DNA of 64,000 nt, taken from contig CM120644.1 of the NCBI GenBank assembly GCA_051362555.1, positions 13,042,567 to 13,106,566 on the forward strand. Reading direction: 5' to 3'. Under the pieces are notes generated by a model. The model was not told the origin of the DNA, did not search any database, and was given only the letters and a program-made list of their open reading frames with translations. Positions within the stretch are counted from its first letter, which is position 1, and each line of letters begins with the position of its first letter. This stretch comes from Lingula anatina. Its lineage: Eukaryota > Animalia > Brachiopoda. Made by a program: the position numbers and the translations under genes. Shown here piece by piece: positions 1 to 64,000 of this stretch.

Positions 1-507
1 ATTATGTCGTCCCTGAACATACGAACGATTTCATATCTCACATAAATTTACCAGGTGCCAAGGCACCCACTTTGCACGCCGAAAAGACCGGTGTCACGAA
101 ACTAATTAAGTCCGTGTAACAGAAAGTCCGCCCTCCACATAATTATAATGGTAAGGGGTGGAATGATCTAAGTAAGTCAGAATCTTAGATGAGGCAATTA
201 CCTGTACAAATGAATAGGAAGAGAATTATCATGGGGGACTCTATGTCAAGTTACACTGGGACATTTTAAAGGCAACAGGTAAAATGCAAATAGTAAAAAT
301 AAATAAAGGGTTTTTATAGACAGTGAATTCTAAATTAGGAAATATAAGAAATTGTACGGGATAAAATTATGGCTGTAGATCATTCTCCAACGCGAATACT
401 TTACTTTCAAATTTTCATTGTAAAGCCTACCCTAAGCGTCTATGCGGAATGCTTTTTTTTCTTTTGTTTCACTTTTCTATTGATGTCATTTTATGTAAAA
501 ACTTGGA
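1..507. repeat. Partial copy of a local duplicated block (matches ~1373-1680 and ~9157-9990)
   Basis: Near-identical stretches such as attatgtcgtccctgaacatacgaacg and gacagtgaattctaaattaggaaatataagaa recur at 1373/1490 and, slightly diverged, at ~9157/9797. The duplicated ORF MAVDHSPTRI... is a by-product. Confidence 0.9.
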
Positions 508-866
508 TCATGCCAATTTTCGAACTTAACCTGCGTTTGAGTAAGATTGATTACTACTGTGAGTTTTATGACAACAGGCTTAAGGGTTTTCCTTGAAATA
601 TATTTACAGTGTTGCATATATGCTTAAAAAGTTTTAAAAAAAACGCATAATTAAACAATAATGGCCCGATCATGCTGATTTTCGAACTTGACCTGCGTTT
701 TATTAATATTCATCAACTCTGTAAATATAAAGCCAAAAAGTAAAACTGCCCTCCACTTATCGTGTTTACAAGGAAAGTGCACGGCACCGACGGCGACGAC
801 GACGGCGACGACAGACGCAGGTGATGGCAATATGTACAGACACATCTGTGTCTGTACATAAAAAAT
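507..866 (-). mobile_element. HINE/Helentron-like non-autonomous element fragment (same family as 58301-59150)
   Basis: Terminal palindrome atgtacagacacatctgtgtctgtacat next to an A-run, (GAC/GGC)n microsatellite, and catgctgattttcgaacttgacctgcg units; reverse complement of the 58301 element. Confidence 0.7.
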
Positions 867-2064
867 TAGTTTTGGTCTTAGTTCAAGCTTTTGAGTGTTT
901 TGTTTCATATTAAACTGTTTCAATTTTTCAGTTCGGATCCTGGTTCTAAAGGACAGCAGAAGATAAAGCAAGATGGAGTTTTCTTAAAAAAAAAAATACT
1001 ATACTCAAGAACTGATCATTATAATTACTATTTGATTATCTTTTTTAAAGACGATTTTCGTTTTATAGATATTAGATTTCGTTGTTTTGTTCAAAGTGTG
1101 TTCAGATATAATAATAGTAATAGTAATAATAGTAGCAAGAATATATGGTATTCAATTTTCACCAAGACTGTCTTTATTGTAATACCATCAACCGGAAATA
1201 AAGCACACGGAACGAAACGATCTCTTCCGCCCTTAACACTGTGTCTGTGTTTATACTATAAATATTTTATGTTCGTTTGAGTGTAATGAATTAGAACATA
1301 AAATGTATTAGTATACTCGACGTAGTTCCGCCGCAGGAACTCAACCTGCTTGATCGTGTATCATACAAGGGAATTATGTCGTCCCTGAACATACGAACGA
1401 TTTCATATCTCACATAAATTTACCAGGTGCCAAGGCACCCACTTTGCACGCCGAAAAGACCGGTGTCACGAAACTAACTAATTAATTAAGACAGTGAATT
1501 CTAAATTAGGAAATATAAGAAATTGTACGGGATAAAATTATGGCTGTAGATCATTCTCCAACGCGTATACTTTACTTTCAAATTTTCATTGTAAAGCCTA
1601 CCCTAAGCGTCTATGCGGAATGCTTTTTTTTTCTTTTGTTTCACTTTTCTATTGATGTCATTTTATGTAAAAACTTGGACTTCAAAATCGTCTTTGTGGC
1701 GTGGTCAAACTTAATCGAATGAAATGTGGTGGCATTGGTTTTCTAAATCCTTGGGACAATGATAACAACCAAGTACGGCTCTCAGAAATAGTTTATGACA
1801 ACAATAGGATATGCCTTTCCGAAAGGCATGTGGATTAAAGGAAGATGTCCATCCATTTAAACACAAGTCCTGGGTGTGAATTATGGATAATTAACAAAGA
1901 AGAATATTCGGCTTCGCCTGCAATTAACACGCATATCCTAGTCACATGAATGACGCATTTCTAGAAAGTGAAAGATATTAGTAGGAAGGGCATAAATAAA
2001 AGAAAAAGACAAGGGAGGAAAGTGTGTACATACACATGCTAAGTGTGTGCGCGTGCTCGCGCGC

Positions 2065-2099
<35 letters not shown>

Positions 2100-3164
2100 G
2101 AAAGGAAAATTAGAGAGACAACAAGAGACAGTGATTTACCAATGTAAGCATGTGCACAGGTGAGTGACGATAGCCACGTGTGTATATTTACCTGACCCTC
2201 ATTGTCATGATTAGCCCTTGAACTGCTACGGTTTCCCATACCGTCACTGCGAAGGAAAATACCGTTAAACGACCTAGCTGCGATGTCATGCACAGTTTAA
2301 CCAGGAAATTATATCGGATATACATACCTAGGGATGTTATATGACCGTGGCGATATGATGATCACTGAAGCCTGTCCATTTAGCCAAGCTTCAGTGAAGA
2401 TCGAGGGCAACCTCGAGCCGCTACCAAAAATGTCTCGCTTCACTCGACATTTCTGCGTAGCGTCTCTCGGAGAACACGGATTTAACCTCGATGTAGTCTA
2501 GAATTTCACGACTACATCTTGGTTAAATCAGTCGAGGTCTCTTAAATGCTGAAAGCCAAAGTCAGTGATCGTGTGACCTTCTTGGCATCAAGAGAATAGT
2601 GACGTTGCTTACGTTATATACCTACCAATAGACAAATTTAAAATCTCTCACACCCTTAAAAAATTAGCATAAACTTTTCACGTTTAACAATTATTAATTA
2701 TCTTTTTATTACATTAAGTCATGTCATATGGGTATGGTTCGAAAACGGGAATTAGTTAACATTGAAGCCACACGTGTATACAAATTATTTTTAAATCTAT
2801 AATTTTTTAACGAGGGTTGTGTTATTATTTACCTTTTGTTTTTAAGCTGTTCATTCTTCCTCTTTATCAGATATATTGGTGTAACAGACCGATAGCTCGG
2901 GTTGATGTTTCTTTATTGTTATTGTACAAATATCTGCAAATATCTCCAAATATCTGCAAGAGCAATATAAACAAATTAATTTTAAACAATTACATATACA
3001 AAATTTACACTGACGAAAGACAAGAAAGACAGAACAAAGAAATAAAAATATAGCAATGCCAAAAACACCATAAAAAATAAATATATCAATTTAGAAATGT
3101 ATGAATTTAAACTATGGATTGGTCCTTTATTAAATATAGTGTAGTGCCAGGGGCAGGTAGAACC

Positions 3165-3238
3165 GGCCGGGTAGCTCAGTAGGTAAGAGCACTCGCCCTG
3201 TAAGCGAGGGGTCCCGGGTTCGATTCCTGGTCTGGCTG
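3165..3238 (+). tRNA. tRNA-Thr(TGT)-like sequence in the TRIM 5' LTR (probably not a functional tRNA gene)
   Basis: Cloverleaf GGCCGGG/TCTGGCT, GCTC/GAGC, CTCGC-CCTGTAA-GCGAG, CCGGG-TTCGATT-CCTGG. A and B boxes present, T5 follows. C instead of U at position 33 and three G-U pairs in the acceptor stem. Confidence 0.55.
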
Positions 3239-3355
3239 GTGATTTTTCTGCACTCACCCCAAATCGCTACAATGGTGGCAGCGGTGTTGCGAGATAGGGC
3301 TCGCGTCTTTCGGCATTTGGGGGGGAGGAGTGTAGTGCCAGGGGCAGATAGAACC

Positions 3356-3429
3356 GGCCGGGTAGCTCAGTAGGTAAGAGCACTCGCCCTGTAAGCGAGG
3401 GGTCCCGGGTTCGATTCCTGGTCTGGTCG
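3356..3429 (+). tRNA. tRNA-Thr(TGT)-like sequence in the TRIM 3' LTR
   Basis: Same cloverleaf as 3165-3238, with acceptor 3' strand TCTGGTC. Confidence 0.55.
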
Positions 3430-5837
3430 GTGATTTTTCTGCACTCACCCCAAATCGCTACAATAGTTAAACTTACCTGCAAGCTCACTGGAATACCTAT
3501 TTCAGTTATTCAACCTGCATCTCCGTCCGACTCTCAGGTGGAAATCAAATTTTATGGGGCGCGGTCTTTCAACCCTTGACCTCCACGTACACATACGAAC
3601 ATATACGATACACACCGAACACAATCATAGCTAACACAACAAACACAGCAAACCTTACATTGGTAAAAATCAAATGTGTTCCCCCTTCGAACTTGTAATT
3701 ACAAATAGCATATGAATGCTCTAAAAACCAGCACATGTATATTCCGAAACCGCCTTGCAGTAAAAAATGTCACCAAAACGTAGAATTATTACTCCTGTGG
3801 ACTTGAAATAAACATCCGTTTGATTTTGACTATATTCCGTAACCGCCTCGTCGTCAGAAATAACAATAAAATACTAGAATTATTACTCCCGTGAACTTGT
3901 TATAAACATCCGTCGATTTTGACTATATTCCGAAACTGCCTCGTTGTCAGAAATATCACCAAAAAGTAAATTTCATTCTCCTTTGCACTTGTGAAAAATT
4001 AGTTTGACTATATTCCGGTCCGACGCTCCTTTTTTATTAGAAATGTCACTAAAAAGTAGAGGTTTTGCCTTGGGACCTTTTTTCCGCAGCAGTCCAAGCT
4101 TGGTGTGGCTCAGCTGAGACCCGCATGGTCAGCGTCGACGGTTGATTAAATACTTTTCAAGCAAATGAACGTCCACGACAAGTATTTAACAAAAATTGAC
4201 CAAATTGGTCAGACATTACGTAAGAATTATGCGGGAGGTGACCAGCGCACGTGGACGAGTTTATTCCGTATAACATCTCTAGAGAGTGATATAGGGTCAC
4301 TTTATTAGGTTTTAGGGGTGTTTTAGGATGAAATGACTGTATTTTTTCTCGGTATGTATGTCACCCTCTCGCGATATATGCCATGAACACCTTTCGCTGA
4401 CGCTCGAGGTGTTATGGCATATATCGCTCGGGTGACAGTGTATTATCTCACACATAATTCCCTGGTTTAACAAACAAAGCCTATTTATATATTGAGTCCG
4501 CTTTTATATGATACGCACTCAGTAAAGTAATTGGCAACCTTGACTTAAATTCATTGTACTATAAAGTACACACAAGCGCGCGCGTGTACACACACGCTCT
4601 GAAATGTAGACACATGTTGGGCGACACACTTATATAAACTGCATTAAAGCTATTCCTTTCAAATCAGAATATCCACATATAATGACTAACATTGAAACTG
4701 TCCACGTGATACTTTTAGCTGGCTACCCGGTGTGTACCTGACACGGATCTATGCTATTCGTGCATTTAAATTATGGCTGCTTCCTTTTGCGATGTTAAAA
4801 TTGGGCCAGCCTACCCACTTCACTTTGATATTGACATTGAACACTTAATCTTTCATCACATTTTGACCCTGTTCTTCATCTTTTTTTTTCTCTAAGAAAA
4901 TAGATCAAACAAAAATAAATAGGATAGTGCCTTAATTGTCACAGCATAAATTAGAAAGTTGGCATATCATTGACTACGCGCGAATCAGTTATGCCCGACG
5001 GCGTGAGTCGTATGCGGAAGAGGGTAAGTCCTCATTGTCGCATTGACTTTTTTTACATCCAGTTCGGAATGGTTTTCAAAGAAATTCATAATAAAGGCAA
5101 GTGAATCATATACAGAATATCTGAAGTATGCGTGAGTGTTTGAAGGTTAATATGAAGAATACCCTGGTAGACAATTAATTAGCTTGTGCTTCTATACACT
5201 TAATCACCTGTCTCTTTCTCTCTCTCTCTCTTAAAGTTAATGCACGTGAAATGTATTCTCTTTAGTAAATGGCAATCATGTACCAAAAATAGGGGCAAAC
5301 TCTCATCGCTGATATTAGTCATTTTAGTCTCACTTACAGTGTAGTGCACTGGCCATCAGACGACATAAAGTCTTGAACCTACAGGCACCGGTATATTATA
5401 AAACACCTCCTCACCACTATAAGGCCCCAATCCTATAGATACCATAGTCTATGTGGATCGAACCAACTCTGCAGGGATCTCGCTGTCTGCCTCCTCCTGA
5501 CGTTAAGTACAATACAGAAAAGGTGGTGACTTTACGAGAATGCTGAGAAAAAGAGGAGACATGTCATTCAGTTTAGCTCCTTGCACTTAGCAAGAGACCA
5601 CCCCCCCACCCCAGAGTTGGATCGGTCCACGTGAATGATGGTACTATGGGAATGGGGTCTAACATATCTACCAGAGTACATGATTAACAGTTTACTACTT
5701 TTGAGTAATGTATTTCAGGAAAAATTGTCTAATCTCCGTCCTTGGCTAATGCAAATTAAAGTTTTATCTTCCAAGCAGGTGAATTGGAAGCATTATTTCT
5801 TCGGTGCAAAGCCGTTGCATCCTTGACAGTAATAATT

Positions 5838-8341
5838 TTAAGGTTGCCCCCTATCGTAGACTAAGAACAAAATGGCGGGATTCGGCCAGTAGTAGTTAGC
5901 GCCCTCTGGATCTCCTTCCTGCGAGACTTTGCGAGCTGTGCCGTCTGCGCTTGCCCCAAGAAACACGTTACTTCCGGCACTGTAAATGTTGAACCTGAAA
6001 TTTATAAATCAGCCAATAGTATATAATTATCATAGCAATAAAGTTAATAAATGAGACGCCATTTATGAAAACTAAATTCGGTTTTGTTAAAGAAGTTGCT
6101 GCCATCGAATCGTCAAGTTAAATGACTAGCAATTCTGGTAGGCAATTTATTAATTTATTGCGCATAAAAATGATAAAATGTTGTAATCATGCTTATAAGT
6201 ACCTTATGTTTCGTCCAACTTCTGGCATTGTATACACTGGCCACCTTGACGGGTTGAATATTTGAGAATGGGTCGGTTGTGAAGCGTCTACGTCATTTGA
6301 CTCATTTGAGGGGTTCTGTTTGAACAAAATGGAAACGTGTATAATAAACAGCAAACTGGTGTTATTCAAACGAGTAATTAACCCTGATGAAAGAAAACTT
6401 CTCTAGGGGAGATCTGATCGTGACACAGCCAAGGTTTGCCAGCTGAGAAAGGCGTAGGCCTACTGATACTATTTGGATACTATTCCAAATGATAAATATT
6501 CAGTAACATGACATTATACTCACGAAAATATAAATGTAACGATCATGTGACATTTTGTTTCACGGAGAAATAGGCCCTATACTGTGCAACTACTTGATAA
6601 AACTCCTAAAAATCGGCACCAAGCAAATTCTTGAACAAAAGCAACATTTCATTCAGCCAAGACAAATACAAAAACTCTATTTAGCGTCTTCAAAATATCT
6701 TGCAAAGAACAGACAAAGAGGAAGACTAATATCCTCCACCGTACAACTGCAGGTATGTGACTTTCTGACAAAATGAATTGCAAAAAGAGCATTTCTGTTA
6801 ATATGGTTGAATTTTCATATTTTTAAAAACAGTCATGTCCAGGTTGGTACATGTATAGGATAATACTATGTTTGTCTTTGAATGTCAGGACTTAACAATG
6901 ACTTTCTAAACGCACCTCTGCCTTGGTCATCCCTTAATGAGCTTTGTTATCAACGTGAACGGTGTACCATCAATTGATTATGGAACTATGGTGTGCTTTA
7001 TGTCAATAAGGACTATCCAAAGGACTATCGTAACGTACCTGTAGGGAATGTCAAATCTTACCTCAGGTTTTGCGACAACTATATCGCCATCCACAGTAAT
7101 TGTATACCATGTGTTATCTCCATCTTGCTTAAATTGGTAGCCGCGGATTTTCAAAATAACTGGGTCGAGATCGGTAACTACATACCAAGGCACATCTTGA
7201 GGAGAATCAGTCTTCCGAGCAGTTGCAGGAAAATTGCTCTGCCAAGTAAACTTCGCTGAAAAAGGAGGATGCATACATTGACATTTGTCTAAGCCTTGGA
7301 CACATTTGATACAAAACGTATGTGATAAGAAATACCCTAATCAAGTTTAGCGATATTAAAACGACTGCGGACATAGGAAAAGGGAAAAAATACAAACGAC
7401 ATTAAAAAGACTACATAAATAGAAAGAGGAAAAGTTTCGCTTTTTCTCAATACATGTACCTCAAGCCGTAAAATGATATGCACACTTTAAGAGCTAAATC
7501 ACTGTTTTTACTTAATGAAAATAGGCAGGGACATAAAAAAGCATTCCATAAACAAAAATTTGGCAGTTACTTGCATCAGCGTCCAATGTTCCGGCCATAT
7601 CAACAACGTATTCGTCTTTGTCCGGGTCCACTTTCACGTTGGTCACTTGCAGAAATCCATCTCCTGCATTGGACATCACTGACCACAGCGACACAATATC
7701 ACCGTCTCTAGGCTGAAATGAGGCAATTTTCCGTATTGTATTGTACTGTATTGTATTATCTTGTATTGTACTGTACTGTACTTACTGTACTGCACATGTA
7801 TTGTATTTCATTACATCACGTCACGTCACATCACATTACATTACTTTACATTACACTAAAACAACGGTGTCAATACATTTAGATCCTGCTTAAAGTAGCA
7901 AAAATGGACGGACATTGAATCAGTAAGCAGACAAATCTACAAAGTCTACGATAAACACAAGTCGTAGAAATACATGGATAAATAAATAAAGTAAACGATT
8001 ATGAAACATCATGTATATTTAGAATAAAACAAATAGTTATGTTTATTCGTGCAATACTAATGAAATAGTACATGTGCTTTAAATATACTCACAGGTGGAT
8101 ACAAACAAACAAACGTGGAAAATAATGAAACGAGTGTAAGGCAGACACAGGGACAGACAAACAGATAATGTTTACGCATGCGCAGACGCACCTGATTGGA
8201 CGGTGCTGACTTCCTATTGTCATGGACTACAACTTGCACTCCACAATTGGGCAAAGGCACGATGTCGATCTTGAAATCCTCGGTGTCACAACGTGGTGGG
8301 CGTGGCAGAACCCGATCTTCGGCGCTTTCGCTCGCCAGAGG
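5838..8341 (-). CDS. Putative beta-trefoil (IL-1/FGF-like) protein, paralog 1; 5' exon(s) uncertain
   Basis: Exons 8341-8192, 7712-7571, 7255-7062, 6315-6203, 5994-5838 (TAA); all GT-AG, phases 0/1/0/2, no stops. PLASESAEDRVLPRPPRC...PRDGDIVSLWSVMSNAGDGFLQVTNVKV...KFTWQ...WYTITVDGDIVVAKPE...QIFNPSRWP...RFNIYSAGSNVFLGASADGTARKV...PAILFLVYDRGQP*. Clear paralog at 52884-55660. Tentative first exon 12095-12015 (MPYAHARS...KRKCL, phase 0). Gene structure is well supported; the fold is inference. Confidence 0.85.
7733..7856. repeat. Pentanucleotide microsatellite (ATTGT/ACTGT/ACATT)n in an intron
   Basis: Direct inspection. A related ACTAC pentamer run lies at the equivalent intron position of the paralog (~53344-53380). 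Confidence 0.8.
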
Positions 8342-9095
8342 CTAAAAGGACAATGTTATACTATAAATGGATCCTGCTACTTTCACAATACAGTACCGGG
8401 TATACATTTGTCTCTATACCCTCATGATGCAAATCGATTAAATCACAGTCTAGGTTTTATGACGTCGTGTGAAAACAGATGTAGACTTCCCACTTTTGAA
8501 GGATTGAATTAGGGAAGATGTAGGGAAAATGTAGGGACATTTTTTAATGTGCTTTTGTTAATAATAATAATAATAATAATGAAATAATTGTGGGCCTAGG
8601 TCGTATCATAAATTGTATCGATCCCTTAGGGAGACAAATCATCAGTATTAACTTGGAACTACGATGCACTGTTGCACCCTGCGTCAAAGGCCTGCTTTCT
8701 CCCACAGTAAACAATATCTCCCGATTTGGTGAGCCAGATCGGGATGCACTATAATCAGGGTGTAAGTAAGGGTGTAAGTGGTCTCCCCGCCTCTCACGCC
8801 TCCCCACGCGTCGTCCCTTCGGGAGCACAGTAAATAAATCTCGGCTCAACTCAAACGGTCGGGGGAACACGCGTGGGAGAGGCGGAAAGACCATTACAGG
8901 ATTAAGCAGTCTTCCTTTGATGTAGGTCCGCCATTTTTATGTCGAGGCCTAGCTAGCACTCGGGTCTTCTCATTCTCAATAGTCTCTGTCTCGTGGGCAC
9001 ATTTGGGACAGAGAAAGCCAAGATAGACACGTACACGGTGCACATACAATTCGAAGTGTACTGTGTGTAAAAGAGACAAAATGTCAAAAGTTTAA

Positions 9096-10386
9096 GTATA
9101 CTCGGCGTAGTTCCGTCGCAGGTACTGAACCCGCTCGATCGTGTATTATACCAGGGAATTATATCGTCCCTGATCATACGAACGATTTCATATCTCGCGT
9201 GCATTTCCCAGATGCCAAGGCAACCACTTTGCACGCCGAAAAGGCCGGTGTCACGAAACTAAGGGCCCGTGTAACAGAAAGTCCGCCCTCCATATAATTA
9301 TGGGCTAGGTAAGGTTTGGAATGATCTAAGTAGGTCAGAATCTACAGGGCGACGCTTACCTGTACAAATGAATGGGAAGAAAACTATCATGGGGGACTCT
9401 CTGTCACGTTGCACCGGGATATTTTAAAGGCAACGGGTAAGATGCAAATACAGGCCTAACCAACTACCAGACTCGGCACCGAATGATCCTGAATTCACCG
9501 GTAGATCAGACCACACTACCCGTTTTCAAGGTGTGTGTCAGATTGCATTACACAGTATCATACCCTGAACAAATTTTGAGTAGTGATGCAATGCTTTTCA
9601 ACCCCGCTGAGAATCGTCACTATCACATCGCGTACTAGGCAAGAGCGGTGTCGCGTCTGATACTGTGTAATGTGATCTGACACACACCTTGAAAACGGGT
9701 AGTGTGGTCTGATCTACCGGCGAATTCAGGATCATTCGGTGCCGAGTCTGGTAGTTGGGTAGGCCTGAAATAGTGAAAAAGGTTTGTTTTTTTTCGACAC
9801 TGAATTCTAAATTAGGAAATATAAGAAACTGTACGGGATAAAATTAGGACTGTGGATCATTCTCCAACGCGTACACTTTACTTTCAATTTTTCATTGTAA
9901 AGCCTACCTTGAGCGTCTATATGGAATGTATGTTTTTTTTCTTTTGTTTCATTTTTTAATTTTTGTCATTTTATGTAAAAAAATTGGACTTCAAAATCGT
10001 CTTTGTGGCGTGGTCAGTGATAACAACCTTGGGACAATGATAACAACCAAGTAAGGCTCCCGAAAGTATTGTATGACAACAATAGGATATGCCTTCCCGA
10101 AAGGCACTTGGATTAAAGGAAGATGTCCATCTAGTGTAACATAAGTCCTGGGTATAAATTATGGATAATTAACAAAGTAGAATACTCGGCTTCGCCTGAA
10201 ATTAGCACGCATGTCCTAGTCACATAAATGATGTATTTCTAGAAAGTGAAAGATATTAGTAGGCGTACTAGCACGCATGTCCTAGTCACATGAATGACGC
10301 ATTTCTAGAAAGTGAAAGACATTAGTGGGAAGGGCATAAGTAAAAGAAAAGGACAGTGGAGGAAAGTGTGTACATACACATGCTAA

Positions 10387-10437
<51 letters not shown>

Positions 10438-11401
10438 AAAACTAGAGAGAGAACAAGAGACGTACAATTATGTACAAATACAAGCATGTGCACAGGTGAG
10501 GGACGATAGCCATGAATGTATATTTACCTGACGCTCATCGTCGTGTTTAGCCCTTGAACCGCTGCGGTTTCCCATATCGTCACTGCGAAGGAAAATACCG
10601 TTAAACGACCTAGCTGCGATGTCATGCACAGTTTAACAAACAAAGCCTATTTATATATCGAGTCCGCTAGTATATGATACGCAGGCAGTAAAAGAATTGG
10701 CAACCTTGACTTAAATTCATTGCACTAGTTCACACCAGCGCGCGCGCGTACACACACGCTCTGAAATGTAGACACAAGTACATGTCGGGCGACATACCTA
10801 TATAAACTGTATCATAGCTATTTCTTTCAAATTAGAATATCCACATAGAATGACTTACAATGAAACTGTCCACGAGATCCTTTCAGCTGGCTGCCCTGTG
10901 TGTAACTGACACAGATCTTTGCCGTTCGTCTCTTTAAATTTTGGCTGCTTCCCTCTGCACTGTTAAAATTGGGCCAGCCTACCCCCTTCACTTGGATATT
11001 TGAGATTGAACACGCTTAATCTTTCAACACATTTTGACCCTGTTATTTTGTGTCTTAAGAAAATAGATCAAACACAATCAAATATGATAGCGCCTTGTCA
11101 CAGCATAAACCCACCGCCCATGGAGTCAAGTCGATTAGAAAGTAGGCATTGCATTGACTACGTGCGAATCAGTTATGCCCGACGGCGTGAGTCGTATGCG
11201 GAAGAGGGTAAGTCCTCATTGTCGCATGCCCTTTTTTTTACATCCGGTTCGGAACGGTTTTCAAAGAAATCCAAAAATAAAGATCAATAAAGGCAAGTGA
11301 ATCATACACAGAATATCTGAAGTATGCGTGGGTGTTTGAAGGTTAATATGAAGAATGCCCTGCTAGATAATTACATGTAATTAGCTTGTGCTTCTATACG
11401 C
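9096..11401. repeat. Duplicated block homologous to 1310-5200 and 1-507
   Basis: Colinear identity. It contains the 9451-9767 MITE, a ~66-bp tandem duplication at ~10205-10330 and (GT)n(GA)n at ~10387-10434. Confidence 0.88.
9451..9767. mobile_element. Foldback MITE with ~110-bp TIRs and a 5-bp TSD
   Basis: caggcctaaccaactaccagactcggcaccgaatgatcctgaattc... is mirrored by ...gaattcaggatcattcggtgccgagtctggtagttgggtaggcctg. AAATA on both sides; empty site gcaaatagt at ~286-294. Confidence 0.92.
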
Positions 11402-12294
11402 TTACAACCTCTCTTATCAGAGTCCTGCTAGTAGGGCACCTCAAATTAATATTTTATCTGTTTGTTAGAGGCCTTTACTTTTAGTTTTATGGATCACTCA
11501 AGATTTTGTATACTTTATGTACAGTGGCAAAGGGTTCAAGATGTAATCCGGATTATCGGGAATTGACAATTCAGCGTAGAAAAGTATATCGGTACGTTCA
11601 TATTTTTCATATTTTTATCTGCTTGTTGGAGGCCTTTTCTTTTAATTCTATTGATCATTCAAGATATTGTAAACGTTACGTAGAATAGGGCTCAGGGGAT
11701 AATCGAAAGTATAAATACATGTTTAAGCGATTTCATTCTGTTGAACTTAAGAGATAGGCAGAGTGACAGCTCAATGCAAGGGCAATGTATTTAGTGCCAA
11801 GTTCATCATAGACTTGTTTACACAAATAATAATCTTTTCTTTCTTTCTTTTTTTTTTTTTTTTTTTTTTGGGGGGGGGAAGGGGGGGGGCAAAAGTGCAA
11901 CCACTTCATGCAGCTTTCTGAACCGTAACGGAGAAGTATTTGCAGTAGGTCGTAGCATTAAGATCAAACTACTGACGTACAGCTGAAACCCACAGAGGAC
12001 GCTAGTACATGTACCAAGCACTTTCTTTTTTTATCCTGATTTGTCGTCATTTCCCGATAATCCGGATGTATAGAACGTGCGTGGGCGTAAGGCATGTTTC
12101 AAGGTCTTGTTTTCATCCGCCGTAGAATGATAGGATACAATGTTCAGCCGCTGTGAAATAACTTGCTCGTATCCCGAAATTTGTTCATTTTCCTTACTTC
12201 TGGTCATTTTGTTGGATATTGCTGTTACATATGATTAAAAGGTTAATTTCTACTTATACACTTAAACACACACGGCAGTCCTTCTCTTCCTCCT

Positions 12295-12296
<2 letters not shown>

Positions 12297-12332
<36 letters not shown>

Positions 12333-12353
12333 CCCCCCCCTCTCTCTCTCTCT

Positions 12354-12384
<31 letters not shown>
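12297..12384. repeat. (CT)n microsatellite with C-runs
   Basis: Direct inspection. Confidence 0.95.
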
Positions 12385-12385
<1 letters not shown>

Positions 12386-12995
12386 TATGCACACACTTAT
12401 ACACACACTGTACAGCCTAAGCTTCAGGTATGTCACGGTGCCCCGGCGACCTTAAAACAACATGATACCTGTGAGAAATGGAACTTGACAGGGGTGCTGT
12501 ATATAATTACCGATACACTTCAACGAAGCAGTGTATAGATAAGTACTGGGTAAAAGCAGTAACACGTTCTAAATTCACGACTATGAGGGTGCGAAGGAAG
12601 TGTGTAGGAGGAAGCGACTACGAGGGGATAGTTTTAGCCCCCGTATTTCCTGTGGTTACGAATGAGGTGGCTGACGAAAATGGGGTCAGTACCCCCTGTA
12701 CCCCCCCCCCCGCTCTTTTGCCCCTGCTGGTATCGGCACATACAGGTAGGAATACTAGTACAAGCCAAACTTTACCCATGCAGAAATGCATATACATAAC
12801 TTATTTATTAAATAAATACAACTTATATTCCAACGGTATAATAATTATAATATTCCAATCTTGCAGAATGCACTGTTCTTTTTTTTTTTTTTTTTTATTT
12901 TAAATCAAGCCATTATTTGTCAGTCACATATAGTCATGCCTTAAATGTAGCAGCAGAGCACATCTAAACAGGTAACGGACGTTCGCTCACAATTC

Positions 12996-13843
12996 TCACA
13001 CATTACTATACGTAGATCCTGGTCTGCACTTGTGGAAGACAAATAACACACCATCCTGGTGGAGAAAAAATGATGACATCAGATTAGTAATGGTAGAATG
13101 AATATATTAATCTGGTTAAATGAAAAGTATATTCGGGACATTCCATTAAAATACAATAATTATTGTATACGTAGCGTGCAAGTAAGCCATTTGCCATTTA
13201 TTTCGTTATATAAAACAGGCGCAAAGTTTTAATTAATTAAAAACAGTCTCCTACTAATTAATCTACCCTCAGATCAGACATAATTTCATTTAAAGACCAG
13301 AATTCAAAGTTAATCGGTAATATGAAACATGACATTTCCCGAAAATAAATAAAATGGTCCCAAGGCCTACATGTGATCACCCCCTTTCGTCAAAAACGTA
13401 GGCCTACCTCACTGCTACATTGTACAAGACTGACACGCTGCCAGTATGAACGAAGGGATAGCTTGAATAGCAATCTACATACAGCATATACATACCCTAA
13501 CTAGAAATGGAAAATCCGTCCAAAAGTCCTTATTTGGAATCACGTCTGTACCGGATTTATGGCGAATGAATTTCTGAGTAAGGATGCCACCAATGAGGTA
13601 TATGGGGATCACAGTGACCAAGCTGGAAGTGAAATGCCATGCCTTTGAGATAAAATCTCTGTGAAAGGTGTTGAGATTATACGCCCAGAATAAAAAAATA
13701 TGTAGCGTTACTTTTAAGAAAAAAAAATAAAATAATAAAGAAATAAATAAATAAATAAATAATAGAAATAGCTAATGCGTAATAGCATGTGCACGAAACT
13801 AAGTCAGTTCTCCCATCCTTTCCACCCCTCCTTTCTCTCTAGG

Positions 13844-13889
<46 letters not shown>

Positions 13890-14090
13890 ACGCACCAGAA
13901 ACTTGTATGTATTCGCCTGCATGTCGTTTGCATACAGGTACATGTATGTGTATGTGTTTATGTTCAAACCTACATAGTCAACATTTGGACAGGAGACAAA
14001 ACACACAAATAGTCGGATGGTGCGTATTATTCCAAGCTGATATTTTTTCTGTGAAAAAAGGATATTTTGTCAAACTTACACGTGCGCCCG

Positions 14091-14136
<46 letters not shown>

Positions 14137-14989
14137 CCACCCACATGATCATCATAACTGATCCTCCTCCTATACTGGCTTCGGACTTGTCCTTTCCTCC
14201 CTGTTTGGCTGCCTTGTCATCTTTGCCCCCACTGCTTCCCCCGCCGGTCCCACCGCTGCCGCCACTGTCACTGCCGCCTCCAGGGCAAGCATACTTGCTC
14301 TTTAGGGTCATATACTAATCAGAATAAAACACAATATTATGTGAATAAGTTTATCTATTTTTTTAACATTATTCATAAACATGTTTATAGGGGATAAAAA
14401 AATCACATCAGATATATCAAATGGCTTGTACTCATTTCTTCTTGTCGAAAGCCCTTTGTTCATGGGAGACAAAACTTTCTATACTTCGTCATGCATTTAC
14501 ATTATTTGCATGTAGTTACTTGCATACGACCACAAAAAGTCCTAATGTTAAGAAAATAAGAAAAAAATAATAAAAACATGCAAAAATATCACCTTGATAT
14601 ATCTTTAACAGCAAAGGCTAACCACTCGGCCATGTGGTAGAAATTGACTGTTTCTTTTTTAAGCTGGGTAAACTCAGAATTTAAAACAAAATGCATGAAC
14701 TTTTTAAAGGGGCGTACTTTCCAGTACTTACGTATCTTCTCGACGACTTTTCACCGTCGGCGGTCAATTGGGCATCAACTTTGGAGTCGCATATAAGTGT
14801 TATGTACGTAAACCTAGAACAAGAAAATTGCTCTTAAACAAGGATGTGAGACTTTTAAGGGGTGTCCATACAACTATAAACCTACATGTATTAAAATAAC
14901 CGGCGTCGACTTTACATCTATATTTAAGTAAGCTGCATTAGCTGAAAAAATAACTAAGACCATATTTGTATAATTAAATATTTTATTTG

Positions 14990-15026
<37 letters not shown>

Positions 15027-16573
15027 ATTGTGTGTTTATGTGTCTACACGGTGCGTGGGCTTTCGTGTTTCGGTTTGTCTGCACGTGTTTCAGTGTTTGC
15101 GTGCTTGCGTGCGTGCATGTGTGCACGTGCGCGTTCAGCGTGATACGAAGATCCTGCACCTACCTTGTAACGCCGTAATGCGTGTTGGTGTACGTGAGGA
15201 TGATGTTCGTGGACCCGTCTGACGTAAACTGGGCTGTGTTCTGGCTTCCTATAGGATAATAGCTGGACCACCAAGAGCCACTGCTCTGTATTTGACACGC
15301 CTACAACGGAGATTATTTTATACCAGAATAGTACTTCAGTTTATATCAATATCATGGGTTGAAATAAGAATTTAAAGTACTTTGTGAATAAAAGATTGCA
15401 AAACAATCATTAGACACAGTAGGTGTATATATCAATGGTGGAGAAGGAATCTTATAATCCGATGAAGACTGAAAAAGATAACTACATTTTGGGCATTAAC
15501 AAATCAAGAAATTAGAATTGTTTAGAATTATTTGCTTCTCGTTTGGCTGAAGACGGGACGGAGAGCCAGGTAGGGGTGGTGCTTTTGTTTTGGAAAAAGT
15601 GGAACGGTTGTGATGGTAGATCGTTTTTATTTATAACGAAGTAGATTAGGTCCCGGGATCTGCGGTTGTTTAACCAGGGAGTTATAACTCCTTGATTTAA
15701 CATATCCTAAATCGCAGCCTCAAACAAAATATATATCTTTAAACTATAACTTTGATATAAATACAATTCAGAGAAAATTAATTTCCCCCAAGAAAAATAT
15801 TCAGAAAAATTATTAACAGTGCTCTATTTTAACTATACAGCCTTAATGAAAACGGAAGTGTGAATAAGTTTTGATCATTTTTATCATGCACTTACATCTG
15901 TGAATAATGAACGAGATAGAGAACTAGGTCATTGCTGAAACTTACCGCTACGTTCTGACATGACCCTTGAGTGAAATCTTTGCAAGGATTCCAGGAGAAT
16001 TTGTCTGTGCCGGAAGTGGCTTGAATGTTTTCAAATCTGGCAATAAAAAACGTACGTTGGTAAAAAACACTCTATAAATATACCGGTAGATATCAGGGGC
16101 AGATCCAGAGATATTTTCTGACAGTCTTCTGAATTATCTTTGTTAATCCATCCTCCATTTTTTACCGTCTTCCGACAGAAAATATTAGATACACGTCAAT
16201 GTAAACTTTAAAATCTGACCGTCTTCCGGAAGACCCAGAAGACAGCCTAAAACTGCCCCAGCATATGTGTAATGAGGCCAATAATTAACTTAAAGATCCC
16301 AACCCCTTAAAAATAAAGTTCTTATCAAATATGTAATGTCGCCTCACACCGTTCAGCAGACAGAGGTGAGAACATCGCGCACTAATAATTCAAAGGTACC
16401 CACCTCGCTTTGCCATTGCTGAGCGCCAGAGGATGGAGGTCCACGTTACCATTTGCGTGTTTACAGCTGCAAGAATCTATCTTAGCACATGTCTCACTGG
16501 AGACCCTACGTATTGCCAGTACCAAAATAAGAGGCAACACTTTAATTGGATGAATAATGGAGAAAGGATGCAT
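12996..16573 (-). CDS. Cation-dependent mannose-6-phosphate receptor-like / Atg27-like type I membrane protein (single MRH domain), ~278 aa
   Basis: Exons 16573-16404, 16036-15946, 15300-15164, 14813-14732, 14314-14145, 13622-13496, 13055-12996 with consistent phases. Signal peptide; VDLHPL, FSWNPCKDF, ACQ, RFTYITLICD, GEKSSRRYYMTLKSKYACP; Gly/Ser linker; TM GSVMMIILVTVIPIYLIGGIL; DVIPNKDFWTDFPFLVRDG; C-terminal YSNV. Confidence 0.92.
16094..16261 (-). mobile_element. ~168-bp MITE, CAGGGGCGGAT family
   Basis: Reverse complement of 19492-19659; flanks GATAT/CATAT (imperfect 5-bp TSD). Confidence 0.85.
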
Positions 16574-16705
16574 CTTGTGGCATGTGAACGTTCACGCTCT
16601 AATCACGAAATCACGTGATCCTGTGTCGCGCCCTCACTTGAAATGTCGTCACTGTTGTTGCTCCCGGGAAGGGTTGACAAGTTTTATTGCTTGATTACTT
16701 AACCA
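16571..16705. promoter_or_regulatory. Conserved upstream block of the MPR-like/EEP divergent promoter, with a palindromic E-box (ATCACGTGAT, 16610-16619)
   Basis: Strong similarity to ~30611-30745 upstream of EEP gene B. CACGTG core resembles a CLEAR/MiT-TFE site (inference). Confidence 0.55.
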
Positions 16706-17083
16706 ACTTGAGTACGGTTTTGAGAAATACAAGAGACAGACATACTTCCAGGCAGTGATTGAACAGACAATGATCGACTGTTTTTATGATTTCATGGTCA
16801 AAAACTGCACATGATGTGATACGTGGATTTGCTTGTTATATTACTCGAAAAATACACATGTATCTCCTTACTTTACTTTTGAGGAGCAAATATATATCAT
16901 TCACTATACCGAAAGTGACAAGTCCATCATAAAATATTACAATTTCAATATATACTACTTTGTCCCCAGTGCAGTATTTACTGTTTAAAAAGTTAAAACG
17001 TTGTGTAACATCAGGCCTTTGTTCAAACAAAGGACTCCGCTACAAGCTATTGTGTCGTCGGGGTCGATTATAAACGATAGCGC

Positions 17084-17089
17084 TATAAA
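17084..17089 (+). promoter_or_regulatory. Putative TATA box of EEP gene A
   Basis: gcTATAAAtgcagagaccgaaa aligns with gcTATAAGagcagaggccgaaa at 31807 upstream of gene B. Confidence 0.55.
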
Positions 17090-17186
17090 TGCAGAGACCG
17101 AAAGGAAACTGAGTAGATGTACAGGGGACAAAGTCTGGACCGTACATGTGCAGATCTCTATTGTAGTGCCAGGGGCAGGTAGAACC

Positions 17187-17260
17187 GGCCGGGTAGCTCA
17201 GTAGGTAAGAGCACTCGCCCTGTAAGCGAGGGGTCCCGGGTTCGATTCCTGGTCTGGCTG
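17187..17260 (+). tRNA. tRNA-Thr(TGT)-like sequence in the TRIM 5' LTR
   Basis: Identical to 3165-3238. Confidence 0.55.
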
Positions 17261-17377
17261 GTGGTTTTTCTGCACTCACCCCAAATCGCTACAATGGTGG
17301 CAGCGGTGTTGCGAGATAGGGCTCGTGTCTTTCGGCATTTGGGGGGGAGGAGTGTAGTGCCAGGGGCAGGTAGAACC

Positions 17378-17451
17378 GGCCGGGTAGCTCAGTAGGTAAG
17401 AGCACTCGCCCTGTAAGCGAGGGGTCCCGGGTTCGATTCCTGGTCTGGCTG
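17378..17451 (+). tRNA. tRNA-Thr(TGT)-like sequence in the TRIM 3' LTR
   Basis: Identical to 3165-3238; followed by T6. Confidence 0.55.
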
Positions 17452-17745
17452 GTGGTTTTTTCGCACTCACCCCAAATCGCTACACTATCTTGTTATTACC
17501 TGATTCTTCACCTGCCCCGAACAGAGACTGAGAGAACGGACTGAGGAGAAAATGAAGATTGTGCCGTGCATTATAGCAATATTTTGGGTGGTTCTTACAT
17601 TTGAGAGGTAAGAAACAATACTTTGAAGTGATATAGCGTAGAGTAAGAAGAACATCCAAGTGTTTAAGCGATAACCCTGTATCAGACCAGGGAATTATAT
17701 CGGAATTCCCTGATCGGACAATGCTCCGGTGTAAGACCAATAAAT

Positions 17746-18050
17746 TCCCAGCGGGCAAACTATGTTGTTTTACCGTTGAAACAACGTTGAACCATAATGT
17801 TGATAATACGTTGGATTAACATTGGATTTGAAAGTTGACTCAACCTCAGAAAACAACGTTGTATCAACGTCAGATAACAACATTGTATCAACCCCAGTTG
17901 TAATTAGACAACATTCCTGCATGAAAAGACATTAAAATGACCTGAAATGTTTTTATTTTTGGTACAAAACACAGGTACACAATTATAACGTACACTGTAA
18001 AAACATCCAAGTGCCTGCTTTGTCTGATATTTTCAACGCATTTAACTCCT
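17746..18050 (+). mobile_element. DNA transposon end fragment (CCCAGC start, caacgtt subterminal repeats); second copy ~46006-46310
   Basis: About 300 bp of high similarity between the two loci. Confidence 0.7.
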
Positions 18051-19491
18051 CTCCACACTTATATATAGCACTTACACAGAAAGATTGCGTACGATACTGT
18101 ACCGGTAGTTGGCACATTTGGTTTTTCAGTCCACAGTTCACTTGGGTCTCAGAACACAAGAAGTCCGCTGGAAAATTTTGTACATTAATACATGAAGTAC
18201 ATGTATTTTAGTCCGATTATTAAGTATATAGATGATGAAAAGGCAATCAGAAAATTGCCAAATTCCTGACTATTTGATCATTCTTCCCTTGAATCAAAGT
18301 ACAGGGTCCTATATGTCACATAAATAGTATGGAAGATTTAGACTGCTATAGTCGGATAGCATAGCCGACTACATTATACCTACATGACGCACCCCAGTGT
18401 AACGTACGTGACAGAGGCTCTCATGAAAGACTGGGGTAAAACAAGCAGTGGCGTCCATTACTAGCAATGCTTGTTCAATTACTTGTGATAACCATTTTCT
18501 TGCTTTTCACAAAGGTACTGAGCGTCAATCAATAGCCGTCAGGGGGATTTTCTAAAGCTGATGCTGATTTTATCAGCGATAAATCAAAACCTCTCCAACT
18601 TTGCAACCAACCACTTTTCAACCACCTTTTCAACCAGCCCAGAGCCGAAGAAGTTACCCTGTTAATTTACCAATTAAACTCATCTTCCAGGCCCCACCCC
18701 CAATCTTAATTATCACAAGGGGTCGAGAATGTTCCTTAAATATGTCCACCGTAAAAATTTCCCTCGTGAGTTTAATACTAAATTATATTTCCTGGAGCAA
18801 ACGGTATTTTTCTTCTACCAACCAACCTTTCCCTCTCCTTTCCTGAGATGATAATAATTATTATTATAATGATAATAATAACGTAAAATTAACAACTTCA
18901 TAATGATCAAAAATATTTCTTGTCCTTAGATAAGTTCAGCAGGAATTGGTAGATGTACTGTTATGTAAACAAAGGAAAAATATGTTAATGACCATATGTT
19001 TTTATACTTTAAGAATCAAATTGTGTAATTATCATCATCATAATTGAATTTTCACTTGTGTTTCAGCCCGCACTGCCATGCGCTTGCCGATGATTCTATA
19101 TATTCCGAAACAAAGTTCGACCAAAATGATAGCCTGAGAGTAAAACAAACCGCAAGCTTGAACGGCAGGGTTGGACAAGACCTTGAAAATGGCGAGACCG
19201 ACAAAGATTCGGAGAATGACCAACTGATTAAAGATCTAGAGAGTGACCCAAGCTACAGCGAAACGAAGTCCGGTTTGATTTTTGATAAGGCAAGTGGGGA
19301 AGCTCATCCGAGAAAAATTGCAGTTAACGCCATCAAGAAAAGAAGACAAAAACGCCATAGACAGAAAACAAAGAAATCAAAGACATAAAAGAAACGTGAC
19401 AGCAAGGACCGCATTCTTAACGCAATGTTGGGAACAGTGACATTCAACGTAGGGCTTCACCCTACTCTTATTCCCGAGTAAGTGCCTGAAG

Positions 19492-19659
19492 CAGGGGCGG
19501 ATTTAAGCCGTCTTCTGGGTCTTCCGGAAGACGGTCAGATTTTTAAGTTTACATTTACGGGTATCTAATATTTTCTGTCGGAAGACGGTCAAAAATTGAG
19601 GACGAATTAACAAAGATTATTTGGAAGACTGTCAGAAATTATCTCTGGATCCGCCCCTG
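19492..19659 (+). mobile_element. 168-bp MITE, CAGGGGCGGAT family
   Basis: TIR caggggcggat/atccgcccctg; 5-bp TSD TGAAG; absent from the paralogous intron of gene B. Confidence 0.92.
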
Positions 19660-19947
19660 TGAAGTAATAAGTAGACAAATATCACCAAAAAAGAAAGTGT
19701 CTAGAACTCTTTATTGAGAGAAATAAGGCACTACTGCACAAGCGGATCGGAAATTGAAAAGAATTTTTCATTAATGAATTTTGTGTTTGTACGACTCTAG
19801 ATTTTCTATGTATTCCTTTACAAGTATTCGGGAAAAAAATTGAAACGGTGAAACTCCTTATCAATGTAAGAAATTGTCCTCTTTACATTTGAGTGATGAT
19901 ATGGTTACTATTTTTTTCAAAGACAATGGGTGGGAGTAATTGTCCAT

Positions 19948-19978
<31 letters not shown>

Positions 19979-22900
19979 CTTCCTTTTTTGATTATGTATT
20001 TTTTTTTCGGAAACACATGAAGCTGCCTCTCATTTGGGACCGATATAAGCTGTCATCCTTTAATATGGTCGTCAAAGTAGTGATTTCAAGCAATAAATAG
20101 CTTACACTTAACTGTGCGTATTATTTTTACTTATAATAAAATATATGTTTTGTTTTTTTTAACTTTCCAGATACGAAACGCGTAAAGCAAAGTTTATTGA
20201 AATAATAGAAAATGGTTCTCTTCCGGGAGATGTCGTCTGCTTGCAAGAGGTTTGGGAAGCAGACGATCTTAGAGAAATAATCTCCAAGACACAGACAGAT
20301 TTTCCATTTTCAGTCAGCGCCCTGCATCAGACTATAGACGGCGACACTGTCTTCCCCACTGCTAATCCTTTAGTACCTGCTTGTACCCTTGCTGAGGTAA
20401 ATACACTTCATTTGTTACAGTCGAGTATCATAACTCTCAAAGTTTTAACTTCATGTATATAACCTTACCTCGATTTATTTGAGCTCTGCTTCTGTTAACA
20501 GTAGAAAAATAATATGGCTTGCATATTTTGTCATCGTTATTTCCTCCCTGGGGTGGATACGGTGATGTACCTTTTAAGAAATGGGCTTCTAGAAAAGTTG
20601 AACTTGGTTTGCTCGATAACATAAAAACTGGTAACATAACTAAATTCAAAGTCATTTTTATGAATATCATCATTATCCTACTGATTTTGAATTCTGTTGT
20701 CGTTCAAAGGGCTATCACTGCATGAAAAATCAGCTTTTATATATCCTGAAAGATGATCAAAAGGCCTCCTTTTATTCACCTTCTCACACCTTTCCTAGAC
20801 CTTTCGTTTTTTTAGGAAAAGACGATCTTTTGAATGACTTTTGTATAAGCGAAAAGGTATACAAATGGCCCACTTTTCTTTACATTTTCTCTACACAAAA
20901 GATTAACTTTCATAAACCTTTTGATGTAAAAAGACGATCTTTTGCTTGAAGAAAAGGTATTCTCAAGTTCATCATTCATCAGCTTTTTGCATGCTAAATG
21001 GCATATGAATGATCCACTTTTCTCTACCTTTTCCTGACAAAAAGTCCAACTTTCAGATGCCTTTTGTGCAACTTTCCAGATACAAAAGATAACCTTTTCA
21101 AACCTTTTTATTTAAGAAAAGACTGTGTTTTTTCTTCTTTTGTTACGTATTTTAATGTAATATTTATTGCGGCAATTTAATAATATATTGATAAACAGAA
21201 CAACACATGGTATAAATTTTAATAATTTATTCCATTATAACATTTTTGTGCAGGTTGTGCTTGTCTTTTGAAAGTTTTTGATAATCCAAGGAAATTTAAT
21301 TTTCTTGTTTTGATAATCCAAGAAAGGCTCAGGAAATGTTCTCTAAATGTACTTTCAGCCAGATCCATTAGTCCTACTATATATGCGTAACTTCCCACTC
21401 TCGTGGGAGTAGTATTCCTGGAATCGTCTGTCAAGTGAACACTTTGCCTGCACAAATCTTTGCCTTTTGCCTCCTGAAAAATAGGATGCATGTAATGATA
21501 AATGTTGTTTTGGGTAACAGTTCATTTTAATGCTAATCAAATATGATAAAAACAAGGGCAACTTTTATGTCTAATAATGATGTTAGAAGTATTTTCAAAT
21601 TATGGACTTAAAGCCATCAAACGGCTTAAAAAAGAGATTTTACCTCCTTACTTTTTTTCCATATTTTTTGTTTCAGCTCATCCAGTCCTTTTGCTTGTTT
21701 TAGAACATCCTCCTACTTTTCAGATCTGTAGTATCTTTTAATGGCACCTAGTAAAGAAATAAAAAGAGTGAACTATTTGAGTGTAATATCATGCAAAAAG
21801 TTTTCAATTAGGGAAATATGAATAATGACATAACTACAAGTAATGATGAAAATATGCATTCATGATTACTGCTAGGCAACTTGATTGAGCCTTGCACAGA
21901 ACTTAGATAGGCTCCTGTATTACATACCCCATTCTTCTCTTCCAATTTTTTTTGCCTTAGCTCATCCACTTTGTTTGCTTTTATATGCTGTTCAGACAGC
22001 CTGTCTTTTAATAGCATCTGGAAAAGAAATAGTGATTTTAAGATAGTGAATTCTTTTAGTGTAATATCATACAAAAAGTTTTCATTTATGAAAATATGAA
22101 TGCTGAAATAACTACATTGTCATACAATGATGAAGATATTCATTATTACTGCTCAGGGTCCATACAGCAACATAAAAGCAATTTAAATGACTTCTGGGGC
22201 TCTTAATCAATAACTTTTCAATAACTCAATGCGTCTTACTGTCATTTTTAAAGTTTACATAGAAAAGAGGAGCATCAATTTACACAAACTTTGTACTTAA
22301 ATGATAATGAAACATGAGAAAAAAATTGACAGATTAAAAAGGGCATTCCCCCAGCATGTCTACATTCAGGTTAAAAACAAGGTTTGAAATAATCATTCGA
22401 CAAATTCTAACTGATCAAATCCCAGAATATTTTAGGGAAAAATGATGAATACAAGCCCTTTCTAAGCTTAATAACAATTTCAAGTACTTTTTATGTCATA
22501 AACAGACTGAATACATGTACAAGGGGCAATACTAGATTCAAACACTCAAAGTGCTGTACCGGGGTATGAACCCTGCGAGTGAACCAGTGCATTGATTATA
22601 TAACACTGCCTGGAATTTAGGTCAAGGAATGTAGGTCGACTATATGGGATTAATACAGGCCAGTTATATACATGTACAGAATCTTTACTTGTACGCGGGG
22701 CCGTACTTTGATGTAAACTTTTTGCAGTGTTCTAATACATAGGTCAGAGTGTTTGATTAACAACTGTTTCACGATCGTGATAACCTTTTTTCGGCGCGGT
22801 CTGTTCTCCGGGCATAAAACCCATCTTGGGCTTCCGTGACACGGTTGTATGTTCCCTTAAATATGATTGATTCACATGTTATATTAGACCTACCTGATGC

Positions 22901-23605
22901 ATTTACTCATTCTCTTCATCCTCGTCAGTTAAATTATCGCCGCAACAATTGCCATCTTGCAAAGAAGTCGACCATAATCAATACGGTGGCTTGGAAATTA
23001 TCTTCTGTGACCGGCCTGCACAGTCTTTCAGTCCGCGCATTTTCAACCGCCTGGCCTTGCGCATGCGCAGATAGTCTGTAATGGGATATCTTTCGCGCCG
23101 ATTCTCTACCATTGACCTATAGCGCAGTATTAATGACAGAAAAGCGCGCACGGCAACCTTTTACTTCGTGTTTTACTCAAGACTAAAAACAGCAAGACAC
23201 AATAATATAGATCACTAGACACGGGGCAGCCGGTCATCGTTTTACAAGGTAGGTGATATAGTGATTTCAGTAATGTTCTCACAGTGTGTGTTAACACAAA
23301 TTAGAGCCAAAGCATGCTTCTGTGATTAAAGCGGGAATCTTTCTCGAAGCACTGCATGTTGCAAGGTAATTAAGTCGTCTCTCGAGAAAGGATCGAGTTA
23401 TACTGAGTTTCATAGGGCTTGGCTTTTGTCTGTTCTAACGTTTGACCTGTTACTCACTGTGAACTTTGGAAATATATGACATGTGCATGCACGTCCACGA
23501 TACGGGGTAACAACAAGGGGTTGTCATTTTTAAAAGTGTTAGAATATTCCCATTTGTTGGATTACAAGGGGGTGCTTTAATGTGAAAGGGGATGGATTCG
23601 TCTTA

Positions 23606-23829
23606 GACCCCATTTCCAGAGATTAGATTGATATAATTTAGATCGACCTAACTCCCTGGGGGTTCACGCGAAATAGCTGTCAGCCGAGGGGACACGAAAG
23701 TTAATTACCCCCTTACAGCTTGTAGTAGGCTGGACGGACATTTAAGCCGGATTATCTGACAGTAATCTAGGGAGACCCCCCCCCCCCACCCCGGGGATAG
23801 ATTGATCTAAAAACTCTTGGAATACAGCC
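23606..23829 (+). mobile_element. PIF/Harbinger-type MITE nested in the CACTG element; second copy at 56415-56629
   Basis: Shared core gatcgacctaactccctgggggttcacgc...ctgacagtaatctag; imperfect TIRs; TTA on both flanks. Confidence 0.75.
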
Positions 23830-24499
23830 TTATACAACCGAAAATGACACCATTTAAAACAGCACTCTCTATTGCAGTTGCTAATTATAGAAAAGAATTA
23901 AGGCTCTCAGAAAATATTGTCATGTGTTTTTGTTATGTCTCTATTATTCAATGTCTTTTCTTTTATAAAGGAATGGGGCGTCACAAGAAGAAAAAGGAGT
24001 GCCTGTCGTCACAAGAAAAGAGATGAACATCTAAAAGAAGGCTGCGTTCCCGTGCTCCTGTTATACATGAATTCCCAGTCTGCAGCTAGAATAAAAATTG
24101 TTAACCTACATGTATAACCTCATTGTGTTTACCTCAGACCCCCTGTCAAATTTATAGAATTAAACATGCTGAAATGGTAAAGGGAAGACTGGCTCGCTAT
24201 GAGCAAGAGAATAAGTAAAAAGTTATGTATGGTTGATAATTTTCCTTTGATATTAAGATTAACTACAGCAGTGTAAGCAAGATGAATTAAGGATATGCAA
24301 ACAGTAACAGTGTGTCAGTAATATAACCAGTTCCAATATAAACAAATTCAAATTGCAAAGCTGATTACTACCTATCTAACTTCGGTTAAATATTTCCATC
24401 ATGCCCAGGGCCTTACTATTAGGGATTATGTAAAAGGTAAAACTTGCTCTCTGGAGTCTAAAACACATCATAACAATTTTAAGTGGTTTTCTCATTAGA

Positions 24500-25160
24500 A
24501 ACGATCCCCTGGTCAGGCAAACTATGGAGAGGCGACTTCTGACATTTATTGTAATTTTTTTTTTTGACTTGATACAATTAGTGCAAATACTGACATAACT
24601 TAAAATAACAAAGTTAGTGATGAGAGATCCTATTGCCTTTTTTGTTGAGGAGAGGTGGTTTTCTGTTTAGAGACAATCCTCTAGCCAGGCAAATTATGGA
24701 GAGGTGACCTCAAACACTATTTTGACTTGGTACAATCAATGCTAAAATCCTGACATAACTTAAAATAACAAAGTTAGTGACGAGAGATCCTATTGCCTTT
24801 TTTGACGAGGAGAGGTGGTTTTCTGTTTAGAGACAATCCTCTAGCCAGGCAAATTATGGAGAGGTGACCTCAAACACTATTTTGACTTGGTACAATCAAT
24901 GCTAAAATCCTGACATTACTGAAAATAACAAAGTTAGGTGATGAGAGATCCTATTGCCTTTTTTGTCAAGGAGAGGTGGTTTTCTGTTTAGAGACAATCC
25001 TCTAGCCAGGCAAATTATGGAGAGGTGACCTCAAACACTATTTTGACTTGCTACAATTAGTGCTATAATCCTGACATAATAAGCTAATATCCAGAGGCAT
25101 GGAGATCATTTCCTGTGAAAGTAATTATCTAGGCTAATATGGAGATGTGACCTCTGACAT
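24500..25160. repeat. ~160-bp tandem repeat (three full units plus degenerate flanking units)
   Basis: Anchor tgacataact/tgacattact/tgacataat at 24591, 24751, 24911, 25072. Confidence 0.92.
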
Positions 25161-25891
25161 ATAACTTTTTTATTTGCTGTATTTAAATCCTGACAATATT
25201 GGAATAAAAATATAAGTTACTTTTGATTCCTAAAGTTGTTTGTCGTTTAAAGCGTCAAAATTATGTCTACCCCAAGTGAAATTCGGTGAACACTTCTTCC
25301 ACTGCACTGAGTGCTATATATTTATACATAAACTCCAGCCAATGCAAGATTGCATAATTATTTCTCCGACATGCAAATCACCACATTCAATCTATCTGTT
25401 AAATACTTTAATCAAATTGCAAAACATTTTATCATGCAAACAATTTGCAAAAGTATTCGCTTTTTTCATACTGTGCTTAATGTAAGATACGGAATTAAGT
25501 CATGTACATAGAATAACTAGTATACATACAAAAGATCACCACGCAATATTATGAAATTAGTCTTAAGCTTTCAAAAAATAAAAACATTCACAACATGTGA
25601 CCTTTCCAGTCAACAAAAGCTGGAATGTAAGGTGGCCTTTCGCACTGTAAAAGGTGATAGTTGAACTTTTGAAAACTGAAAGTTAATTAAAATGTGAATG
25701 ACGGTCTTTCCGAGAGGTAAAAGTTGATAAAAAGATGACCTTTTACAAATAAAAGGTGAAAGATGACCTTTTCGTCAGGAAAGGATGATGAAAGATGAGG
25801 GATCATCTTTCGATAACATTTTGTAGATAACTGAAAGGCGATAAAAGGTGTTTTTTCATGCAGTGTATGGTGCTGATACCTATTAAGCGTT

Positions 25892-25931
<40 letters not shown>

Positions 25932-26989
25932 CATAAATTCAATACGGAATAAATCGTTCCATGGTGAATACCGTGCGCTTGCAATACGTTAACGTTTTCT
26001 GTCAAAAGATTTTTATTTGTTGTCATTTCCTTGTGTGGGAAAGCATAACATTTGGTTCCACCTTTAATTACAGGTGAATGCAGTATCCCAGTGTTTTTTT
26101 AACAATTGTGTCGCGAACAATGCGCCAGACAGGTTTTTGTGTTTCGTTGGGAACTGCACAGCAGAGTACCAGGCGCTCTCCCAGGTCTGTTTAGCTTGCC
26201 TTTTGGCACGGCAAACTCAAAATGTGAAAGAATTGCTGAATGCTTTCAGTCGAACTGAGCTTTGTGCTACAACCCCTTACGAGATGACCTATGGCCTAGT
26301 GATACTCAGCAAACGACCGATAGATGACACTAGTTTCGTAGACTACCACGATGGATATTCAGTGAGTGTGCCGCGCGGGTATCTTCGTGCCAAGGTACGT
26401 ATATTCAATCCTCAGAAATCATTTATGCATGGAAGTGTAAATGATTTAAATAAAATCAAGCCTGGCTGTAGCCACGCTCGACTGTCACCTTGTTTGATTA
26501 ATCAGCCTACTGAAAGGACCTACAAAACCTCATGAAATGAAAAATCCTAGCAAAATCAATTAGGCATTTTTATCTTAAACTGACATGATATAAACAAAAT
26601 TTATTTTGGTTAATTTGTTAAAAATTAAAATGGTACACCGCTGAGGTTTCAATATCAGAGAATTATTCTTGTCAAATTGGTATTCAAACTAATTATATGC
26701 ATACCGTCTAGAGTGTTCTGAAAGGTATCAATCAATATGAATATAAGTATTAAAATTTCAGTGTTCAATTCCAGTTGCATCGTTCACAATTTCCGCTCCT
26801 AAACCATATTCTTACCGAATTTTATGAAAAGTTTCTAAAGCCAAATTTTGTCTGGCACTAAATATATTCCTCTAGAAAAAAAAAGGTGTTACCCCTGCCG
26901 CACTGATGTACATTGCTACTGGGGAAAGATACCCATAGGTATAATTTTACTAGTGCATAACAACTAGGAAACCGATTATCGTGCAGCCC

Positions 26990-27440
26990 ACATAATTAGT
27001 GGTATGGGGTGTATCGGCTTCTTAGGTGTACTTGTGCTTGTATTGGTCAACGGGAAGCGTAACGCAGAACATTACATCCAAGTTCTGGAAAGAAACTTAA
27101 TAAGGAATTCTGTCAAGAATATCTTTTCTTTCAGCATGACTATGCTACCCCACTTACAGTCAATGTAACAGTATAGGCTGGTTATATGCAAATTCAGATT
27201 CAGCCCCCCCCCCTCCCCCCTCCCATGGCCAGCTCAATCCCTAGATCAGAACCTCAAAAGAAATGTGTGGGATATCCTCAGAAATAGATAGCTGAAGGAT
27301 AACCTTGCAAACAAAACTGATCACATTCTTTGAGGAACGCCAACACTCTACAAACGTTAAAAACTTTTTAGCAAAAAGCACAGTTCGCGTCAGGTGCATT
27401 TTCCAATCCAGAGGATACTGTACAATATACTATATCGTGG
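26990..27440 (+). mobile_element. Degenerate Tc1 transposase fragment
   Basis: Frameshifted remnants VWG-CIGFLGV, QHDYATP (QDNAP-like) and PWPAQSLDQNLKRNVW (WPAQSPDLNPIENVW-like). Confidence 0.7.
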
Positions 27441-28700
27441 AATTTATTTACTATCATAAGCTTATTAATTTCTTGCACAATCAGTAAAAAAAATTGTAAA
27501 ACAATCCCTTCAGAATCTGATAAAAAACAATGGATTATGACATTACCTTCTGTATCACTTTACGCACTACATTATGGGTGACACTTTTTTTTTTTTTTTT
27601 TTTTTTTTTGCTAGGGGAGTACGTCTATAGGTCAATTGTCAATACACTTAAGTATTTAAACAAACATTTTTTTCCTACAGGTTGGTGGTGTCCACGTGTT
27701 CTGTACTCACACAACCCCTGTTCTGACGGATATTTACTTAGATGGTAAGTAGGATAACAAGTGTTTAAGAGGGGCATTTACTTAAGGGAGTTGGACCCAC
27801 GTAATGGGCTTAGCGTCTGCTTCCCCCCTTCTTTGCTCAACATTTTGTTATAAAAGGGCATTCTTTCACAAAATTACGAAAAAAATACTTGTCATATGGC
27901 TTGGCTGCTATGTATTCGTTTTGATGTCAATTTTAAAGAAAGGGAAATGAAAGGTCTGTGCAACAGCGAGTCCGGTATTCACTCATTTCAAACAAGTCAG
28001 TGTCGATGTGACTCAAGTGGATCAAAATATAGGACGGGGTAGGGGGGGGGTGGCTCTACAAATTATTGCATCAACGTGACCTTGAGTAGTGCCTCGAATT
28101 GCCTTATGTGTGAGTAGTCCGCTTAACACTGATAACCGGTATAAACCTAATGTATTTCCTTGTCTACTAAGTAATTTAATCTCTGTTCATATTGTAACTG
28201 TTATACATCATCTTTTGATAAATGGTGTCCATGGTTTATCTTTATATAATTTGTCTATAAATGAGCAATAGTGTGTTCTTTAAATCAATTTCCAGGCCGT
28301 TTCGGTAGTTACGAGGAACAAAGTTTATATGAACTTGGAACGCTCCTGAACGCTGCAAATCCCGTTCTCGAGAAATCACTTTTGCTGGGCGATTTCAACA
28401 CTTCACCGAGTATCCCGGATGCAAACATTACGTCACAGCTTCCCGTGGCCTATCAGCTCCTGACCCAGAACTACTTTTCCCCTTATCTGGAGGTAGTGAC
28501 GTCATGCACATACTGCAATGATAACTGGCTGACTAACAATCGCTCTGACCGTATAATAGACCACGTGCTTCCACCCAAATCATGGAGGGACCAAATAATG
28601 GAGAAGGTAAAGGGAGATATTAGTCGTACACGCGTGATTTAAGGTTACGGGTGTGTGTGGGAGTGTGTGTGGGGGGGGGGGGGGGGGGGAAGGGGGGGCA

Positions 28701-29013
28701 CCCGCAAGAAAACGCAGTAGTTACTCCAGCGCAGTAGACTACTGCAATCATACTGCAAACCGCAGCAGACTACTGCAATCATACTGCAAACATGCTTCAA
28801 ATCTGCTTCGATTTGGGAGCTAATTAGCATATTTGAAACATGCTTCTATCATGCTGCTAATCTACTGCATTAATGCTCCTCTCTGTACAAACCTATGTAC
28901 TTTTTGGAGTAGAATTGCAGTAGGCTGTGCTGCATTTCTACTGCAAATATGCTCCACACCACTACTGCGTTAATGCTTTTTTGCTACTTCGATACTTCGC
29001 ATTTTCGTGCGGG
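28701..29013. mobile_element. MITE with CCCGCA ends, 2-bp TSD and actgc subterminal repeats
   Basis: cccgcaagaaaacgc ... gcattttcgtgcggg with CA on both flanks; absent from gene B. Confidence 0.75.
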
Positions 29014-30255
29014 CAGGAACGTGGCTAAAGATTGCATGGATTCGGTAGATCTTAGCTTTGTCATAATACCAGCTCTGTTTTCGAACTATGAATACTTCAT
29101 TTAAAAGGAGTTGCGTTTAAGAAACAATTTTGTAAATTAAGTTATCTTTGGCAATTTTAATTTTCTTTAAAACACTTATACGTATTTAAAAATACGTATA
29201 AATGTTTTAAAGAATTTGATACACATTTCTATTTATGCAAAATATCATAGTGTTGTCTGCACATGTGCATTTGTACAAATTTAGTGGAGTTCTAGTATTT
29301 ACGGTACGAAGATCAGGCTCAGGAAAGCTATTCAGCGTTATATCTCTTTTTGTAACTGTTATGTAATAAGTAAACGAAATGAAAAGCTGTTGAAGTGAGC
29401 TTTTTATTGATTTAATACTTGTTGGAATATCTTGGTCGGTTAAGAAGGGAGCCACTTACTTTCCACCCTATGTCCGCAACCTTAAAAGAAGACCACGTCA
29501 AGCACTGCAAACATTGGCTATAATAAAATACTAGTGTTGATTTTTACTAATTAAATTATATATATCTTAATTTTTGTAACCTTTTTGTGCTCTGAACTAT
29601 GAAACATATTTCCTTTTTGAATTCCCTTTGGTACTTGACAAAAAGATTAACGGTTGTAAATTCAAAATGATTTATGTTTAGTGTATACGTATTATAATTT
29701 GCATGGTAAAGTTGTGCTGCTATATGAAACTTTTCAAATTGAGTCTGTACTCAGCTGCAGTTTGTACATAGATATGAGTAAAAAAAGATTTAGAAGGCTT
29801 TTTACACTAGTAAAATAATATCACACTTCTTAAACCTATTCCAGGCCACGCCAGTGAGAATATTTGATGGAGATGCCACTGTGTCGGACCATTACGGCGT
29901 AGCTTTGTTCAACCAAGAAAGAAAGGAAGACTAGATCAGCACTTCCAATATATCATACCATTTACTGACATTCCATTCCCCAACCTGCTCGATAAATCGA
30001 CTGATGAATCAATCCGTGTTGGAAAATGTTCCTGTAATCTGCCTCAATTTACGCAAGCTTTTTGGCAGGCAGTCTTAGAAATGAAGTCATAGAAAGCAAT
30101 ACAAAAGTTAAAAGCAAAGCATGGTGGATTTTTATGATTGTGCAAGAGACTAACTTCGACAGTAGTTACGAGAAGATAACAAGAAAAATATCAGTGGATG
30201 GCTTTTGCAGTTTTCATTTTATGTCCTGACCAAATTTTCTCAAGAAAACCGCTTT

Positions 30256-30424
30256 CAGGGGCGGATTTAGGCCGTCTTCTGGGTCTTTCGGAAGACGGTC
30301 AGATTTTCAAGTTTACGCTGACGGGTATCTATATGTTTATGTCAGAAGACGGTCAAAAAATGGAGGATGGATCAACAAATATAGTATGGAAGACTGTCAG
30401 AAAATATCTCTGGATCCGCCCCTG
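30256..30424 (+). mobile_element. MITE, CAGGGGCGGAT family
   Basis: TIRs as at 19492; 5-bp TSD GCTTT. Confidence 0.92.
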
Positions 30425-31003
30425 GCTTTTGTACTGTACGTTGACAAGTGGGGTGAAAGAGTGAGTGTGTGTGTGTGTGTATGTGTGTGTATATGTATGT
30501 AGTACAGTGTATTTCAGTTAGTGCTTTTGTGTTATTCCTATTTCTGAGTCCAATTTTGTATTTGCACTTTGTTTGTTAATATATTCCTTTAGACAAAATA
30601 AAATGTATAAATCCTTGTGGCATGTGTTCGTTTACGCCCCAATTACGAAATCACGTGTACATGTGTCAGGCCCTCACTTGAAATGGCGTCACTGCGTTTA
30701 GCTCCTGGGAAGGGTTGACAAGTTTTATTGCTTGATTACCTAACTTACGTGAATGAGTTCTTAGGATAAGTAAACAACACAAAGTGTGAGGTGTAAGTTT
30801 GGGGGGTCTTCATTGACAAATGTCGAGTTGACTTATTGCAACAGGCACTCATCATAAGAAATTAACCTTTTCTCAATGGGAAATCTCTACTGGACCATAA
30901 GCAATTACGACCCATGTATTTTGGGTTGAGTGACTCCTAAATATATATTGGGATTTTATGAACAAATGAATAAAAGGGATATTAAAGTATAAAGCAATCG
31001 TCC

Positions 31004-31102
31004 TACCCCCGGGGAGGATCGAACAAACGACCTTCAGAAAATTCTACTGCTTTAAAGTTATGAGTCTGCCGAGCTGCCAATTACGAGAATAAACAAAGAG
31101 GT
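31004..31102 (-). pseudogene. Degenerate elongator tRNA-Met(CAT)-like pseudogene with a ~19-nt insert after the anticodon
   Basis: Minus strand reads GGCAGCTCGGCAGACTCATA-[ACTTTAAAGCAGTAGAATT]-TTCTGAAGGTCGTTTGTTCGATCCTCCCCGGGGGTA, resembling metazoan tRNA-Met. T and D stems are broken. Confidence 0.5.
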
Positions 31103-31945
31103 AAGAAAAATTGTAGAGAAAGCATAACCCTTTTCCCAGGCGACTTTCCAGCAGTGTAATACGAGTAATACAATTTTCGGGAACAAAAGCGTTATGCAAT
31201 ATAATATGTTCGGTGTGTTTGGCCAAAGTCTAACAAAGAATGAAACTATTGGTCATAGGAATTTAGTACCAACTTTATAGTATTACTCTATTATTAAGTC
31301 AAACCTCTCTCAAAACCTACAATAATGATATTTTAAAGAAAGCAATATATATTTATTTCAGAAGTATATTATGGATGATTTACTGTGGTTGTTTGAGTTT
31401 GTATATATAATGATATAGGTACCATTATTTGCATAACCTGTGTAATATGCGTTTTTTTCTTTTTTTGAGAAACAGAAAGATTTTCGGGCAGCGATCGAAC
31501 AGCCTGTGATCTACAGTATCTATATATATTTTCATCTTTAAAGAAAAGCTGCGGTGTAATATATAAATGTTGCTGTAACATAATGTGAAAAATATTTCTC
31601 CGGGCTTTACTTATGCAAATATACTATATACTTCCTGTATATGACATGTCTATCATAAATAATTACAGTATATACTACTAAAAGGTGTGGCCTCTGGCAC
31701 ATAAGATATGATTCAGTACGAATAGCTTAGAGTGACTTGGTTCTAATAAAGGACAATGCCCCTAGCTATTGTGTTCGTCGGAATGAATCATAAATCGGTG
31801 GCGAGCTATAAGAGCAGAGGCCGAAAAAAAATCTGTGAGTAGAACCAAGAAAGGCGTACCCTGCACACCTATTTCCTGTTCTGTATTATCTGAGTCTTCA
31901 ACTGAAAAGAGGCGGACGAATTGAGGAGACAAATTCAGGAAAGAA

Positions 31946-34770
31946 ATGAGGAATGCACCTTGCATTATAGCAATATTATGGGTGGTTCTTACATTTGGGA
32001 GGTAAGAAATAAAACTACTTTGAAGACATATTAGAGATGTTAAAACGTAGCGTATGAAGAAAATTTTAGCAGCCACTCACTTTCAGATATTGCATGCTCC
32101 GGTGTAAGACCAATTACTGTTCTCCATACTTTGGCCGCATTAGCTGTATTCATAACAGTGGACTAACCATTTCGCAGATCGAATATGGCCAATCCAATTG
32201 AGTGCTTGTTGCGTTATCCTCCTGCCTGGGGAAAGTATTCAGTGTCTACAAGGGGATAAGATGGCACGCTTTCTTGTTGGTTGCCATATTTGATCCGCTG
32301 ACTAGTTAGTCCTTTGTTCTGAATACGTCCATTCAGAACAGATGATCCGCTGGCTAACTGGTGCGCGGATCAAATATGGCCGACCCCACTTGAAAACGAT
32401 GCAACTAACCCCTAATAGTCTCCCCGCCTACCACACGCGTCAGGCCTGTAGGGGTCTATTGATTCAACGGATTTTATCTCGTTTTCGAGGTTTAAATTTT
32501 CGTGAAATAGCATAGGGACTGCGTTACAATAAATTGTGTAACAGGCTACTAGAGCGCCCTGTGGTCAGAGAGTAGGTCTAAAGATACCAGTTCGCTGTCC
32601 TTTGTAAAGCCATGTAGATTTCTGAAGATTCCGCATGTAATTATCTCCTCCAATTGTCCCGTTCACGTATTTACGTGTCGATATTAATTGGAAAGAATTC
32701 ATCCCTTCAGCCGATTGACACAACCGAAGATGTTACCTTGTTGATTAACCAATCGCATTCCTCTCTAAGAATCCACTACCGATCTTCAATACCATTAAAT
32801 ATGTGAAATCTTCTTTAAAGATGACCATCGTTAGGTTTTACCTCGAAAGACATACTGATTGGTATTTCTTAGGACAAACGGCATTTTCTCCAACCAACCA
32901 ACGTTTGCTCCTCCTATTTTGTCACTCACCATATCTGTAACTCTGTAACAATTTGAGGAGTTTTAAAAGTCCTTAACATTCGTTTGAGGACAGGTTTTCA
33001 AATCCTGCTATCCTTTTTAGCATTGACTCTGTCAAGATTGTTGACAGATGGCGAAGAATCAAGAGGTGATTAATCACCTTAATTTTGGCAACATTAATTC
33101 ACAACATTTAGCATTCAATAACGTACTTTGAGTCCTTAAATGAGTTCACCAAGAAGTGATAGATGAATCTTTGCGTGAAAAAAATGAAAAAGGTATTTAA
33201 AACCGCATGATTCTGTCTGTTTAGAAGCAAGTCGTTTGATTTATGTATCATCTTTTCACTTGTATTTTAGTCCACACCGCCAAGCGCATGCCAATCACGC
33301 TATTTATCCCAAAACTTACTCCGACAGTGTTGATGGCCTGATAATAAAACAATTCGCAGGTTTGAACGGCCGGGTTGGTCAAGAGGTTGGGAATGGCAGG
33401 ACTCTCAAAGATACGGAGAACTTCCAACTTATTAGAGAACTAGAAAGTGACCCAAGCTACAGCGAAATGAAGCCCAGTTTGATGTATGATCAGTCAAGTG
33501 GAAAAGGTCATCTAAGCAAAGGCAGAAAAAGTGCAGCTAACGCTATGGAGAAGAGAATACAAAAACGTCATATAAAGAAATCAAAGAAAACAAAGAAATC
33601 AAAGAAACGTGGAAGCAAGGATCGCATTGTGAACGCAATGCTGGGAACAGTGACATTCAACGTAGGTCTCCATCCTACTGTTGTGCCTGAGTAAGTGCCT
33701 TAAACAACTAGAAAAGCATTCCGAGTGCGCAGACCTCCGCCAAGGCAGCAATTTTTGATTATTATTGATTATTGATTGATTATTGATCCGGATCACCACC
33801 ACCACCATCTGCTCCTTGGCCCTTGGCCCAGTTCCTGAAAATTTCATCAAAATCGGTCCATCGCTTTTTGAGTTATGTTGATGACAGACAAACAAACAAA
33901 CAAGGGTGAAAATATAACCTCCTTGGCGGAGGTAAAAAGGGAGTTTTTGTAACCGAAGTGATCATTATTGAACGGCATTAGGTATTCTGATGCCACAAAA
34001 GAATTACACAATGAAAACATATTTTTTTAGTTTAGAAATTTCGCTCGACTTTTTTTTTATTTTCTGTGTATCCTTTACACAATATTCGATAATAATACAC
34101 TAATATTAAAAGTCAAACGGCTAATCAGTCACGAAACCCCTTTGATATCTATGTAGAAAATAACCCTCTTTGCCTTCGAATAATCGCATTGTCATTGCCT
34201 TATTTATTTATTTCAAATAAATATATTTTTTTATTATTTATCAATCTATTTATTTTCCTTTTCAATTATGGATGATGGATTTTTAGAAACCTACATAAAT
34301 CTGTAAGCATTTGGCACCGATACTCGTGTAGGAGCAGATGTTCCTTATCTTCTGCAAACTTAACCGAGAATTTCTGTATATATCTTTTTTTTTTTTTTTG
34401 GATTAAATACATTTATTGTACATTGCTTTCCAGATACGAAACGCGAAGAGCAAAGTTTATTGAAATAATAGAAAATGGTTCTCTTCCGGGAGATGTCGTC
34501 TGCTTGCAAGAGGTTTGGGAAGCAGATGATCTTAGAGAAATTATCTCCAAGACGCGGACAGATTTTCCATTTTCCGTCAGCGCCCTGCATCAGACTATAG
34601 ATGGCGACACTGTCTTCCCTACTGCTAATCCTTCAATACCTGCTTGTACCCTTGCTGAGGTGAATATGATTAATCTGTTACAGCCTTACATCATACTTAC
34701 ATACCTACAAATCATACTTACAAAGTTAAATATGAAAAATAATTTACCTTTTAACTGAAGTGCCATCTCA

Positions 34771-34808
<38 letters not shown>

Positions 34809-37800
34809 AACACACACACACAAACGAAGTCCCACGCTGTGACTTCATACTGATTCAATTTAGTTCAATGCCTGCAGATGAGCCTCTATACTGTACTAGA
34901 AGGTTTGTCGTCGACGTGATTTCCAATTCGGAGGCATTATATTTTTGTCGGCAAGACAGTAACCATTCATAGGACCTGGTGTACGAATAGCAACACCGTA
35001 TCATTTGCATGTCATTGTAGTGGGGAAATCCATAAATAATGCGAAACAATTGATATAGTGCTGTAGTAAATTGTTTACATGCCCCGGGTATTTACCGTGC
35101 TCCAAATCTACCTGTATAAGCTACGGTACTATGGCTGGCATTTCCTTTGGCTTTGATTCCGACAGGATGTGAACGTATGTGTTCCCTGACTTAGGTCGAC
35201 GTAGCCTTTAATAGAGGAACCCCTAAATAATATGTTGATGGTAATTTATCAGGTAACATAACTGTATTCAAAGTAATTTTTCTGAGTACCGTCATCCTAC
35301 GGATATCTTTTGTCATCTACATTTAGTCCCACATGAAATTGCAGGTGAATGCGGTATCCCAGTGTTTTTTTAACAACTGCCTGGCGAACAATGCGACAGA
35401 CTTGTTCCTGTGTTTCGTTGGGAACTGCGTACCAGAGTACCAGGCGCTCTCCCAAGTCTGTTTAGCTTGTCTTCTGGCACGGCAGAGCCGCAATCCCAAA
35501 GAATTGCTTGCTTCTTTCAATAGAACTGAGTTTTGTGCTACAACCCCGTACGAAGTAACCTACGGCTTGGTGATACTTAGCAAACGACCGATAGAGGACG
35601 CCTCGTTCGTGGACTACCACGAGGGATATTCAGTGAGTGTGCCACGCGGGTATCTGCGTGCCAAGGTTAGTATATCTGGACCCCGTATTCGTTTATGCGT
35701 AAAAAATTATATACAGACTTGACATTTAATATGGAATATTTTTTCCAAATCATAATTCATCAGTTTTTTTCCTATTTTGCAGACTGATAAATGAAAATAA
35801 GGATCAAAATCGTGTTTTTATAACTTATGATAAACTGTTCCATGTCATTGTGACATCAGTTCTTTAATTGACTTCGCCAATGAAGCAAACAAAACTACAT
35901 TGCCAATCTTAAGTCATACGACAACCATTGAAAGCGATATTTTGGATCTCCATATTTTCCAAATTATCGTCTTTAAAAGAGTTACACGACCCACAAAGAA
36001 CCTTCATGTCAGCGTCTAGTCACAGTAACGGTCGCCGCTATGCCTGACCTTATCCTTCTGCTACCAGAGCTTTCAAGAGGCAAGGCATTTCTTGCGATAG
36101 TTTTTTAAGAATTTAATCTGGAATAAAAGTCCAGGCAACGGTTAAAGCTTGTCCAATTTGGTTCAATTTTGTTGTAGGACATGCTGGCCGTTGATTTGGC
36201 GACTATTGACCTAACCACATATTGTCAAAGTGAATCAAATATGGCGATTTTGATGACCAAGGTAGCTGCTCATTCCCTTGGTTCTGTAAGTTATCTGCTA
36301 ATAAAAGTGCTCTGTGTGAACCAGCAATCTGATCGTGCAACCTAAAACTGTTCCTAAGGTGTCCCCTATCAAATGATAGTCAAGTGGTTCCCAGATTATT
36401 CCTTTATTTGATCTGGTTCAGGTTTTAGTCAATGACTTCCATTGGTGTTTTGGCACCAGTGTGGTATCAACTCCAAATACTGACGCTGTTAATGGCTCTA
36501 GTCACTTCAGAAGCGGCACACACCTTGTCGTAGACCTCTTGAAGATGTCTGTAAGCTCTTTTTTTGACCAATTTAGCGGTACAGGCGAAATCTGACCTCA
36601 ATAAAGAAAACAACGCGGTTTCAATGTTCTACCCAGAAACGGTCATGGTCCCCAATTCATTAGAGAAACAGACTACGCTGTTCTGCTGTTTACAGTGGCC
36701 TCCTCAGAGGTGGGCTGGTATCTTAATCTGCTTAAACCAGTTTGGTGTTCGCTAAGAGACTTGAAAAACGCGCTTTAGTGACAATTTGCCCCTCATTTAA
36801 AACGGACTGGGTGGTTTTGGTTTAATTGCAGCAGCATATCCTGAAGGAAATTGAGTCCTGTATTCTGGTGGTAAGATATCGATACATTGGACGTGGTGTC
36901 TGTGTGGGTACATGAGCCTGGGCATAAGTCTGTGAAATTGTGCGGACCGTTTCTTTTGGGGCAATAGTCTGTCTGGCAATGTCTTTCTTTTTCGCGCCAT
37001 TCTGGCACATTTTAACAATTTTGAAAAACAATACTTAACTCATTTTACGCACTGCAAAACCGACCGCTTGCATGCAAAATTTCAATTTCTTCTATGCAAT
37101 GGTTGCCGACATATGGATACTTTTTTGACAGAACCATCCCTCGCCAAAGCCAAGCTTTGACCAGCCCAAAGGAGCACTACCCAGTTAAATCAATGCATAT
37201 TTAACAATGCAGCAGTGCATCAGACTTGGTAAGCAGTTAATTGGTAGAGACACACCTTTCTTCATACTTCCCCAGTCAGATATCTTATATGAGATCTGAG
37301 TGTTTTCAATAAAGAACGCATTTTTACCTAGGTATACCTTTAAAACTGAAATATTCCATATTAAATGTCAAGTCTGTATGTATGAAAAAATTCAGGTCTA
37401 TATGTAAAAAAAGCACGCTCGACTGTGACTTTGTTTTATCAACCCAATAAATGGACCTACAAAACCACAAAAATGACACTATACTAGTCCACCAGAACAC
37501 AATAATGCCCGATCTCTTAACCGATCGAATAGTGTAACGATGTTTTTGTCATTACATATTTAATTATTCAAAATTTAAATAATACACACAGTAGGTGTCA
37601 GTGTGAGCTAAAGGTTCTCGTCAAATTTGAAATAGATATCCAAACGTTTTATTTGCACACCGTATAGTGTTGTCAAGTTACCAATCAATAAGCATTAAAT
37701 TTTTCAGTTTCAGTACTATCGATCACCGCTACCGCTCACGAACCATAATCATACCAAATTTTGTGACAATTTTCTAAAAGAGAACTTTACTTAATTCATG

Positions 37801-39684
37801 TAGGTCAATGGTCACAATTAAATACACTTTTATTTTTAACTAAACATTTGTTCTGCAGGTCAGTGATATCCATGTGTTCTGTACTCACACCACCCCTGTT
37901 TTGACTGATGTTTACATAGATGGTGAGTATAGGATCATCATAGGTTAAAGGGATAACAACTGTTCATTTTGGCTAAAAAATGAATTTTCTTGGGGTAAAC
38001 AACAATTTTCCCATTCTTACCAATGGTTAATGAATCCAGTTCTACATTCAAATTTAGTCCATGGTTATTTTCTAGAAAGTTTGCTTTTTGTAATAATCTC
38101 GTAAGCTATAGCCATCTATGGAGGTCACATGATCGGATGACAATCACAAATTTTAGAATAATTGCTTTTTTGCCATTCTTGGTGGTGAAATAAAATATAT
38201 TATATTTCCTTGAGTTGTCTACAATGTTTTTATAGTGAAATAAAGATTCCATACGAAGAGTTGTTATCCCTTTAAGTCGTGCATTTAGGAAAGGGAGCTG
38301 GACGAGGTTGGGGGGTGCATGGCAACTGCCCCCCCCCCCTCCTCTCCGCTGCCACCTTTGCTCAACGTGTTGTTATAAGAAGACCATTCTTGCACAGACT
38401 TCATCATAAAAAAGGAAACTCTTGATGTGGCTAGGAACTGTATACCCACTAAAAATAGACTATTTAATATTACTATCCCCATTTATACTTTTTGGAATGT
38501 CAATTTGAAAGAAAAAGTAAATGCAGGGATCGTGTAACAGCTAAAGAGACAATTGAATTCTTTAGTCTTTTCACACAAGTCAGCGACAGCACATGACGTG
38601 CGCTAAGTAAGTGGGTCAAAATCTAGGACGGGGTAAGGTCTAGAAATCAGTGGAAACTGGACCTGTATCGAATTACCTTGTTTGTATGCTCAGTATGCCT
38701 TGTTTACTAGTACATCTGAACAGACTATGTTTCCTTCACTTCCTAAGTATTTAACTCTCTTTTCATATTGTACTTGGCATCCTCCATCTGGGGTTTAAAT
38801 ATTCATAAGTTGTACTAGTTAGTCAATGAATGAGCAATAATACATTATTTTAAATCCATTTTCCAGGCCGTTTCAGCAGTTACGCTGAGCAGAGTTTATA
38901 CGAACTCGGAACGCTCCTGAACGCCGCAAATCCTGACCTCGAGAGATCTCTTCTTCTTGGAGACTTTAATACTTCTCCGAGTATCCCGGATGCAAACATT
39001 ACGTCACAGCTACCCCTGTCCTATGATCTCTTGGTCCAGAATTACTTTTCCCCTTATTTGGAAACCGTTACGTTATGCACGTTCTGCTATGACAACTGGC
39101 TGACGTATAATTTGTCTAATGTTATTATAGATCACGTGCTTGTACCCAAATCCTGGAGGGACCTAATAATGGCGAAGGTAAATAGAGAGGTTAGCATCTT
39201 ACACGTGTGATTTAAAAGGAGACAGCAGCAAGCACTGCGAACATTGGTCAGAATTAAACACCAGTTATATATCTTTATTTTTGTATGATTTTATTTATTT
39301 ATTTATTTATTTATTTATTTCGCACCCGACTTTGAACAATTCTTCCATTTTGGTTTCTATTTGGTACTTGATACAATAATTTGCAATTGTTAATGAGGAT
39401 TGATTTATGTTCGGGCATGAACAAAATTGTGAGTTTGTGCAAAGTTAAAATTCGATCTGAAACCTGAAAAAAATGGCTCGTCACATATTTAATGCTCATT
39501 TGCAGTCCCCTGAAGCAGAGACACCAAAGTAGATACGAATCGTAAGAAAGTACTTTGTATTGCTAAAATAATCACACTACTTAACCCATTCCAGGCCACG
39601 CCACTGAGAATATTTGATGGAGATGACACTGTGTCGGACCATTACGGCGTAGCTTTGTTCAGCCAAGAAAATCAAGAGGAATAA
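31946..39684 (+). CDS. Secreted Cys-rich EEP-superfamily hydrolase, gene B (~495 aa)
   Basis: Exons 31946-32001, 33271-33690, 34434-34659, 35345-35665, 37859-37922, 38867-39177, 39595-39684; no stops. Signal peptide MRNAPCIIAILWVVLTFG, Lys-rich tract, and motifs TFNV, CLQEVW, THT, GDFN, IDHV, SDHYGV. Confidence 0.92.
33703..33937 (-). mobile_element. Short HINE/Helitron-like element
   Basis: Minus strand starts ttttacctccgccaaggagg, has a (GTTT/GTCT)n microsatellite, an inverted ccttggcggaggt copy, and ends ...ttttctagttgtt. Confidence 0.7.
35714..37376 (-). mobile_element. 1.66-kb Tc1/mariner element with degenerate transposase
   Basis: Perfect ~28-bp TIR cagacttgacatttaatatggaatattt; TA TSD; minus-strand remnants KKDIARQ...KETVRTI and LPWSSKSPYLIHFDNMW; absent from gene A. 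Confidence 0.9.
37949..38271. mobile_element. Kolobok-like MITE (AG...CT ends, TTAA TSD)
   Basis: ttaa-agggataacaact ... agttgttatccct-ttaa; absent from gene A; related fragment at ~57415-57500. Confidence 0.8.
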
Positions 39685-40836
39685 ATGAGAGCTCTCTCGA
39701 CATATCATTACATTTACTGGACATTGCATCGCCAGCCTGCTCGGTAAAACGACTGATGAATCAAGCCAGGGAGTGTGCAATCCTTCTTTATATATGCAGT
39801 CTGAATAGGCACACGGCCGATGGCAGCTTTCCCCAAATACGCCAGGACATGCCGCTTTTGCTTAATAAAGAAAACCCTTATGTAACATTACCAGTTTTTA
39901 TGCTGAATTGTTCAGCAAGGGTGTAGCTACATACATTTACGCAAGTTCTTTGATCGGGGAGAAACTTTGAACAGACTTTGACATGCCAGATCTAAACTTG
40001 TAAAACAAAATTCATAGAGTCATGTCTATAGCAGAGGGATCAAGGGGCATCTATTAAAATTTGGTATTTCAAAAGCACAGCTAACTCTACTTATTACTGT
40101 TTTCAAAATTGTCCTCAGGCAGTGATTTACGTCAATTGTTTTCCTCCATGGCAGTACTTCTATACCAGACGGTGACAGAAAATGTCAATACATCGCAAAT
40201 TAATTACCACCTGGCAAAACAATACGAACAGGGTTGACAAATAAGCACCTCACACGCTGCAGAAATACGTCCCCCGCTGAACTTTAAAAACATGTTTTCT
40301 AGATTGCATTGCATTTTTCAAGGTCATTTGACACACGCATGTATTCACTCAGTAAAAGTAAATATTTGACCATTGTTTTTGTCGCGCGGGAATTGGTTTC
40401 TGATGACCCTCTCTCCCAATATCTACATTTTGTCTATTTAACATTGATCTCAATTTCCTTTTTTTAAATCTTTTTTTAACGCGTTATACAGAGCGAACAC
40501 AGTAGCTAAATGGGTCAACGTTTTGGCCATCGCATGGGAACCACTATTAATGTCAGCCACGGGTAATTTGTGCTTCACCCAAGCGGCTGTACATCATATG
40601 TACCCATTTCAACCTAGCACGACCTCAGATACTACTTTGGTTGAAAAAACTTGAAATGCCCTGTCCACATTCACCACCGTTGTAGCCCCAAAACTCTGAG
40701 ACTAATTTTTAAGTAGTGGACTCTTTGCTATCACCCGTGGAGATAAAAGCGCTTCTTTCATGAGAACGGTTGTGAATGCGGACTGTACTTGGGTCATGCA
40801 GTGCACTTTTTAAGGCATTTATTATGCTGTGCTCAT

Positions 40837-40926
40837 ATATATATATATATATATATATATAGCCGGTCAGACCCGAAACTCTGTAGAGATCATACTGCGC
40901 ACTGGCAGTGCAGGACAAAAGAACTG
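40837..40926 (+). promoter_or_regulatory. Putative promoter (TA)n and non-coding first exon of Cys-peptide gene 1
   Basis: A (TA)n run is followed by a short segment ending in a strong donor CTG|GTAAGT at 40926. Matching acceptor ttctttgcag at 41577 precedes ATG 41614. Confidence 0.5.
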
Positions 40927-41613
40927 GTAAGTGACTGATATTTACCGTTTCGATATGTATATATTGCTTTATTTCAAGGTTGGAACCAATATCTTAACAA
41001 GAAATTCCGTAACAAAAGGTGTTTCATCCTTATGCGTATTTGTCTCGTGTAATTGAATATGCGATTGTGGATAAATAGATATAAAGAGAAAAATATTAGA
41101 AATGTTAATAGCGATAACAGAATCTGAGCAAGGTGATTACTTATTTTGAAGGTTTTCCCGTTTTCATATTTTGATCTGTCCTCAAGAGTAACATGGAACC
41201 GATCTTAAAAATGTTCATCATTATATGCACATGTATGAGTTTTAGACAAAATAATTTATTTTAATTATGAAGATGGAACTGCAGTTAAAATGCTTCTGAT
41301 ATCATCACAATATAATTAGTACATTCCTAAATATTTGTGATCTCGTCTGCCTTTTACATATTAATCTACAGTACCAAATGTGAACATTTTGACTATGAAA
41401 ATCAAACAATGCATCCTTTACAAGGCGCCATCATTATGGATTAAATAGATGGTGTGAGCTTCGGTGAGCTTAAAACTCCAACTGGCTGAATCAATAAAAA
41501 TATCCACCTTCATTTTACATTGTTCAATATGCGTAATGAGGTATTTTGAAACGATTACCTTTTTTCATTCTTTGCAGTGTATATTCGAACAGAAGCAATA
41601 AGTGGGGCGCAAT

Positions 41614-42368
41614 ATGAAGACCTTTTTGATACTATTGGTGGTCTTTGTGACCATTACACTCGTTAATGTGGAAAGTACAAGTGTCGAGACCAACAGGTGT
41701 GTATTTGTGACATTTATTTGTAATTAAGGATGGTTTTAACATTGTTAAGTGCTCCCGAAAGAACGGATGTCTCAACATGTCTATTAGAATATTTTCCAAA
41801 ACCGTAAGACTTTTAAAATCTTTGTGAAGACGAATGCATAGTTTTGCTGACAAAATACATTTATGTGTAACAGTACATGCAAGTAACAGTGTTAGAAAGT
41901 GGCATTCATCTTTTTTTTTCTTTTGATAATGTGACCCAATGACATTGTCCGTTCTGATACCATAAAAACAATGGAAATATGAGATAATGTGAATATATAA
42001 AACCTATAACAAAACGGTCGGCATGTCTGTGAATGGTGAATTTGTACTGATGTGAAGTAGTCTGTAATTCGACAGAACTTCATAAGTACATGTTACAACC
42101 AGAACAAATGAACGTGGATGCATTCTTTATTCGTTACCACATTTGCCAGTCTGCCATTATTGCTTGTCCACTCTCCTCATTAATCCCACGAAATCTCGTT
42201 GACTGTGTGTTATCTTGGGTGATTTAAAGTATCATTTTTGTCACATTTAGGTTGGCAGTGAAGCCCTTGAATTCAAATTCTAACTTTGAGATATTCCTGA
42301 GAAGCCGTCGCAGACGAGCATGCCCTTGCAACGGACAGTGTGGGACCTGTTACTGCTGCCTCTCGTGA
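41614..42368 (+). CDS. Small secreted Cys-rich prepropeptide 1 (66 aa; predicted mature ACPCNGQCGTCYCCLS)
   Basis: Exons 41614-41696 and 42251-42368 (phase 2): MKTFLILLVVFVTITLVNVESTSVETNRLAVKPLNSNSNFEIFLRSRRRR-ACPCNGQCGTCYCCLS*. AATAAA at ~42535 and ~42555. Confidence 0.85.
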
Positions 42369-43275
42369 CAGGTGAAGACGAGGGAACGAAACATCTAACC
42401 TGTGCCGTCACATGTGCACGTCAAGTGAATGTTATTGTAGGCAATCGATCTTCTGAGGTGCAAAAACTTTCTATGTTGAACTTAAACTATCAAAATATTA
42501 ATTTTCAATATTCTCAGAATATTTTTGTGCGAAAAAATAAACCATATTGAATTGAATAAAACAACCAAATTAAATGTCTGTTTCTTTTTTATTCTGTTTG
42601 AACATGTCACATGACATGGGCAAGTTTCAAGAAGCTGTCGTTAGTTATAACAAGTAACGACAGAACTACCTGGCTAGCGAGAAGACTTAATATATTTATA
42701 AATTTAAAATTATATGAGTTTTATTGGCCCATAACAGGACCGGGTTGAGTTGAGAAACCTTTGTTAACATTTTTTCTAACCTAAGTCGTTCGTTCACTGG
42801 ACTTTAATAAGGTTGACAAAGAGTCAGCTAACACGCTGCAGACATAACGACTCCAGCTGAATCCTGACAAACGTTTGTATTACTGATTTACATATAAGGT
42901 CATTCAAAACACGCATACATGCACTTTTAGTATTAAGTTAATTTTTCTTTAATTGGTTCTTTGATTGCAATAAGAAACACTTCAAATTTCAAGAATTAGG
43001 TTTTGCGTTTATCATAATAAGGCGATTCTGAATGCGGTCTGCTCTAAGCTCAGGCAATGTCTTTTTTAAAGGCACTTATTATGTTGAGTTCATAACCAGT
43101 CAGACCCGAGACTTTTTAGAGATTTCACTGCACATTGGCCGTGCAGGGCAAAATAAATGGATAGTTTCGCTGACAAAAATATGTTTAATAGTACATGTAA
43201 GTGACAGTGCATCAAAGTGACATTTAACTATTTTCGTCCATTATGATAGCCTAATGAAAAAACGTTATACAAGTA

Positions 43276-44238
43276 GGCCCTGTTTCATCAAGGCTGGATA
43301 GGCTATCCTATGGATAACACTATCCAAGGTATAAATTTCTTATCCTCTGTATAGTTATCCTCTGTATAAATTCGTGTTTCACAAAGGCTGGATAAACAGC
43401 ATGATAGTAATCCAGTGGATAAAAGATTATCCAATACCATATTTAGAAAAAGACATTCCCATAATGCAGTTGGTTGCTATATACATTATAAAAGCCATGA
43501 TAGTTGCTAACAAAAAAAGTGATTTATAGCATATTTGGAAAATAAATTACCCATGATTAACAATATTCTAAGTATATTTCAAGATGGTACATTCATTAAA
43601 ATAATGGGACTAATATATACAGCATATTTTAGTGTCAGTGTCAAAAACACATCACATTGCATTAGTTGTGCCTCATGCTATGTTTACAATTTGAAGGGCG
43701 AGGGTTGAAGGGCAAGGTCGTGACATACTTTCTAACAAAATGGCTGACTTGGCAAGTTTGGCAGATTATGTCAATAGCAGTGTAGAGTTTTTTCGTCGAT
43801 TTAAAAGGTATGTTTTAGTAAAATAAAAGATAATTGGTCTCTCATGGAGATTGCATGGGTTCTGTTCGTAGCAGGCGCGCTGTCAACTTTGATCAAGTCT
43901 GTTATGTAATCTATTGTTTCAGCATCACTCAAAGAATTAAAAGCAAACACACACATCTTTTAAAATTCTCTTTCTAATTATTCTCCGCCTGTGAAATCTC
44001 ACAGGATTTACTGCCAAACCAAGCAGGTTAGTCATTTTTGATGATTTAACAGCATGATAGCAGATTTATCCCGCCTATTTCGAGCGGACAACCTTACCCT
44101 CTGGATAAGCTGATTTATCCCCGGGATAACGCTATCCACTGTTGATGAAACGCACTATCCTCTGGATAGCTCTATCCAGAGGAGAGCGGCCATTTTTATC
44201 CATAGGATAGCGCTATCCAGCCTTGATGAAACCGGGCC
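43276..44238. mobile_element. 963-bp PIF/Harbinger-type non-autonomous element
   Basis: TIR ggccctgtttcatcaaggctggatag / ctatccagccttgatgaaaccgggcc; 3-bp TSD GTA; many ctatcc/ggatag subterminal repeats. Confidence 0.9.
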
Positions 44239-44240
44239 GT

Positions 44241-44865
44241 AACCTATAACAAATCTGTAGGCAAGTCTTAGAATGGTGAATTCGTACCGTTGTGCAATAT
44301 ACTGTAGTCCGTAATTCGACAGAACTAAAGATGTAACAACCAGAAAAATGAACGTGGATAAATTCTGTATACTTTTATTCGTTACCACATTCGTTTGTCT
44401 ACCATTATTTCTGGCCCCACTCTTCTCCAAAATCCCACGAATTTCTTGTTTGACTTTCCGCTAGGTCGCAAGACTTCGGATTATCTCGGGTGATTTAATG
44501 TTTTTTGGATCACAATAAGGTTGGCAGCAAAGCCGTTGGCAGTCGAGCATGCCCTTGCATCAGCCTATGTGGATCCTGTTTGTGCTGCATTTCGTGACAG
44601 GTCAAGACGAGGGAAGGAAACACTTAAATTGTGCTGTCACATGTGCAAGTCAAGTGAATTGTTATTTTATGCTATGAATCTGCTGAGGTGAAAACAGTTT
44701 CTATATTGCAAACTATCAACATATTAATTTTCAATATTAAAAGAATAGTTTTGTGCACAAAAATTAAACCTCGTGAATCGTATAAAACAATCAAATTTAT
44801 TGTCTGTTTCTTTTCTGTTTGAACATGTCACAGGCCAGAGGTTTCAGGAAGCATTCGTTAGTTAG
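44241..44865 (+). pseudogene. Duplicate of 42001-42650 carrying a frameshifted last exon of the Cys-peptide gene (ACPCISLCGSCLCCIS*)
   Basis: Colinear with the intron, last exon and 3' UTR of gene 1. A 40-nt deletion removes the pro-region and furin site; no separate signal-peptide exon found. Confidence 0.8.
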
Positions 44866-46005
44866 CGATCGGTCGTTATATAGCATCTCGTTAGTTATGA
44901 GTGCTGTTTCACGAAACTCTCTAATTATCTCGTTCTTTATTGTCCCGTTGTTGCCATGGATATTTAGCGAATGGGTCAGACCTTAATTTATCTTATCCAG
45001 TTACTAACTGGACAAGGCCAAATCCCAATTGGGGCCTGATCTAGGCCAGATCCATATTCGGTTTTTGCATTGTTAGCAGTTAAATGAGCATGTTTATGGG
45101 CTAAGTAATTATTTTTTGTCTTTTTGATTTGTCCAAGATGGCGGTATATGACGACGTGCATCATAATACCCCCGTGTCTATATGTCCCTAGGTGGGTGTC
45201 ATACTCAATAGTATTTATAGCACTACTGATACGCAATTATGGCATTAGCTGGGTAAGTGCTGCCTGTGACATTTAAAATGCAATTCATTCACCTAGCTGT
45301 TGAGAAAAGCGTGACGGTCAAGTTATAAAAACCTTGTTAAAAACAGGCGTCTCATGGGTGACATGAATAGTATTTCAGTGAGCAGATAGACACTCCTTTT
45401 TGGGCCAAATAGTTATACACTTGTTTGGATTAAGTATTAGATACCGCTCAAACAAGATTGCATTAGCAACAAAACGCATGCCTTATGTATTTTTCTTGTT
45501 CAGCCTATGTGAGAAAACAAAAAGACAAAACACATGAACAAAAGGAAGAATAAGTCATCATTGATTTAGGACATTCAAAACTTTATTTAAAATTACCTTC
45601 ATTCAAAACGTCGTCTGTTGCACAGGGAACGTACAGTGAGGGCACATAAATTGCTTATTGGACACCGCTCGTAGTTCTATAGGGAAAGTCTAGATTTGGA
45701 CGTTCAAAGGAGGCACATGGATCGCCGGGGCATTTGCACAGAGGCACAATTTTCATGATTCGGCAACCACCGAGCGCTTAGATATATTTTTGGTCGTTGA
45801 AGGGACTCACTGTCTCTTTTAATCAATTCAGCCCGCCATGTTGTGACACTTGTAGAAAGTGAGGCCAGTTTCCGAGACCAGTTTCAAAAGTAAATTAAAT
45901 AAGAGTCGCTAGTCGTTACATAACAGGAAAATCAATCCTATGGGTAGCATCATTTTAGTACGGGGTGTTTGATAATTTAGAATTTAAAAGAAATATGTAA
46001 AGCAA

Positions 46006-46310
46006 CCTACAGGGCAAATTAAGTTGTTTTAACGTTGAAACAACGTTGAACCTTAACGTTGATAAGACATTGGATAAACGTTGGATTTGAAAGTTGGATC
46101 AACGTCAGATAACAATGTTGTATCAACGTCAGATAACAACATTGTATCAACCCCAGTTGTTAGACAACACTCTTGCATGCAAAGACAATAAAATGACCTG
46201 AAATGTTTTTTTTATTTTCGGTACAAAACACAGGTACACAATTATAACGTACACTGTAAAAACATCCAAGTGCCTGCTTTGTCTGATTTTTTTCAACGCA
46301 TTTAGCTCCT
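46006..46310 (+). mobile_element. Second copy of the 17746-18050 transposon end fragment
   Basis: High sequence similarity. Confidence 0.7.
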
Positions 46311-48551
46311 TAGTATGTTTTGCACCTAAGCATGGTACACCCTTTTAGACTGGATGTGTTTAGCAGTAGGACGTGTTTGATGGCTAAATATATGTAGGGT
46401 ATATATGTATGGCCTTTAAGTTAGGATTTCCAAGGTTTATATATATATATATATATATAAGAACACACACACACACACACACATAGCAAAGTCACAGTCA
46501 CCTCAACCTGTCTATCTATAACAGGGTACCAAGAATTGTCAACTTTGTTAACTTCACTCCATCACTTTTACAGCGACTTATTCATCCTAGTGTTAGCTGA
46601 CCTTGCAAGGAAGTTTATTGGAATGTATTTCTGAATAACATGTTAAGAAAATTCACTAGTTCACTAAAGAAAATTCACTAAAAAATTCAGTAGTTCACTA
46701 AAGCAACTTAGTGGGATGGCGTAGGGTCAGAAAATGGCAAAATAGTAACAAGAAGGATAAAATCACGGTCCATAAATATTCAAAATGGCTGCCAATTTAT
46801 GGAAACACACCAGTTTTACGTTCATTTGTATGATATAATGTATGGCAACTGGCAGCCATGTTAGTTTTTCTCATAATAGTACTGAAGGATACATATACTT
46901 TCTACACACTATAAATCTAAAGCATAAGGGTAATAAGGATATGGCACATGACAGCGGCCGTCGTGGATTTTCTTAAAATTCCCAAGATTGCACGTAGTAC
47001 TGTTACTCCCCACATACATATATTATTTAATTAGTCCTAGGATTTTTAATAAGTTCTAGGATACATGGTTGCTATCTGCTAGATATGTATTATATTGGTC
47101 GAAAGGGTATGGAAAACACAGAGTAAAATTTTATTCACTTTATTTGATAAAAAAATAATAAAGATATTTGTCCATAGAATTCCATAAAGTGGCAGCTATT
47201 TTGGATTCTTTGACAAAACGATGATTTTTTTCAGAGGACAACGCCCCTAATCTGATTAAGATGTCAAAAGGTACCCACATCCAAAATCGGTGCTTTTATC
47301 CGGCGTGTCTCGATTTTTTGCATTACGTTAACAATGAATCAACACCTTTTAGAGGAATGGATAAATATCTTTCGGAGAAGAAATGCAAGGACGAAACACT
47401 ACTACCAGTATATTATTGATTTCAGAATGTCAACCTAAAATTAACCATTTATTCTGTGTGTTTCCTTTTAGATTGCTTCAGTGCAAAATGTAGCGTTAAT
47501 TAAGTATCCCTTCAATGATAGGAAAGGAAGTACAAATTGGAAATGGTGCCTGGTAAAATACAAATGATATTTGTTAAATAAAACAGGTCCAGGATTCGAT
47601 TATTACTTCAGTACTTTGTAACCTCGCCAGCGGAAATATATTTATGTGGTCATTTTGATAACGAAACGAGCACTTGATTGGCTTAATTACATGAAAATGG
47701 GTAAATTTATATTACATTAATCACGAATAAACACTTAATCTAAGATATGGACAAATATTGATCTCTTGAACAGGAAATGAAACAACAAAACACTACTTCC
47801 AATATATAATTGATTGCAGTATGTCAATCTATAATGATATTTTTTCTATATGTTTCCGTTTAGAGTATTTGTTTTAATGCAAAATACAACGTTTATCAAG
47901 CGTCCTTCCAATTATAGGAAACGAAGTACAAATAATGCTAGTAAAATGCAACTTTCATTTGAAAATTACGGTACTACATTGAATACATCTGTGAGGGTAC
48001 TATCCGTGTCCACGGAGATCACATACATTGTACACCGTAATGTACACAAGTTGCCCTGATGACACGAAATGGCAGTACTGAAATTTTATGTTTCTGTGCA
48101 TTTACAACACGTTTGGTCTAATAGTGATTTCCCAATTTCTCGTTTCTCTATCTGTTTGTTAAATTTCAATGAAATTGCCCAAACCGCTGCTTTATATTAT
48201 TGTCTCTGTAACAGTCAGATTTTGATAAAGTAGCAGATGTGTGGCATATGTTGACTGATGTATTGATGAAGTACGCAATGTCATTTTCAAATTATTTGCT
48301 ATACATGAATAACAACATTCTTGCAACAATCCGCAGTCTTTTACCAAGTTGATATTTGATCTCAAGTTGATATGGGACAACAATGCAGAGACTATATGTT
48401 ACCGCATTCAACTTTATTCAAAGAGCACGCAATACACATAAAATTTCGAGAAAGATTCTAAAATTCGAGCTCATTCATCTCTTGTTTGAACAAAAGCTAT
48501 AGCGGTTTCCATCTTGTATGCAATGGTGCAAGCACGAAGAAGCATGTCTTT

Positions 48552-48884
48552 CTACGCTAAGCAGCACTTGCACCACGAATGACAAGTAAGGCAACACGAT
48601 CGACGGAATCGCTGCAGGAATTCTGAGATGCTAGTTATCTTCTGGTTTCCTGCCGACCTTCATGTAAAGAAAAACTAAATACTATGGAGGAAAATAGGTA
48701 AAACTAATACAAAAAATTCAAAGACAATCCTTACTTTTTTATTATTATTTCTGAGCTTGATTCATTTGAGAGATGAAAATGTTTGTCTGATGTACCTTTC
48801 AACATCGGATTCGATCATTCCACTTTCAGGGGTCACGGCGGCAATGGCAACGAAGACAAGCAAAAGTAATAAATACGCCTTCAT
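48552..48884 (-). CDS. Small secreted Cys-rich prepropeptide 2 (64 aa; predicted mature SCCLTCHSWCKCCLA)
   Basis: Exons 48884-48796 and 48657-48552 (phase 2): MKAYLLLLLVFVAIAAVTPESGMIESDVERSAGNQKITSISEFLQRFRR-SCCLTCHSWCKCCLA*. Acceptor at 48921 upstream of the ATG; minus-strand AATAAA at ~48413-48418. Confidence 0.85.
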
Positions 48885-50137
48885 TCTATGTTTCAGCTCT
48901 TGTTCACGTCAAAATATCCACTAAAAGATAAGGGAGACTTTGTGTCAGAAATTAAGATTCGAAAACCATTGTGTTAAAGATGCATACAAAGTCAATTTTT
49001 TGTCACAAAAACCAACCAAATGCCAGCATATAGTTTCAAGTAGTATAACTAAGAGAATAACCAAAAGGCATTGTTTAATTTTACCCCAAAATGATGTTTG
49101 AACAGATTTTTCTGCTGGCATTCTAAGCTGTTTGTCAATGGGAAAGGAAAGTAGGTCACGGGAGTAGGTTAAATTTACAACCATAAATTTAAAGAAAGGA
49201 GCAGTCTAAAGGTCTTTTATGGCTGATCGAGTGATCTATTCAGTTTATCCCTTGGCATGTCAAATTTATTTGAGTCATATAAGAATCTAGTAGAAGTGGT
49301 TTACATGTGTTACTGGGAATCCACGCTCCACCGATGCTCGGTTCGTATGTACCTTTAACATAGCAAAAGATACCAACGGATTTTAAATATATGTGTCTTT
49401 AAATGTGTTCGTCTTTCGATCACGGCAACTGGTTATTTTTAAATTCTGGATAAAAAACCAAGCATTAAGAGACAAAAATAGCATTTAAAGATGTCTTTGA
49501 AGTCACTCTTTGCTATAAAAGACTATAGTAGTGTAACTTAGAAAAATTCCAAAAGACCTCGTTTCATTTGTCACCCGAAAAATGACATTTAGGATAATTG
49601 CTGCTTGCTTTCTGTGCTGTATATAACCGGGACAGATGCGTAGGTCAATCTACGACCAGAAATTTGAAGAAAGTGGAGTTTTAAATCTTTTTATGGCTAA
49701 TCGAGTGACGCATTCGGGTTATCCATTGGCATGTCAACTTTATTTGAGTCGTATAAGAAACTGTGCTCCAATATGTTACTGGAGAACCCATCTCGTTTTT
49801 ATGTAACTTTTAGAGAATCCAGAGTTAAATTTAAGGGCCCTGTCCTTGTTTATTTCAGTCCGAAATATTACCAGTGACCCCAAATCAATAAAGTATCTCA
49901 TCTTGTTCACTTAACCAGGTTTGTTTTTATAACATTCCAACTCTGCAAAAATTGTATTTGATTGCACTTCCATTATTGTTGTCATATATCCTTTATACTT
50001 TACTTTTACCCTGGATATCAAAAGTACTTGATATTAATCAGCCTCTGTGAATAAATTAATTGAGAGAGAAAGAGAGAAGGAGATAGATAGATAATACAAA
50101 CGGTATACAACAAGTCAAGGGAAACCTTCCAATGCAG

Positions 50138-50446
50138 GGCCCAGTTTAGCACTAACCAGTGTTTAACTCTAACCAGTGGATAAATTCCCCTAAACCCCGT
50201 TAACTAAATGACGGATGAAATTGTGTTTCATAAACAGTGTTTAAACAGTCTGTTAGTTAACTGACCTTTAAATAATTATTTTATCCAGTTAAACACTGGC
50301 CAGTTAACTAATTGGCTGTTTTTAGTCAGAACACTGTATATGAAACACATTTTAACCATCTTTTAGTTAATGGGTGTTAGGAGAATTTATCCACTGGTTA
50401 GGCTTATCCACTGGTTAGTGCTAAACGTCCTTTATAAAACTGGGCC
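50138..50446. mobile_element. Harbinger-type foldback MITE
   Basis: ggcccagttt...tagcactaaccagtg mirrored by cactggttagtgcta...aaactgggcc; 3-bp TSD CAG. Confidence 0.85.
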
Positions 50447-51562
50447 CAGAAGAATATAAAAAACGGGACTTAGAAAAATAATTTTTAAAAAGTCCTTTGT
50501 TTTAGTAAGTATTATATATATTTGTTTTTATTTAATCCCTCACACGAGTCACATGAGGTAAGCATTTAGTTTAACGAAACGGCAATTTACCAACATCCGA
50601 ACGCGAATTGCTGCCATGTCAATAATGATAAGAAAAACAAAAAGAATAAAAAGTTTTACGTTGGAGTATTTTGCGTACGTTGGGAAAATTTACCAATCTG
50701 GTTAAAATAGATTTTCCCAAACATAAACCTCCAACTAGGACCGATTTTACATACCAGTTGATTTCCTTTTTCCTAATTGATCACTTTGCAGGCTCGACTG
50801 TATTAGTTCACTGTCTCTATCAGGCGTGGCAGTTGGGACTGTAGCACATCTGTGTCCAGTTTGCAACTGAAGTCCAGCGATAGGGTGAAATTTTTTTATT
50901 GATTAGACTGGGTAATTTATGGCTAAGGCTGAATAATATATGGCCCAAAAATCCAATCCAATTAGGCATGTTAATATGTTAGCTCTGCGGAACTGTAGAA
51001 ACTGCCGCAGGACATCAAATACTGCAATGAGGCCGCTTAAAACATTTTTTAAAGTCGCTATGCAGTGCAATGCAGAGCATCGTCTTTGTGTTGTATTCCA
51101 TTACAAAGGTTATCTGGGACAGTAAATATGTCTCTAACTTCGGTTAGCTTGAATGCTGTATGAAACTCGTTGGTGGAAGCAACTGGCCGGGGACGGGTAA
51201 AATAGGTATACTGATTTAAAACGCTGAAATATATAAACTCAGCATATAAACACTCTGGACAATAGAAGTGTCACCCAATGAATCAGAGTAATCAGATTTA
51301 TTATCCTGAAAAGGCGGAATATAAGCAATGTCAGAATATCGATATAGTTGAATTGTTCAGTCAGAACCGTTTCTTTTGTGAAATTTTATGTTAATAAAAT
51401 GATACCAGGAGCATATCATTCCACAGTCATTTATCTCCCCCAAAGTATTGGTTCAGTAGGGGTGACACTTCTATTGTCCAGTGTGTATATTAAATATCAT
51501 GTGTGCGAGGACTTTAACTATGAATGATGTAGCATTTCACATTAACACGTGTCTCAGCACGA

Positions 51563-51565
51563 ACA

Positions 51566-51628
<63 letters not shown>
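51563..51628. repeat. (CA)n(GA)n compound microsatellite
   Basis: Direct inspection. Confidence 0.95.
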
Positions 51629-51634
<6 letters not shown>

Positions 51635-51799
51635 AACTACTGGTGCCAACTGCAGAGGACTCCACGTTTTAAAATTAAGTAACAGTGCTGGGGCCGTCTT
51701 GAGCATTGTTAGAGAGAAGAGAAGCTCACAGCAATCGCAAATGAAATTCTATCTGATTTTTGTTCAGTCAATCCAGCCATTCCGCCATACATTGCTCAG

Positions 51800-51817
51800 G
51801 CGAGTGACGTCACTCGC
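51800..51817. promoter_or_regulatory. Perfect 18-bp palindrome centred on a CRE (GCGAG-TGACGTCA-CTCGC)
   Basis: Direct inspection; immediately upstream of the ATG at 51821. Confidence 0.55.
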
Positions 51818-51820
51818 AAA

Positions 51821-52634
51821 ATGTCAGAAGTGGAACTTTCTGTGCGCACTCTTTCATTCGAAATGTCAAGGTAAACAGTGTGCCAAACACTTATTAAGGC
51901 TATCTATTTCACTTCATGAATCAAAACATATTTCCTCGTTGACTAAGTTAATGGGATGTCTTGGTGCGCAGAAGAGCGTGGACCTGGTGTACTGGTTTGT
52001 CTAGCCAGATTAATGATTTAATTCAGTTCGTTTGATAAGACAGTATACAGGAATATATGTAACTGCATATTTATATAATTAAGTATTATATAATTGATCA
52101 ACCAATTAAAAGCTAATGCTCTAGATAGATGACAAAAAAAGAATCGCTGCCTCATGTCTGAGAGGAAGGTGAAATGCGTCTGTATGTCTAGCAGCACCAG
52201 ACATACGTCTACTTAAAAGCAATCACGAGATTATGGTACTGTGCGGTACATTGAATTTTGGCAAGTCAAGGTACAAAAATGTCTGGTTTTTATGTATGTT
52301 ACACGGCTCTTAACTCTAATCTATCCGCGCGATCTTAACCTTTATGTCATCACATTTGTGAGTACACTGTTCGGAGCCTGTTTTTTTTTTTCGGTATTAG
52401 TGAATGTGAAGTAATGTACCAGCGTCTGTAAACACACTGTAGTTTTACCAAGGAACACGATTAAGTCGGGGCATTGTCAGATCAGGTCTTAATCATTCCA
52501 GTGTTGGGAAGGATATGGAAAACCAAGGAAGTGAGAAGACTGAAAGTGAAGAGAAACAGGTAAGAAAAGCAAGTAGAGACGTATTAGCACCCTAGTTGTA
52601 GATATCTCCATTTGCATTCAGGCATGCTATATCT

Positions 52635-52672
<38 letters not shown>

Positions 52673-53136
52673 GACAGGATTTTTGTTGATAGAAAATTCT
52701 ATTTTTCTTATATAATTTACGTATCAACATTTTGCAAACTGAGACCAGTTTTCGTTTGAAGTTGAGTCTGAGGCTTGCGTAACGTAGAACTTAGCAAGAA
52801 ACAAATGGGTAAATGAGTATCGGGCTCCGCAACCTAGGTACATTATTTTTTTAATATAATTAGCTGGTTATCATCCTTTGCAGCTGACTCATGGAGCGGC
52901 TGCTGTTCCGCTTCATCTGCCGCATTGTGCAAATGATGAGATCAAGATTGATGTTGTGCCCTTGCCACACTGTGGAGTGAGAGTTATCGTTCAAGACAAG
53001 CGGAACCGGCCGCAGTCGAACCAGGTCTGTCTGTCTGTATGTCTGTCTGCCTGTCCCTTGTCACGTCTTTCTGGTTTTTACGTACAGGTAAATGTACATG
53101 TAACAGGCCGTGTGTACATGGAAGTCCATTTAGCCG

Positions 53137-53173
<37 letters not shown>

Positions 53174-55660
53174 GTGTGTGTGTGCGTGCGTGTGTGTGTG
53201 TGTTTGCATGTATTCCCATGAATGTAACCGCATGTACATGTATGTGTGTGCCAAGGCCGAAACGTAGATAAATAAATCGTCCAAAGTCGAAATTACTTTT
53301 CTGAAGTCTGCAAAACAAATTATCAACAACAGCTTAAGTCGATACACTACACTACATTAAACTACACTACACCACACTATAATGTATGAAATGGCTCATT
53401 TCAGCCTAGAGACGGCGATATCGTTTCGTTGTGGTCAGTGATGTCCAATGCAGGAGATGGGTTCCTACAAGTGACCAACGTGAAAGTGGACCCTTTTCTT
53501 GACAAAGACGAATACGTGGTCAACACAGCTGGAGAGCTTGACACGGACGCAAGTAAGAATCCAAAGCATGTAGTTAGTATTTCATCATATTTTAAGTTCG
53601 AGCAACAGTGTTTTATTTGAAAACATTCCAACTAGATAAACACACAAACATGGAGCAAAGATCACTGCCAAAGATACACACAGATAAATTGTGGTAGCTG
53701 AGATCGAGCGGATCCATTGCACAGCGACCAAATAACACATTTCATTATATTTTGATGAAGGCCACTGGCCCCTTTGTCGCAATACTAAAAAATCCTTGTA
53801 AGATTCCAGGATCTACTTTTAAGTCGGTCCATTTCTGACCTGTCCTGAAATTTTCACGAAAGATCCATACGTAACTTTTTTTTGCATTATGTTGGTGACG
53901 AACAGCCAGACATACGGAGACATAAACATAAGAGGTTATAATATAAATGAATTTATTGTTTTTAATTGCATACAAGAGGGTGTGCGTTACGCACGTCGAA
54001 TGCACGATCGTCCACATAGCTGGTTCCTCACTGAAAAGAAAGCATTAAAATTGAATCTACTAGGGCATCATAATTCTCAAATACGAGTATGTGCTTTGAC
54101 CTTCAAATAATGTTGACTTTCCTTAATGAAGATCGTTTGGAACGACGTCTAGTTTATTTTCGACAATCATCAGTAGAAAAGCCACCCAAGACGTAATACT
54201 TATCGTTATTATTAAAATTATTATTGTAATTATTTTTTCGTATTTGATATTTAGCAAAATTCATGTGGCAGACAAGGTTTTCACCTGGCAATGCTCACCC
54301 TTGGATCAATATTACCGACCTTGACCCAGTTATCCTGAAAATCCGTGGAACCCAGTTTAAACAAGATGGCGACAATTCTTGGTACATTATTACTGTAGAC
54401 GGAGATGACGTCGTTGCGAAACCAGAGGTGAGAACCTTTCTGCAATGAAGATGACTTGGCTCTTTAGTTTGCCTTTAAATTCAATAATACAGGCACCGTA
54501 CTATATGGTATCTGCATATATGTACAAAAAACAGAGGATCTCAATCAACTCACGCAAATTTGCAATGGAAAACACTCTTTACTTTAAGAACTTTAAAACG
54601 CGTACTAGTGCCATATTTCTATCAGTCATTGCTATTTACATGATCTTACTCCTGAACTGCATTTTCATACATGTATTGTATTGCATACATGTGCATTTCT
54701 CCATTCCATTCAAATCAAGAATGTTTTCCCTGGAGAGGATGCAACACAGACCAATCAGTTCCAAATATTCAACCCGTCCAGGTGGCCGGTATATAGCATG
54801 CCAGAGGTTGGGCGGAATATCAGGTAAGCTTGATTGACGCCGTGTGCGACTCCAAAGCACCAGCATATCTACCGTATAATACATATGCTTTCATACATCA
54901 ATAAAGGATATATCTATGAAATTGAATACACGTACATGTATCTTTTGATGAGGGGAAAATGATAGAAATAATGTTCATATGAAATTAAAATTTAGATTAT
55001 ATCTGCATTTAAAAGGTAGGCCAAGGGTAAGTAATGAATAATCACAGTACATAAACAAACCTAAACCACCCATCCAAGAAAAAAAAATCATCTAACGTAC
55101 TAGTACCAGTACGTTAATGGGCCTATTAATCAGATATAATACACTGCGTAAAATCTATTTTATCATTTCCCATTTCCCGATATCATTTCCCATCATTTTT
55201 TTTTTTTTTTTTTTGAAACATTGAAATACAAGAAGTTAAAGTCGACATACATGAACCTAATTGGCCATGGGCCAATTAGGTCACCATCGAAGATTCAATT
55301 TGTGAAACAGCTGCAGGCTACAGAGTATAGTTTTACATAGCTTTTTTGTAGCTGTATAGCTATACTAGCTTAGCTGTACATGTACATTGTACATGTAGCT
55401 GTAGGCCTACTTAACCATTGTAATTATGCTCATTTTAGTTTTGCATATTCAGCCTGAGTTTCAGTATTCCCCAATAACATGCACAATGTCTACATTCTAG
55501 ATTCAACATTAATAATGCTGGAAGTAACATGTTCCTTGGCTCAAGTGCAAAAGGCAAAGCTCGGAAAGTCTCGCAGGAAGGAGATCCAGAGGGCGCTAAC
55601 TACTACTGGCCGAACCCCGCCATTTTGTTTTTTGTCTACGATAGAGGGCAGCCTATATAG
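51821..55660 (+). CDS. Putative leaderless beta-trefoil (IL-1/FGF-like) protein, paralog 2 (~277 aa; alternative start at 52515)
   Basis: Exons 51821-51870, 52502-52559, 52884-53024, 53405-53552, 54255-54427, 54720-54823, 55501-55660 (TAG); phases 2/0/0/1/0/2; no stops; acidic N-terminus without a signal peptide; exon-for-exon paralog of 5838-8341. Confidence 0.85.
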
Positions 55661-56414
55661 GACAAACGTAATTTGTCGCTAGAACAATCAAACAAATCCT
55701 TAGTAGCTGTACTGGTGTGTCCATTATGAGTGCCAGACTAAATATAGAAACACACTTAGAATAATTCATAAACTGTAGATTAAAGAATACGGTTTGTCAA
55801 TCACTGAAAACACTGACGAGGAAAGCTCTTTTACCAATAAAACTTCTGAGAGGAATGTCTTTTGTCTACCGTGTACTGGTTTCTATACATGCGCAAAACA
55901 AATGTCTTCAAGTTCGTAAACCAGACAAAGTGTTCCGTCACTTTCACAGCAAATTAACACGTGATCTGATACAAAACCTATTGATTGCAATTTGGGATAT
56001 TTTCTACTACAGGTAGATGTGTTAGTATGCAATCAGTTTGTTAGGCTTAACAAAAGTGAGGTATTAATGGGCTGTTTTAAAATAGTGCTGTGGGGAGATA
56101 AACAACATAACGTTACCATAACGCTTTTTTGTTACATAAACGTTATGGTAACGTTATAAAACGTTCTGTGCCTGCTGGGATGGACGGGAAAGATGGAAGG
56201 TCGAGTTAAGGCCCACCCACTTTGCATGTACATTGCCGCTGTAATGTACATGGTCCTTAATCAAATTCCACGTGAAGAAAGGTCTTTGTCACTGTGTGCC
56301 CACCAGAGCACTTTGCCTAAAATTTGCATACATCCAATGCACATTTACTGTTAAGCACGTATGATCATTGGCCAAGGCATTGCGAGTCAAAAGTAAGCAT
56401 ATTTTAGCAACTTA

Positions 56415-56629
56415 CACCCCATTCTCATAGATTAGATCGACCTACATTGGATCGACCTAACTCCCTGGGGGTTCACGCTAAATAGCTGTCAGCCGGGCGG
56501 ACACGAAAGTTAATTACCCCTTAAAGCTTGTAGTAGGCGGGGACGGACACTTAAGGGGGATAATCTGACAGTAATCTAGTGAGACTCCCCGCGGTGATAG
56601 ATCGATCTAAAAGTTGTGAGAACAGAGCC
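56415..56629 (+). mobile_element. Harbinger-type MITE (family of 23606-23829)
   Basis: Shared core; TTA flanks. Confidence 0.75.
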
Positions 56630-57087
56630 TTAGAAATGTGTGTGTAAAGCTGAAACGTCAATAACCGGGTAAGTCTGTTAAATAGGGCAGTGGGGAAGTG
56701 ATCACCCGTTCTAAAAAAGGCTTAAGATTGTACACGAAAAAAAAAGGTAATTACCACATTGGTAAGCTTTCGCATGGACAGCATCTTAAAGAATGCCACG
56801 TGTCGCTGCAAACCTTTTTCAAACACCTATTGTTAAATCAGAATATTCCGCAGTTTTGCAACGCCAGACTGAATGAAGCACCGCTGTTAAACATACATGT
56901 ATATTTACGCAAACGCATCACTAAGCTACATGTTCTATAACAGCTTGCGTCACGAATAAGGAGAGAGAACATTAGCTGAATTTGAAGTAATTTTCATTTG
57001 GCAGTAACGAGTTGTGGTGAATACATCCTTTAAGAATCGACAGTAGATATTTGAATGTCGTCATAATTAAAGTCGTTAATCGCGGCA

Positions 57088-60000
57088 ATGCTTTTTAAAT
57101 CCAACATCCGTTCAGCCTATTTTGGCGCAGCCTTCTGTTTAGCGATGATGACTTGGGGTGTCAAAGGTGTGAAAGGGTACCCCACGGGCGCCCCACAGGA
57201 CGCGTGTGGAGCTATGTTGCCTTACCATGGACCTCAAGGTGACGACCAATTATATCCCAGCCAGACAGGCCCAGCTCCTTACACCATACAAGTCGCATCC
57301 CATCATGGGACCTACTTGCCGGGCAAGGCGATGAACGGTACGTTTATTGCAGTCTGTTTTACTTACTAAGGATTGAGAAGGCTTTCTGCATCCTCAGTCT
57401 TAATACTCCGACCTTACTGGTGGTAAAATAGAAATTATTATATTTCCTTGTGTAGTTTACAATGTATTTAATGTGAAATATGGATCTCATACGAAGAGTT
57501 GTACGAAGGGGATGGAGTCGGTGAAATAACTGTGTTTAAAGTATTTTCTTTAGTGGTCATTTCTCAGCCAACCATGACAGTATATTGGCTAATGACAGAT
57601 TTCGTTTTGATAGTTTATGGCGTTTCTACATTTGATGGCCTTATATCAACATCTTTTGTCATTTTAAAAAATTTATGCGACCTACATCTGTAACTACATG
57701 TAGCTACTTGCTAGGAAATAGGGATATTACAATGCTCCATTTTATTTTTATTAGATATGTCTCTATAAGAAAAGATCAGCAAACCGTGATACCGTCTCAA
57801 ACAGAAACTTACACCCTGCTAAAACGTTTGTACCTTTGCACCGGTAATATGAATTGTGTTATGTCCAATTCATGTATGTAACTTGCGCTTCTTTCAGTGA
57901 CTCTCATTGGCAATGTTGCTTTCAAAGGCTTTTTGTTGCAAGCGAGAGTAACGAAAGGCAACACCCAAGTGGGCACGTGGTCTATTCCCAGTGCTATATC
58001 TGCGCATGCGCGTCACGTGGCATGCGGCTGCCATGACGGAGCCGTGACGCACAGGAACAATACAGATAAGAGAGCCCTTACGTTTATGTGGAATGCGCCC
58101 CCTGTCGGTACCGGGGACGTGAAATTTGTGTAAGTGTTTCAGGCACCCGCGCCCTTCAAACGACAACAGACAGATTTGCTAAATACTTGAGGGACAATCT
58201 GCATTTGTAATCGAACTGGTTTTTATACGTACATGTAGGCTACTATCGGTAATACGTTTGTTCGTAGTTCATACGTTCACGTCAATTAAATCAATTCGAT
58301 TTTTATGTACAGACACAGATGTGTCTGTACATATAGCCATCACCTGCGTCTGTCGTCGCCGTCGCCGTCGTCGCCGTGCACTTTTACCGATAACACGATA
58401 AGTGGAAAACCGTTTTTTCTTTTGGTTTGAAACTTACAGAATTGATGAATATTCATAATACGCAGGTCAAGTTCGAAAATCAGCATGATCGGGCCATTTT
58501 TAGGGTAGTTATGCTGTTTTTTCACTTTTTTCAGCATATATGCAGCACCGATAACACGATAAGTGGAAAACCATTTTACCTTTTGGCTTGAAACTTACAA
58601 AACTGATAAATATTCATAATACGCAGGTCAAGTTCGAAAATCAGCATGATCGGGTCATTTTTAGGGAATTTATGCTGTTTTTTCACTTTTTTCAGTATAT
58701 ATGCCATATTACTTTTTGGCTTGAAACTTATGAAACTGATGAATATTCATAATACGCAGGTCAAGTTCGAAAATCAGCATGATGGGGCCATTTGTGGGGA
58801 AGTTATGCTGTTTTTTCACTTTTTTCAGCATTTATGCAGCAACGATAACATGATAAGTGGAAAACCATTTTACCTTTTGGCTTGAAACTTACAGAACTGA
58901 TGAATATTAAAAATACGCAGGTCAAGTTCGAAAATTGGCTTGATTGGACTATTTTTACAAATTTAAAGTTATGCTGTTTTTTCCCATTATTCAGCATATA
59001 TGCAACATTGATAACACATTTTAAGGAAAACCAATCAGCCTTTTGTCTTGAAACTCACAGGAGTGATCAGTCTTACTAGTATACAGATCAAGTTTGAAAA
59101 TAAGCTTGATCAGTTAAGTTTTGATGAAGTTATTAGCCCTTTTGTATACAAGTGGTTTTTCTTCAGATTTAATTCTTAGGCATGTTGACAGTCTCATTAT
59201 GGAACTAATTAGATATGAAAAAGTGTTGTTTTGACATTTTCTGCTTCTTAACAATAATGAAGTAATACAGGTTTTTTGTGAAAATTTTTATCTTTCATAG
59301 TTGCAATTTTCAATGTGGGACTTAGAGCTCCCTTGGGCATGGAAGCCTAGTGGTAATCAAATTTTTTTCTTAATGTCCATGTTTTTAATAGTAGATATTT
59401 TAAAATTGGTGGTATTTAATTAGTTAATCATTATGTAATGTTGCATCAAAATTGACAAAAAACCTACTTTGTGCTCTGCCACCATTTTCAAAGTATGACT
59501 CTGACTCTAAAAGAGTAAAGTTTTACTTTCTATTTTTTTAACTATTCTTACAAGAATGATTCTTAGGATTGACATACAGCTCATATTAGAAAACCAGCTC
59601 TATTGGATTATCATTTTTATTAAATTTATGCATTTTTTGTGAAATTTTCATTTTTCTCATTCTGGCACTTTCTAATTGAAAACTTGAACTCTGATGGGCC
59701 TGGAGCCTTATGCTTTTACTTTCATCAGTATTACCTGTTGTGCATAATTAAAATTTGATGTTGACTGTGCAGTTAAACATAATGTATTATTGCATCAGAA
59801 TTGGCAGTCTCCTGTTTTTGTGCATTATTGTTTTCTGTTTTTCTTAAGGTGTGACTTATGGGCCTGAAGACCTTTGATAGACAAATTTGTGTGGTCGGTC
59901 TGTAAATTCCCCTTGGGTATTCACTAGGCTAATTTCAGTGATATAAACTCATTTGCCTAATTAAGTGGCCATAAAATGAAATTTCATTAAGCACACTTGT

Positions 60001-61670
60001 TGATATTTCCCTGTAAACTCCCAAAGGTTAAGCTCTCTGCTAGATAACATAGTGTCCATAATAAGAAAGCAGTGAATAGCAGCTTCATTGGAATTATATT
60101 TTTGTTGTTTTCTTTTTAATTTTTTCTCCAACACTGGCATTTTTAATATGTGATTTTTAACTCCCATCCACCTGAGGCTCTGCAAATTTTCAGTATTTCC
60201 ACATAAGCAGCTGTATTGGTATTTATGTCTTTAAACACGCTGTAATATTATTTTATGCACTGTCATCATTTTTCATATATTGGGACTTTCATCATGTGAA
60301 TTTTAACTCTCATGGTCCTGACACTGTAATCTTATTGAAAGGGTGGATTGAGACCATCTTCTGGGTCTCCTGGAAGACAGTCAGATTTTAAAGTTTATAC
60401 TAACGGGTTTCTGTTGGAAGACCATCAAAATGGAGGATGGATCAACAAAGGAATACTGTCAGAAAATATCTCTGGATCTGCTCCTGTTATTGACCATGTT
60501 ACCTGTTGTGCATGATTAAAAATCAGTGTTGACTGACTGTGCTATTATAAGCATTCATTATTGCATCAAAATTGACAAAATGACCTATTTTGCATCTTTT
60601 TTTTTCTGTTTTTTGTCTGTACATTTGACAGCTTTGCTGCCTTGTTTTGCATAGATTCTTTGGGCAACTGCTAGGGAACGGCATTCTTATTACAGTCACT
60701 CTCTTATGATTTGTTAAATGTCCTTAGTTGTTGTTGTTGTTTTTTTTTTCGCATCCGGGCCTCGGAATTTTAAGTTATATGTATAAGTAAATGTATTATC
60801 ATTTAAAAGAGCAATATCCATGCGTTTGGAACCTGAATTTGTAAATGAATTTTAACTTTATTTTGCAGTGCCACCGTGGCCCAAAATTACAGCGTGTTCT
60901 GGGTTAAAATGACTACCGACATGATTGAAGAAAACAAGGTAAATCATTTTATTAATAACCACAGTTCGCAACGCGCGTGTATAGTGAGCTGTAGTGAATC
61001 GGAACTCCCTGTAAAATATACTAGTAGATTGTGTTGTGCGGTACCATACAGTCAGAGAAACAAGTCGTTTGTGAATAGATATACACTGCAGAGTGTCGCT
61101 ACAGTTTTAAGACTGTATAAAAAATTTACGACTTTTCAAATTTAGGACTGTGCAAACTTAGATTGTGTGTTTGTTAGTCCTCATGGCACAAATATATGTA
61201 AAACTAAATACATAAGCCTACGTATCGAGAAACACTAGTGTACACTGCAATATACCCATGTGTTTATATTTAATCTGGCCGGTTAAATACATCCATGTAC
61301 GTAGGCCTATAATCATTAGAATTGTTTTTCCCGGTTAAGTTTTATTATTATTATGTTAGTCATGATGTGTGAGGTAATTATCCTCTCAATGGTTGCATTT
61401 GTACTTTGATTATATACATATACAATTTAGCAGCAAGTAATATGGTCTTCACGGATGCCCTCCTCTCTCTCACTTACTCCGTTTGTACACGGAGAGAGAA
61501 AAAGAGAAAGAGAAAGTCAGACTCGTAGATGAATTCATTAAAACAACTCCTTTTTGATAATATAATTTTTCCAGGAAGACAACCACATCAAAAGTGGCGC
61601 CTGTGAACTCCAAGCTGCAAACGTGCCTATCGTCATCATCGCACTTCTGCTGCAAGGACTGGTACCATAA
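57088..61670 (+). CDS. Reeler-domain protein (putative defense protein / FRRS1 N-terminal-like), ~215 aa, probable GPI anchor
   Basis: Exons 57088-57337, 57898-58129, 60869-60938, 61575-61670. Signal peptide; YPTGAPQDACGAMLPYHG, FKGFLLQAR, AVTH, WNAP, VKFVATVAQNYSVFWV; hydrophobic C-terminus after SGA. Confidence 0.92.
58301..59150 (+). mobile_element. HINE/Helentron-like element with ~160-bp internal tandem array (may extend to ~60700)
   Basis: T-run, palindrome atgtacagacacagatgtgtctgtacat, (GTC/GCC)n, units anchored by cgcaggtcaagttcgaaaat at 58461, 58622, 58755, 58916 and a degenerate one at ~59082. A gtctgtacat subterminal copy lies near 60615. Confidence 0.78.
60337..60486 (+). mobile_element. 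Degenerate MITE, CAGGGGCGGAT family
   Basis: Core cttctgggtctcctggaagacagtcagatt...tctggatctgctcctg; TTATT flanks. Confidence 0.75.
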
Positions 61671-61827
61671 TAAATTTAAAGTCAAACGTAGTATTTTTAA
61701 CGTACCCCTGCCAGTTTTTTTCATCAAGATTGCGTCTTGCATATTGTATTACATGTACTGTTACAACATATTCGTATATGTTTAACTGATTTAAAAACAA
61801 TAAGCGTGGTAGGCGCTCTAATCCACA

Positions 61828-62023
61828 TCAAGGTTGAAGATGTTTTGACTGTTTACAGTACGACTCCAGAACTTTGATCCCTTCTTTTTCATTGTGCTGA
61901 TAACGCTGAATCCAGTGATGAAGGAGAAGGTTATAGTACCTGGGAAAATTCACAAGTATATCTGTCAAAAACCTTAAAGATATCAGGGTCTATAAGAAGC
62001 ATGATCAATTTAATGCAATCGTG

Positions 62024-62067
<44 letters not shown>

Positions 62068-63900
62068 CTCTATGCATCGTTCAGTTTGATCTTTGTGTTG
62101 TTTCGTTATACCACATTGCTTAGTGCTTCGGTTATTAGCCAATACAAGTAGGTAAATTTTATATGACATATGCCCCATGTGTTTACAGACATTTTATCAC
62201 TCAGTTTAATGTATTCTTTACCATGAGACAATTTTCACTAGCTACCTTGGTTTCTTGAAGAATTTATGATATTTCTTTGTATCTGGCGCGGGGAAAATTC
62301 TTTCAAAGTCACCTCTCCGATGGTATTCGCCCACAGTTTCAACTAGCATCCTGATATCGTCTGGGGTCAATTTGTCCAGTATACTTTGCTGGGCTACCTG
62401 CAAGAGTATCATTTAATGAATTTCTCCAGACCTTTAAACAACGGACTGATGGGTTGAATATTTTCCGTGCTGCATACAAAATTTTCATATTCATATTTCT
62501 TCACTATATGCTTTTTCGTCAGTGGATTACTACTGTGGTCATGACATCTTCCTGGTGAGGACTTCTTTCATTAAATTGTTAAAATGAACAGAAAGAATTT
62601 GTCACCGAGCTCTTGAACTTTAATCCAAAAGAAAATTCGCCCTGAAGCTAAAGTAGATGAGACAGAATATAATTAAATGCCTGAAGTTGAGGCGCTTTTA
62701 CAATTTTGAACAAGGACTCTTTCAGACAAGCAAAGATGAAGAAGGTTAGAAATTACCTCGTCGGTGATGCCAGTGTATTTCGCATGTTTTGTCTTTTCTT
62801 CGTCTGTGAGCGGCTGTGTCCAAAGGTTTCTATTCATTACAAGGTGTTCTGGAACCGCGTCTTCTTCAGTGCTAAAACAAACAATGACTTAATTAATGCA
62901 CGGAAAGCGAAAAACGAATGATAAATAGATTTTACCCTTTTTGCCTATAGCACAATATCATAGTGTCTAAAAGATATCACAGTGTCTAAAAGAGTGATCA
63001 TGTAATTTTAATAATTTAAGTGACAGGCACAAACAGATATGCTCTATTTCAATGATCGCCAATATTTTTCTTTTGGATCTTTAAGGCAGTTTTGGTTTGA
63101 TGATGTTATTTTGCTTCGCTGTCATTCTGTTGCAATTTTAAACATAAGCAACGTTCATTGTCAATGTTAAAATCTAGTACGGTTTTATTTGTTCTGTACA
63201 CTGATCACATCTTTCATAATAATAATAATAATAATAATAATAATTCAAAAATACTTCCAATCCAGCATTGGCATTCGCCCAGCCTTCAAATCACTATACT
63301 ACAATAACCTTTTATTCTTTTCATGTATCAGCGTTTCATTCTCTGTATTATTTATAGCACTAGGTCACCTGTGTTTCAGTTTTGGTAGCATCTCTGCAGC
63401 GGGAATCTGGACCCCAGCCAGGTTGAGCATAGACGCCAGCATGGGCTGCGTCACCCTTTTCAGAATATTCCGCGGAAACCTGAGGAAAGACTTTTTCTTA
63501 TCAAAATATTAAAAACCCTAATTAAAGTCAATAAAGACATTTCTGTTATGTTATGACTATTGTTAGAAAATTAACTGTTATAGTAACCTTGCATTTCCCC
63601 CTATACATGTAGCTAGCGCCGCCCCTTTGTATGAAGAAAAGATATGAGACTCTACAAAGCGTAACGCAAGCTCAAGCCTGTATGTTGCTAGGACGTCGCT
63701 TCTTGTCTGGAACTGTTCAAAATAGATATATGTAACATTTAAATGAGTTTTTTTTTTTTTTTTACCTTGGTGATACGTTTACTTCCATAAGCCATGCCTT
63801 CAAGTCTTCATCAAGGAGAATGTCAAATCCAAATAACTCATGTACACTGTATCGGTTCTTTATGAATGCACGAGTGCTTTTTCGCATTTTGGCTTCACCG
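61828..63900 (-). CDS. TTLL4: Tubulin polyglutamylase TTLL4-like, 3' five exons (gene continues beyond the window)
   Basis: Exons 63900-63766, 63479-63369, 62871-62757, 62397-62246, 61939-61828 (TGA). RYSVHELFGFDILLDEDLKAWLMEVNVSP, MLNLAG, ILDKLTPDDIRMLVE...RRGDFERIFP, PRYYNLLL match TTLL4 motifs as recalled; may be a divergent paralog. Confidence 0.85.
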
Positions 63901-64000
63901 CTTGAATTGGGAAGGAAGAAAGAAATGAATGCATCTATAACGCAAATTTATATTGGATAAAAAAAGGAAAGAGGACTGCTCACACACACACACACACGCA

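Follow-up and report, generated by a model that had tools for sequence, protein, structure and literature searches.

The 323-bp element at positions 3140–3462 of the window, the whole 64-kb stretch of Lingula anatina DNA that was analyzed, is a young, full-length, non-coding copy of a miniature LTR retrotransposon. Judged by its sequence, this copy (copy A) almost certainly belongs to the published family Helenus-1_LAn and lies in the published host genus of that family. Helenus-1_LAn was described from Lingula anatina in Data S1 of Kojima (2024, Biology 13:119; PMC10886601), and Table S1 of the same work gives an LTR of 132, an interior of 59, a full length of 323, and a target site duplication (TSD) of 4. 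Copy A has the same lengths, the same TSD length, and the same host genus, and differs from the published consensus by point differences only; 320 of the 323 positions are identical in a comparison made by eye rather than by program alignment. The suggestion in the first-pass annotation that the family may be new is therefore withdrawn, since the family was published in 2024. Its assignment of the element to the non-autonomous, tRNA-bearing TRIMs of the Helenus class is supported by the cassettes in the LTRs, the primer binding site (PBS), the polypurine tract (PPT), and the consensus match. As a discovery the element adds little, with class, family, and host already in print; the gains are modest and include proof of insertion, in the form of an exact empty site, and a testable account of the way its RNA could be produced.

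The anatomy of copy A, all on the forward strand, is that of Helenus (TRIMp3). The two LTRs, 132 bp each (3140–3271 and 3331–3462), have TG...CA ends within a 5-bp terminal inverted repeat, TGTAG, and agree by eye with the Helenus-1_LAn-LTR consensus at 130 and 131 of 132 positions, respectively. Between them lies an interior of 59 bp (3272–3330), identical by eye to Helenus-1_LAn-I at all 59 positions. The PBS, TGGTGGCAGCGGTG, follows directly behind the 5′ LTR (3273–3286) and matches, by eye, 14 of 14 nt at the 3′ end of the tRNA-Leu-AAG shown in Fig. S2 of PMC10886601, an Apis mellifera tRNA. The PPT (3319–3330), a run of 12 purines, adjoins the 3′ LTR. At less than 1000 bp and without coding capacity, the element also has the properties of a TRIM. 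It is flanked by the TSD ATAG (3136–3139 and 3463–3466); when flank lengths of 1–8 were tried, the two sides matched at 4 only. The LTR, interior, and TSD lengths (132 bp, 59 bp, and 4 bp) and the presence of PBS, hairpin, and PPT in the interior had all been read correctly in the first pass.

Each LTR carries a tRNA-like cassette with a TGT anticodon, C33, and three G-U acceptor pairs, which would serve as promoter for Pol III and make up the greater part of the putative R region. The cassette of the 5′ LTR occupies 3165–3238 and the second one, located by Rfam and by sequence within the 3′ LTR, 3356–3429. Box A (TAGCT...AGG, 3172–3183) was recognized from the motif description in section 3.5 of PMC10886601 and box B (GGTTCGATTCC, 3217–3227) as a sequence motif. 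Both boxes are intact, with TAGCT and GGTTC present, and box A ends in AGG as against the YGG of the published motif. A scan of the LTR sequence found no TATA, AATAAA, or ATTAAA. In the whole element there are only two runs of four or more T, one just behind each cassette: a T5 at 3243–3247 and a T5 at 3434–3438. The first is a candidate terminator for Pol III, and synthesis of a full-length RNA by this polymerase would require read-through at that point.

RNA folding predicts a 5-bp hairpin, GCGAG-ATAGGG-CTCGC, in the interior (3289–3304), with a pair probability of 0.95 in the folded RNA. As a special structure it was discarded: 175 of 200 shuffled sequences fold as well as the whole interior (z = +1.04). 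The hairpin re-uses both 5-mers of the anticodon stem of the cassette (3192–3208) in swapped order, so that an alternative pairing between the two is possible; the sharing may be due to chance.

The insertion itself is established by an empty site. The contigs of four DNA runs (X1, X6, X7, and X11) were searched for a joint lacking the element, and such a joint, in which position 3135 is followed directly by 3463, was found in two contigs of X6 and one of X7, that is, in two of the four runs and in two studies. The 327 bases skipped are the element plus one TSD, leaving a single copy of ATAG. The X7 contig is 356 nt long, with 209 and 147 bases on either side and three differences. The joint was not seen in the contigs of X1 and X11. 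This exact empty site is the pre-insertion sequence and proves insertion. It may represent an allele, or else a paralogue or another copy of the 2.17-kb repeat that hosts copy A, since that repeat is multi-copy in the DNA runs. Further insertion sites are indicated by contigs and reads that leave the element exactly at 3140 and 3462 and continue into differing flanks.

The host repeat (2300–4466, no strand assigned) is non-coding and DNA-transposon-like, with terminal inverted repeats ACCAGG(A/G)AATTAT and a TTA duplication; a reading with a TTTAA duplication also fits. Minus the Helenus copy it measures ∼1.84 kb, contains inner 93-bp repeats, and has hairpins near both ends. It is missing from the paralogous segment near 10631–10637, and remnants resembling its terminal repeats lie at 9150 and 17686.

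A second full-length copy (copy B, forward strand) lies at 17162–17484, with LTRs at 17162–17293 and 17353–17484. It agrees with the Helenus-1_LAn consensus at 314 of 323 positions, counted by eye via the differences between copies A and B. Comparison of its flanks gave the TSD CTAT (17158–17161 and 17485–17488). The flanks of the two copies, over 1.5 kb per side, have no homology except for one 19-bp match. Both TSDs, ATAG and CTAT, are of the 4-bp length found for animal Helenus, and the 4-mers at this spacing match at 341 of 63,660 window positions (0.5%); at this background both TSDs would arise by chance with a probability of ∼3e-5. With distinct TSDs and unrelated flanks, the two copies are independent insertions, as had been proposed, and the condition named at that time as speaking against the element, other copies without TSDs, is not borne out in copy B, which has a TSD of its own. 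The ATG (17552) in the first coding exon of a paralogous EEP-domain gene lies 67 bp downstream of copy B, which may therefore sit in the promoter or leader of that gene. The paralogous gene region near copy B can be aligned in short pieces only.

The LTRs within each copy are nearly identical (97.7% in copy A, with 3 of 132 positions different, and 98.5% in copy B, with 2 different). Four LTR sites are variable: positions 18, 97–98, 103, and 109–110. The first-pass annotation had taken the variants to be specific to each LTR pair, as expected from reverse transcription. This holds for position 103, where both LTRs of each copy have a variant in common, but the argument was overstated, as the other three of the four sites, left out in that annotation, do not follow the pairs: within copy A the two LTRs disagree at positions 18 and 97–98, and within copy B at 109–110. 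Only one difference separates the 5′ LTRs of the two copies, against three between that of copy A and its own 3′ partner. Since the LTRs are not identical within a copy, the account needs a further component, be it mutation, gene conversion, strand transfer from one RNA to another, or an error of assembly. At position 3348 (LTR position 18 of the 3′ LTR) the window has A, while G is found in all aligned contigs and, with 4 exceptions, in the 41 RNA reads across this position. Both states of 97–98 are found in other copies among contigs and reads, on which ground the differences within pairs are likely to stem from gene conversion or from strand transfer involving two RNAs; assembly error is possible.

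How such an element might be transcribed and moved can be set out in some detail, and the whole account, in which a Helenus-1_LAn copy is transcribed by Pol III from its 5′ cassette with read-through of the T5 run and is mobilized by Gypsy proteins, is probable. Boxes A and B would recruit Pol III, with a start near 3165 (LTR position 26). Many polymerases would stop at the first T5 (3243–3247) and yield a tRNA-like by-product of ∼83 nt, and those reading through would stop at the second (3434–3438) and yield an RNA of ∼274 nt. Such an RNA would have a cassette at both ends, serving as an R of ∼83 nt, with a U3 of ∼25 nt and a U5 of ∼24 nt. A host tRNA-Leu could then prime at the PBS and the PPT could prime the plus strand; the proteins of a Gypsy element would copy and integrate Helenus-1_LAn, with the Gypsy integrase generating the 4-bp TSD upon insertion. 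The PBS TGGTGGCAGCGGTG also occurs in Gypsy-130_CGi and Gypsy-57_CaAu (Fig. S2, PMC10886601), and Gypsy partners have been inferred for animal Helenus (PMC10886601). The longest stop-free stretch within the 64-kb window is 168 aa. Self-priming by the cassette of the LTR itself was considered and rejected: the canonical offset gives no extra pairs beyond CCA, and a second TGG gives four extra pairs with the 5′ cassette and one with the 3′ cassette, compared with 11 for tRNA-Leu.

Because the T5 runs are the only runs of four or more T, a Pol III RNA fit for reverse transcription would have to pass the first and stop at the second. Such read-through is plausible, given the leakiness of human Pol III in vitro, which terminated at 52% on T4 and 64% on T9 (PMC13385618; a human enzyme, not that of Lingula), and given the headed Helenus LTRs of supplement part 7 (PMC10886601), of which 22 out of 24 have a run of at least four T between box B and the LTR end. 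This count was made by eye on related, not independent, families, with one headless and one cut-off entry left aside. The available text of PMC10886601 does not discuss a Helenus terminator and uses “terminat” twice, both times about Cassandra. One T5 present in both LTRs, to be passed once and obeyed once, is thus a design problem that this text leaves unaddressed.

A more far-reaching and tentative proposal, for which we hold the chances to be below even, is that Helenus-1_LAn is still moving in Lingula, so that some animals carry this insertion and others lack it; that the leaky T5, passed once and obeyed once, makes the whole cassette R and at the same time releases the by-product; and that U5, by pairing with the PPT side, may hold the RNA closed about the PBS. 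The pairing would join U5 (3257–3264) to the beginning of the PPT side (3315–3322) through 8 complementary bp. Among shuffled sequences an 8-bp run appeared in 92 of 3000 and the pairing energy was reached in 229 of 3000, and for the 83-nt fold the comparison with shuffles gave 11 of 200. As the pairing was chosen after the fold had been seen, it is a weak lead only. A similar match between U5 and the PPT side, in other letters, was seen by eye in several other animal Helenus consensus pairs of the PMC10886601 supplement.

Expression was checked in four raw long-RNA runs from three studies, mostly poly(A)-selected, a type of library from which short Pol III RNAs are lost. The indexed runs recorded as containing the element included no RNA run, an absence without weight in either direction; altogether, 8 of 22 listed runs were aligned. 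Reads from the element numbered 34, 8, 59, and 4 in 12.4, 9.5, 8.4, and 11.1 million records, respectively, and 41%–100% of them continue into unlike flanks. Neither a Pol III transcript nor sharp read starts or ends were seen in these four runs; libraries of this kind cannot show short Pol III RNAs and so speak neither for nor against the Pol III route. In long RNA, Helenus-1_LAn is thus present at a low level, probably as a passenger in longer transcripts. The RNA that transposes could instead be a Pol II read-through of host transcripts spanning a copy, with the cassette and its T5 yielding short dead-end RNAs. Reads extending into flanks without sharp ends, a T5 that precedes the PBS, a copy B lying so close to a host start codon, and the multi-unit read-through transcripts reported for Cassandra (PMC7215508) all fit this explanation. 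The same long-RNA libraries, being mostly poly(A)-selected, favor flank-spanning reads in any case, and Helenus families have retained both box A and box B (PMC10886601). The Pol II route is, on balance, unlikely, at something like one chance in a handful. A further point against it comes from the mechanics of copying. For strand transfer, an RNA that lacks defined R ends makes a poorer template. Transcription by Pol III from the 5′ cassette is the reading retained here.

The cassettes are called as genes by tRNA scanners. ARAGORN reports tRNA-Thr(TGT) in all four LTRs of the two copies, and Rfam RF00005 matches all four at 57.8–58.5 bits (gathering score 29); these are the sole Rfam matches in the window. 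The warning that scanners would miscall the element as tRNA genes was justified, and the two young copies inflate tRNA-Thr counts in automatic annotation. That the element carries working tRNA-Thr(UGU) genes is nevertheless improbable. Such genes would account for the full tRNA scores of all four cassettes, for the terminator behind the cassette, as in a true tRNA gene, and for the retention of all seven acceptor pairs, G-U counted, in both common variants of 97–98. Elongator tRNAs have U at position 33; the cassettes have C33, and three of the seven acceptor pairs are G-U where a tRNA-Thr would need a stable acceptor stem. The predicted fold lacks a cloverleaf acceptor stem, with the reservation that such folds ignore modifications, and “LAn” is absent from the list of predicted functional families in Fig. 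S1 of PMC10886601. Because of C33 and the three G-U pairs, the cassette is more likely to be a promoter than a working tRNA. LTR anatomy could also be mimicked by two conserved tRNA genes in tandem, or by a SINE dimer, but nothing except the scanner calls points to this. This explanation, the syntenic gene pair having been named in the first-pass annotation as a possible refutation, was rejected on the exact empty site and the two different TSDs of fixed 4-bp length; the TG...CA ends, the PBS and PPT at canonical positions, and the lack of an A-rich or tandem tail leave it practically no probability.

A few observations would fit a window that is not from Lingula, with an element acquired by horizontal transfer or present through contamination. 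Microsatellites abound in the window, the identity of its host gene to the LOC106164300 protein falls short of 100%, and a 160-nt piece of the element turns up in a run labeled as another organism. The exon at 28268–28639 gave one match at E ≤ 1e-10 among 107 candidates, to Lingula anatina LOC106164300, and the protein of this gene has seven exon matches at 31946–39681 with 88%–100% identity. These matches place the host in L. anatina or a species very near to it, and horizontal transfer is not needed. One species label is common to 10 of the 11 runs that contain the stretch or part of it. The piece in the remaining run (X11) is one contig from 13.3 million records, with five differences, a depth of 3.7, and no flank, and was set aside as unusable evidence for transfer. 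A foreign origin thus has only a very slight probability, and the element is treated as resident in Lingula.

The gene at 31946–39681 forms a tandem EEP-domain (PF03372-like) pair with a paralogue at 17552–29931, with a predicted signal-peptide-like start; the upstream paralogue matches the LOC106164300 protein at 62%–92%. A Pfam scan of 12 of the 56 ORFs of the window returned only EEP-domain and ATG27/M6PR-like matches, the latter class being represented by a mannose-6-phosphate-receptor/ATG27-like exon on the minus strand (13475–13768). The window also contains segmental duplicates (1–5202 and 9086–11404, ∼82%–89% identity) and inverted related segments (7056–7775 and 53343–54433, 76%–78%), with exon-like ORFs for which that scan of 12 of 56 gave no Pfam match. 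Two tandem arrays with units of ∼160 bp lie at 24483–25079 and 58346–59133, and the family of the latter also matches 506–864 in inverted orientation.

For Helenus-1_LAn, the available text of PMC10886601 reports neither a copy number nor a PBS assignment, and neither an empty site nor expression data, “LAn” being found there in Data S1 and Table S1 only, and Helenus is mentioned in one sentence in that of PMC12859917. Pol III transcription of any Helenus is likewise unvalidated in the available text of PMC10886601, and the short Helenus-1_LAn suits such a test; if the proposed route is true, this 323-bp element would be a very small test case of Pol III-driven LTR retrotransposition in animals. 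Its closest published relatives, Helenus-3_LAn and Helenus-2_LAn, have the same LTR ends, the same start of the PBS, and a similar PPT but differ in a diverged cassette and U3 and in length, 322 and 314 bp, respectively (PMC10886601). Helenus-3-like variants were seen by eye among the aligned contigs and reads.

Among better-known systems the nearest analogue is Cassandra, a plant TRIM with 5S rRNA in its LTRs, which is also non-coding (PMC7215508; PMC10886601). Each of its LTRs provides Pol III with both a promoter and a terminator, its transcript runs from the 5′ into the 3′ cassette (PMC7215508), and it offers a precedent for the terminator arrangement proposed for Helenus. Cassandra differs in having a 5S rather than a tRNA cassette, in its length of 565–860 bp against 323 bp here, and in a reported R of 18 bp compared with the ∼83 nt suggested for Helenus-1_LAn; moreover, Pol III transcription has been shown for Cassandra, whereas for Helenus it is inferred. 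The tRNA-derived SINEs (SINE2) are similar in being non-autonomous and in having a tRNA-derived internal Pol III promoter, but they lack LTRs, PBS, and PPT and are moved by LINE target-primed reverse transcription.

What the first reader, a model, noticed from the sequence alone, without database searches (positions are those of the whole stretch)
41614..48884. Unannotated family of conotoxin-like micro-peptide genes (signal-pro-furin site-15/16 aa with six Cys)
Seen: two convergent genes, both missed by the ORF track, share related signal peptides (MKTFLILLVVFVTITLVNVES / MKAYLLLLLVFVAIAAVTPES), a phase-2 intron in the pro-region, an E(I)FL..R.RR pre-cleavage motif and a CxCC(L/I)(S/A)-stop tail. 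A third relic exon gives ACPCISLCGSCLCCIS. Known: this prepropeptide layout is typical of conopeptides and hepcidin. Inference: a diversifying disulfide-rich toxin, defence or signalling family. The peptides are near-neutral, unlike classic cationic antimicrobials.
Basis: partly seen in the sequence, partly recalled or inferred. Interest (0 to 1): 0.9.

Follow-up and report, generated by a model that had tools for sequence, protein, structure and literature searches.

The report
Overlooked six-cysteine secreted peptide family
A lamp shell (the brachiopod Lingula) has two intact genes, one shown to be spliced and expressed, plus one broken copy, for predicted secreted 15-16-residue peptides with six cysteines; the same cysteine core occurs in predicted precursors from other animal-like DNA, so this is likely an undescribed family of tiny disulfide-locked peptides, most likely used in defence.

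Summary
The window is Lingula anatina. Genes A (+, 66 aa) and B (-, 64 aa) encode signal-pro-furin site-six-Cys precursors with a phase-2 intron. B's junction and an extra 5' UTR exon are read in 1 of 7 RNA runs laid; A and C have no reads. C is a pseudogene copy of A that lacks the signal exon and furin site.

New here: the A/C core C-P-C-x3-C-G-[S/T]-C-x-CC is not private to Lingula. It appears twice in an unnamed protein (P0003) and in four animal-like metagenome loci, each after a dibasic site and near a stop; one matches C at 11 of 13 residues. Their host taxa are not established, and intron phase and pro-regions differ, so homology is likely, not proven.

No Pfam, PDB, atlas or paper match was found. 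Conotoxin, hepcidin, MgCRP-I, CLCCY and defensin memberships fail on tested features. 'Conotoxin-like' describes the layout only.

Best reading: an undescribed family of three-disulfide micro-peptides acting on a protein target, more likely in defence (0.45) than signalling (0.3). Function is untested, and the Lingula immunity paper could not be read.

The parts
40862..40926 (+). Gene A, predicted 5' untranslated exon (start uncertain; a TA repeat lies at 40835-40861), donor GTAAGT at 40927
   Evidence: Same exon-end and donor arrangement as B's read-supported 5' exon; homologous stretch in copy C. No reads.
41578..41696 (+). Gene A exon 2: 36 nt UTR, ATG 41614, predicted signal peptide and start of pro-region; phase-2 donor
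   Evidence: colinear with B's exon from acceptor to ATG
42251..42368 (+). Gene A exon 3 coding part: pro-region, polybasic furin-type site, 16-aa mature peptide (42318-42365, C-x-C-x3-C-x2-C-x-CC), stop; AATAAA at 42536 and 42555
   Evidence: No reads in 7 of 7 runs laid
43005..43166 (+). Copy C: homologue of A's promoter and 5' exon; donor lost, joined directly to A's second-intron equivalent (about 900 bp with the signal exon missing)
43276..44238 (.). MITE-like insertion in copy C with 43-bp terminal inverted repeats (95% alike)
   Evidence: reads from other copies end at its borders
44520..44597 (+). Copy C last exon: a 40-nt deletion has removed the furin site and shifted the frame; the six-Cys 16-codon stretch 44547-44594 and its stop remain (pseudogene)
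   Evidence: No reads
48552..48657 (-). Gene B exon 3 coding part: pro-region, RFRR site, 15-aa mature peptide (48599-48555, CC-x2-C-x3-C-x-CC), stop; AATAAA at 48418
   Evidence: covered by stranded reads in X4
48796..48920 (-). Gene B exon 2: UTR, ATG 48884, predicted signal peptide and start of pro-region
   Evidence: 4 joined reads plus 7 and 4 loose-end reads at the junction in X4
50755..50810 (-). Gene B 5' untranslated exon (upstream end not determined), donor GTATGT at 50754
   Evidence: 39 X4 reads leave at 48921 with letters that match 50756 onward by eye, with a few differences

Best explanation
Genes A and B encode predicted secreted prepropeptides that a furin-type convertase would cut to release 15-16-residue peptides, likely locked by three disulfides, and these most likely act in host defence by binding a specific extracellular protein target rather than by lysing membranes. 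Shown: gene anatomy, splicing and strand of B, pseudogene state of C, recurrence of the A/C core in other precursors. Inferred: secretion, cleavage, disulfide formation, target binding and the defensive role.
For: Signal-pro-RXXR-mature layout with the peptide at the C-terminus. B is spliced and seen in only 1 of 7 runs, which fits restricted or induced expression. Birth-and-death pattern: tandem duplicate C has decayed. Between A and C the Cys codons are identical at 18 of 18 sites, while other mature codons differ at 11 of 30 sites against 43 of 266 in the 3' UTR (one-sided Fisher p=0.009). B has rearranged Cys spacing, and X4 reads differ from the genome at four pro-region sites, all amino-acid changing (read by eye). 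The same pattern of constant Cys and variable loops is described for mussel MgCRP-I and conotoxin genes (PMC4558851 abstract and sections; PMC3862624 abstract). Near-zero charge and hydrophobic loops argue against cationic lysis.
Against: No functional data, and no peptide-level detection. A has no reads in 7 of 7 runs laid. The core is well conserved in other animal-like precursors (11 of 13 residues between C and L005), and P0003 carries two copies between basic sites; both look more like a signalling ligand than an arms-race peptide. The loop test rests on one pair, one member a pseudogene, and the whole mature region does not differ from the UTR (p=0.30). The mussel analogue MgCRP-I showed no antimicrobial, cytotoxic or insecticidal activity when synthesised (PMC4558851 section 23).
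Confidence: 0.45

Rival explanations
1. The peptides are an unrecognised neuropeptide or paracrine hormone family acting on the animal's own receptor.
For: Core conserved in P0003, L005/L110, L055 and L114 after KR/KRR sites. The invariant Ser is coded by both TCN and AGY codons in different loci, which points to long selection on the residue. P0003 is a two-copy polyprotein. Neutral charge and restricted expression fit.
Against: Not among brachiopod, phoronid or nemertean precursors in the supplement of PMC8557429 (motif searches) or in the searched supplements of PMC3890597 (11 files searched, 5 not). Fast loop change, a rearranged framework in B and pseudogenisation are unusual for a conserved hormone (general knowledge). 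No C-terminal Gly for amidation.
Confidence: 0.3
2. The peptides bind metal through their thiols, or cross-link into a secreted matrix (mucus, cuticle, shell periostracum) by disulfide exchange.
For: Six Cys in 12-13 residues with CxC, CxxC and CC motifs. Cnidarian minicollagen Cys-rich domains, which polymerise by disulfide exchange, have the same C-C-C-C-CC order (recalled, from no call).
Against: Secretory-pathway Cys are normally oxidised (general knowledge). Release of a single short unit by furin and low read depth do not suggest a bulk structural or storage protein. No Pfam match.
Confidence: 0.12
3. The peptides are true toxins aimed at ion channels of predators or parasites, convergent with short M-superfamily conotoxins.
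For: B has framework III order CC-C-C-CC with one residue in the third loop, as in the M1 group; A and C have framework XXV order C-C-C-C-CC (definitions in PMC4278219 passages).
Against: Conotoxin superfamilies are defined by signal sequence, which does not match by eye; gene structure differs. Lingula is a suspension feeder with no known venom organ (general knowledge). No toxin family hit.
Confidence: 0.08
4. The match to P0003 and the metagenome loci is convergence on a compact Cys scaffold, and the Lingula genes are a lineage-restricted family.
For: Only 13-15 residues align; signal and pro-regions do not. The intron before the last exon is phase 0 in L055, L110 and L114 but phase 2 in Lingula. 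One shared Ser uses different codon classes in C and L005.
Against: A profile built from the three Lingula sequences alone ranks those four loci first among 169 motif-bearing stretches (35.4, 33.6, 29.8 and 29.2 bits; next 16.6) and finds P0003 at E=8.5e-6 among 1.84 billion proteins. This rival concerns origin and is compatible with any of the functions above.
Confidence: 0.35

Closest known systems
Mussel MgCRP-I (PMC4558851; abstract and sections 16, 17, 19, 23 read)
   Same: Unannotated marine-invertebrate prepropeptides with six fixed Cys, dibasic site, 5' UTR exon, phase-2 intron before the last exon, pseudogenes, multi-module precursors, unknown function.
   Different: MgCRP-I is C-C-CC-C-C, 25-38 aa, cationic, four exons, Mytilus only. 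Here the order is C-C-C-C-CC or CC-C-C-CC, 15-16 aa, neutral, three exons.
M-superfamily (framework III, M1) and framework XXV conotoxins (PMC4278219 passages; PMC3862624 abstract and section 5)
   Same: Signal-pro-toxin layout; B has framework III order with a one-residue third loop; A and C have XXV order; phase-2 intron before the mature exon; fixed Cys codons.
   Different: Different signal sequence, one coding intron instead of two, much shorter loops, non-venomous host.
Hepcidin (PMC3325200 passages)
   Same: Signal-pro-RX(K/R)R-Cys-dense C-terminal peptide with vicinal Cys.
   Different: Hepcidin is 20-25 aa with six to eight Cys, has two introns in the coding region and is reported only from vertebrates; no Pfam hit here.
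Trans-defensins: alpha, beta and big defensins (PMC7203481 passages)
   Same: Six Cys; the alpha-defensin order with an opening CxC, a G-x-C and a closing CC resembles A and C (order recalled). Big defensin genes have three exons with coding sequence in exons 2 and 3.
   Different: A 13-residue core is likely too short for three antiparallel strands; intron phase is 2, not 1; neutral; no Pfam hit.
CLCCY lophotrochozoan proneuropeptide (PMC3890597 and PMC8557429 supplements, matched passages)
   Same: Short signal-pro-basic site-Cys-rich precursor, reported in brachiopods.
   Different: CLCCY mature peptides are much longer, with eight Cys in a C-C-CC-C-C-C-C order; no sequence likeness.

Membership tests
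Conotoxin M superfamily | M-superfamily signal sequence | tested here: not met
   Signal sequence defines superfamilies; compared by eye with the M precursor printed, no likeness beyond hydrophobicity
Conotoxin M superfamily | Cys framework III, CC-C-C-CC | tested here: met
   Met by B only, with a one-residue third loop; A and C have XXV order
Conotoxin M superfamily | Three exons with a phase-1 and a phase-2 intron in the precursor | tested here: not met
   One coding intron, phase 2
Conotoxin M superfamily | Venom-gland product active on channels or receptors | not testable with these tools
   Host is a brachiopod; no assay possible
Hepcidin | RX(K/R)R convertase site before a C-terminal Cys-rich peptide | tested here: met
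Hepcidin | 20-25-aa mature peptide matching the hepcidin profile | tested here: not met
   15-16 aa; no Pfam family for the last exons at E up to 10 (weak hits are filtered out)
Hepcidin | Two introns within the coding region | tested here: not met
   One coding intron and one UTR intron
MgCRP-I | C-C-CC-C-C array, 25-38 aa, cationic | tested here: not met
MgCRP-I | 5' UTR exon and phase-2 intron before the last exon | tested here: met
   the additional phase-1 intron of MgCRP-I is absent
CLCCY proneuropeptide | Long eight-Cys mature peptide | tested here: not met
   Precursors printed
Trans-defensins | Three antiparallel beta-strands held by three disulfides | tested here: inconclusive
   AlphaFold model of A's last exon has mean pLDDT 60 and no strands; too weak to judge
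Trans-defensins | Profile match and phase-1 coding intron (big defensins) | tested here: not met
   No Pfam hit; phase 2 here
Secreted disulfide-rich prepropeptides (general kind) | Cleaved signal peptide | tested here: inconclusive
   Hydropathy up to 3.8 and 3.6 over nine residues after Met-Lys; SignalP not available
Secreted disulfide-rich prepropeptides (general kind) | Spliced mRNA | tested here: met
   B in run X4; A not seen
Secreted disulfide-rich prepropeptides (general kind) | Released mature peptide with three disulfides | not testable with these tools
   Needs peptidomics

The most novel reading that the evidence does not exclude
C-P-C-x3-C-G-[S/T]-C-x-CC is the core of an ancient, widespread animal peptide ligand family, with three disulfides in 13 residues, shared by a brachiopod and distantly related marine animals and missed by gene annotation because the genes are tiny; it has its own undiscovered receptor or target.
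Probability: 0.3. Interest if true: 0.82.

Novelty: new variant of a known kind. Interest (0 to 1): 0.58.

Why it matters
Brachiopod peptide defences and signals are barely described in the library searched. A 13-residue core with six cysteines is about as compact as a three-disulfide scaffold can be; hepcidin, short conotoxins and guanylin-type peptides show that such scaffolds can be selective ligands (general knowledge). If the core is shared across phyla, it defines a new peptide family that can be found by a simple motif search and made by routine synthesis, so its function is directly testable.

Tried and rejected
No own genome was held, so family size in Lingula is unknown. No RNA holder was listed for the stretch; same-species raw-read runs were laid instead. 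Word-based protein searches with B's signal exon and with the three last exons found no candidate at 22-70 and 17-79 aa. ESM Atlas gave no usable hit for either exon. PDB sequence searches gave only weak unrelated matches or none. Pfam named none of the peptide exons or homologues; copy C was given in the wrong frame, corrected. CLCCY was suspected from memory and rejected on the printed sequences; Platynereis PCNamide, CCAamide, SHM and RNT do not match either. Coral digitiferin is ShK-type and unrelated (PMC12496222 passages). The prokaryotic pattern matches (63 loci) are treated as chance: 0 of 57 open motif stretches have the six-Cys, dibasic and stop context. A BRICHOS-precursor origin for the L005/L055 genes is a recollection only; Pfam and PDB did not confirm it. 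AlphaFold of A's last exon was uninformative; the second fold was still queued, and a fold search could not be run. The records behind L055, L110 and L114 are not held for further search. Earlier scan findings: none in 5 look-ups.
Full report
ORGANISM AND SETTING. An exon upstream of the finding is 99% identical to RefSeq LOC106164300 of Lingula anatina, and that protein maps across window 31946-39681 at 89-100% identity. The window is therefore Lingula DNA, and the peptide cluster begins about 1.2 kb downstream of this endonuclease/exonuclease/phosphatase-family gene. No whole genome was held.

OBSERVATION. Gene A (+) has coding exons 41614-41696 and 42251-42368 and gives 66 aa. Gene B (-) has 48884-48796 and 48657-48552 and gives 64 aa. 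Both coding introns are GT-AG and phase 2. Each precursor has Met-Lys, a hydrophobic core, a short pro-region, an R-X-X-R site and a terminal peptide of 16 (A) or 15 (B) residues with six Cys. Cys spacing is C-x-C-x3-C-x2-C-x-CC in A and C, and CC-x2-C-x3-C-x-CC in B. A and B are homologous: no shuffle reached the signal-exon score (0 of 20000 protein, 0 of 2000 DNA), and 23 of 20000 reached the last-exon score. The terminal pattern, drawn from these peptides, occurs three times in the window and never in 150 simulated windows. A window-wide tblastn found no further copy.

EXPRESSION. Nine same-species RNA runs were offered; seven were laid, at 6-30% of their reads (X1, X2, X4, X7; X4, X5, X6, X9). 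B is covered only in X4, with all first mates on +, which in most stranded libraries means RNA of the minus strand. Four reads with four starts skip exactly the 138-nt intron, and 7 plus 4 loose-end reads carry the other exon's letters. Thirty-nine reads leave at 48921 into letters that match 50756 onward, where a GTATGT donor lies, so B has a 5' untranslated exon. The X4 letters differ from the genome at four pro-region sites, all amino-acid changing, so X4 shows a divergent allele or a close paralogue (read by eye). A and C have no reads on their exons in 7 of 7 runs; tissues are unknown, so this does not show that A is silent. A has a matching acceptor at 41578 and a donor after 40926, a predicted 5' exon.

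COPY C. It is a tandem duplicate of A: promoter and 5' exon (43005-43166), second intron, last exon and 3' UTR (44241-44864, 71% over the gapped alignment). It has lost the first donor and about 900 bp including the signal exon, carries a MITE-like insertion (43276-44238), and has a 40-nt deletion that removes the furin site and shifts the frame. It is a pseudogene. Between A and C, Cys codons are identical at 18 of 18 sites; other mature codons differ at 11 of 30, against 43 of 266 in the 3' UTR (p=0.009). The whole mature region does not differ from the UTR (p=0.30).

RELATIVES ELSEWHERE. Word-based searches, Pfam, PDB and the ESM Atlas found nothing, which supports the claim that these genes are unannotated. 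A profile of the three last exons against 1.84 billion representatives gave one hit, P0003 (E=8.5e-6): an unnamed 79-aa singleton with two tandem copies of C-P-C-x3-C-G-S-C-x-CC, each after a basic site. Of 169 open motif stretches, 4 of 112 metagenomic and 0 of 57 prokaryotic ones have exactly six Cys, an upstream KR or RR and a stop within 12 residues: L005, L110, L055 and L114. A profile from Lingula alone ranks the same four first (35.4-29.2 bits; next 16.6). L005 is a spliced-looking contig with a complete 70-aa signal-pro-KRR-peptide precursor; L110 is the same gene with its intron; L055 is a related gene with introns; L114 is a more distant last exon. The L005 core matches C at 11 of 13 residues with different codons. 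These loci are 35-41% GC and animal-like, but no call establishes their taxon. Against homology: only the core aligns, and the intron before the last exon is phase 0 there and phase 2 in Lingula. I put homology at about 0.65.

MECHANISM. Inferred steps: ER entry by the signal peptide, oxidation of six Cys to three disulfides, convertase cleavage at the polybasic site, secretion. With six Cys in 12-13 residues, a net charge near zero and hydrophobic loops, the peptide is unlikely to lyse membranes and more likely presents a small rigid surface to a protein target. Duplication, decay, fast loops, a rearranged framework and restricted expression favour defence (0.45). Conservation of the core elsewhere and the two-copy precursor favour an endogenous ligand (0.3). 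Metal binding or matrix cross-linking (0.12) and a channel toxin (0.08) remain. AlphaFold gave mean pLDDT 60 with only a pro-region helix, so the fold is unknown.

KNOWN FAMILIES. B shares Cys order with framework III (M1) conotoxins and A/C with framework XXV (PMC4278219, passages), but the signal sequence and gene structure differ (PMC3862624, abstract and section 5). Hepcidin shares the cleavage motif, not length, gene structure or profile (PMC3325200, passages). MgCRP-I is the closest analogue in kind, with a different Cys array (PMC4558851, abstract and four sections). CLCCY is a longer eight-Cys peptide (supplement passages). Defensin and minicollagen resemblances are partly recalled and fail Pfam. 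It works like a short disulfide-rich secreted effector; it is not shown to be a member of any of these families.

LITERATURE. Full-text searches for five core motifs gave 4 papers, all on bacterial resistance genes by their listing and so taken as chance letter matches. Searches on Lingula or brachiopods with antimicrobial, cysteine-rich, conotoxin, toxin or hepcidin terms listed no paper whose title or abstract describes these peptides (listings only, except papers cited as read). Motif searches of the supplement of PMC8557429 were blank; 5 supplementary files of PMC3890597 were not searched. Gerdol et al. 2018 on Lingula immunity is not held and may describe these genes. Subscription journals, bioRxiv supplements, figures, ConoServer and eukaryotic transcriptome databases were not seen.

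VERDICT. Real, expressed (B), unannotated, and likely part of a wider undescribed family defined by a 13-residue six-Cys core. It is a new variant of a known kind, interest 0.58; 0.82 if it proves to be an ancient cross-phylum ligand family (probability 0.3).

Noticed in passing
window 18922-29931 and 31946-39681 (+): Two tandem paralogues of a secreted endonuclease/exonuclease/phosphatase-family protein (LOC106164300 and a relative of LOC106175644), 75-93% alike exon by exon.
   Followed up: partly
L005 745-464 (-) and L055 1089-943 (-): An upstream sister ORF (P0006) and an internal exon share a beta-rich-looking segment that I recall from the region ahead of BRICHOS domains. If right, these peptide genes derive from BRICHOS precursors that lost the domain. 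Pfam and PDB did not confirm it.
   Followed up: partly
window 57085-57338 and 57899 onward (+): Signal peptide plus a segment that looks like a reeler domain (recalled); Pfam gave no hit on the single exon.
   Followed up: partly
window 43276-44238: MITE-like element with 43-bp terminal inverted repeats and internal palindromes; transcribed copies from elsewhere lay on it.
   Followed up: partly
window 7056-7177 (-) with 54312-54433 (+), and 7567-7775 with 53343-53556: Two oppositely oriented paralogous multi-exon genes, 76-78% alike in these exons, not identified.
   Followed up: no
window 50144-50426: A 283-bp imperfect palindrome inside B's first intron, probably a small mobile element.
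   Followed up: no
window 24483-25079, 58300-59133 and 506-864: Dispersed tandem repeat units of about 160 bp, a satellite or transposon-derived family.
   Followed up: no
window 48972-49288 and 49527-49762: A repeat that draws hundreds of RNA reads from other loci in all four runs, inside B's first intron.
   Followed up: no
L129-L131: Four pattern matches within about 4 kb of one Solirubrobacterales MAG contig, in a GC-rich repeated stretch; they lack the dibasic-plus-stop context and are treated as chance.
   Followed up: no

Follow-up and report, generated by a model that had tools for sequence, protein, structure and literature searches.

We analyzed a 64,000-nt stretch of Lingula anatina DNA (the window) and found on its minus strand a three-exon gene, gene C, that ends in the coding part of a six-cysteine peptide. 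Gene C is almost certainly a genuine secreted-type peptide gene. Its precursor of 64 codons consists of a hydrophobic N-terminus of ~21 residues, a propeptide, an RxRR site and the predicted mature peptide (peptide C), which has a conotoxin-like cysteine pattern. Judged by its gene sequence, peptide C is not an M-superfamily conotoxin since neither its signal peptide nor its intron layout passes the tests that define that group. The best reading of the sequence data is that the Lingula six-cysteine peptides form a new, lineage-specific, secreted and disulfide-rich family with predicted bonds, and this family is apparently undescribed and unannotated. The features of gene C are listed below.

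50755..50830, minus strand, exon 1, 5' non-coding, with its 3' edge fixed and its 5' edge approximate, from reads of RNA run X14 and a GT donor at 50754
48921..50754, minus strand, intron 1, 1834 nt, GT..AG, from splice sites and X14 reads
48796..48920, minus strand, exon 2, with ATG at 48884, the predicted signal peptide and the start of the propeptide, X14 depth 16-44
48884-48822, minus strand, predicted signal peptide, approximately codons 1-21, a hydrophobic N-terminus with a putative cleavage site placed by eye
48658..48795, minus strand, intron 2, 138 nt, GT..AG, phase 2, within an Arg codon, from the X14 joint
48600..48657, minus strand, exon 3, remaining propeptide with a terminal RxRR site of convertase type (48611-48600) at which cleavage is predicted
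48555..48599, minus strand, predicted mature peptide C, 15 aa, from translation, X14 depth 8-11
48413..48554, minus strand, stop codon (48554-48552), 3' UTR and AATAAA (48418-48413), from the sequence

Splicing of gene C was detected in the reads of X14. The 138-nt intron was skipped in four reads with four different starts, and 37-39 reads stopped at 48921 with their loose letters matching near 50757-50790. On the 3' side of the gene the reads extended to 48460, with few at 48200-48355. The first mate was on the plus strand for all of the X14 depth, which fits minus-strand RNA for gene C. The gene accounted for 60 of the 9.5 million reads in X14, and among the four RNA runs mapped at 93% likeness this run was the only one that covered the last exon. 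Five of the nine listed RNA runs were mapped, and X16, with 0 reads, was given no weight. In each of the four RNA runs, numerous divergent reads from both strands piled up on a repeat at ~48974-49300 within intron 1. The pile had an abrupt edge at 48972-48974, and we read the repeat as transcribed and dispersed. Intron 1 also contained an inverted-repeat pair (50144-50426) that resembles a short mobile element, as does a further pair at 51246-51490. Direct local duplications that are ~80% alike (47367-47933 and 49196-49762) flank the coding part of gene C, with spacings of ~395 nt and 474 nt.

The initial annotation had assigned the pattern CC-x2-C-x3-C-x1-CC to a peptide encoded at 48599-48555. 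Minus-strand translation confirmed both the peptide sequence and the pattern, which starts directly after RxRR and has loops of 0/2/3/1/0. The peptide ends in Leu-Ala and a stop, has no amidation Gly, and is predicted to have a monoisotopic mass of 1653.6 Da if three disulfides form. We shuffled the 64-kb window 200 times in 4-nt blocks and scored the occurrence of this pattern. A short CC-C-C-CC of any kind was present in 4 of the 200 shuffles, and one with a one-residue last loop was present in a single shuffle. None of the 200 contained the latter with RxxR before it and a stop after it, indicating that the pattern of peptide C, basic site and stop included, was not due to chance. A six-frame scan of the window identified three such Cys-rich ends, namely those of gene C, of gene A (42318-42365) and of copy B (44547-44594). 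A single-sequence fold model of the last exon of gene C had a pTM of 0.24, one helix at residues 10-25 and no bonds, and no Foldseek match was found for this low-scoring model. The CxxCH string in peptide C is a haem-c-like motif; this reading was rejected, as the His is a Tyr in a second expressed form of the gene.

X14 RNA contained two forms of gene C, and the form that departs from the window was the majority (10 of 12 reads at 48581 and 36 of 44 at 48913). The second form had 16 coding differences in 14 codons, of which nine changed the residue and five were silent. Since the read counts were similar across the differing sites, the differences are probably phased into one second form. The changes in the mature part were Leu53Phe, His56Tyr and Lys60Arg, all conservative, and no Cys was changed, which may reflect a constraint on the cysteines and was counted toward the best explanation. 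There was no excess of amino-acid change between the two forms (nine changed over ~149 sites and five silent over ~43 sites), and this ratio argues for purifying rather than positive selection. DNA runs X1 and X6 matched the window form, although X1 may be the source of the window. Given this match, and since contigs drop variants, the second form could be an allele or a paralog.

A sister gene with a different cysteine pattern, C-x-C-x3-C-x2-C-x-CC, had also been claimed, and we recovered it as gene A on the plus strand together with a decayed duplicate. This copy (44547-44597) was an addition to the initial annotation, as were the second expressed form of gene C and its 5' non-coding exon. 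The features of gene A and copy B are listed below.

ends 40926, plus strand, likely non-coding upstream exon of gene A, placed from splice sites only
41578..41696, plus strand, signal exon of gene A, ATG at 41614, from signal likeness to gene C (tblastn E 2e-8)
41697..42250, plus strand, predicted phase-2 intron of gene A, 554 nt, GT..AG, in an Arg codon as in gene C
42251..42368, plus strand, last coding exon of gene A, with propeptide, polybasic site and 16-aa peptide, from an open 66-codon frame
43023..44864, plus strand, copy B, decayed duplicate of gene A, with six Cys codons and the stop retained at 44547-44597

Translation of 42318-42365 gave the claimed pattern, with loops of 1/3/2/1/0 and thus a framework different from that of peptide C; the expected mass of this 16-aa peptide is ~1618.5 Da. 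No reads of gene A, the intact paralog on which the framework change depends, were seen in any of the four RNA runs mapped at 93% likeness. The signal peptides of A and C were identical at 12 of 21 residues, a value that none of 2000 shuffles reached (z 10.1), and the DNA of their last exons was also alike (z 3.0; 4 of 500 shuffles as high). The propeptides were no more alike than expected from composition (z 0.3; 716 of 2000 shuffles as high), the same was true of the mature peptides (635 of 2000 shuffles as high), and the 3' UTRs were not alike. Based on the shared signal and on a phase-2 intron that interrupts the corresponding Arg codon, we regard A and C as paralogs. A weak tblastn row at 11630-11710 was rejected as a further paralog; it lacks a start codon and runs into a stop.

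Measured from the stop, the cysteines are at 14, 13, 10, 6, 4 and 3 in C and at 15, 13, 9, 6, 4 and 3 in A. Cys2, 4, 5 and 6 are in ungapped register, while Cys1 and Cys3 are each off by one, and both the Cys2-to-Cys4 span and the distance between Cys2 and the stop are equal. The M1 connectivity is I-V, II-IV, III-VI (PMC4278219), and a Cys2-Cys4 bond is also present in M2. As the span is the same in A and C and the bond is common to the M1, M2 and St-CRP connectivities, Cys2-Cys4 would be the likeliest shared bond. The A/C pair offers a sequence-level view of how small the step between two frameworks is.

Copy B sits between genes A and C, and its peptide has loops of 1/3/2/1/0, as in A. Its flanks were ~84% like those of A (~16% different). 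The signal exon was missing (best score 30.5, below the shuffle mean of 34.6) and the propeptide part was interrupted by a 40-nt gap, and for these two reasons we consider copy B a pseudogene. Between A and B, none of the 18 Cys-codon bases differed compared to 11 of the 30 other mature bases (Fisher p 0.003), in a post hoc test over 16 codons with a pseudogene on one side. This pattern suggests that the loops changed on a constant scaffold before B lost its function. An inverted-repeat pair inside copy B (43276-44238) resembles a short mobile element.

The genes were searched against several collections. Pfam, run on 18 pieces of the window, returned no family on the last exon of A or C, and on the signal exon, with E up to 1, it returned no conotoxin family and one weak unrelated row. 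A PDB search by sequence gave no match under E 0.04, the weak rows being unrelated. A word-based and length-limited search of a protein collection, for which both queries included a number of intron-coded residues, gave no candidate for the last exons of A and C and none scoring for the signal exons. The ESM Atlas had no usable match for gene A or gene C. Three exact peptide motifs were without a match in literature text, and no Lingula title dealt with this family in a search of titles; a 2018 survey of Lingula immune genes could already list the genes. The Lingula peptides fall among the small lineage-specific cysteine-rich secreted peptides.

With regard to function, the explanation that we place first, while holding it somewhat more open to doubt than to belief, is that the spliced and expressed precursor of 64 residues yields a predicted 15-residue, three-disulfide host-defense effector with a convergent conotoxin-like pattern. 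The signal peptide would send the precursor into the secretory path, a furin-type convertase would cut after RxRR and release the C-terminal peptide, and the six cysteines would pair into three bonds to give a ~1.65-kDa peptide. The target of peptide C could then be a specific one in microbes or parasites, or the peptide could have a weak effect on Gram-positive bacteria. The net charge is +1 for C and 0 for both A and B, and such a near-neutral charge would favor a specific target or a weak Gram-positive action rather than cationic membrane lysis. Most antimicrobial peptides are unlike C, A and B in charge, and this counts against a defense role. The patchy expression, in one of the four RNA runs at 93% likeness, is in agreement with defense. 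Turnover of the Lingula peptide family would proceed through local duplication, decay and changes in the loops.

In gene behavior and architecture, the closest match to the Lingula family is MgCRP-I of Mytilus, for which PMC4558851 describes lineage-restricted prepropeptides with a constant signal, six cysteines and variable loops. MgCRP-I genes also resemble the Lingula genes in having pseudogenes, a non-coding exon at the 5' end and a phase-2 intron that precedes the last exon, and in their low patchy expression, conotoxin-like pattern and filter-feeding host (PMC4558851). By analogy, the constant signal, unalignable propeptide and variable loops of the Lingula genes correspond to the MgCRP-I layout and would support defense. 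On the other hand, MgCRP-I has the pattern C(x3-6)C(x1-7)CC(x3-4)C(x3-5)C (C-C-CC-C-C) with longer loops, is usually cationic, and has an extra phase-1 intron (four exons) and at least 67 loci (PMC4558851), and no sequence match was found between MgCRP-I and the Lingula genes. Moreover, MgCRP-I had no antimicrobial, antifungal, insecticidal or cytotoxic activity (PMC4558851), and the inactivity of this nearest architectural analogue would argue against defense.

The nearest spacing match that we found for peptide C was with St-CRP-1 and St-CRP-2 of the ascidian Synoicum turgens. According to PMC13208793, these peptides are CC-C-C-CC with loops of 2/3/5 and 2/3/6, neutral and amidated, have MICs of 25-49 uM on one or two Gram-positive strains, and form the bonds I-VI, II-IV and III-V; St-CRP-1 showed no mammalian or brine-shrimp toxicity. 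Peptide C has the same N-terminal spacing, CC-x2-C-x3-C, and the same terminal CC, and in St-CRP-2, which starts with Ser, the first four cysteines occupy positions 2, 3, 6 and 10, the same as in peptide C. Compared by eye, the second Lingula form is also like St-CRP-1 in having Tyr after Cys3, an aromatic residue before Cys4 and Arg after Cys4. All of these peptides have fewer than 20 residues, are near neutral and come from a non-venomous filter-feeding host. The third loop of peptide C has one residue as opposed to 5-6 in the St-CRPs, and peptide C lacks their C-terminal amide. The likeness in spacing, together with the weak antibacterial action of the St-CRPs, would by analogy support a defense role for peptide C. 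A broader conjecture, which we think improbable, is that a single ancient mini-scaffold of secreted bilaterian defense peptides (CC-x2-C-x3-C...CC) gave rise to both the Lingula peptides and the St-CRPs, with the Lingula form as the most compact and with A and C as a natural framework III/XXV switch that retains the Cys2-Cys4 bond in a venomless animal. The St-CRPs belong to another phylum and are known at the peptide level.

A possible but doubtful alternative is that peptide C is a signaling peptide (a hormone, a neuropeptide, or a spawning or gamete cue) that is freed by convertase cleavage to bind a receptor of the host. Short disulfide-bonded hormones exist, and a single C-terminal peptide after a basic site, a near-neutral charge, two expressed forms that differ conservatively and restricted expression among the RNA runs would all be in agreement with this alternative. 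However, a family that duplicates, shifts its framework and decays within 8 kb would be unlike most conserved neuropeptides, and peptide C is without an amidation signal. One supplement file on spiralian neuropeptides (Thiel, PMC8557429) names Lingula anatina 394 times, and four exact motifs, searched as exact strings only, had 0 matches in it, which favors defense over signaling. Identity with the neuropeptides CLCCY and CCWamide was rejected, since these have other Cys layouts (PMC8557429).

We consider it unlikely that peptide C is a deterrent or anti-parasite toxin directed at ion channels or receptors of other animals, as a functional parallel to the mini-M conotoxins. The M1 branch is defined by framework III, CC-C-C-CC, with one residue in the third loop (PMC4278219). 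The assignment of peptide C to the M-1 pattern by the initial annotation agreed with this definition, as its loops are 2/3/1. Like the M1 conotoxins mr3e and tx3a (PMC4278219), peptide C derives from a prepropeptide, and the 15-16 residues of peptides C and A are also the size of M1 conotoxins. The toxin reading also gains from the Cys order of gene A, which is that of framework XXV, as in as25a (PMC4278219), and from the constant signal and variable loops. M1 conotoxins are products of the cone-snail venom gland, whereas the host of peptide C is a brachiopod. Lingula is a suspension feeder and is not known to have a venom organ, which weighs against a toxin. In addition, the framework predicts neither connectivity nor fold: disulfide connectivity is independent of the Cys framework (PMC4278219), and the teretoxin Tv1 has the framework III pattern with a different connectivity and fold (PMC3979744). 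Framework III therefore says little of the fold. Tv1 is a CC-C-C-CC peptide from outside Conus without sequence homology to M conotoxins, indicating that framework III recurs independently. Unlike peptide C, Tv1 belongs to a venom; it is also longer (21 residues) and has loops of other sizes and a connectivity of its own (PMC3979744). The M1 peptide mr3e had no obvious effect in mice (PMC4278219), St-CRP-1, which shares framework III, showed no toxicity (PMC13208793), and the read depth of gene C was moderate.

That peptide C is instead a reduced metal-binding (metallothionein-like) peptide or a component of the shell or mucus matrix seems quite unlikely to us. Cysteines make up 40% of the peptide in CxC, CC and CxxC groups, and a His adjoins Cys3 in the window form, as might be expected of such a peptide. 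Nevertheless, most of the RNA reads (10 of 12) have Tyr in place of this His, the number of cysteines was even in four of four forms, there was no Pfam match, and the signal peptide and convertase site would point to an oxidising secretory path.

Descent from the M conotoxins was the weakest explanation. Conotoxin superfamilies are defined by the signal peptide with an identity threshold of 69.3%, and M genes have two coding introns of more than 3 kb, in phase 1 and then phase 2. The comparison of signal peptides, by eye and at five ungapped offsets with one M precursor, gave at most 4 of 21 residues identical. Gene C has a single 138-nt phase-2 coding intron in place of two long ones; this propeptide intron matches the second intron of M genes, but the phase-1 intron after the signal is absent. 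Loop 1 of peptide C has two residues compared to 3-4 in four mini-M loop variants, and sister gene A is without framework III, unlike the M1 branch. Brachiopods and molluscs are both lophotrochozoans. Even so, with the defining signal test failed, a true M-superfamily homologue retained from a lophotrochozoan ancestor is highly improbable despite its framework III, one-residue last loop and phase-2 intron. The initial annotation had left open convergence or kinship; the first is favored, and the second was not borne out, as the signal peptide and intron layout do not match and Pfam gave no family on either last exon. The likeness of peptide C to conotoxins is thus very probably convergence. 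Further literature was also drawn on (PMC3862624, PMC9783627, PMC3914837, PMC12621736, PMC7551347 and PMC8398477).

The Lingula genes add a peptide family from a phylum with barely described secreted effectors, together with a very compact three-disulfide scaffold open to direct synthesis and assay. Alongside the St-CRPs they are a second occurrence of framework III outside venoms, and they caution against calling conotoxins from the Cys pattern alone.

Other genes were noted in the window. An inverted pair of paralogous multi-exon genes is present at the ends of the cluster (5841-8274, minus strand, and 52942-55654, plus strand); these are 72-87% alike in five blocks and had no Pfam match on the scanned pieces. 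Tandem genes of the EEP (endonuclease/exonuclease/phosphatase) family with a Cys-rich insert are located at 18645-30015 and 31946-39767. The second of them begins with a signal-like stretch and corresponds to Lingula anatina protein record P0003, its long exons at 33.3-39.7 kb being 89-100% identical. This record was the one protein matched by an EEP exon of the window, which places the window in a brachiopod. A Reeler-domain gene with a signal-like start is located at 57088-58133 (Pfam E 1.9e-14); Reeler-domain proteins are linked to defense in some invertebrates.

What the first reader, a model, noticed from the sequence alone, without database searches (positions are those of the whole stretch)
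51821..55660. Leaderless beta-trefoil gene with IL-1/FGF-like intron positions: candidate invertebrate IL-1-like cytokine
Seen: no signal peptide, an acidic N-terminal region, then three similar beta-rich units (IVSLWSV...GFLQV; LKIRG...WYIITVDGDDVVAK; FNINNAGSNMFLGSSAKGKARKV...ILFFV). A phase-1 intron precedes KFMWQ and a phase-0 intron follows VVAKPE. Known (from recall): IL-1beta and FGF core exons break at analogous phase-1 and phase-0 points. Inference: a pro-domain-bearing IL-1-like or intracellular FGF-like protein; the extra phase-2 intron is not IL-1beta-like.
Basis: partly seen in the sequence, partly recalled or inferred. Interest (0 to 1): 0.75.

Follow-up and report, generated by a model that had tools for sequence, protein, structure and literature searches.

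The report
Orphan lamp-shell beta-trefoil gene family
This is a real, spliced, weakly transcribed gene of the lamp shell Lingula, one of a small family found so far only in this animal; it is predicted to fold as a beta-trefoil and likely works as a lectin-like binding protein, although two of its introns sit where interleukin-1 and FGF genes have theirs, so a remote cytokine ancestry stays open.

Summary
The gene is real: seven exons splice in frame (277 aa), the phase-1 intron is seen in RNA, and the gene is Lingula anatina LOC106164303. It has a 73%-identical inverted paralog in the window under purifying selection (domain dN/dS 0.10), two truncated copies and a signal-peptide-like relative elsewhere; no homologue outside Lingula was found. 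The first exon is unverified; the paralogs point to a start inside exon 2, where their myristoylation-type Gly2 is Glu here. The ESM Atlas model (pLDDT 0.60) matches beta-trefoils, but the listed neighbours are actinobacterial/fungal lectin-like, MIR and CFAP161 trefoils; none of 10 rows is IL-1 or FGF. My two AlphaFold2 models failed. It is not one of the two published Lingula IL-1anc genes and lacks PDZ, (F/L)ES, the IL-1 signature and IL-1anc neighbours. Verdict: unassigned trefoil family, lectin-like binder slightly favoured (0.45) over a divergent IL-1/FGF-class protein (0.35).

The parts
51821..51870 (+).
   Evidence: In frame with exon 2; no reads in 8 of 8 runs; no similarity to the paralog's upstream region
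52233..52270 (+). Alternative exon 1 used by the database model P0001 (273 aa); also unverified
   Evidence: tblastn of P0001, donor context; no reads
52502..52559 (+). Exon 2; holds the ATG at 52515 that corresponds to the paralogs' start (256-aa product; Glu where they have Gly2)
   Evidence: depth under 1 in 3 of 8 runs
52884..53024 (+). Exon 3: linker plus a conserved predicted beta-hairpin (P0001 about 52-70) ahead of the domain
   Evidence: Hairpin conserved in all family members, dN/dS 0.12, strands in both low-confidence AF2 models
53405..53552 (+). Exon 4: predicted trefoil strands 1-3; ends in the phase-1 intron
   Evidence: RNA joint 53552>54255; strand numbers assigned by eye
54255..54427 (+). 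Exon 5: predicted strands 4-7; ends in the phase-0 intron
54720..54823 (+). Exon 6: predicted strand 8 and start of strand 9; ends in the phase-2 intron
   Evidence: low read depth
55501..55660 (+). Exon 7 coding part: predicted strands 9-12, stop
   Evidence: weak RicinB_lectin_2 match, E 0.4, below cut-off
55836..55841 (+). AATAAA polyadenylation signal; no ATTTA element in 640 nt after the stop
5838..10575 (-). Full paralog LOC106164288 (P0002, 267 aa), six coding exons, same intron phases, starts Met-Gly
   Evidence: most reads laid on the target carry this paralog's letters
2192..2239 (-). First coding exon of a third copy (LOC106164289, P0005, annotated as a truncated 127-aa protein; MGxxxS start); the rest lies beyond the window

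Best explanation
The gene is a transcribed member of a small Lingula gene family under purifying selection whose product is predicted to be a single, loop-rich beta-trefoil that likely acts as a non-catalytic, lectin-like binding protein rather than as an interleukin-1. Shown: gene structure, paralogs, selection, transcription, absence of IL-1 motifs. Predicted: the trefoil. Inferred: the trefoil surface (with conserved aromatic residues such as the WPNP loop) binds glycans or a protein target, probably in defence at cell or body surfaces; family members differ in targeting, one with a signal-peptide-like leader (secreted), the neighbours with a Met-Gly start (possibly myristoylated, membrane-tethered), and this copy, with Glu in place of Gly2, soluble in the cytosol or released without a leader.
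For: Atlas structure search: 10 rows, aligned over residues about 72-273, best single-domain TM by row 0.74 and 0.64 (actinobacterial hypothetical), 0.63 (MIR), 0.58 (CFAP161), 0.57 (RicinB_lectin_2); none IL-1 or FGF. Feature searches of two family members list ricin-B-like, CCL2-like lectin, clitocypin/I66 inhibitor and fascin clusters at 0.89-0.91. Only Pfam hint is RicinB_lectin_2, E 0.4. No (F/L)ES, no IL-1 signature in 3 of 3 full-length members. Tandem copies with truncated members fit birth-and-death of an effector family. Mytilectins give a precedent for leaderless animal trefoil lectins whose brachiopod members gained signal peptides (PMC10744619 passages). Domain dN/dS 0.10 at dS 1.1.
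Against: Atlas model only pTM 0.61; all feature scores are lead-level (shared features 94-138 of 256, under the 170 typical of true family members) and all structure rows are 'under the bar: name no family'. TM-scores may favour long-looped trefoils regardless of ancestry. Ricin-type QxW repeats are absent from this gene and its paralog (0; QxF once) and no mytilectin HPxGG/HxDxH motif occurs. The intron positions are better explained by IL-1/FGF ancestry (chance of both within 2 codons 0.0006 in a simple model). No binding or expression-context data.
Confidence: 0.45

Rival explanations
1. A very divergent offshoot of the cytokine-class trefoils (IL-1/FGF superfamily) without PDZ: made as a leaderless precursor, released unconventionally or after cleavage, and acting on an Ig-domain receptor (IL-1R-like or FGFR). 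IL-1-like immune function specifically about 0.2.
For: Phase-1 intron splits the codon two before the core Phe of predicted strand 4 (Thr129/Phe131), the same offset I recall for IL-1beta (residue 40/Phe42 of the mature chain) and FGF1; phase-0 intron follows predicted strand 7. Published IL-1beta coding phases are II,0,I,I,0; IL-1anc trefoils use 3-5 exons with two conserved central introns, some lack PDZ, one has a signal peptide, and the authors say divergent members may have been missed by their PDZ-anchored search. Four trefoil exons here. Fast-evolving extreme N-terminus (dN/dS 0.50). The relative P0006 has LEK at the strand-9 motif position.
Against: No IL-1 or FGF row in the Atlas structure list; FGF appears only as a minor family of a fascin-like cluster at rank 17. 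No Pfam IL1, IL1_propep, FGF or PDZ match up to E 10 for 5 proteins and 10 exons; no PDB sequence match to them. No (F/L)ES. Phase-0 intron is two codons later than recalled. Window neighbours are not the published IL-1anc neighbours. No ATTTA or nearby kB-type site. Acidic domain is unlike heparin-binding FGFs (recalled). Phase order 1-then-0 alone arises in 31% of random draws.
Confidence: 0.35
2. An intracellular MIR/CFAP161-type or hisactophilin/fascin-type trefoil: a scaffold that binds a protein partner or actin at membranes, the paralogs being anchored by myristate.
For: 4 of 10 Atlas structure rows carry MIR, 1 CFAP161; fascin/FRG1 clusters in the feature list; Met-Gly starts in the neighbouring copies; hisactophilin is a myristoylated trefoil (recalled).
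Against: No Pfam MIR, Fascin or CFAP161 match; such proteins are usually conserved across animals (recalled) whereas this family has no hit outside Lingula; one member has a signal-peptide-like leader; only 5 His, unlike hisactophilin.
Confidence: 0.12
3. Not a trefoil at all but another all-beta fold.
For: Both AF2 runs failed to form a trefoil (pLDDT 34 and 28); internal repeats not significant.
Against: AF2 had 2-3 sequences; the Atlas structure and feature searches converge on trefoil families for two family members.
Confidence: 0.08

Closest known systems
IL-1anc family (Fontenla-Iglesias et al. 2026, PMC13736523), incl. LanaIL-1.1 LOC106166605 and LanaIL-1.2 LOC106154450
   Same: Leaderless, C-terminal predicted trefoil on 4 exons, central phase-1/phase-0 introns, same species
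   Different: Different locus, not in their Table S2; no PDZ, no (F/L)ES, none of the published neighbours in the window, nearest predicted structures not IL-1
FGF family (PF00167)
   Same: Two core introns in like phase and place (amphioxus FGFs keep two core introns, bioRxiv 2024.08.30.610304 passage; exact positions recalled); some strand motifs look FGF-like by eye
   Different: No Pfam match; domain acidic (pI 4.6) and Cys-free; about 195 aa with long loops; extra phase-2 intron
Ricin-B-type and fungal trefoil lectins/inhibitors (PF14200, CCL2 PF21595, clitocypin PF10467, I66 PF16850); mytilectins
   Same: Top Atlas feature hits; single leaderless or secreted trefoil; weak PF14200 hint
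   Different: Below all cut-offs; no QxW repeats in this gene; no mytilectin motif; more introns and longer loops
MIR-domain trefoils (PF02815) and CFAP161 (PF24569)
   Same: TM 0.51-0.62 by query to the Atlas model; long hairpin loops
   Different: No sequence match; lineage-restricted

Membership tests
IL-1anc / IL-1 superfamily | Trefoil fold closest to IL-1/IL-18 | tested here: inconclusive
   Atlas model (pLDDT 0.60) is trefoil-like but 0 of 10 listed rows are IL-1; own models unusable
IL-1anc / IL-1 superfamily | N-terminal PDZ domain (most IL-1anc; a subset lacks it) | tested here: not met
   No Pfam PDZ match; pre-domain region only 61-82 aa
IL-1anc / IL-1 superfamily | (F/L)ES motif in strand 9; IL-1 signature pattern | tested here: not met
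   0 of 3 full-length members; pattern from PMC4880838; FNI here, LEK in P0006
IL-1anc / IL-1 superfamily | No signal peptide | tested here: met
   Hydropathy only; relative P0006 has a leader-like stretch
IL-1anc / IL-1 superfamily | Two central trefoil introns, phase 1 then 0, at conserved positions | tested here: inconclusive
   Phases met; positions compared with recalled human data and strands assigned by eye; Extended Data Fig. 7 itself not readable (legend only)
IL-1anc / IL-1 superfamily | Linkage to IL-1R-like, GCC2, ESD, EIF2A, TRAF3 | tested here: inconclusive
   Not among the neighbours identified in the 64-kb window (15 ORF pieces scanned); no genome held; this linkage is not reported for brachiopods
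IL-1anc / IL-1 superfamily | Immune induction, protease processing, receptor activation | not testable with these tools
   RNA runs are coded, conditions unknown
FGF | PF00167 core match | tested here: not met
   No match to E 10 (HMMER filters drop most above 0.1)
FGF | Basic heparin-binding surface (recalled feature) | tested here: not met
   Domain pI 4.3-5.0 in 3 of 3 members; surface not mapped
Ricin-B / R-type lectin | QxW motif in each foil; PF14200/PF00652 above cut-off | tested here: not met
   QxW 0 in P0001 and P0002, 2 in P0006; PF14200 11.9 bits against cut-off 25.6
Ricin-B / R-type lectin | Carbohydrate binding | not testable with these tools
   Needs glycan array
MIR domain | PF02815 match / MIR-type trefoil | tested here: inconclusive
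   No Pfam match; 4 of 10 Atlas structure rows carry MIR but under the naming bar

The most novel reading that the evidence does not exclude
A third lineage of IL-1/FGF-class cytokine trefoils in a brachiopod, without PDZ or FES and invisible to sequence and PDZ-anchored searches, recognisable only by its two ancestral introns, whose paralogs switch between signal-peptide secretion, N-myristoylation and leaderless release.
Probability: 0.25. Interest if true: 0.72.

Novelty: new variant of a known kind. Interest (0 to 1): 0.38.

Why it matters
That would still matter: it would show that intron position can find cytokine-class trefoils missed by PDZ/FES screens, and offer a natural set of paralogs with three export routes. 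If it is a lectin-like protein it is one more lineage-restricted marine trefoil effector, of modest interest.

Full report
Observation. RNA reads from coded runs of the same species label cover exons 2-7 thinly and show the joint 53552>54255 in 7 reads of 3 of the 4 runs; the 4 runs gave no listed joint. Most reads laid on exons 4 and 7 carry the letters of the paralog, and their loose ends show the paralog's own splice into the first domain exon (32-49 reads in 4 runs), so the paralog appears the more abundant transcript in these samples. Neither candidate first exon (51821-51870; database model 52233-52270) has reads in 8 of 8 runs, which is weak evidence at this depth.

Identity and family. 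Exon 5 retrieves Lingula anatina LOC106164303 (P0001, 273 aa, identical from exon 2 on) and LOC106164288 (P0002). P0002 is encoded in the same window, inverted, at 10575-5838 with the same phases 0,0,1,0,2. A third copy begins at 2239 and runs out of the window; it and LOC106164293 are annotated as truncated proteins of 127 and 135 aa (their DNA was not examined). phmmer over 1.84 billion representatives gave 3 hits, all Lingula; the third is LOC106167642 (P0006, 283 aa, 35% identical, on another contig) with a hydrophobic leader (11-residue hydropathy 2.65). Target against paralog: 83% identity and dN/dS 0.10 over 189 domain codons, 0.12 over the 32-codon hairpin region, 0.50 over the first 29 codons. 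So this is a constrained protein with a loose N-terminal end. The paralogs start Met-Gly at a position that matches the ATG at 52515 inside exon 2, where this gene has Glu; I infer that 52515 is the likeliest start (256 aa) and that this copy lost a myristoylation-type glycine. Only the third copy has the full MGxxxS consensus (consensus recalled).

Fold. Pfam, NCBIfam and PDB sequence searches give nothing above cut-off; the only trefoil hint is RicinB_lectin_2 at E 0.4. The usable evidence is the ESM Atlas: its own model (pTM 0.61, pLDDT 0.60) aligns residues about 72-273 with actinobacterial hypothetical proteins (TM by row 0.74, 0.64), MIR domains (4 of 10 rows), CFAP161, an AbfB-bearing cluster and a ricin-type lectin; feature searches for P0001 and for the P0002 domain return ricin-B-like, CCL2-like, clitocypin, I66, fascin and FRG1 clusters at 0.89-0.91. 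I take the trefoil as about 90% likely. None of the 10 structure rows is IL-1 or FGF, but only 10 rows from the 30 nearest models are shown, all under the bar for naming a family, and shared-feature counts are low.

IL-1 test. A 2026 paper (PMC13736523; I read the abstract, results sections 6-7, bioinformatics methods, part 1 of the discussion, part 1 of the extended-data legends, passages, and searched rows of its supplements; figures not held) describes IL-1anc across Eumetazoa. Its Table S2 lists two Lingula genes, LOC106166605 and LOC106154450, both with PDZ; ours and its paralog are not there. The defining marks are PDZ (lost in a subset), (F/L)ES in strand 9, conserved phases of two central introns, and in some clades linkage to IL-1R-like, GCC2, ESD, EIF2A or TRAF3. 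Here PDZ, (F/L)ES and the IL-1 signature are absent in 3 of 3 full-length members, the neighbours found are an ATG27/mannose-6-phosphate-receptor-like gene, two endonuclease/exonuclease/phosphatase-like genes and a reeler gene (5 of 15 ORF pieces matched Pfam), and the 3' region has no ATTTA.

Introns. With strands assigned by sequence pattern, the phase-1 intron splits Thr129, two codons before the core Phe131 of strand 4; from recall, human IL-1beta and FGF1 have a phase-1 intron at the same offset. The phase-0 intron follows Glu186, five residues after the first Val of strand 7, against three residues in IL-1beta and FGF1 (recalled), so two codons later. Published support covers phases only: IL-1beta II,0,I,I,0 (PMC4880838 passages), two core introns in amphioxus FGFs (bioRxiv 2024.08.30.610304 passage). 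Under a simple model (3 introns, 195 codons, assumed phase shares) both falling within 2 codons has probability 0.0006, whereas the phase order alone has 0.31. The figure is optimistic: tolerance chosen after the fact, register by eye, reference recalled, and other trefoil families not checked for the same sites. The extra phase-2 intron is no objection, since IL-1anc trefoils span 3-5 exons. A trefoil by itself does not show kinship (PMC5861070 passages).

How it most likely works. Shown: constrained single-domain protein, local duplication with truncated copies, one relative with a leader-like stretch. Predicted: trefoil preceded by a conserved hairpin. Inferred: a non-enzymatic binder. I put a lectin-like or inhibitor-like effector at 0.45, following the nearest predicted structures and features, the family dynamics and the mytilectin precedent (PMC10744619 passages), while noting that ricin and mytilectin motifs are missing. 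A divergent IL-1/FGF-class ligand gets 0.35 on the introns, MIR/fascin-type scaffolds 0.12, another fold 0.08. Other brachiopods and a phoronid were reported to have the ordinary FGF8/17/18 and FGF9/16/20 ligands (PMC8180254 passages), so this gene would be an addition to, not a stand-in for, known ligands.

Verdict. Real gene, undescribed family as far as searches 55, 60 and 91 reach, known fold, family unassigned. It should not be filed as IL-1anc or FGF. Interest 0.38; 0.72 if the cytokine ancestry is confirmed.

Noticed in passing
window 19000-29000 and 33200-39200, + strand: Two tandem, similar multi-exon genes with Exo_endo_phos (PF03372) matches (E 7e-4, 0.047, 7e-6) and a Cys-rich exon; a local duplication
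   Followed up: partly
window about 13500-15300, - strand: ATG27 / cation-dependent mannose-6-phosphate-receptor-like gene (PF09451 E 1.7e-6)
   Followed up: partly
window 57070-58130+, + strand: Secreted-looking reeler-domain gene 1.4 kb downstream of the target (PF02014 E 7e-15); reeler proteins are often defence proteins (recalled)
   Followed up: partly
window 51300-51490: Short repeat element heavily covered by RNA reads from many loci (loose ends on both sides), just upstream of the gene
   Followed up: no
window 1300-5200 versus 9100-11400: 82-88% identical duplicated blocks holding the 5' ends of the second and third family copies
   Followed up: partly
window 3137-3465 and 17159-17487: Two 97% identical copies of a dispersed repeat with an internal tandem duplication, possibly a tRNA-derived SINE (impression only)
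   Followed up: no
P0006 (LOC106167642, outside the window): Family member with a signal-peptide-like start, a basic Pro-rich N-terminal region (pI 9.5) and shorter loops; the best candidate for folding and expression
   Followed up: partly
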